From assembly GCA_973895155.1 (NCBI GenBank), contig OZ316895.1, forward strand, positions 19,204,122 to 19,234,702: a stretch of DNA of 30,581 nucleotides. Reading direction: 5' to 3'. Under the pieces are notes generated by a model. The model saw only the letters and a list, made by a program, of their open reading frames with translations. It ran no database searches and was not told the origin of the DNA. Positions 1 through 30,581 of this stretch are shown piece after piece. Positions within the stretch are counted from its first letter, which is position 1; the number at the start of each line of letters is the position of its first letter. The position numbers and the translations under genes were made by a program. The stretch is from Marsupella aquatica. Its lineage: Eukaryota > Plantae > Marchantiophyta.

Positions 1-2974
1 CACATAGTTGACAAACCCTCTTTTTCCTGTCAATATCCTTCCATCTCCCTTGTTCTACTTCAAGGTGGTGTGAGCTTAGTCTATACTGAGCAATAAGTTG
101 TCTAAGTTGTACTGAGATAGTGCTAGATAAGTATTCTTGTTCTCGATATTTCTTCATGGGGTTCACATCTCTCATGTAGTATTGCTGCCGTGGGCTAGGT
201 TCATGCCAAAGTTTGTGCAAAGCCTTTTGCTCAAGTTTTGCTCTTAGCTTGGTTGGGTGTGTTGGCCATTCATGTTCAGGAAAATCCCAAGCATGGGCCC
301 ACCTGCACACATCTGCATACCACCCTTTAGCTGAAGATGAGCGCAAGGCATGAAAAGGAAATCTGTTTTCCTCCAACTCTCTTACACGCATGATGTATTT
401 GAGTGTGTGGAAGAGTGCCTCCACCTCCAAAGGAAACAAGCCTGCCTCTGCAAGTGTAAGTGCATATGGGGTTTGTGACTTGATCCCAAGCTCCATCTCA
501 AGAAATAGCTTTTGCAGCCCCTCAATCTGTTGCCACCCAGATTTAGACACACCTGCTCCCCAAATTGGTGCTCCATAAAGAATGACTGGTTTCACCAAAG
601 CTCCAAAGAGATGTTTCCTTAACCTCCAAGTGTGTAGACCAGCTCTTTTGCATTTGTTCATGAATGCATAAAAAGCTCTGTACCCATTGGCAGCCCTAGA
701 TTTTACACATGAGGCCCAACTCAAGTTTTGAGAGAACTCCACCCCAAGGTATTTGTAGGTCCTCACAAATTCCACCAGATTCCCTTGGAAGTAGAGCTCT
801 GGATTTTGTCGTGTGCCAATGCCCAAACACTTGGTCTTCTTGAGGTTGACTACCATCCCTGTTGCTTGACAAAACTCCTCCAAGGCATTGAGATGTCTTT
901 GCAAAGCTTCTTGAGCATGAGCAAGTAGGACCACATCATCTGCAAATATAAGAAGTTGGAGGACAAACCTACCCAATTGAGTGCCAACTCCACCATGCTC
1001 CTCCAAAATGTTGTGTAGCTGATCAATGAAGATGCCAAAGAGAGTTGGTGAGAGAGGACAACCTTGGATCACCCCAAGAGTGCTCCAGATTTCTTCAGAG
1101 GTTTCCTTTGAAAGTTTGATGCGCACTTCTTGGTACAATTTAGAAACAGCCAACCTGAGCTCTTCAGGCACTTCCAACTCCACCATCCTATCCCAAAGCT
1201 TGGATCGGGAAACTTTGTCAAAGGCTTTGGAGAAGTCCACAAACAAGCAAAATAATGGTTTATGTGGAGATTTGGCCTTTTCACACAACACCCTCAAGCA
1301 GAGAATGTGATCCATAGTGCTGAATTCTCTCCTAAAACCTGCTTGTGAAGGTGCCCTTTTCATCTCACTCTCCAACCAAGAGCTTAATCTGGCTTCAAGT
1401 AGTCCTCCCAAAACTTTAGCAAAAGTATTGCCTACCATGATGGTTATGTAGTTGTGCACATCGTCCTTGTTGCCTGCCTTGAAGATAGGCACCACTCTTC
1501 TGGTCATCCAAGCTTTAGGTAAACCTAAAGCCATTGCTTGATTCAGCTCATGCACCAAGTTTGTTAGTAAAGAGGGTCCTCCCCACAAAAGAAGCTCCAA
1601 GTTCAGGCCCAACAGATCTTTAGCTTTCCCATGTTGCATGTGGGAAAGATGCACCTTCACCTCCCTCTCTGTAAACTGAATGGTGTCCCCAAGGGGCAAA
1701 GGCATGCCACTAGCATCTGGAAAGAAATACAAGGATGTGACATAGGTTACCAGGTCCTGGTGATCCAAGGGGGGAGTAGTCTTGCCTGATTGCATTCTCT
1801 CCCAAAAACGTTTTGGATGTTTGATGAACTCCTCACATAGTGATTGTTGATGACTCTTCAAGAAGCACCTCTTCTTGTGTTTGATGAAGTTCTTGTACAT
1901 AGTGAATGCCAAAAGTCTCTTTTCCCCTGAATGTGATCTTGCTTGCATCCTTGCTCTAGCACAATCCTCGTCAAACCAAGCCTTCATGTTTTGCTTTCTA
2001 GGGGGTTTGGTGGAGAAAGCAGAGGCTGCTGCTTGTGCTATGACTTCTGAGAGCTCAATCTGATCATCCAGGGTATGGAGAAGATGTTCAAAGTTGGCTT
2101 TGAAGATGACTTCTCTATCAGGGTCTAGAAACAGAGGTTTGGGTACTGGCTTTCTATGCACTTTGTTTGGGATTGTGGTCAGGTCAAGATGGAACAACAA
2201 AGGCAAGTGTGAAGACTCTGGTTGTTGATCAAGTATTTGAAAGTCAACCACTCTAGTGGCAGAGGTAGGTGAGGCAAGAAGGTAATCAATGGTACTACAT
2301 CCTTGTTTAGATCTAAAAGTGTAACCAGATGATTGGGGAAATCTCTCAAGCCCATTCAATATTCTTAGATTACAAGAAGCTCCCAAATGCAAAAAGTGAC
2401 GTGTCATGTCATTTGTTCTGGTGTCAAGAGCCTCTCTCACCCAAGGTATCTCTTCACTACATGATGACCAAGGTAAAGTTCCTAAGTTCTCACTTTCAGT
2501 AAATTGTTCATTAGATACCCTGGCATTAAAGTCCCCCACTATCCATGTCTCCCCTAGTGGTGATATATCATGAATGACTTGGATTAACCTATGAAATGGA
2601 TAATGTGCATCAGCAATTCCCATCTTATAGACATTCATATTAAGGGGAGCAAAGTAGGTGACAATCAGAAATGATGGAGTACCTCTGGTATGAAGTCTCA
2701 CCACCATGAACTGCTTGCTGGGATCTTCATGTTCAATAGAGGTGATGTGTTGAAGTTGATTCTTGGTGTAGACAGCAATGCCTCCAAACCCTCTTCCCCG
2801 TGTGGTCTTCTTCTCATTGAAGATGGATTGTATGCAAGTAAAGCCTTTAATGCTAGGTAGAGCATTTCCCTCATATTCCCAAGTCTCCGTGAAAAGCAAG
2901 ATGTCAAAATTCTCAAACAAAGGTTCCCCTCCAATTGCTGTTTCTATGGAAAGTCCTGAAACATTCCATGCCAT
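1..2974 (-). CDS. LINE ORF2: apurinic-type endonuclease + reverse transcriptase (about 990 codons visible, apparently uninterrupted)
   Basis: Manual translation: (LRV)MAWNVSGL..DILLFTETW (APE); QAGFRREFSTMDHI, FVDFSKAFD, GVIQGCPLSPTLFGIFI and LIFADDVVL (RT, FADD at about 935-946); RLSSHHLEVEQGRW..RVCQLC at the window edge. The ORF track lists nothing in this frame, which fits a frame with no stop before position 1. Confidence 0.93.
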   Translation of the reverse strand, partial: MAWNVSGLSIETAIGGEPLFENFDILLFTETWEYEGNALPSIKGFTCIQSIFNEKKTTRGRGFGGIAVYTKNQLQHITSIEHEDPSKQFMVVRLHTRGTPSFLIVTYFAPLNMNVYKMGIADAHYPFHRLIQVIHDISPLGETWIVGDFNARVSNEQFTESENLGTLPWSSCSEEIPWVREALDTRTNDMTRHFLHLGASCNLRILNGLERFPQSSGYTFRSKQGCSTIDYLLASPTSATRVVDFQILDQQPESSHLPLLFHLDLTTIPNKVHRKPVPKPLFLDPDREVIFKANFEHLLHTLDDQIELSEVIAQAAASAFSTKPPRKQNMKAWFDEDCARARMQARSHSGEKRLLAFTMYKNFIKHKKRCFLKSHQQSLCEEFIKHPKRFWERMQSGKTTPPLDHQDLVTYVTSLYFFPDASGMPLPLGDTIQFTEREVKVHLSHMQHGKAKDLLGLNLELLLWGGPSLLTNLVHELNQAMALGLPKAWMTRRVVPIFKAGNKDDVHNYITIMVGNTFAKVLGGLLEARLSSWLESEMKRAPSQAGFRREFSTMDHILCLRVLCEKAKSPHKPLFCLFVDFSKAFDKVSRSKLWDRMVELEVPEELRLAVSKLYQEVRIKLSKETSEEIWSTLGVIQGCPLSPTLFGIFIDQLHNILEEHGGVGTQLGRFVLQLLIFADDVVLLAHAQEALQRHLNALEEFCQATGMVVNLKKTKCLGIGTRQNPELYFQGNLVEFVRTYKYLGVEFSQNLSWASCVKSRAANGYRAFYAFMNKCKRAGLHTWRLRKHLFGALVKPVILYGAPIWGAGVSKSGWQQIEGLQKLFLEMELGIKSQTPYALTLAEAGLFPLEVEALFHTLKYIMRVRELEENRFPFHALRSSSAKGWYADVCRWAHAWDFPEHEWPTHPTKLRAKLEQKALHKLWHEPSPRQQYYMRDVNPMKKYREQEYLSSTISVQLRQLIAQYRLSSHHLEVEQGRWKDIDRKKRVCQLC

Positions 2975-2995
2975 GACTCTCAAGGTCCCAATCCA

Positions 2996-3764
2996 TCATT
3001 TAGAAACAACTCTCTTCTTATTGGTAACAACAGCTTGTCCATTGCGCAAGTAGGCTACCAATCCTTGGTCTTTGGCTACCCTCACCTTCTCAAGCTCAAT
3101 TTTCCTTGCTTGGACTTGTGTGGGAGTCAGATCATCATCCAACCAAATCCTTAGCCCTTTAAGCATGCTCCTGTTAGCCATCACTCTAGCTTTCTCGGAT
3201 TCAGCTGCAAACTTCACCAAGATTGGACGTGGAAGGTCCCCCTTCTTTTGCCCAATCCTATATGCTTGCAAAATGATAGGGTCATGCACTTTCATCTGAG
3301 ATTGGAAGAATGAAATTGCTACCTTCTTGGTGTCTTCCTTCTCCTCCTCAACAAGGCCTGATATTTTGCAGTTGCTGACTCTTGCATGCTGGTTCTTGTG
3401 TTCTTCTTCTAGTGCTCTCCTCTCCTCCTCCTTGGCTTGGACAAATTCCATATGTGATTGTTTTGCAGCCTGTGCAAAGGTTTTGAGCTTCTCCTCAATC
3501 TCCCCTACAGCAATGTATCACTGATTTCTCTGGGCACATACTCTTCTCCATGTCTCCAAAACACGATGCAAGCAATGAGAGTTGCTTACCATTCTCCTGA
3601 GTTTGAGATCGAAGATCACTAATCAACCTCTTTTGCTTGACATTCTCATTCTTTAGCTCCGTCACCTCCTTGCTGAGCGTGGTAATCTCAATTGCGGAGT
3701 TTTCAGCCACAACTAAGATTTTCTCAAGCAAAGCCTTGAGATGGGCAATCTCCTCCGTTGCCAT
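2996..3764 (-). pseudogene. LINE ORF1 (coiled-coil + L1-type RRM/CTD-like, consensus about 256 aa), frameshifted near 3512
   Basis: ORFs 3495-3767 and 2996-3451 join. Copy B reads CAT GAG GCT where copy A has CAT T GCT (net -2). The motif PRPILVKF..LKGLRIWLDDDLT is typical of this ORF1 type. Confidence 0.88.
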
Positions 3765-3771
3765 CACAAAG

Positions 3772-3849
3772 CTGAAACTGTTGTTAGAATGTACTCTTAG
3801 ACGACAAATAGAAATTGGGAGCAGTAGAGGATGTCAGTTGCAGCTCTAC
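3772..3849 (-). other. 78-bp GT-AG intron in the LINE 5'UTR
   Basis: Minus strand reads caaag|GTAGAG...CTAACaacagtttcAG|ctttgtgATG. Copy B reads caaag|ctttgtgATG, so exactly this segment is missing there. Confidence 0.8.
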
Positions 3850-4167
3850 CTTTGCCAGTGATACACTCTCGCTGTTTGCAACACTCTGCCAAAATCTGAG
3901 CTCAAACTGCAGCCGATTGCCCTTCCAACTCGAAGTGAAATTTCGCCCCAAGCTCAGAATCCCGAAACTAGACACGTAGCAGATCGCGCATGCTAAAGTG
4001 CATACCAAACGATGTTGGTTGCAGCTCTAACTTTGCCAGTGATACATTCTCGCTGTTTCCAATGCTCTGGCAAAGTCTGAGCTTAAACCGCAGCCAATTT
4101 CCCTTCCAACTCGAAGTGAAATTTCGCCCCATGCTCAGAATTGCGAAACTGGAGACGTAACAGATCG
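3829..4167 (-). repeat. About 1.9 tandem 181-bp monomers in the 5'UTR of LINE copy A
   Basis: Unit CGATCTGTTACGTCTCCAGTTTCGC...GCACTTTAGCATGCG recurs at 181-bp spacing; same unit as in copy B. Confidence 0.93.
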
Positions 4168-4569
4168 ACCTGTCCTTGTACAAGTCGACCTCCCTCTATT
4201 CATGAACGTCTTTCACCTTCAGTGAACTCTACAATTATCACTCAAAACCAAATCTGATTGATGAAGCAATCACCAGATTGCCACATCGGCGAATGTAATC
4301 CCGTCAAGATAGTTCTTCTTGAGTAGAAAGAGAAGAAAAAGACTTACTTTGCTTCCCAGACAAGACTGATCCATCTTTGGATGTGTCCTTCACCGGCATC
4401 TTCCAAGGTCTCCTCAATCTACTCCGGTCGACAATGGCAGCTACACCAAGAACAGCTTTCTCCATTGCCTCACATCCGCCAGCCTTTGCTTCTGCAGGAG
4501 CTAATTTGGACTCTGTAATGTACGACTCTGGTATCAAGCCTCAATTTATCATATGAAAGGCTGCCTTCT

Positions 4570-6698
4570 CTATTGTGTCAAATGTAGTGCCCATTTGTCT
4601 GATTCTAAATACCATGGACAGTGAAGGACTTCCCACTCACTCATCTTCCTTGGAGCCTCCACTCCCTCACATGGGTACATCGAGTACTCTCCATATTTAA
4701 CGGAGGTTGGATCCTCTTTCACCCCTACTATCCAAGGCAAGAAGCAAGCAGGATAGGACCACCAATATGTTTTGTCAGCAACTTCTCTATCCACAAAAAA
4801 ACCATATGTATATCGCTTTGCCCTCCTCCAAAAAAGTGAGATGTCAATCTTCTCACCCGACTTTGGTGGCCAAATCTGTTTGAAAAAATGAGATTTCACT
4901 CTCGTTTGGAAATCTTCAAAGTCCTCCTCTATGTCAAGGATCAGCGATGGCTTTGTCTTCTCAGACAAAGTAAGGATCCTTGCATCTGGAATAGTTGGGA
5001 TCAACTCTGAAATAATCTCAGACATGAGCAAAGAACAAATTGACTTGACCTGCTCCCATACAGCCCATCGGTGAAGCCAAAGTTTTGTTTCGCTGTCCGA
5101 GAATTGACCAGGGTGGAAGTACTTCTTGCAAAGCTCAGGTCTGCATTGTGCCTTGAGTAGTACACATCTGAGCTGCGGAGTCAACAAAGAGACACTCGTA
5201 AATAGCCTCGCACGATCGAGACCACATGACACATTACCCCTTCCTTTATCGTCTGTTCGTTGGGCCTCCTTCCTCTCATGTTTGCAGTAGATGTGCATCT
5301 CAACACACTTCTGGAAAAAGTCACCAAACTCAGGATTCAGGAGAGGTCCAATCTTTGGCACCTTCACATTCCAATCTGCTAGTTGCTCCTTCATCATGTC
5401 TTTCATAGCCATGTCTTGCGCAGCTTTTGAAAGAGGTTCTCCTTGCGCTTCTTTCAATTGGAACTTCTTCTTCAAATCTTCCATCTGCGCTGCAATATTA
5501 GCAGCAGACAGAATGTACGTGCAGGCATTGAGTGTCATGTTCTTCGAATACCAAGCCAGTTTCCTGATATTTGCCATCTTTTGCTGGAAAAGTTTGTAGT
5601 TGGCTGCATCAATGATATCTTTGTATACAGAAAGGTCATTGCTGAGCACCTTCTGGACTCGCTCTGCTTCGAGGACCCAAGAATTCTCAACATGACATTG
5701 AGTCAACTTGAACCAAAGAAACAGGTCAGCGAGATCGCTAACAAGAGGAACTAAAACAATTTTATATACAATTCACTGCTTGAAGGAAAAGAAACAAACC
5801 TATTCAATGCATGCATTGCCGACTCAATCTGCACAAATGAGTTCTTGTCACCCTTGAAAATTTGGCAAACAACTTGAGGATGATATTTGACATCATGTGG
5901 ATTCTCGTCCGCAAGCTACATCCATTAGTAGAGACGATGATTTCCATCAAAAACACAGAACATTTTGTCTTTCAAAATTTTGAAAGCTTCGTGAGAATCA
6001 CATTTTCTCTCAAATTCTTCATTCTAAAGAATCCACATGTCATCCCACGACTCTCGAATCACATCGTCGCACATCTGGACATGGCCATCTTTGTCGGTCA
6101 TTTGTACGTAAAATCGAGGCGCATCCTCGATGTATCCCCGCATCCGGAATTCATTCTTGAGTGTCTCGATTGCAGTCAAGTTTTTTTGCAAGGACCAAAC
6201 GATCTGCATGTTTCGCATTCTGCAAAGGGGAATCCTCGGAGGAGCGAGGGGGAATCCAAATTTGTCATTTCCAAATGGGAAACGATGGTGATTGATGACA
6301 ACAAAATAGGGTTCTGAAGCTCCAGATTGAAACGTAGGATTCACAACATCTACTTGGTTCACCATCTTCGGTCTCCTCGATGTTTTCAATCCCGCCTAGA
6401 GTGCCTTCTTGTTTGCTGTGGACCTTGTCTCCCTTTGGCTTGACTCGACTGACTTGAACGATCCTATTGATGACAAGCTCTCGGGTGAAGACAATGGCTC
6501 CATCAGCGGGTCCGTGAAGTGATAAGGGTACGAACAGGTCAAGGTCAAGGGTGACATGCTTTGCAAACGTAAAGAAACCCGAGAATCGATCATGCAGTCA
6601 AAGATAGAATTGTACCCTCGTCTGTTGCTTTCACCTGAATGCAGCGCCCGGTCATGAAAAGAGATACAGATATTCTGTACGACTCTCCTCACAATCAT
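4570..6698 (-). pseudogene. Intron-containing gene with a ParB/sulfiredoxin-like domain (VFDGNHRL); several premature stops; possible extra 3' coding at 4304-4537
   Basis: One frame runs 6698 to 5800 through stops at 6396, 6024 and about 5925 and 5916, reading ..KDKMFCVFDGNHRLY*WM*..YHPQVVCQIF..AMHALN (DGNHR at 5948-5934). An intron with donor at 5799 and acceptor at 5738 or about 5708 leads into the 378-aa ORF. Confidence 0.65.
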
Positions 6699-7178
6699 TT
6701 TTTAGACACCGTCAGGTATACATGTACTTCCGGAAATACGAAGAACCGAACTCACGACTGAAAGAAAAGTCTCTAATAACAGAGAGACATGTGTCCTGTC
6801 CTGTACCGTACCATTGACATATAGGTACCCGTTGACCAATTCCAACGGATATAAACGGTCATAATGGTCACTTACGAGAAACTATTTTTGCTAGCAACAT
6901 CGCTAGCCAAAAACTGGTCACTAAATCCATGAGCTCGTGAAGGTTGTTTGGTACGTTTTTGAACCATTTTACATGGTGATTGAGCTAGCGATCTTGCTAG
7001 CTTTATCATTCCGTAAATAGTTTCATATAAGACAAAATAATGGTCAGGTAACGGGAATAAGAGGCATTTATTAAATAAATACGTTGAGTCAAACACCAAC
7101 ACGAGCACGTTTCCTCATATGTATTTGGAGAAAGAAGAGAGCAAAGTATCTCACATTTGAGGATTGTTGTAGACTGTA

Positions 7179-9795
7179 ATGTCCAAAACTGTTAGCATGT
7201 CTTCTTTGGGGTCGAAGGTTGTGATCGAGAGAAAGAAGACGGGTGATGTTGTTGTTTTGGATGTTCTGGAGAATAATGTTATCTCTATGAAGGAGTCTTT
7301 CCTCTCATCGAGGTTTGGGCTTTTGGAAGATGATTTCATCTGGAAGTTGTTCCTTCTTTACTCTCGGAATGGATCCAAAAGTCACGAGGTGCCGGATAAT
7401 GGTTCAGGAATATTGCCAGAGAGAGCTTGGGACCTAAAGTGTGGTTCAGCAACAGAGCTTGTCTCTTGTAAGGATGACATTGCACATATCAATGTTTCAG
7501 ATCCAGAATTGCCGACTTGCCCGTCACTTGCAGTACCCAAAATTATCTACATCTCCCCTGAGAGTGTGGGTTGGGATCTCTCTTCTGTGTCGACGAAGTC
7601 TTCTGAGAAAGCCATTTTTGAAGCAGCGAGTCAAAACGAGTTTCAATCTCAGCTAGTTCTTTATCGAGTTAGTGCATATGATGCCTTCCTCAATATTACT
7701 GGGTCAAGCGAGTTGGCAAATTTCCGGAGGGGAAACGATTGGAAGGAGATTCAAGTGCAGACTTTGCCCACTTCATACAACGAAAACTGTGTTTTTGAGC
7801 TTCCTCCAATCGAAGGTCAATTTCGCCGAGGATATGGTCTTCAGGATATGGATAGGGATAATGACGGCTACCCATGGACAAGACTTCTCACAACTTCAGC
7901 TAATCTCAAACCTCGCAACCACTGGTCTGTGTCAAAAGTCAGATGTGCCGGTGTACTTGAATGTCAAAATCTGGTCTGTAGAAAGTTGAAGCACACCGGT
8001 TCAAAAAATGACTCTTCCTTCCGAGAAAAGGGACAATTTACTGAGCCATTTTCATCTTGGTGAGCTTGTGGAGGAAGGAGGGTTGGTGTGCGGATTCTGT
8101 GAGGAGAGGCCTCTCTGCATCCGCGAATGTCCGGCTAAACTTTTGTACGTCTATCCTAAGCCGTCTCTTGAGTCAAATGTTGTGAAACATATGTCTCGAT
8201 TGGCTGTTCATATGGGTTCCCATGACCACGTTGTTTGGAAAGGGAAATCTCGATTGGCAAAAAAGCAGGCGAAGGAGATAGTTTCTGGTGTTCATAAAGC
8301 AAATCCCGTGTGTATGTCAGGGCATGTTCTTAACAAGTCTATAGGAAACCTGGTTTCTCTTTTGCATCCAGAGTCTTCTTTAGAACTATCGAAAGAAGAA
8401 GAGAGAGAGATTTGGGAATCGATGAAGGTTGTGTCCACTGTTGAGAAATTCCAGGCCATATTCCAGAGCGTGAAAATGGATAACCCAAAAAAAGGTGAGT
8501 TGGATTCTCTTCGTGAGATGCAAGCCCGGAATAACTTTCCTTACGTTCAGAGGTACCTTTTCCCTAGCCAGGGGAGCAAGACCGATAGGGCTCATGTCTT
8601 CAAAATGAGTACCAATGGCCCAGGTTCTGGTGTCGATATTCTCAGGCAGATGAGGAGTGGAGGTGAGCTGGAAGGAGCATGGGTCAGTTCTGATGTAATG
8701 CGGAGAATAAGCACTGGGTGGCTGACATTCAGCGCCCATGTGTACGACCATAATTACAGGTCCCTTTGTACCATCTTCACTTGTGAGCTTCGTGCGGAGG
8801 ACTCCTTATCTCTCGAAACCGCATGGAGATATATGATTGAAGTTGCCTCTGATCATGACGTGCATGACCCACTCATTGGAGGATTTATTGCCGATAATGC
8901 TGAGGCTGGATGGATCGCCATTCGGAATGTTTTTTTGGAGGTGTCCGTCACCCAGAGAAGGAGCACAGTGACGCCTTTCACTTTGCTCAATCTCTTTGTC
9001 GTCACACATTGGAGGGTATTTGGGAAGATCGTCATCGGGAGCACTATAAATTGTGGGAAAGGCTGAGAATAGCACCAACATATGTTCAGGCATACCGAGT
9101 TGCTAACGAAATCCATCGTTGGTGGAAGGAAGGAAACTGCTATGCTAGGAAATTGAAATCTCTCCAAGGATGGATATCTTGGTGGGTCATGAGGTCCAGG
9201 CAGTGGGGGAACTTCATCCGCGTTGTAAGTGTCCTATTTCCTTTCTCTTTGACGTCATTGTTTTTTTGCTAGCGACCTCGCTGGCATATCAGGTCCGTTT
9301 CTGACTGTGGACTTTTTCACAGATGCAAACCGCAATGGAGTCAGCCTTGATGCCAAATTGTACTGGAGCGGAATCAGTCCATGCATCCATGAGATCCTGC
9401 CAAATGAAGAAACTAGTGGGATTGATTGAAGCATCTGAGGTGGACCAGAATCGTACTGCGGGGAAAAATTGTTGCTTTTACTGCCTATAGTGAAGGTGTT
9501 CACAGAGGCCAGGGGCTGACCATTTTGGAATTAGCATATAGGAACGCCGATGCTATGGGATCAATGGATGCTTACAAAAAGGCAGCAAATCTTTTGCTTG
9601 AGTCTTCAGCTAAGTATGAATTCTATAGAACAGTACCATTACATGGCGATATCCGAACAACATCCACAAAGAGGAAAGGGAAAGCTTCAGCTACAATCCA
9701 CGAGAATGACTCCCACAGACATGACAAAGTGTCACGCACAACAACTTCTCCTTCAGGTCTAAAAAGGCGTAATCTCTATCCTGAATTCCGCTTCG
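7179..9795 (+). pseudogene. Mutator-like (MULE-type DDE) transposase with GCM-like Zn DNA-binding domain, 5' part
   Basis: DGYPW..VRCAGVLEC...C..CGFC..ECPAK..HMGSHDH is GCM/WRKY-like. WVSSDVMRR (D1), GFIADNAEAGWIAIRNVF..DAFHF (D2 plus the CxxH-equivalent) and PNCTGAESVHAS (E, about 9371) form the triad. Intron gtaagt..cacag at 9225-9322. Frameshifts near 8020, 8935 and 9460. Confidence 0.75.
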
Positions 9796-9799
9796 TCAA

Positions 9800-10950
9800 T
9801 GTTTCGGAGCTACTTGGGAAGCTCAGAATTAAGGCTATTATGGGCCTGTGGGATGAGGCAACCCACTCTTGGAGACCGTTAACAGAAAGGTGGCACAAAC
9901 TACGTGGGTTTGACCTGGCTTACCGGGACCGCAGCAGGCTCTTTCTTCAAAAGATACGGGACCAAGCAAACTGTGACTGGGGATATAAACCAGGTGCAAG
10001 AATGTGGCGCTGGGCTGATGATCAGAGGTCTTCAACGTATTTTAAAATACCCAATCATCGCATTTACCAGATGCTGAGGCCAAAAGGGGCTGATTATCAG
10101 AGATGGAACAGGATATGGGGCTCAGAGTACACGGAGACACAATGGATGAAATGCTAGGCAAATCTATGGCGATCTGATCTTTCTACAAGGGCTAAAACCT
10201 TCATCTGGAGAATTATTGTGGGAGGTCTCTTCACGGGCTCCCGAGCTCTTACCATCGGGGCGGACTGGGGATCTGCTCCTTTTGCTTGGAACACCTGGAG
10301 ACGATCCCCCACCTTTTCTTTCACTGTCCATTTGCGTCCACATGCTGGAGTTTTGGGCTTGAAGTGGGACAGGGCTTTTTGTTCAGTTATGGACATGGTA
10401 TGCTGGATCTACTGGAGGCTTTTGTCGGACGAGCACATACCCACACTACTAGACTATTTCTAACGTATAAGCTACTATGGGCTCTATGGCTAGCACGGAA
10501 TGAACAGGTTTTAAAAAAACTGAATAAACGTGCTTTTGATTTTAAACTTGTGCTTTCAGAAACTGTTTCCAACCTGTTTGCTGTCAGCAGACGTTTCCCG
10601 CAGAGTAGGAAGTATGACAGACTGCAAAGAGCAAGGGATTGGCTGAACGCAGAACGACTGAGATTAAACTATAGAAATGACTTTAGGATTGTTCACTCTC
10701 AGAGACATAGGGACCAGGTTTAGAACAAAGTTCAGAAGATTATGCTGGTAATAGCACAAGGGTGATTGAGCATCAGGAAGATTGCTCCTTATGCTTGGAA
10801 TGGCACTGTTTATTGGATTGATGAGGTGGTTGTCTAGGACCATAGATTTTGACAACCACCCTTGTCGGGATGTGTATATAATATTCTGTCTGTGATGGAA
10901 CATTCCCTGTTTGCTCCCCCCCGCCGTGGGGTTTTTGCGGCTTATTTTAT
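9800..10950 (+). mobile_element. 5'-truncated L1-clade LINE fragment (zf-RVT C-terminus + 3'UTR) inserted in the transposase gene
   Basis: W..LWRSDLSTRAKTFIWRII..C..ETIPHLFFHCPFA..W..LLWALWLARN is the typical C-terminus of plant L1 ORF2. TGG-to-TAG change at 10155 and a frameshift near 10275. Boundaries are approximate. Confidence 0.8.
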
Positions 10951-10953
10951 TTT

Positions 10954-13107
10954 TGTCACGCGATTGACATGGGTCTTAACACCAAAAACGTCACTATGGG
11001 TGCCAAAACCATCTCCTTGTACCTGAGGATCACGAAGGGATGTTGTGAAGGCTGGTAAACACCAGTTTATGCCCTTAACACCAGACTATCATAGCAAGAC
11101 TCCGTCACACATCACCCAAGCTCAATCCCTAAGAACCAAGGTTGGGAATCAGATCCGTGCTCATGATAGTTTTGGTGATAAGGGGCCTTCATATTGGGCC
11201 CGTACACACAGGGCCTAGCGCTACGGTGCGCATATGTCTATACGTATGCTTACTATAATAGGTATATTTCTATTCCGCCGCCGGAATGTACCAATCAACC
11301 AGTGACTCCTGACTGATTCCCGGCTTAGGGACTTCTAAGCCATTGCCCCACCACTCTGCCATTCCACTCTCAGCAATCAGAGCTGTGACAGCCTTCACCC
11401 AACCCACTTCAATGCACCCGGTACACCTCTCAGTGGCACTGCTAGTCCCATCAAATACTCAGATTGCCTCGCACACACACATATCCATGAGAGAAATGAG
11501 GCCTGAGAGGAAAACTCAATTAGATTCAAAGATGTGCACAATAGTTCACTGAGAACACTTGATCCGAACACTAGGCTCGAAGGCTGTCTCCTCCAAATTG
11601 CGACGTGGTTGCCCTGCAAGCTCAATCCTGAACCTGAGCCCGGCTCACTCCAGATTGCGATGGTAGATTGGACTTGAACCAATCCCGTACTTGCCTTGCA
11701 AACTCAATCCTGAACTCAACCTCCTTCACTGCACTTCATTCTTGGGGCACATACAGATCTCACACCTCCATTTCAGAATGTCAAGTTACGCATGCACAGT
11801 TGACTCGACTTCAAAGCTGGTACCAAGCCTAACGGCGATCTACCCCAGATTGCAATGAGGCCCGACCTCATGCTTGCCCTACAAGCTCAGCCCTGGCCAT
11901 AAATCCCTTAGTGCTCTCCACCAGACAAAGGCCGGGACTCCCCATGGATCACGTAGCCTTGCCAGACTAAATTGTAAATGCTCCTCTTGCTGCCCCTCAA
12001 TCAGTATCTCAGCCTCCCTAATGTGTTCACCAAAAATCACATTGAAATCCTCCCCATAGTTTACAATCACCAACACATCACCTATCACCAAGGCTCTATA
12101 TCGGGGGAAAAGAACCCAGTTGTGTTGCCTACTAGAAAGAGCCACAATCCAGCTTGCAAACCTGGCCAACTGTTGCTGTGAAGCGTGGCTGATTACTCCC
12201 TGAGTAATAGCACAACCAAGCTCTCCCCAACACACAGCTTCCAAGCCCAGCCTTCCTTGCATAGAGCTCCTCCCTACTGCTCAGTCTACGTGAGATCACA
12301 CAACTGAAGTTCCCCCCCTGCCTCTACCGGGGGGCTGCTCTATATACTCTCATACTGAGCCCAAATGGGTGGATACTACGCTGCTGGAGCCCCATCCCAG
12401 CCCTAACAGAGCCGCCACTATCTCTAACTATTGAACCCTAACTCGCAACTTTATTTCTCTCTCGAATTGGCTATGTACTTCGGATTTGGCCCTCCTCCAT
12501 GGTTTTTGCGAGCTTGCGCCTCCTCTCCCGATTTCTCTATTCAACCATTTGCTGCGTGGATAGAAGCGTTGGAAGCGGCTTGAGCTCCTCTTTCCAAAGA
12601 GGTCAATTATAGCCGATTTGGGCAAATACAGAGAAAGTTGTGCCCCCGCAACCGAGAGGGGTACTCATTGCTATGCTAACCCGAGTTACATAGCTAACCT
12701 GAGTTCGGCTAACCTAGCTATCCTATCTAACCCGAGTAGAGCTAACCCGTGGTCTCGGGTTAGGCCGCTACCCGCTATCCGCTAACCTAGGCTAAGCTGA
12801 GCCCAAACCCGAACTTGCCTATGCTAACCCGAGCCTGAGTTTAGGCTAACCCAAGTTCAGTCTAACCCTGGCTCAATCTAACCCGAACCCGGGTTAAGCC
12901 TAAGCTGAAGCCATGCTGACCTGAGCTAAGCTGAAGCTATGTTGACCTGAGCTAAGCTGAAGCCGTGCTTACATGAGCTAAGCTGAAGCCGTGTTTACAT
13001 GAGCTAAACTGAAGTCGTGCTCACATAAGCTAAGCCGTGGCCGAGCTTAGGTTAACCCGAAACCGAAGCCGGATCCGCTAATTCCGGCCACAAGTTAACC
13101 CGTCACA
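10954..13107 (-). mobile_element. Probable LTR or LTR-retrotransposon fragment
   Basis: Ends TGTCACG...CGTCACA form an imperfect inverted pair. The minus-strand start TGTGACG..GGCCGGAAT resembles the one at 17848. Internal tandem repeats and a TATA-like site near 12340. No TSD found. Confidence 0.5.
12899..13036 (+). repeat. 26-bp tandem repeat, about 5 copies (GCTAAGCTGAAGCCRTGYTKACMTGA), preceded by degenerate GCTAACCCGAG repeats (12670-12898)
   Basis: Units read directly in the sequence. Confidence 0.85.
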
Positions 13108-13420
13108 CTAATCAGGCCATATCTTCCTTAATACACCTCCGTTTCCCGAGTGTTTTATATAGATTTTACTTGCCTTGACCAGATCTTTCCAATGCTCTTT
13201 ACAGATCCGGATTCGGTGATGTATTGAAAGAGATATGGTCGCCAACCATCCACGACATAGCTTTTATTTCCCTACTCAACGCCATGATTGCCCTTATTCT
13301 TGCCATATTGCTAATTGTTATGCAATATCAATAGTTACTCCTTGTATACAGCAACCTACTTACTCAGATTATAGAATAAGGACCATGTCATCGGCGTCAC
13401 AATTTTATAAAAACCCCCTT

Positions 13421-14513
13421 TCAAGGGATGTTTTGGAGACTTCTACGGATCCAGAAATAGCAAAGAATACAACTTTGGCAAACCCTGTCGGAGGTTGCTA
13501 TGCTGGAGTTATCCATCTTTTGGATGACGATGGTGATGATGCAAGTCATAATGTCAATGATACCAAGCAGATGGGGACTCAACCTTTGTGTGATGTCGGG
13601 GACGACCATCGGGATGCCCCCCCAAAGGATCCCTTCCATCCGAGAGGTTGATGTTCCTTATGGGACCTGGCATCTCAGGCGGAGTGGTAGAGGTGCTGGA
13701 CCTGTTTGCAACGGGTCGGTTGACCAAAGCGTTTTTGGAAGAGATGAATGTAGAAATCTCATCAAGGAGACTGGATGGAAGTCCGCACAAGGGGGAATTG
13801 TTGGAGTCGCCATTCACGGGTTGCGATTATCGTCTCCACATCGCCAGTTGTTATACTTCTGTCCTAACAATAAGTGTCACAAGAGCCGAGGACGCAGAAC
13901 TCTAGCTCAACTACCCCCCCCACCCGAGTCGCTCAAGGTTCAGCGTGGGACTTGCCTCTCCCATCCCGAGATAGATTTTCTGCTGGGATTAGGATACCAG
14001 ATCAGTGGACTGTCCTATGTGGATGCAAATCAAGTTGGGGAGTTCCCATCCCCAATCGGGTCAACCTACAAATTGATGTTAACTCATTCCCCGAACGAAT
14101 CGATCTAACTAATGTGGACCGTTGGTTGAAAACCCAAAATGGTAAGGGTGCACGACAGCGTTTAAGCAATACTCCAGAGTTGCTCAAGCGCATCGTTTTT
14201 GCTACACAATTCACATGAGAGTTGTTGGAAATGAGAAGGTACTACCGGAAATGGATGGGGTTGGAGATACTTGATCGCCACTCACGAGACTGATTCACAA
14301 GTTCCGCACACATATTGGGTGCAAATCTGTTGTTTCCCTTCGTGTTCTTGTGAAGACTTTTATAAGAGGCATACACAAGGGAAACCATACATGTCTTGTA
14401 AACATCTGCTGTGGGTGTATTTAAACAAGTTTTCACTCAACCTGGAGAAGGACAACCTTGTCAAACAGCCGATTCTGACTATTGGGGAAGTGAGGTGTTT
14501 AATTCCGTTATAG
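13421..14513 (+). pseudogene. Probable 3' part of the transposase gene with a SWIM zinc finger
   Basis: YWVQICCFPSCSCEDF..PYMSCKHLLWVY matches SWIM CxC-n-CxH. Overlapping frameshifted ORFs start at 13235, 13500, 13874 and 14271, on the same strand as 7179-9795. Confidence 0.72.
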
Positions 14514-14835
14514 ATAGGGGACTAGTCATTTATTGGAGATGCTAATTATAGGGTGGTGGGATGGATTACTCGAGTTTGTGGTTTCACAAATATCAATCTA
14601 TTTTCACCGAGTGAACCATAATGTTAGCAAGGTCCATAATGTTATATTATATGGTGGTTGTGTTCGTTGTTTATGGCTAGCGATCTCTCTAGTCTTAGGA
14701 AGTGTGCAACAAACGGACAGAAACATCGACTTCCAGCCGTGTTCACCTATGGACAAGGATGTATGTAGTTCAGGGTTTGATGATCAAAATGACGCCAGTT
14801 CTTTGCTAGCGAGATCGCTAGTATGATCAACGGAG

Positions 14836-14863
14836 TTTAGGGTTTAGGGTTTAGGGTTTAGGG
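14836..14863 (+). repeat. Interstitial plant telomeric repeat (TTTAGGG)4
   Basis: Four perfect units. Confidence 0.92.
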
Positions 14864-15237
14864 TCAAAAGTTTATTGTAGAGTGATAGGATGTGTTCTTG
14901 GGAGGGAATTGTTCCCTCAAGTTGTTGAGGTAATACTCTGCCAAATTGATTATCTAAGATGAACCCATCAAAGATTAATCTGAAATGTAGAGTCAGTCCT
15001 ATACTAGCGATATCACTAGTCTGGGAAGGGTTCATGTGTGTCTCCAAAATAAACGACATATTCAAGGAAAGTGGGGCTCAAATAAACATACTATGGACAA
15101 AATGTCATTCAAGGACAACACAGAGAAAGGAAAGGAACACACAAACTTTACTTCTCATACATATTGAAAGTACATGAGGACATGTCATTCGCTTGAAACT
15201 ACAAAAATTTCAGTAAACCCACAACCTGACTCTCCGC

Positions 15238-15830
15238 TCAGGGGCTGGCCGCCTTCCATGCATCGGAGTCAGTGTCTGACTCCGAATCGTAATCCAAAGA
15301 GGCAAGGCGTTCCTTGGTCCAGTAGTCATGGATCTCCCTATCAATCCAATATTGCTCCTCTTCTGCAAGCCTCTTCCTCTTTGATACGGCCTTGCGCTGT
15401 GTGGTATCCACCTTCGGCTTTGGTGGAGACTTTGCTGCTGGACCTGACTTTGGAGGAGTCGGTGTTCTCCTCAATGATGATGATGATCCAATAGATTGAC
15501 CGAGTGCGGTTGGGACACTGCTATCTGCGGAGACCTTCACAGTGTCGGCATTGGGTTTCTGCTTCGGCCGAGAGTCATCTTCTAGAGGGCCATCCGTCGC
15601 CGGGTTGTAACAACGGATCTCAAGTTGCCATTTCCCCTAAGGAGGATTGCTTTGAACCCTTGACATTTCTCTGCACTTACAAAACCCAAACAATGATTAA
15701 AAAGAACGACATTCACCAAATGGAAACACTTTTCATGATGAAATACGATGAATGTCATGCCTTGTCGGAGAGTTCTTCCCTGAAAACAGCTCAGAACCAT
15801 AGACCCGCGCATACCTGAACTGGATCTGGT
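15238..15830 (-). pseudogene. Small spliced gene of unknown function with basic then acidic C-terminus, convergent on the transposase
   Basis: Exon from acceptor tgcag at about 15672 reads EMSRVQSNPP*GKWQLEIRCY...KRKRLAEEEQYW..DYDSESDTDSDAW. The upstream exon is uncertain. Confidence 0.4.
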
Positions 15831-16439
15831 GAGCGTTGAGAACTTGGAACACTGATAGCAGTTCCGAATGAAAGAGCTCGAGTCGGACGCGGTGGAAGTG
15901 ATCGGGAGAATGATTCAGAAGACTGGTGGTTTTTGGGTGACTGGCTTTGTTTAAGTGGACGGTTCGCCTTGGGTTTGCCTATGGTTTGAACGGTAATTGT
16001 CCCGTTCACTTGCAAGTGACTTAATTAGTGTCCAAACGGCCTTAATCCTCCTTTCCTTGACAGTAATGACACGTTGATTCTTGTCACATGGGAATTGTGC
16101 AGTACTTTTTTGTTATGGGAATTTTCACATGTGGAAGCATGTACGTGGAGCCCGTACCTCATGTGAGTGGCTCAATGTGTTGGCGTCATTAGACTAGCGA
16201 TTTTGCTGGCCTGAAGAAAATGTCATTTTGACTGATCGAAAATGGATCTAGTGCATTCAAGGGACTAGAAAATACTCATCGTTACGCATTTCTTGTGTCA
16301 TTTTTGTGTCATTATTTAATGATCAAACAGGGTCTTCATGCTAGTGAGGAAGATCGGACCTTTTTTTGGGCCCCAATACAAGGGGAAATCTTGCCTGTGC
16401 GAGCAAAAATTCTACTGTTTGCTTGCACGTTACAATTAC

Positions 16440-17848
16440 CCGTCAGACAATATAGCTAGCGTCCCATCCAAACTGATGGGACGAGATCCCTTCTCGGACT
16501 CTATCCATACAAGAAGCCTCCATACAGCGATCATCCGTACAGATAGTCTCTGTAAGCAGCCACGCCTTCCAGGAGGGGGTAAAGGGAGGACAAGGTCTTC
16601 CATAGACCTCATTGTTGTTGGATTGAGACCGCAGTCAAAACTGGTGTCGGGGCCGCAACAGTCACCGTGTTGTCTATCGGGGCCGTCTCTCGGGTCCGGA
16701 CTTGTGCGGGCGACGATGTGTTACCCGGCCCATATCGATGTGCCCCTGGTGGTCTCCGGACAAGAGGAGGATGAGCCTCCTTGTCCTCTAAGCTGATGTT
16801 CACCGTATTCACCACGGATCGTACCCAAATGGTTGGTGCGACTGGTGGTGGAGAGCGGCTTGAATGAGGCTGAGGCGGCAGTTGTGATGGTGCCAATGAG
16901 TTGGCTACGGGTGTATGGTTGAAGTGTTGACTCGATTGTATTAGGATTCAAAAGGTCAAAGGGGAATCCAAGTGATGTTAGGATTGACGACTTGATCGTA
17001 TTCAGACTACCAAATCGATAGTCAAGGAAGGACTGAACTTTGGCAGGTATATGGTCAAAGTGATGACACTATAAGTCCACCATGCCCGGGATCATGAAGA
17101 CCTCGTCCGGAAGTTGAAGGAGCGCTTCTTCAAAGCCGAGGTACTTTGAACCATTGAAGAAGATTTTGGTGATCTTGTCATCTCGACAAAATTTTCTCTG
17201 AAAGGGAAGGTTGAGGTTGTTGTTGTAGTGAGAGCGCCCGGCCAAACAGATGAGTCATTCGTACTCTCTTTTAGCTTTGTACCTGTGTGGGTTGAATTTG
17301 GCAAGCATTTTTGCTAGATGATTACCAATGGACAGAAATTGAAGCCAAAAGCAAATGGCCAAACTAGACATAATTGTGACAGACATATGGTGAGGTGTGG
17401 TGGATAGCTAAGGAAGGAATGGACAAGCTAGGATCAAAGTTGGCGCAAGGAGTGAAGTGCCAATACTAAGCAAGGGAATGGCTTGCCTTTTATACCCTGG
17501 TGGGACGTCGGTCGATTGGCCCCTGCCCCTTTATGATAGGCCAAGTTCTTCACGCTTATAGTGTACCGGCCACTCCGCAGGTCTGAATCAAGGCGTGTTA
17601 GAGAGCCGCTTCTTGATCCGTTATACGGACCCAAGGTAGACGGCCATAACAAACTCATAACCCGGCGGTATGGGTGGCGCTCTGCCGCCAACCCAAGCGT
17701 AAATGCTCTTTATTGACTAATTTGGTCATGATTACTAACTATTTTAGTGTTGCTATGCAAATAACTATGGACTACTAAGTCCGTAGCGTGTGTGATCAGC
17801 ATGGATTAGGCCGGATTACTCATTTCCGGCCGTGTTGGCGGCGTCACA
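16440..17848 (-). mobile_element. LTR-retrotransposon 5' fragment (LTR about 17848-17329, PBS-like site, decayed internal leader/gag-like sequence)
   Basis: Minus strand TGTGACG...TATAAAA...TCCA is followed by TTGGTAATCATCTAGC. The left boundary is approximate. Confidence 0.5.
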
Positions 17849-17874
17849 AGTTAGAATTCTAGAAATCCATAATA

Positions 17875-20300
17875 TTGTCTGATTGCACACCGTCTACAAT
17901 TCTTGCTGAGCACTCCATGAGATCAAACACCATCAACAGCACAATGGTGTTTCAGTCTTGCTTGAAGGATACAGGTGTCCATGCAAGACGGCAGTTGTTG
18001 AATGTGGAAGACCAAACAAACCCAAACATGGCGACAACAAAACAAATGCTCAAGACAACCAAAAATTTCAGGTAAGAAATGTGATTGCTTTTTGTGCATT
18101 TCTCTACCAGAGTAATTCTATTTTGGATTCAGATGGTCTCAGTCCGACACGATTTGTCATAGAGTACTGGAATTTTTGGAATGTTTGGTTCAAGTTTTGT
18201 TTTTGATTGAGACCATCTGAATCCAAAACTATTATCGCACATTAGAATCCTATTTGTTTCCAATGCTTGAGTTGGGGATAACTGACTAGCTATCCTTTTG
18301 GATTGTAGGATTGGTTGGCTCTGGCAAGAATGTCTATGGGAGGAAGGACTTGCAAAATGTATACTGGCTACTTTTTGCGGACAAAAATCTTTTTGAGTTG
18401 TGGCGTTTAGTATGTGAGATGTGGTTGCATGGGAAACTTTATGATGGAGCTGGGATGGAAGGAAATGACAAGTCCAAAAAAGCAATTACCGTTGCCATGT
18501 TTCATCCCTTTGATGGTGAGTTGATCTCATAGAGAGACATCACAAAAATCCTGACACAGGTGAAGTATTGTTGAAGAAAGATGCCACAAATAAATCTGAC
18601 ATCCCCTCAATAGAAGAGCTTGCAAAGGATGTGAAAAAAATGAGGAAGCTCAAGTCTCTTATTGAAGAATACTACTTTAGCAAGGATGCAAGGAATTTTC
18701 CATTGGATACCGACTAGAATAAAGTAATAGAGGTTCTGCCATTGTTGAGTGTTGATGCAGAATTCAACAGATGCACAAGAGCGGTTGGTGAAGTCTTTTT
18801 TTTAAATCTGTTGAAGCCAAATCATACTAGGGAGAGTGCAATCTTGCCAATAGCTTTGGTGATGTGCCTTGATGACATTTACTGCCAGAAGTTTGGTGGA
18901 GGGACACATTCTCAGAGCCAGCTTGTGGTTCACGTTCTTTAGTGACAATCTAATGAAAATAATAGATCCAGCAGCATTAGAAGAATCACCTCCAACGTGC
19001 TCACTTGCCACTTCATCAAAAGCAGTGGACAAAAGCAAAAGTTTTGGTCCTTCTACAATACATTGTGGAGCTACCACAAAATCTTACAATTGTTGTAGCC
19101 ATAATTGTTCATCCAAGGCCTCTTACAATGAATGTCCTAAGTTCACTTTGAAAATTGGGACAAGAGAAATCTCTCACCATTCACATTGAGTATGGGAGTT
19201 ATTCTCAAGAGGATCAACCGCACCCGCTTGATTCATGTTGGGGGTGCGGAATTGAAGAAGTTATATTTGCAGGAATTTCTCAAGATGAAAATGTCAATTG
19301 GAATGATATTTTCAAACCCAATCACCCAAAGCCAAAATTATTTTTTGGTTCAAAAGATACTAATTTTGAGGTCAGCAAGATTAACACAGGGAAGGCGAAC
19401 GTTGACACAGACGACATGTCAAAACCCAAAGATCTAAAAATGATGCTGACCCCACAAGAGGCGACCAAGGTTTTGCACATGGCCCCTCAATTGGAGATAG
19501 GTGGTGCTCGCAGTGGTTGGGTGAATCCACATGCCAAACCCACGCGGATGATATAGAGGATTATTCAATCCTTGTCAGAAGCTGGAGACTTGATATTTGA
19601 TTTTTTCTCGGGTGGTCAAGTGATGATGACAGCGTTCTTGTTGCAGCCCAAATGCTTGGTTTATTGTGACTCTCAAAATGAGAGACAATTTGTGGAAGCG
19701 TATGCTTCATTCCTTTGCGAGAGGGTCCCCACAATCAAGGATAACTGGGATCCTTGTGGTGGAAGTTCTAGACAATGGAAACCCACTATTGTGGATGTTG
19801 CTGCCAAAGATGAATCAGTTGATAATTCCAGAGAAGAGGATGCTAAGTCAGTCAAAGATGATGGGGCATCGGAGGTGGCATATGTAAAGAATTTGGATGA
19901 TGGTGTAGGTCAAAGTGAAAGCATAGAACCCTATGATGTTGATGATAATATTGGACTTCACCACGCCCTTCATCAGGTCCAGATGACATCCATGTGGAAC
20001 CCTATGAAGTCAAGGTTGATGCCAACTTGGACAAGGATGGTCTCAATCCAAATGCGCTGCAACGACAAACAAACAAAATTGGAGAATCGATTGACATTGA
20101 TACATTTGAAAACCGTTCTTCAACCAATTTGGTCATTGATGGTGGAGAGAAGCAGGTCAATTTGAATGAAGCTAACACCCAAGAATTTATTCTCGTGAAG
20201 GCTATTGAAGTACATGAGATTCCCATCACCCCAGAAGCCCATGCATCAACGACTATTGACAACCAGGCAGGTGCTTCAATTTTTCCTGACACTCGATCTT
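17875..20300 (+). pseudogene. Degenerate spliced gene with a C-terminal N6-adenine/N4-cytosine DNA-methyltransferase-like motif and an acidic tail
   Basis: ORFs 19155-19556 and 19572-20165 share a frame across one TAG: VNPHAKPTRMI*RIIQSLSEAGDLIFDFFSGGQVMMTAFLL, resembling HPxxKP..L.ERLI..S..GD.VLDPFxGxG. Intron gtaag at about 18071 to ttgtag at 18308. No DPPY/SPPY motif found. Confidence 0.55.
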
Positions 20301-20532
20301 TTCAACTTTTGATGACAAATTGGTTTTTGTTTGTTCACACTCGGGAAGTCCCATTGTCCTTCCGCTCTCAAAGAAAAAAGGGAATAGAGTTGGATCAAAA
20401 GGATGGAGGTCACTTGAACGTGATGCATGATGTTACGTGTGGAAAAGGGGGCCAAATAGAGGCCAAGAAAACCGCAACATTTTGCCAAAGGCGTCCAATG
20501 CGTAGCAAATCGGTTTAGGGGTCATTTTTGTA

Positions 20533-21400
20533 TTAGTGAAGTGAGGTGACAAGTTCATTGTCAAGTTCCGCCTCAAGACGTAAGCTACATATACGGTGCT
20601 TCACAGCCCAAGGAATCTTATTGCTATTGAGGTCCAACACACTATGCCTAAATTGTGACTTCCAAATTTTTGTTACACATCTCTTACTAAGTTGATCATA
20701 AGTAATCTCATTTTTTGCCTTGTCTCTCTTTGGAGAGTTTAGAAGAAGATAACAATGAATGTCACTTGCATGTGACGGTGTCTCAAGACATGGCCAAAGA
20801 ATTGTTAGAAGAAAAATTTCTCCACTATTGGCATGCGTGTAGGGCATTGGAAATAGTCCGGTCATGTCTGGGTTGGCAAATGCCTTCAAAGGGGAGTCAT
20901 CCACAAGGAGTGTGTTGGTTTTATCATATAGATTTCCAAATGCACTCCATACCACCCAAAAATCCTTGAATAGCACATTTGCCTTCCCATTTGTAATGTC
21001 ACGCCTTTGAATGCCCGTGTCAAAGGCTTCCACTTGTGTGAATACAAACTTCAGTTTCAACCGCTCCTCAAGAGTGAACATCATGTTCAACATTTTCACT
21101 ATTCGCAACATCCCAACACATGTCCAAATTGCAACGTCAAACCGGTCAAAAACAAACTTTAGAAACTCATGGAGCCCTGGCCTCTCTGTATACATGCGAC
21201 TAATTCCATTTGCACTTTCCAATGCTCAAACAGTCGGGTAAGCGTGATCGGACCAAGATTGGAAAAATCCAATTCTTCTGGTATTGGAAATCAGGTTTCA
21301 ATTCAAAAACAATGGCAAAATCATGTCCAATTTTATTAGTATGGCATCATGCGGTTCGAGCACTTTGGAATCGATATGCAATGTGCAATGTCATAAATTG
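20533..21400 (-). pseudogene. NIF/FCP1-like (HAD superfamily, CTD-phosphatase-type) gene, degenerate
   Basis: RPGLHEFLKFVFDRFDVAIWT..KDFWVVW..NTLLVDDSPLKAFANP..GLFP are NIF-domain motifs. The N-terminal DxDx motif is not intact. Confidence 0.72.
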
Positions 21401-23679
21401 CAAACCCGATTGCAAAAGCTCTATCCGACAACCACGGAAAGTGTGAAGCTGATACTTTTTCTCAATCTAGTGGTGGGCTAATTAGTGTGTGTGCAGATTT
21501 GAACTCTATTGGTTGGCTAGGTTGTGTGTGCGGTCACCCATCCCAAGTGCTATTCCTCCAACATGGAGCTTAACTATGTGGTTCTTTACTAGTGTATTGT
21601 ACATGGAAGCTTGACAATTAGGGTAAGAAAAGTTGGAAGGAGGTTGAGGCGCACTTGAAAGCTCGGGGAAAAGGGAGAAATGCGGCGGAGGTGTGGATGA
21701 TAATTTGGCGTTCTTGGAAAAAAAACGGGAGCAGTGAAGCTTAGGAGAAGGATTTGTGTGGTGCATAGAAACAAGGCTGGTCGCGTTAGGAAATCCAGAG
21801 AAGAACGATGGCCGGCTGAAAGAGATTGAAGGTTATGGCAGAATTGAGTTTTCCTGCCCGTTTTCTAATGGAAGCTGATGGTCGAAAGTGATTTGGTTGA
21901 GAGGAGAGGGAAGCGCCTGAAGATGGACAGTAAAGTTGATAAGAAGTGGCATACTGGTGACTTGAAGTGACACGGATATGGAGAGGAATTCACAGGCGGA
22001 AGTCGAGAAAAGAGAAGTGGAAATGCGACTGTGAGTTCGGAGGGAAAGAGAAGAGGGATTCGGCCGAGCAGTGGACGGGAATTTTTGAACTTCTTGGAGA
22101 AATACTGTGCGCGCGCAACCTGAAAGCAAAAGCTTTTTGAGGAATAAAGGACTTCAGCAAAAAAGAGTGATGAAAGGTGGGCGGTGATGCGCAGTTCGAG
22201 TGAACCAGGAAGGGAGAGAATCGATGGACATTCTATCGTGGAAGGAGAATGGGAAAAAGGAAATGGCCGATTGTGGGCAATGACTTGTGGTGATTATCGA
22301 AGGATTTTTTTTGTGAACAAATGAGAAGGAAATGTTGCCAAACGTTGAAGGAGAAAGCTTTGCTGCAATGAGAAAGGTCTTAGAGGCTGGGGTCGGGCGC
22401 TGATGACAGAAGCATAGAAGCTCATAAAGATCAAAGTACAGACTGAAAAACGGCATTGGAGAAGCTTGACTTTCGTTGTTATCGTTTGAGGACTTTTCTC
22501 AAGTGAACAGAACAGATTGAGATTCAGGAAGGAAAATGGCAGAGCTTCATCATGGAGGAAAAACAAAATAAAACATGTGTGCTGAAAGTCTGAGCTATGA
22601 TGAAGGTAAAGAGGACTGGAGATCAAAGCAAAAAGAACACGTGATAAAAATCCGAGAATGAATTCTAAGAACGTTGCTGCTGAACGATGGTGTGGGAGGT
22701 TTAATTTTTTGGACAACAAGGAGCGATAGGTGATGGAATTGTGGAAGATGATCGGGAGGAAAGAAATTCGGAGACAAGGAAATAAATTTGCGCTGAAGGC
22801 TGAGTTCGGGAGAAAAAAGAAGTCAGGTTGAGGGAAAAGGAACGGAACTCACGTAAAATTAAAGTAAGGGACACTCTAGCGAAGGGGATAGACAGTCTAA
22901 ACAAGAAGAAAGGAATTGGACCGAATGTGGTGCCAAACATCTTGACCTGATCGTAGAGGTAGAATACATCAGCGGATAAGTGGAAGACTGGAGAAATAAA
23001 CTTAAGGATAGGGGACCAGACTTAAGTTAATAAATTATAACTAGAGGAAGAAAGTAGAGATGACAAGGAGAAAATTTTTCCTCCTTTGGGATTGGGAAGA
23101 CAAGGAGAAGGGGCAGGGGAGAAAGAATTATGGGGTGCTTAAGGAGGAGGAAAGAGAAGCCGAGAAGGAGGCAAGACAACGAATGAAAATGTGTAGAGAA
23201 TGCCTTGGGTTAACAATTGATGATTAGCTAAACAACAGTGAATAAGACCAGTTGAACCTGACCTGGAGACCTGACCTGAGCTGAGTCGAGGCCCCATATG
23301 AGGAAGAGCCGACAATGATGACTTTGTAGACTACAAAGATGTTGTAATTTTGAAACCTTAAAAGGGTTTTAAATGAATAAAAAGGAGAAGAAATAAAGAA
23401 GAGTGTTTCTGAAAAATCTTGGATGTTGCAAAAGTGTTGTGAATAAATTGAGTGAAATCTAGCTATCCTGAAAATAAAGAATAAAAATAAGAGTTGAAAA
23501 TTAATTTGACTTGATTGATTTTAAATGAGTGAACTAAAACAATTTTTGTTAAACCATCTACTATCTACAAAAAGCACCTTAGCTTAAACCAATAAGGAAT
23601 AGAATGAATGAATAGAGAAAATTGTTTGTTTTAAAGAAGCTAAAATATGAAAGGAAGAATTATGCCAAATAGAACCTCT

Positions 23680-24730
23680 TAACTCGGATTGGAACACATT
23701 AAGAAAATTGATACACATGTGATTAAAAGAAAGTAAGAAAGTCCCTAAAATATGTAAGAAACTAGTATTTCATATCGCCATTAACGGTTCCCCGGATACC
23801 GTTTCCAATCCTAACTAACATGGATCACTAAGTCTTTTAACTTACAATTGGACCCCAATCCCATTCTAGTTGCATTGCAAATCACACGTCCAGTTTAATA
23901 ACAATTGGACATGCTTCTCCAATCCTTGAGCGCTTGGAAAACTTTACCGATTATTTATGTCACAAGCACAAATTTCCGTTTCTAATTTAATCACTCATCA
24001 AATTTCCAATTAAATCCGCATTGAAACATCCAATCTTCATAGAATTGCAACTAGCACTTGTACATTTTTGGCCCATTATCCGATGCCACATCCATCGGAT
24101 CCCTTCAAAAATGAGCCAAGTAAAATTGGGCTGTCCGATGCAACACACTACGCACTTTCCCAGTCAAAATGCATTGGATATGGACCATCAGACACTAACC
24201 GGACTTTCCGTTGTGCAACATGACGGACATTCCGATTCAAATTGCTTTGCATCCGTTCCGATTGTTATTGTATCAGATAATGTGGCAACCAGGATCATAT
24301 TTTCTAGGCTATTCGATAGTATCTACATTGAAAGTTCCGATATAAATATGTTCGGAAATTCCGAAGGGATTGTTATTGCATAATGCGATTCTTTTTATAT
24401 CGGTTTGTCCGTAAGCATTGGTAACGGATAATCCAATTGTTTAAGTATCGGATACGTCAATTCGTTTGGTTAAGGTTGGAAGAGGGGTCCGATATTATTT
24501 GAATGGGAAATTGCAATATCTACTGCAACGAAAGGTCCGATAGGTTTGGGAATGGAACTACCATTGTAGGATGAAACGGACCCCTTATCGGATGCTCCAG
24601 TTTTAGTTCTTGGGGGGAATGTAGGGTTTCATGGGGTTCATATTTGGGGTCTAGGACAATTTGAATCCAAAATGAGTCTCAAAACATGTAGTCAAAATAT
24701 GATTCCAAAAAGGGGATCACCCCGATATGT
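23680..24730. repeat. Cluster of TCCGAT/ATCGGA motifs and CpG-decayed TCCAAT/ATTGGA variants in both orientations
   Basis: Examples near 24078, 24094, 24133, 24230, 24256, 24335, 24447, 24487, 24535 and 24587. A second cluster lies at 26030-26210. Confidence 0.55.
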
Positions 24731-24899
24731 ACAAAATGGAATGGGCCCGAGGTACCTAGTAGCCCATCTCAAGGCTGACTGCTCCTTGTAACACCTGAAT
24801 GGAAGTCTCACTAAAGACTATACCACTATAGTACCTGCTAGTATCAAATCAAAGCTATGGAACACAATGTACCTACCTACATGTCACTGACCTCTAAAA

Positions 24900-26760
24900 T
24901 GGTGCTTTTCGTCCCTTCTTCTTCTGGCGAGAACAAGGATGGGAAACAACCTTGGCAAGTGCCTGCTCACCGGATGGTAGGTCTAATGTTGGGGTAGCCC
25001 CTGACCCACTAGATACACCAGTAGGGGGCTCAGGCCCAATAGATGTCCCACCAGCCCCCGACCCAGCAGTGTGAAAGGACGCATCACCCCCCCAGCGGAC
25101 CTGCTAGAGTGATGGGAGGCTGCAGCTGCAGATGGTATCTCTGGCCCATGCCGTGCTGTGCTCCCACCTGACTCACGGGACAATGCTCGGCCCCTAGAAC
25201 CACCATCGTCCAAGTCACCACTGACTCTACGGGAAGGGCTAGGTGGGCCAGCCACTCTAGAGTGATGGCTTGGGCCAGCACCACCTCTACTACCCCCTGA
25301 ACGCCCTGGCCTTGCAACACGTGATGCTCCCTGTGACTGATGGGAGCTCACACCAACAACATGTGACCCACCTCCCCTCCCTGGCAATCTGGGGGTAACT
25401 CTAGAAAGGGTAGGGGCTAGAAGGAGTAGGGGCAACTATAGGAAGAGTAGGGGAAACCCTAGGAACAGTCGGGGCTACTCAACGTACAGTCTGGGCAACA
25501 TTTGGCTCACCCTCCAACCCTGCCTCACCTCCTGAGTCCTCATCCTCTGGCCCCTCCTTACCATAAGTCTCCTCATCTTGTACAACATAATTTAATTGAT
25601 TAATTAATATGAAGGAACCCCGTCAAAACTGTACAAATGTACTAGTACTTAAGCCACCTAGCTAGGGCGAGGGAACCCTTACCTCTCCCAACTCATCATC
25701 AATGTGCCGCTTCAAAGCCCGAGGTCCTTCCTTTGCCGCTAGGTCCCTTTCTTTTGGATCAATGGGACGACCATACTCCTGCTCCTGACATTTTATAATT
25801 AAAGGAGCACATTAGCATAATAAAGTATGTTTCAACCATGAAATGCCCTCCCAACTCAGTCCTGGCCTAAACCAAAGTGTCCCCTCTCACAAATCTATAA
25901 CTCATAATTATAAGTTAATAAACCCCTAACCTAACCTCTAAATAAAAAACAAATATCATTCCAACAAGGGGTCCAATGCACAATGTTATGCACGTCCTAG
26001 CAACTGCCCTATCCTATCCTAGATTTGGCCCTGGCCGATGGATTTGTTTAAATTTGACATTCCATAAACACTCGGAACCATGAGGGGTCCGATGTCACGT
26101 CCGATGCAGGTTCTATTAGAAGTGTATCGGACATTCCTTAAAAAAATTTGAATAATACAAGGTCCAATGCTGCTTTTGATGCGGGAACCATCGGATGAGC
26201 ATCGGACACTACAATCCCACGAGGCAAAAAACATGTTTTGCAAAGGCTTATATGCAAAACTCGACAAGCAAACAGCTCACTTTTTGCAAGAGAAGTCAGG
26301 TGGTCAGGGAGAGGAGCGAGGGCGGAGGGAGGAGCCACTTACAAACTTGGCCTTCAAATGATTGGAGCCGCCTTGCCCCATACGCATCACAATGGGTCTC
26401 TCTCCCACTCGTTGCAATGTTGCTATGATGCTTGCTGGGAGGTTTTGGAAGCCGTGCTGCTTCAGCTGCCCATTGTCGAAGGCTGTGTTGGAAAGGGAGG
26501 AGGATGTCCTCCCCAGCTGCTCTTTTCTCCTTTGCAATCCTAATTTTGTTGTCCTAATGCCGTCTCTTCAGCCAGGCTCAAACAGATAGCTCCTCCTCAA
26601 GCCAAGCTGTCCATGCATCCTCAGGAAGCAAGTCTAGACATTGGTGCTCCCTGACCACCTCTGCATCTATTGGCAAATCAGCAAGGTAATCCCTCATCTT
26701 GTCCCGCACATGATTCCTTGCGTCTAAGATTGAGGCTGAAATTCGCTTGTTTAAAAATCT
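24900..26760 (-). pseudogene. Decayed multi-exon gene of unknown function, probably transposon-borne, cut by LINE copy B
   Basis: Frame ..KMRDYLADLPIDAEVVREHQCLDLLPEDAWTAWLEEELSV*AWLKRRH*DNK.. contains internal stops. Downstream acidic and Gly/Ser/Pro-rich segments are separated by AT-rich intron-like blocks. Confidence 0.35.
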
Positions 26761-26781
26761 GTTGTCAACGTAGGCTCCATT

Positions 26782-27644
26782 CGCGATCTGTTACGTCTCC
26801 AGTTTCGCGATTCTGAGCTCGGGGCGAAATTTCACTTCGAGTTGGAAGGGCAATCGGCTGCGGTTTAAGCTCAGACTTTGCCAGAGCATTGGAAACAACG
26901 AGAATGTATCACTGGAAAAGTTAGAGTTGCAACCGACATCGTTTGGTATGCACTTTAGCATGCGCGATCTGTTACGTCTCCAGTTTCGCGATTCTGAGCT
27001 CGGGGCAAAATTTCACTTCGAGTTGGAAGGGCAATCGGCTGCGGTTTAAGCTCAGACTTTGCCAGAGCATTGGAAACAATGAGAATGTATCACTGGCAAA
27101 GTTAGAGCTGCAACCGACATCGTTTGGTATGCACTTTAGCATGCGCGATCTGCTAAGTCTCCAGTTTCGCGATTCTGAGCTCGGGGCGGAATTTCACTTC
27201 GAGTTGGAAGGGCAATCGGTTGCGGTTTGAGCTCAGATTTTGCCAGAGCATTGGAAACAGCAAGAATGTATCACTGGCAAAGTTAGAGCTGCAACCGACA
27301 TCGTTTGATATGCACTTTAGCATGCACGATCTGTTACATCTCCAGTTTTGCAATTCTGAGCTTGGGGCGAAATTTCACTTCGAGTTGGAAGGGAAATTGG
27401 TTGCGGTTTAAGCTCAGACTTTGCCAGAGCATTGGAAACAGCGAGAATGTATCACTGGCAAAGTTCGAGCTGCAACCGACATCGTTTGGTATGCACTTTA
27501 GCATGCACGATCTGTTACGTGTCCAGTTTCAGGATTCTGAGCTTGGGGCGAAATTTCACTTCGAGTTGGAAGGGCAATCGGCTACGGTTTGAGCTCAGAT
27601 TTTGGCAGAGTGTTGCAAACAGCGAGAGTGTATCACTAGCAAAG
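26782..27644 (+). repeat. About 4.75 tandem 181-bp monomers (LINE 5'UTR)
   Basis: GATCTG anchor at 26785, 26966, 27147, 27328 and 27509. Confidence 0.96.
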
Positions 27645-27651
27645 CTTTGTG

Positions 27652-28422
27652 ATGGCAACGGAGGAGATTGCCCATCTCAAGGCTTTGCTTGAGAAAATCT
27701 TAGTTGTGGCTGAAAACTCCGCAATTGAGATTACCACACTCAGCAAGGAGGTGACGGAGCTAAAGAATGAGAATGTCAAGCAAAAGAGGTTGATTAGTGA
27801 TCTTCGATCTCAAACTCAGGAGAATGGTAAGCAACTCTCATTGCTTGCATCGTGTTTTGGAGACATGGAGAAGAGTATGTGCCCAGAGAAATCAGTGATA
27901 CATGAGGCTGTAGGGGAGATTGAGGAGAAGCTCAAAACCTTTGCATAGGCTACAAAACAATCACATATGGAATTTGTCCAAGCCAAGGAGGAGGAGAGGA
28001 GAGCACTAGAGGAAGAACACAAGAACCAGCATGCAAGAGTCAGCAACTGCAAAATATCAGGCCTTGTTGAGGAGGAGAAGGAAGACACCAAGAAGGTAGC
28101 AATTTCATTCTTCCAATCTCAGATGAAAGTGCATGACCCTATCATTTTGCAAGCATATAGGATTGGGCAAAAGAAGGGGGACCTTCCACGTCCAATCTTG
28201 GTGAAGTTTGCAGCTGAATCCGAGAAAGCTAGAGTGATGGCTAACAGGAGCATGCTTAAAGGGCTAAGGATTTGGTTGGATGATGATCTGACTCCCACAC
28301 AAGTCCAAGCAAGGAAAATTGAGCTTGAGAAGGTGAGGGTAGCCAAAGACCAAGGATTGGTAGCCTACTTGCGCAATGGACAAGCTGTTGTTACCAATAA
28401 GAAGAGAGTTGTTTCTAAATGA
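27652..28422 (+). pseudogene. LINE ORF1 with premature TAG at 27946-27948
   Basis: Copy A has CAG at this codon, and the two flanking ORFs share a frame. Confidence 0.9.
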
Positions 28423-28443
28423 TGGATTGGGACCTTGAGAGTC

Positions 28444-28902
28444 ATGGCATGGAATGTTTCAGGACTTTCCATAGAAACAGCAATTGGAGGGGAACCTTTG
28501 TTTGAGAATTTTGACATCTTGCTTTTCACAGAGACTTGGGAATAAATCTCAGTACAACTTAGACAACTTATTGCTCAGTATAGACTAAGCTCACACCACC
28601 TTGAAGTAGAACAAGGGAGATGGAAGGATATTGACAGGAAAAAGAGGGTTTGTCAACTATGTGATAGCTCTAGTATAGAGAATGAATATCATGTATTCAT
28701 TGCTTGCAAGTTTTATGAGGGGGTTAGGATGGCATCTCAAATCTTGGTGAAATATTTGTATGCATTGTTTGGTCTGCCCCCTCAGCAACTTGGAAGATAT
28801 ATCTATGCGGTGGATAGGGAAAGGAGAATAGGTTTGGAAAATCTTTCAGGGCTCTCTAGGTCCATAGGGCTCTCTAGGTCCATAGTTTCTTTGAGGACAT
28901 AG
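28444..28902 (+). pseudogene. ORF2 remnant: APE start fused to the C-terminal Cys/His region
   Basis: MAWNVSGL..ETWE, junction at about 28545, then QYRLSSHHLEVEQGRW..CQLC..ENEYHVFIAC..RT*. Contains an in-frame 18-bp duplication (GLSRSI x2) near 28848-28885. Confidence 0.88.
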
Positions 28903-28972
28903 TTGTCCTCTTCTGAGCAATCTCTTTTGGTTGCTCTTTTCTTTGATTGCATTGTACTTTACTTTTTGTGGC

Positions 28973-29030
28973 AGCTCCTTTGACTTTCATGGTCCCGGAG
29001 CTTATAATACATTACCATTACCATTACCAT
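28973..29030 (+). other. LINE 3' stem-loop and (CATTAC)n microsatellite tail
   Basis: AGCTCC..GAC-tttcatg-GTC..GGAGCT is followed by cattac x3.5. Confidence 0.7.
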
Positions 29031-29157
29031 CTACCCCAAGTACACCTATGTTTCTCACCTCCGTCACACGCTTTTTTGCTTGAATTTTAGGGCGTGCCAT
29101 GTCTGCGCATGAGATAGACTCTACAATTTAGCAGACTGCACAAAAAGTAAAATATAC

Positions 29158-29233
29158 CATTCTTGCTTATGGGTTTTCCTGGTTATACGGATTATCGAGG
29201 GGTGAGACAAATATACAAGAAATTGTAAATGGG
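29158..29233 (+). pseudogene. ndhB: Plastid-derived ndhB fragment (NUPT)
   Basis: Translates to [25 protein letters not shown]. Confidence 0.85.
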
Positions 29234-29236
29234 ATT

Positions 29237-29287
29237 CAGATCCCATTCACGACCCATGTAGCAAGCTACACCAAGTAAGAAATGAAG
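29237..29287 (-). pseudogene. psbA: Plastid-derived psbA fragment (NUPT), inverted
   Basis: Translates to [17 protein letters not shown]. Confidence 0.9.
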
Positions 29288-29365
29288 ATTCCTACTTTAT
29301 TAACAGCAACTTCTGTATTTATTATCACTTTCATCGCAGCTCCTCCAGTAGATATTGATGGTATT
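29287..29365 (+). pseudogene. psbA: Plastid-derived psbA fragment (NUPT)
   Basis: Translates to [26 protein letters not shown]. Confidence 0.93.
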
Positions 29366-30553
29366 TAGCATTTAAGGTACAAAGGCATTTGCTACTGCAA
29401 TGAATTGGAATGGCCACACAAGGATGCAGAACATGCTTTTGGTATGTTGAGCCCACACACTGTAAAACTGATCCCCTAATACAATTGCTCCACCAACACC
29501 TCAATTTTAATTGTGGCTATGATTCACCAAAGGAGATCTGCAACAACATTTCATGCATTTGAATCACATACAATAGTCATGACATGTAAAACAGACATTC
29601 TTTGAAGTGGATTGGTATGGAGCAGTGTCATAAGGGTTGAAATTTATACATCCTAAATAGGCTATGATAGTGGCTGAGACAAATAAGTCAGGCATAAATC
29701 ACATTTTCCAGGTTATCAAATAGCTCATTAATTCATTGAATGTTGCAATGTTCACTAGGTTAAAGCAGTCATGAAAGCAGTCTTTCAATAGGGATTTTTA
29801 AGTGAGTTTGCTAGCCTCTTAAATTAGGATATTTTGCTTAAAGTAGGCATAATTTAGGATAAGTTATGTACTGTTGACCCTAAACCCTGGACCCAAAATT
29901 GCTCGTACATCAAAATTTTAAGTAAATATCCTCTGTGTTGAAGTCAGAGTGTTAAGCTATAGGTCACTGGTCTCTGGTCTGTGCATGTGGTGTGACAAGT
30001 GGTCCTCTAGAGCATGTGATCCAAACATGTGTAGACACCAAAGTCACCGGTGGTGGGGTTTGGGAGGGCAGGACAAGTGACATTACCAGGCACACTGCAG
30101 GATGGCGAGTGGTTCCAGATGATACATTGTGCTTTGTGCAAATATTGACATCCAAGAGAACGGTCATCCAACTCTAGGCCAGAAGCCCTACATGCAGGAC
30201 AGTCATATTGGCAACTGTGCACACACCCTTGGCACCTAATTTGTGGCAGGTCAGGTACAAGAGACACAAATACCAAGGATGTCGGGAAGGGTACTGAAGC
30301 AGGTAGAGGCCGGCTGTAGTTGTTCCTGGAAACAACAGGGTACTCAAAGTACCATGCAGACTGGGCTGGAAGGATCCCAAATTTGACATACTCAAGGTGC
30401 AACATCTCTGCCTTGCGTGCAAGCCGCACATGTTCAGTGTTGCGGGTCCTCACCATAAGTGTTGCTTTTGTTGTGATGTCCTCTGTTCACGTCCTTTGAT
30501 GAGCAAGGTGAGCAGGAGGTCGACTTGCCTCGCCAACAGCAACCAACCTAAAC

Positions 30554-30581
30554 TGGTAATGGTAATGGTAATGGTAATGTA
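30554..30581 (-). mobile_element. 3' tail of a probable third LINE copy extending beyond the window
   Basis: (GGTAAT)4-GTA is the reverse complement of the TAC-ATTACC.. tail junction of copy B. Confidence 0.7.

Follow-up and report, generated by a model that had tools for sequence, protein, structure and literature searches.

A decayed, repeated transposon of likely Mutator type in Marsupella aquatica, with a head-to-head gene of predicted ParB-type fold

Our preferred reading, with a probability of about 0.55, is that a stretch of 30,581 nucleotides of Marsupella aquatica DNA (assembly GCA_973895155.1, contig OZ316895.1, positions 19,204,122 to 19,234,702; hereafter, the window) holds a decayed, repeated transposon, likely of the Mutator type, whose accessory gene encodes a protein predicted to adopt a ParB-type fold. 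This protein likely binds 18-bp palindromes scattered over its own element, which would mark the element and aid its escape from host silencing. The ParB-like gene, with its DGNHR motif (minus strand, from 6503), and a DDE transposase gene (plus strand, from 7179) are arranged head-to-head, and the locus is a decayed copy in which both genes are broken. The features are, in window coordinates:

4573 to 5706, minus strand: ParB-like gene, exon 2; helical domain in an open exon of ~370 codons
5707 to 5799 (approximate borders), minus strand: ParB-like gene, intron; one palindrome copy at 5725-5742
5800 to 6503, minus strand: ParB-like gene, exon 1; disordered N terminus and predicted ParB/Srx nucleotide-binding fold; four in-frame stops
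6233 and 5948, minus strand: exon 1 motifs, IPLCR box (box I) and DGNHR (box II), respectively
6504 to 7178, no strand: head-to-head spacer; palindromes at 6890 and 6984
7179 to 9224, plus strand: transposase, exon 1; ubiquitin-like N terminus, GCM-like Cys/His pattern (7944-8229), two frameshifts (~8030 and ~8935)
8692, 8893, and 8970, plus strand: putative catalytic D, D, and DxxH of exon 1, read from motifs
9225 to 9321, plus strand: transposase, intron; palindrome at 9268
9322 to 9809, plus strand: transposase, 5' part of exon 2; putative catalytic E within GAESVH (9371)
9810 to 13438, plus strand: 5'-truncated LINE (zf-RVT), 3,629 bp including a solo LTR; splits the transposase
10954 to 13401, no strand: solo LTR-like repeat nested inside the LINE; TG...CA, target duplication ATTTT
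13439 to 14513, plus strand: 3' part of the transposase; frameshifted, with a conserved segment, GTWHLRR (13653), and a SWIM-like CxC-x15-CxH (14343-14411)
14676 to 15020, no strand: three palindrome copies (14676, 14805, and 15003) and (TTTAGGG)4 at 14835
15238 to 15812, minus strand: small convergent frame; Pro/Ser/Lys-rich, acidic tail
16193 to 16210, no strand: final palindrome copy; putative right boundary of the palindrome-bearing unit at ~16.3-16.4 kb
17917 to 20300, plus strand: decayed methyltransferase-like gene, beta-class N6/N4 DNA type, with HAKP and DFFSGG
20533 to 21225, minus strand: NIF/HAD-phosphatase-like frame (Pfam PF03031, E 5e-8), convergent on the methyltransferase-like gene

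The original prediction had placed the two main genes head-to-head once the insertion is excised, and this layout held. The gap, however, is ~675 bp and not ~480 bp, because the smaller figure used an upstream ATG at 6698, whereas homology favors the ATG at 6503. The decay that had been foreseen was seen in both genes, as in-frame stops in the ParB-like gene and as two frameshifts in the transposase, the 3' part of which is frameshifted as well.

We then analyzed the ParB-like protein. Its DGNHR domain was modeled with high confidence (pLDDT 91.7), and all 11 structural matches found with VIA among 48,161 chains belonged to the ParB/Srx superfamily, the best being KorB (Z 7.3, rmsd 2.6 over 92 residues; all Z scores were below 8). 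With Foldseek, the top match was ParB-CDP at E 0.17, and none reached E 0.001. The confident model and the superfamily matches bear out the ParB/Srx fold that had been suggested for this protein, which we retain as a predicted fold. Box II (GxxR in ParB/Srx) is present as GNHR in the window copy, and DGNHR is kept in 86 of the 131 relatives covering the site. The box I arginine, kept in 84/99 aligned relatives, is a W in the decayed window copy. No Pfam family scored above its cut-off for the pieces of this gene, and NCBIfam gave the same result. HMMER recovered 223 relatives of exon 1, although a word-indexed search found no long ones. Both exons were matched by 15 of the 150 relatives listed, and exon 2 gave a profile match at E 6e-80. 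Among the relatives that reach the intron point, 56/76 end within 25 aa of it. A methylase-like [FI]xD(M/F/V)P motif occurs, at the motif level only, in 3 of the 17 relatives checked. For the helical domain of exon 2, a profile search of the PDB gave no relative, and neither that search nor the Atlas leads showed a helix-turn-helix (HTH); the leads, DUF6551 and DndB, were weak (scores of 0.77 to 0.82, below 0.9), and the Atlas structure rows for relative P0038 all had TM values below 0.3. The gene probably continues leftwards, its 3' end being cut by LINE copy A, and the left end of the element probably lies beyond this LINE, outside the window.

Evaluation of the transposase supported the Mutator-like assignment of the original prediction by its D-D-DxxH-E residues, its GCM- and SWIM-like patterns, and a match to ISCth4. 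The D, D, and DxxH are kept in all five relatives, the E segment is kept in a distant relative (L001, ~66% protein identity), which also matched the 3' part at E 4e-6, and the GCM-like and SWIM-like Cys/His patterns are present and conserved. The insertion domain, in a weak model, matched residues 261 to 333 of ISCth4 (IS256/Mutator; Z 7.6, rmsd 2.8 over 72 residues). The transposase model was poor (pLDDT 47.8), and the fold search with it did not recover the RNase H core. Published Mutator/MULE and IS256 enzymes likewise have the DDE triad, a helical insertion domain that begins with C/DxxH, an N-terminal WRKY-GCM1-type Cys/His pattern, and a C-terminal SWIM-like motif (PMC5225508, PMC7780238, and PMC1702500, in the available parts of their texts). 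The window gene differs from them in having no Pfam or NCBIfam match and a GCM-type zinc-ribbon insert pattern, and in that no terminal inverted repeats (TIRs) or target site duplications (TSDs) for this element were found within the window. Pfam gave no match for the five relatives either, GCM and SWIM included, and sequence and profile searches of the PDB, including those with the transposase, were blank or returned chance matches. From motifs and model, the transposase is thus likely Mutator-like, its superfamily membership being unproven. DxxH is also found in hAT enzymes and is not exclusive to Mutator/MULE. A metagenome scan for relatives yielded a single 2-kb locus, and viral and prokaryote contigs and phage records gave no usable relative locus (one candidate relative was reported, without a locus).

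The insertion that had been placed at about 9800-13400 was confirmed as the LINE at 9810-13438: an 11-bp target duplication, ATGTTT(C/T)GGAG, is found at 9799 and 13428, and the empty site, with the transposase joined, is present in contigs of three public runs (X1, X2, and X5). Contig depth is much higher over the solo LTR-like repeat. Contig depth summed over 4.1-21.3 kb far exceeds that of the exact-match contigs (runs X1-X4), and this supports a repeated multi-gene unit, as had been proposed. No contig of the runs spans both the ParB-like and the transposase genes elsewhere, so co-occurrence at other loci is indirect only.

With both genes together in no single record and a window that is a pile of nested repeats, the ParB-like gene might be seen as a passively captured cargo or a chance neighbor with no role for the element. 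We consider this improbable: the noncoding spacer and other noncoding parts are conserved at 87-91%, together with both gene starts, in run X5, which carries another organism label; the palindromes link the introns of both genes and the spacer; and, clustered at 50%, the ParB-like family still counts at least 223 members, in which the position of the intron and the NTP motif are conserved.

The palindrome has the 18-bp consensus GCTAGCG-N4-CGCTAGC. At three or fewer mismatches, we found 10 matches in the window versus 0.26 expected, a post hoc count since the pattern was derived from these sites. Its recurrence across the unit, already suggested by the original prediction, was confirmed with eight of the 10 copies, all in noncoding introns or spacers. 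The only independent occurrence is in L001, where the matching transposase intron contains three copies, versus none at two or fewer mismatches in 200 shuffles; the link it provides is with the transposase and not with ParB. On the L001 contig, 2 kb long, no ParB gene is visible.

This occurrence fits an alternative in which the transposase itself binds the palindromes with its GCM-like finger, in autoregulation or synapsis, and the ParB-like protein has another role, for example a nonspecific NTP-dependent or nuclease function. Transposase sites normally cluster at termini. Here, however, the palindromes are found in internal spacers and in introns, one of them the ParB-like gene's own. WRKY-GCM1 domains of transposases have been proposed to regulate their own expression (PMC1702500, available text), and Srx, SerK, and SbnI have the same fold without binding DNA (PMC12704722, available text), but inverted-repeat arrays also accompany ParB-like genes in the unrelated Plavaka elements (bioRxiv 2025.02.11.637652, available text). 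We judge this alternative unlikely.

We then looked into the right side of the unit. The small convergent gene of the original prediction is present as a frame, but the suggested mudrB-like helper role found no support, and Pfam gave no family match. The right terminus put at 16394 was not confirmed, since contig depth does not fall there and neither a TIR partner nor a TSD was found. With no palindrome of the unit beyond 16210, however, a boundary at this position keeps its plausibility. To its right lie the methyltransferase-like and NIF-like genes (17.9-21.2 kb), absent from the earlier account, which may be part of the element or of a neighbor. The methyltransferase-like gene matched Pfam PF01555 at E 2e-5 with 25 bits, below the cut-off of 26.7, and M.RsrI at E 0.017, and P0157 is a relative; no DPPY-type motif was seen in the window gene.

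It is possible, at somewhat less than even odds, that a single, larger element spans at least 17 kb (4.2 to ~21.4 kb with the insertion counted) and encodes its ParB-, methyltransferase-, and NIF-like functions in separate genes, as a split counterpart of the fused accessory protein. The depth of contigs is similar in order of magnitude left and right of 16394 and falls after ~21.3-21.6 kb (runs X1-X5), high-depth contigs carry an indel at 16389, and a single chain of relative P0123 contains both a DGNHR and an NIF domain. However, there is no palindrome copy at three or fewer mismatches between 16211 and 21600, and the stretch at 16.3-21.6 kb showed neither ParB homology nor another palindrome family. 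The methyltransferase-like gene is not close to the C termini of the fused relatives, no relatedness being detected, and there is no TIR or TSD near 21.4 kb; TSD and inverted-repeat scans of 16.3 kb versus 21.2-24.5 kb gave chance-level matches only. Shared depth is also not specific, the LINE and the solo LTR being common to run X5 as well. An element certainly reaching 21.4 kb was downgraded, since LINE and LTR repeats are also shared across runs. The larger element would be compatible with the mechanism set out below.

In the self-binding mechanism that we favor, the DDE enzyme would cut and paste the unit. The ParB-like protein would load at the palindromes through its NTP site and the following helical domain, as ParB does at parS, and would then bring a methyltransferase-like domain, perhaps catalytically altered and fused in relatives, onto the promoter spacer and the introns. 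The element, marked by this binding, would escape host silencing. The window copy is unable to do so because both genes are broken. A point against the mechanism is that the ParB-like partners of phage enzymes are able to function with neither NTP binding nor a DNA-binding domain (PMC13229309, available text). More tentatively, and we regard it as doubtful, a land-plant Mutator-like lineage may have rebuilt a ParB-parS-like system, in which an NTP-gated clamp at the 18-bp palindrome in introns and promoter spacer spreads methyltransferase-like and phosphatase-like partners (separate genes of an element of at least 17 kb), providing a family-specific escape from silencing independent of VANC.

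The element had been presented as undescribed, but ParB-like accessory genes on giant DNA transposons have been published, for Sola1-1_Ec32 of Ectocarpus (PMC12477816) and for Plavaka elements of red algae and Mutator elements of Chondrus (bioRxiv 2025.02.11.637652); both sources, cited here and below for the available parts of their texts, propose that the algal ParB(-methylase) cargo genes bind their own element. Our verdict is that the locus is a land-plant-type variant of a design already proposed in algae. In the algal giant transposons the ParB-like gene lies opposite the transposase, as in the window. Sola1-1_Ec32, from a brown alga, combines a Sola transposase with ParB and an N4/N6 methylase in one protein of 1104 aa (PMC12477816), whereas the window has a Mutator-like transposase, a plant-like host, no fused methylase half seen within it, and dispersed palindromes; the string "palindrom" is absent from the main text of that paper, as far as available. 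The Plavaka elements of Bostrychia (17-19 kb) are alike in that a ParB-like gene is accompanied by a PF01555 methylase encoded in a gene of its own and by inverted repeats put forward as sites for ParB, and PAG2/PAG3 homologues are reported on Chondrus Mutator elements (bioRxiv 2025.02.11.637652). They differ by their EnSpm/Plavaka transposase, by the fusion of PAG3 to a 2OG oxygenase and of PAG2 to SET (bioRxiv 2025.02.11.637652), and by repeats that form tandem arrays beside PAG3, in contrast to the single copies in introns and spacers of the window. The comparison of the window family with PAG2/PAG3 is by description.

Bacterial ParB-parS, KorB, DndB, and phage ParB-N6/N4-methylase fusions share the ParB/Srx fold with GxxR and have DNA-modifying partners on mobile elements (PMC12704722, PMC10853773, and PMC13229309, in the available texts). 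The window gene, in contrast, is eukaryotic and spliced, with a helical insert of ~45 residues in the domain and no ParA. VANDAL/VANC of Arabidopsis is similar in being a Mutator-type element with an accessory protein that acts on its own sequence (cited in bioRxiv 2025.02.11.637652). In the available text of that preprint VANC is not reported as ParB-like, and for the window family we only infer binding and anti-silencing. In the open literature, with subscription papers, Repbase, and the Bostrychia and Ectocarpus supplements outside the scope, we found no such land-plant element described.

The window copy is dead, and we regard the locus as one instance among others, not as a singular discovery. 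Self-binding or marking of transposons by ParB-like proteins was proposed in algae without a test in the available texts (PMC12477816; bioRxiv 2025.02.11.637652). The window family offers a candidate site, a palindrome kept in the same intron of a ~66%-identical relative, so an intact natural protein and the 18-mer would allow a direct test of the binding hypothesis. If true, family-specific anti-silencing would be open to plants by a second route, one derived from bacteria, and a CTP/NTP-switch fold would act on eukaryotic chromatin.

The locus holds a genuine but defunct copy of a Mutator-like element, which has an accessory gene of ParB-like type and a dispersed palindrome of its own. The surrounding DNA is eukaryotic and repeat-rich; its GT-AG introns, its LINEs and LTR-like repeat, and a stretch of TTTAGGG units make a plant source likely. 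On the minus strand, the DGNHR frame runs from an ATG at 6503 to ~5800, with four internal stops and the motif itself at 5948. With a 200-residue query, HMMER returned 223 relatives of this exon at E <= 0.001 from 1.84 billion representatives. Among the 150 relatives listed, 76 reached the query end and 56 of these stopped no more than 25 residues from it, which fits a common intron; 15 of the 150 also matched the open frame 4603-5760, so that both exons form one protein. DGNHR is kept in 86/131 relatives covering the site and the box-I arginine in 84/99, the latter being mutated in the window copy. Sequence searches found no prokaryotic relatives of the gene, which probably extends further left and is interrupted near 4170 by the LINE at 1-4167 (minus strand). 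This LINE has a 99-100% identical partner in opposite orientation at 26778-28900 (plus strand); both copies have 181-bp tandem units in their 5' region, and the right one has a large internal deletion.

The prediction that the DGNHR domain has a ParB/Srx fold stands at the level of structural modeling. An AlphaFold2 model built on a 111-row alignment had a pLDDT of 91.7, and all 11 chains that it matched at Z >= 2 among 48,161 solved chains belong to the ParB/Srx superfamily. KorB was the best match (Z 7.3, rmsd 2.6, 92 aligned), and the others included PadC, pNOB8 ParB, Srx, SerK, Atu1540, SbnI, SspE, Spo0J, and BrxU. Foldseek ranked ParB-CDP first, at E 0.17; no row fell below 0.001. This predicted fold alone implies neither a nucleotide preference nor DNA binding.

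The transposase lies head-to-head with the ParB-like gene on the plus strand, their start codons ~675 bp apart; the 480 bp proposed originally had been reckoned from an upstream ATG. AACGG/CCGTT motifs, presumably akin to the plant MSA cell-cycle element, occur in the upstream spacers (6829-7054 and 15989-16039) at 5.6-5.9 per kb versus 1.1 per kb overall, small numbers that amount to 7 sites. Each of the five transposase relatives found (48-53% identity) has a stretch rich in Cys and His whose last residues resemble HxGxHxH, followed by FDVM, MADN, and D(A/C)FH, and every one of the alignments breaks off at the window's intron. Another relative, on a 2-kb metagenome locus, L001, carries on into the next exon, with the third acid from GAESVH, and its similarity resumes 3' of the insertion described below. 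Positions 14343-14411 hold a CxC-x15-CxH motif. The transposase matched no Pfam, NCBIfam, or PDB profile. The model of P0005, a protein relative, was poor overall (pLDDT 47.8) with two confident parts. Residues 1-90 form a confident ubiquitin-like (beta-grasp) domain, with Z 6-7 to RBD, DWNN, and PB1 domains; plant MuDR transposases carry PB1 at their N terminus. Residues 567-645 matched the insertion domain (261-333) of ISCth4 at Z 7.6, ranking eighth among helical bundles in a wide search. ISCth4 belongs to the IS256 family, is related to MULEs, and has an insertion domain that begins with C/DxxH (PMC7780238); MULE architecture is outlined elsewhere as a GCM1-type finger, a catalytic domain, and SWIM (PMC1702500). 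We regard the transposase as Mutator-like and as a candidate, unproven member of the Mutator superfamily.

The insertion suspected at about 9800-13400 was borne out: in three of the four runs, contigs leave out precisely 3,629 bases at this point, and the target duplication ATGTTT(C/T)GGAG has copies at 9799 and 13428. Once it is removed, the transposase reading frame is in phase. Its 5' portion encodes a zf-RVT fragment, and a TG...CA repeat (10954-13401) has ATTTT on both sides.

Parts of 4300-9800 were found in seven public sequencing runs of five studies, six of which were compared with the window. Summed contig depth over 4.1-21.3 kb was in the thousands in runs X1, X2, and X4 (exact-match contigs there, ~35-175), a pattern that suggests tens of copies or more, summed depth being distinct from copy number. 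In run X5, the region from ParB-like exon 2 through exon 1 and the spacer to the start of the transposase is tiled by overlapping or neighboring contigs (87-93% identity); among the pieces listed, a gap of 260 bp is left. No contig in the six runs spans both genes, and their co-occurrence is therefore backed only indirectly.

The palindrome GCTAGCG-N4-CGCTAGC has 10 matches in the window at <=3 mismatches versus 0.26 expected, an excess that is post hoc because the pattern was derived from these sites. Its recurrence across the unit was confirmed, with eight copies at 5725-16210, each within an intron or a spacer; the remaining two matches are one site present in both LINE copies. L001 (~66% protein identity) has three near-perfect copies in the matching intron versus none in 200 shuffles, which is independent evidence at the sequence level. 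A telomere-like (TTTAGGG)4 stretch (14835-14864) lies inside the element directly after a palindrome copy, and in X2, contigs link repeats like it to further positions in the unit.

A right terminus at 16394 is plausible for the palindrome-bearing unit, but contig depth shows no drop there and falls only after ~21.3-21.6 kb. The following features lie beyond it:

17917-20300, plus strand: decayed methyltransferase-like gene of the beta class (PF01555 at E 2e-5, slightly short of the cut-off; M.RsrI, E 0.017)
20533-21225, minus strand: decayed NIF-phosphatase-like gene, convergent with the former (Pfam match)
16436-17308, minus strand: frame interrupted by 4 stops over 291 codons (8-17 in the other frames), no Pfam match, possibly another decayed gene

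The first two, at repeat-level depth and outside the element as originally delimited, belong either to the ParB-bearing element or to a neighboring unit. The sustained depth past 16394 speaks for the former, but unrelated repeats are likewise common to several runs, and this stretch has no palindrome copy. DGNHR and NIF domains are fused in one distant relative, and a methylase-like motif follows the helical domain in three relatives; the methyltransferase-like gene is not close to these relatives. No DPPY-type motif was seen in that gene; its intron holds a 24-nt near-perfect inverted repeat (hairpin, 18121-18228). Near each of the two candidate right ends (16318-16360 and 21221-21254), two short motifs occur in matching order, close to chance level. 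Farther right (24000-26300), numerous short TCCGAT/ATCGGA-type motifs, spotted by eye, are perhaps subterminal repeats of another element.

The element had been put forward as a candidate undescribed transposon, yet the literature already reports ParB-like accessory genes in Ectocarpus Sola, Bostrychia Plavaka, and Chondrus Mutator elements. In Sola1-1_Ec32, a ParB-plus-methylase gene lies opposite the transposase. The paper proposes that it binds and modifies the element carrying it, and cites similar proteins from green as well as red algae (PMC12477816). In Bostrychia Plavaka elements, the ParB-like gene and the PF01555 gene are separate and come with arrays of inverted repeats, and homologues occur on Chondrus Mutator elements (bioRxiv 2025.02.11.637652). 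We found no description of such an element in land plants in the literature searched.

Phage ParB-like proteins can switch on DNA-modifying enzymes even when they have no evident DNA-binding domain (PMC13229309), and fusions of ParB to an N6/N4-methylase are frequent among phages (PMC12704722); a prokaryotic origin of the ParB-like gene would fit with this. The main rival to a function of this protein at the palindromes, that the transposase binds them instead, seems to us rather unlikely. We propose, with a probability of roughly 0.55, that the helical domain of the ParB-like protein would recognize the palindromes of the element and that the protein, through an NTP-gated step in loading, would bring a modifier, methylase-like or of another kind, to the introns and promoter spacer, which may shield the element family from silencing.

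Follow-up and report, generated by a model that had tools for sequence, protein, structure and literature searches.

A window of 30,581 nucleotides, the whole stretch of DNA analysed here, contains a transposon through which a short palindrome is repeated eight times, and this raises the question of what the palindromes are for and which protein, if any, reads them. The reading that we prefer, and to which we give an even chance, is that they are conserved cis sites of a multi-copy transposon and that the protein likely to bind them is the ParB-like one encoded by this same element. This accessory protein would bind the palindromes as a dimer and, once bound, would control the expression or chromatin state of the element. 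Dimer binding, nucleotide-driven loading or spreading and an anti-silencing effect are what we infer for it, and both its ParB/Srx fold and the methyltransferase-like tail of its homologues are predicted.

The palindromes and the element that carries them

An earlier note on this DNA had reported at least eight copies of CTAGCGAnnTCGCTAG. A palindrome is indeed present at all eight named places (Table 1), but that sequence holds as a consensus only, one copy being exact (14806), five differing from it at one position (6891, 6985, 9269, 14677 and 15004), one at two (16194) and one at three (5726); the sites themselves stand, and seven of the eight coordinates given had been those of the base preceding the 16-mer. 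Each palindrome has a 7+2+7 geometry over 16 bp, and the fuller form of the motif is an 18-mer, RCTAGCGA-NN-TCGCTAGY. At two or fewer mismatches the window holds seven matches, against a mean of 0.03 and a maximum of 1 in 100 dinucleotide shuffles (0.017 in 300 shuffles), and at three mismatches it holds nine against 0.39 expected. The ninth of these, at 22876, lies outside the element, amounts essentially to one half-site and does not rank in the top 16 by PWM score. The eight sites score 22-29 bits with this PWM, which was built from the sites themselves and is therefore circular for those eight, and the next place in the window scores 11.5.

All eight palindromes are in non-coding DNA, which makes up about 27% of the visible element, and they are dispersed over 10.5 kb. 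The placements originally proposed (the ParB-like gene intron, the divergent promoter, the transposase intron, the space between the convergent 3' ends, and near the end of the element) agree with the gene models that we built. The absence of palindromes from the inserted retroelements was also borne out, at up to three mismatches, for both the LINE (1-4167) and the insert (9799-13427). The broader statement that none occurs elsewhere in the window is true at up to two mismatches, but not at three, where 22876 appears.

The element is a multi-copy plant DNA transposon, likely Mutator-like, and its copy in the window is dead, with stops, frameshifts and two insertions. The LINE has removed its left end, and no partner end is present in the window; the right end, previously placed near 16210, was located at 16441. 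Near this right end, GGTAATTGT occurs exactly twice. The second insertion, of 3.6 kb, is flanked by an 11-bp near-duplication, ATGTTTYGGAG, and is skipped by contigs in four of four runs, so that it is absent from other copies. The telomere-unit stretch is likewise skipped or replaced in some other copies, and a joint between 7429 and 15388 in runs X2 and X3 represents deleted copies without the transposase. The ParB-like gene and the transposase are divergent in the window, on opposite strands; each is covered by many contigs in all four runs, and among the contigs listed none spans both.

Table 1. Coordinates of the palindromes, genes and other features of the element in the window
Feature	Position	Strand	Remarks
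ParB-like gene, exon 2 and beyond	4168..5707	-	Helical middle region, no known family; frameshift near 4588; LINE cuts at 4167
ParB-like gene, intron (predicted)	5708..5799	-	Donor GT; acceptor AA in window copy
Palindrome 1	5726..5741		TCAGCGAGATCGCTAA; 3 mismatches; ParB-like gene intron
ParB-like gene, exon 1	5800..6515	-	Start uncertain; ParB/Srx-fold domain (predicted) with DGNHR; in-frame stops
Palindrome 2	6891..6906		CTAGCAACATCGCTAG; between divergent genes
Palindrome 3	6985..7000		CTAGCGATCTTGCTAG; between divergent genes
Transposase, exon 1	7179..9224	+	Beta-grasp N-terminus, Cys/His zinc domain, DVM and ADNA acidic motifs, DAFH
Transposase, intron	9225..9322	+	GT-AG, phase 0
Palindrome 4	9269..9284		CTAGCGACCTCGCTGG; transposase intron
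Transposase, exon 2, first part	9323..9798	+	TGAESVH, candidate third catalytic residue
Secondary insertion	9799..13427		LINE 3' fragment and very high-copy repeat; no palindromes
Transposase, exon 2, second part	13428..14513	+	Ends in CxC...CxH segment
Palindrome 5	14677..14692		CTAGCGATCTCTCTAG; downstream of transposase stop
Palindrome 6	14806..14821		CTAGCGAGATCGCTAG; sole exact copy
Plant telomere unit TTTAGGG	14835..14864	+	4.3 copies; between palindromes 6 and 7
Palindrome 7	15004..15019		CTAGCGATATCACTAG; other copies have G at 15015, giving a perfect palindrome
Third gene (predicted)	15238..15978	-	Two visible exons with one stop in frame; convergent on transposase
Palindrome 8	16194..16209		CTAGCGATTTTGCTGG; 232 bp inside right end
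Right end of element	16412..16441	+	...GTTACAATTACCC; 13 contigs of run X3 continue past 16441, sequence mostly unlike

Predicted proteins of the element

Sulfiredoxin is the best-known eukaryotic member of the ParB/Srx fold. The ParB-like identity that had been proposed for the divergent gene is upheld by fold prediction, with weak scores but consistent rank. In the model of a homologue, P0013 (pLDDT 75), the top 11 Foldseek rows are ParB, Noc or KorB (best E 7.7e-3), and the top eight VIA rows are of the ParB/Srx fold with Z of 4.9-6.4, the best being KorB (Z 6.4, rmsd 3.1, 95 aligned). The ATP enzymes Srx, SerK and SbnI, which are not DNA-binding, are also among the fold matches of this domain, and which nucleotide a ParB/Srx fold uses is, according to the part of the source available, not predictable from sequence. 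Among the 139 homologues that cover Box II, 85 read DGNHR, 93 DGxxR and 1 GERR; the GERRxR CTPase motif is thus not the pattern of this family, and the window protein reads DGNHR. In the ParB-like protein we identified neither an HTH nor a DNA-binding domain of another kind, and Pfam gave no match in its middle region; the Atlas leads, all under 0.9, were DUF6551 (0.81) and DndB (0.77). Of the 96 homologous ORFs that reach the predicted intron boundary, 62 stop three or fewer residues away from it. The family is large, with 737 clusters; searches with its alignment yielded no related locus from 31 candidates in viral contigs or from 4 in prokaryote genomes. No ParA was found among the 24 window ORFs scanned, the left part of the element lying outside the window.

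Full-length homologues from Riccia sorocarpa join the ParB-like domain to a C-terminal domain resembling N6_N4_Mtase, with PF01555 at E 5e-5 to 9e-6 in P0201, P0199 and P0202, below the curated cut-off. The canonical catalytic motif of N4/N6 DNA methyltransferases is [DNSH]PP[YFW] (PMC4738411); it is missing in all four Riccia proteins that have the segment, which read D-[LM]-P-[ST]-G instead. The window copy aligns to residues 76-661 of P0201 only, and the LINE cuts it before any such tail would be visible. A methyltransferase remnant at 19527-19670 was considered as this tail and rejected, since it lies past the right end of the element, is on the opposite strand and resembles the Riccia domain at no better than E 0.3-2.

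Exon 1 of the transposase is frameshifted near 8053 and 8930. The position of its intron is the same in the relative described below and coincides with the end of five of five homologous ORFs; the two parts of exon 2 are contiguous in that relative. The DVM, ADNA and D(A/C)FH motifs are present in five of five full homologues and, together with TGAESVH, are candidates for a DDE core of the IS256/Mutator type; by their patterns, the Cys/His zinc domain is presumably GCM-like and the CxC...CxH segment presumably SWIM-like. The GCM label, already given in the earlier note, finds no support in Pfam or PDB: Pfam recognised no ParB, GCM, MULE or SWIM domain in the window ORFs or their homologues, and sequence searches of PDB returned nothing relevant. 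In a poor model of the transposase (pLDDT 45), that of ISCth4 is the sole transposase among the fold rows listed (in VIA at rank 7, with Z 7.2 and an rmsd of 2.4 over 73 aligned; in Foldseek at rank 11, with E 0.2).

The visible product of the third gene is short and mostly low-complexity, and Pfam gave no match for it. A likeness of its GKWQLEIRC segment to AP2 domains found no support.

Site conservation and candidate readers

The palindromes are conserved among copies of the element, at a borderline level. Among the variants listed with a share of at least 20% in 14640-15060, 1 of 48 motif bases varies against 37 of 336 flanking bases. The sole variable motif base is 15015, where the change restores the palindrome and accounts for about 99% of the depth in run X2, so that drift away from the consensus affects 0 of 48 motif bases at these three sites, to be set against the 37 variable positions of the flanks (Fisher p 0.005; block permutation 0.048), a test that covers three of the eight sites and mainly two runs and is borderline once clustering is allowed for. 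In this interval run X7 contributes telomere repeat only and X5 is thin; in one contig each from X4 and X5, the two blocks with motifs are retained on either side of a joint at 14841-14994.

A relative allows the site to be compared between families. The transposase alignment search found one related locus, L001, from 95 candidate stretches in metagenome contigs, and none from 66 in viral contigs; when viral contigs were scanned separately for GCTAGCGNNNNCGCTAGC, 117 stretches came up, and no relative of the five query proteins was encoded in any of them. L001 is a 2078-bp contig and the sole relative found with non-coding DNA. Its catalytic region is identical to the window transposase at 91 of 143 residues (64%), and its homologous transposase intron contains three palindromes, with none in the exons and 0 in 300 shuffles. 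These have a variant site, GCTAGCGC-NN-GCGCTAGC, in which both inner bases are changed symmetrically: at position 7 of the half-site, 16 of 16 halves in the window have A and 6 of 6 in L001 have C. This is a fixed symmetric change, as expected for a two-fold symmetric, element-specific reader.

The reader might instead be a host transcription factor or the product of the third gene, acting as a small accessory protein in the manner of VANC, which we regard as improbable. A host site is not expected to change in every half-site between families, although both variants could be recognised by a factor of the host that is tolerant at position 7. The third gene does give the element a counterpart to the VANDAL elements, which, in the available account, have a separate accessory gene together with non-coding motifs; against it stand the shortness and mostly low complexity of its visible product and the lack of a Pfam match.

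It is equally improbable, in our judgement, that no dedicated protein is involved and that local duplication or conversion has spread the palindromes as a tiny repeat, or that they act as hairpins of DNA or RNA. The palindromes of L001 have about 26 bp in common, one of them is the centre of a 60-bp hairpin, and local duplication explains their longer shared flanks just as well. In addition, each window palindrome can fold as RNA (-4 to -12 kcal/mol), and seven of the eight are imperfect. However, the window copies share flanks no further than about 24-26 bp (69-81%), no tandem array covers any palindrome, and Rfam gave no match. A hairpin does not depend on one fixed sequence; in all 16 window halves, however, three positions of the half-site are invariant, and at 64% protein identity GCTAGCG persists as the core of the site in an intron that otherwise aligns no better than shuffles.

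The transposase itself might also bind the palindromes, through its Cys/His zinc domain, for transactivation or synapsis, leaving the ParB-like gene a passenger, and this we consider rather unlikely. Because L001, the bearer of the variant site, was found through its transposase, joint travel has been shown for site and transposase and for no other pair, and a Mutator transposase alone can, according to the part of the literature available, bind motifs and activate cognate copies. In that same study of a Mutator transposase, however, binding peaks at the TIRs, whereas here seven of the eight sites lie more than 1.4 kb from the visible end of the element and two are in introns.

Binding by the ParB-like protein, the reading that we prefer, could be part of a fuller scheme, a liverwort and fern family with a nuclear ParB/parS switch, which we consider unlikely. 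Here the protein would load at the palindromes and spread in a nucleotide-dependent manner, its methyltransferase-like tail would mark or shield the element against silencing, and protein and site would co-evolve in each family. If true, this would give the first ParB clamp in a eukaryote for which the loading site is defined.

Comparison with known systems

Like ParB/parS, KorB/OB and VirB/virS, the element has a gene for a protein of predicted ParB/Srx fold beside 16-bp or palindromic sites, and the ParB-family regulators KorB and VirB, in the parts of the papers available, regulate genes on mobile DNA at a distance from such sites (PMC12704722, PMC11790492, PMC10770331). The term parS-like, used when the palindromes were first noticed, is apt for their geometry and for nothing beyond it; a likeness of the half-site to the KorB operator found no support. 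The present protein differs from bacterial ParB in the absence of GERR and in being encoded by an intron-containing eukaryotic gene, with no HTH identified and no ParA seen.

Closer parallels are found in algae. In red algal Plavaka, Mutator and Zisupton elements, PAG3 is a ParB-like accessory gene, and the available text proposes inverted repeats as binding sites, as a proposal only (Petroll et al., bioRxiv 10.1101/2025.02.11.637652). These elements and the present one share a eukaryotic DNA transposon, a ParB-like accessory gene and inverted repeats as putative binding sites. As far as that text describes them, the PAG3 elements of red algae have tandem arrays beside PAG3, a ParB-2OG oxygenase fusion and a methylase on a separate gene, whereas the land-plant element has single 16-18-bp palindromes dispersed through every non-coding segment, a methyltransferase-like tail in its homologues and a symmetric site change between families. 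In Ectocarpus, the accessory gene of Sola1-1_Ec32 combines ParB-like and N4/N6 DNA methyltransferase domains and lies on the strand opposite the transposase (Dinatale et al., PMC12477816). By architecture, as far as the passage available shows, this resembles the Riccia homologue P0201, ParB-like and methyltransferase-like, and the window gene, which is also opposite its transposase; Sola1-1_Ec32 belongs to the Sola superfamily of a brown alga, and that passage names no target site.

Since ParB-like accessory genes beside inverted repeats have already been published for red and brown algal transposons, the palindrome system is a land-plant variant with a sharply defined candidate site, not a new category. 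Our literature search, in which the motif string itself was not a query, brought up no publication that deals with this land-plant element or its motif. The algal accessory proteins have been proposed to bind, and to modify, the element that carries them, with no defined site or test in the available parts of either study (bioRxiv 10.1101/2025.02.11.637652, PMC12477816). The present element supplies a specific candidate for the site, two variants of it that form a natural specificity pair (A/T vs C/G at the inner positions) and, from a sequenced liverwort, homologues that look intact, which together make the self-binding proposal directly testable.

Finally, VANDAL elements offer a parallel within plants. 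VANC motifs occur in introns as well as in intergenic and terminal non-coding DNA, and they vary from family to family; they are 8-9 bases long and multiply in tandem repeats, and VANC function has been shown by ChIP and EMSA, in the sections available (Hosaka et al., PMC5735166). In the Pfam search with the third gene of the present element, no similarity to VANC came up. The two systems share short non-coding motifs that differ between families, here on the basis of one relative, in an element that is of Mutator type for VANDAL and likely so here; the window motifs are dispersed 16-18-bp palindromes, whereas the sections available do not describe VANC motifs as palindromes. If the ParB-like protein does bind its own sites, plant transposons would have, next to VANDAL/VANC, a second system of self-regulation that is sequence-specific, and one built from a bacterial fold.

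Palindromic sites and the element around them

The palindromes are a genuine feature. The earlier note had reported at least eight copies of one motif, and all eight named places do hold a palindrome; seven of the eight, however, are imperfect, and an exact search of the window for CTAGCGANNTCGCTAG found one copy, at 14806. With at most two mismatches the motif occurs at 7 places (6891, 6985, 9269, 14677, 14806, 15004 and 16194), as opposed to 0.03 expected from 100 dinucleotide shuffles; with at most three it occurs at 9, as opposed to 0.39, the extra places being 5726 and 22876, the latter essentially a single half-site outside the element. A PWM built on the eight sites, and hence circular for their own scores, gives them 22-29 bits, compared with 11.5 for the next-best place in the window. 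The 16 half-sites have the consensus RCTAGCGA, with three invariant positions, and 4 of the 10 mismatches within the 7-base arms are CpG transitions, which would fit decay of methylated DNA. On our gene models, which leave about 27% of the visible element non-coding, all eight sites are non-coding.

Contigs of four public runs, aligned to 3500-18500, show the unit as repeated, with a summed depth that exceeds the depth of contigs exactly matching the window's flank by a factor of tens to hundreds, a figure not readable as copy number. Contigs of all four runs join 9798-9805 to 13428-13435, indicating that 3629 bases, bordered by an 11-bp near-duplication, are a later insertion. Thirteen contigs of run X3 depart from the window sequence at 16441 and are mostly unlike it beyond (agreement 0.39), which places the right end of the element there (...TTACAATTACCC); its partner is absent from the window because a LINE fills the left edge. 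The inverted GGTAATTGT pair at this end is a possible transposase site. All three visible genes carry stops or frameshifts. X2 and X3 contigs also contain a joint from 7429 to 15388 with telomere-like filler, an internally deleted derivative that has no transposase and would retain the ParB-like gene as well as the sites in the promoter. The observed/expected ratio of CpG, 0.64-0.66 across the element (4168-16441), is only 0.19 in the adjacent LINE; this is consistent with weaker decay through methylation, composition or age being alternatives.

Features of the element and its surroundings, in window positions
Feature	Position	Strand	Remarks
ParB-like gene	~6500 down to 4168	-	gene model
Transposase gene	7179-14513 minus intron and insert		gene model; divergent from ParB-like gene
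Third gene	~15978-15238		gene model; short, convergent
Repeat part of insert	10850-13427		10-20x element depth; 26-bp tandem units at 12900-13035
TTTAGGG array	14835-14864		inside element, with a palindrome on either side; some other copies skip or replace it
GGTAATTGT pair	15992-16000 and 16432-16440		exactly twice, inverted; terminus and 440 bp inside
Inverted repeat in flank	18121-18228		24 bp, 96% complementary, arms 60 bp apart
N6_N4_Mtase-like stretch	19527-19670		past right end; broken; E 8e-6
NIF/FCP1-like phosphatase ORF	20536-21225		E 5e-8; faces Mtase-like stretch
Young LINE, first copy	1-4167		181-bp tandem repeats at LINE 5' end
Young LINE, second copy	26778-29035		99% alike to first; internal deletion removes most of ORF2

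Conservation among copies and a variant in a relative

Two independent tests bear on the sites, one among copies of the element and one against L001, a 2078-bp metagenome contig. The first used contigs of X2, X3, X5 and X7 on 14640-15060, X7 covering the telomere repeat only and X5 being thin. Among the 40 of 41 rows listed, 39 places vary at a share of at least 20%: 37 of 336 flank bases, 1 of 48 motif bases and one in the telomere repeat, which was excluded from the motif-versus-flank count. The sole variable motif base is 15015, where other copies carry the perfect palindrome. Scored as change away from consensus, motif and flank differ with Fisher p 0.005 and block permutation 0.048; with 15015 included, the values are 0.03 and 0.12. 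This gives modest support for preservation of the sites in this stretch among copies. One X5 contig retains both motif blocks while 95 other bases replace the intervening 152, and X4 has the same joint.

L001 is the sole related locus found in metagenome contigs. Its catalytic region is 64% identical to the window transposase (91/143), and its intron shares phase 0 and position with the window's. This intron holds three palindromes GCTAGCGC-NN-GCGCTAGC (1110, 1194 and 1284), whereas the L001 exons hold none of that form and 300 shuffles of the sequence gave zero. Both inner arm positions differ symmetrically, in 6/6 halves of L001 versus 16/16 of the window. Aligned locally, the two introns match best at the motif itself, with a score of 27 that lies inside the shuffle range (maximum 32). 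The middle palindrome centres a near-perfect 60-bp hairpin at 1172-1231 of the contig.

The palindromes would be sites for a two-fold symmetric protein co-evolving with the element, because a fixed palindrome with a free 2-base centre occurs in every non-coding segment, and because the sites are preserved among copies and symmetrically switched between families. A protein-free micro-repeat or hairpin is rather unlikely.

Candidate binding proteins

The best candidate binder is the element's own ParB-like protein, a reading in which we place middling confidence, because ParB-family regulators use such sites, KorB for long-range repression (PMC11790492) and VirB for anti-silencing (PMC10770331), and because the site distribution resembles that of the motifs of VANC, the Arabidopsis VANDAL accessory protein (PMC5735166). 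Its strongest gap is that L001 ties the variant site to a transposase alone. Direct reading by the transposase (cf. bioRxiv 10.64898/2026.08.24.746577) is less likely.

Of 85 candidates for exon 1 of the ParB-like gene, 8 are close homologues, and a profile search gave 737 clusters. Homologues occur in Riccia sorocarpa and Adiantum, which together with the TTTAGGG repeats indicates a land plant. A model of the homologue P0013 (pLDDT 75) matches the ParB/Srx fold. Box II reads DGNHR in 85/139 homologues and GERR in 1/139. Foldseek rows 1-11 for this model are all taken up by ParB, Noc and KorB, the best of them at E 7.7e-3, and the VIA top 8 are KorB, SerK, archaeal ParB, Srx, PadC, SbnI and Atu1540 (Z 4.9-6.4), weak scores whose uniform ranking suggests a ParB/Srx fold. 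The nucleotide preference of this fold is not readable from sequence (PMC12704722). In the 1207-residue Riccia protein P0201, the part that the window's exons 1 and 2 match is residues 76-661 (E 1.5e-53), and the C-terminus of P0201 matches N6_N4_Mtase under the curated cut-off; the canonical methyltransferase catalytic motif is absent from all four Riccia proteins with that segment, P0201 included, and the window gene's counterpart would fall past the LINE, out of view. Domain searches recognised no DNA-binding domain in the protein's middle region. That the product of the third gene or a host factor reads the palindromes is, in our judgement, rather doubtful.

Of 2772 candidates, 5 are homologues of the transposase, 48-53% identical to it; all 5 stop at the same intron, and acidic motifs are conserved in them. 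Pfam and PDB sequence searches gave no placement, and the structure model is poor (pLDDT 45). Its N-terminus is a beta-grasp, matching DWNN at Z 8.1, and the sole transposase among the fold matches listed is ISCth4 (IS256/Mutator group). The Cys/His domain may be GCM-like, judged by its residue pattern, and the C-terminal end is SWIM-like by pattern. On the fold match, acidic motifs and this end, the protein is likely, not proven, to be Mutator-like.

The flank with Mtase-like and NIF/FCP1-like parts may be a relic of a related cassette, because the Adiantum gene model P0186 joins a ParB-like domain to a NIF domain, the latter matching the flank ORF. This flank contains no palindromes of the element's type.

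Comparison with known systems

This kind of system is already known from algal transposons. Red algal transposons have ParB-like accessory genes beside tandem inverted repeats, for which self-binding has been proposed (Petroll et al., bioRxiv 10.1101/2025.02.11.637652), and a gene combining ParB with an N4/N6 methyltransferase lies opposite a Sola transposase (Dinatale et al., PMC12477816). Literature searches turned up no account of the land-plant element or of dispersed palindromes within it; repeat sequences in the supplements of the two algal papers may bear on this. The published self-binding proposal gains a precise candidate site and a natural specificity pair.
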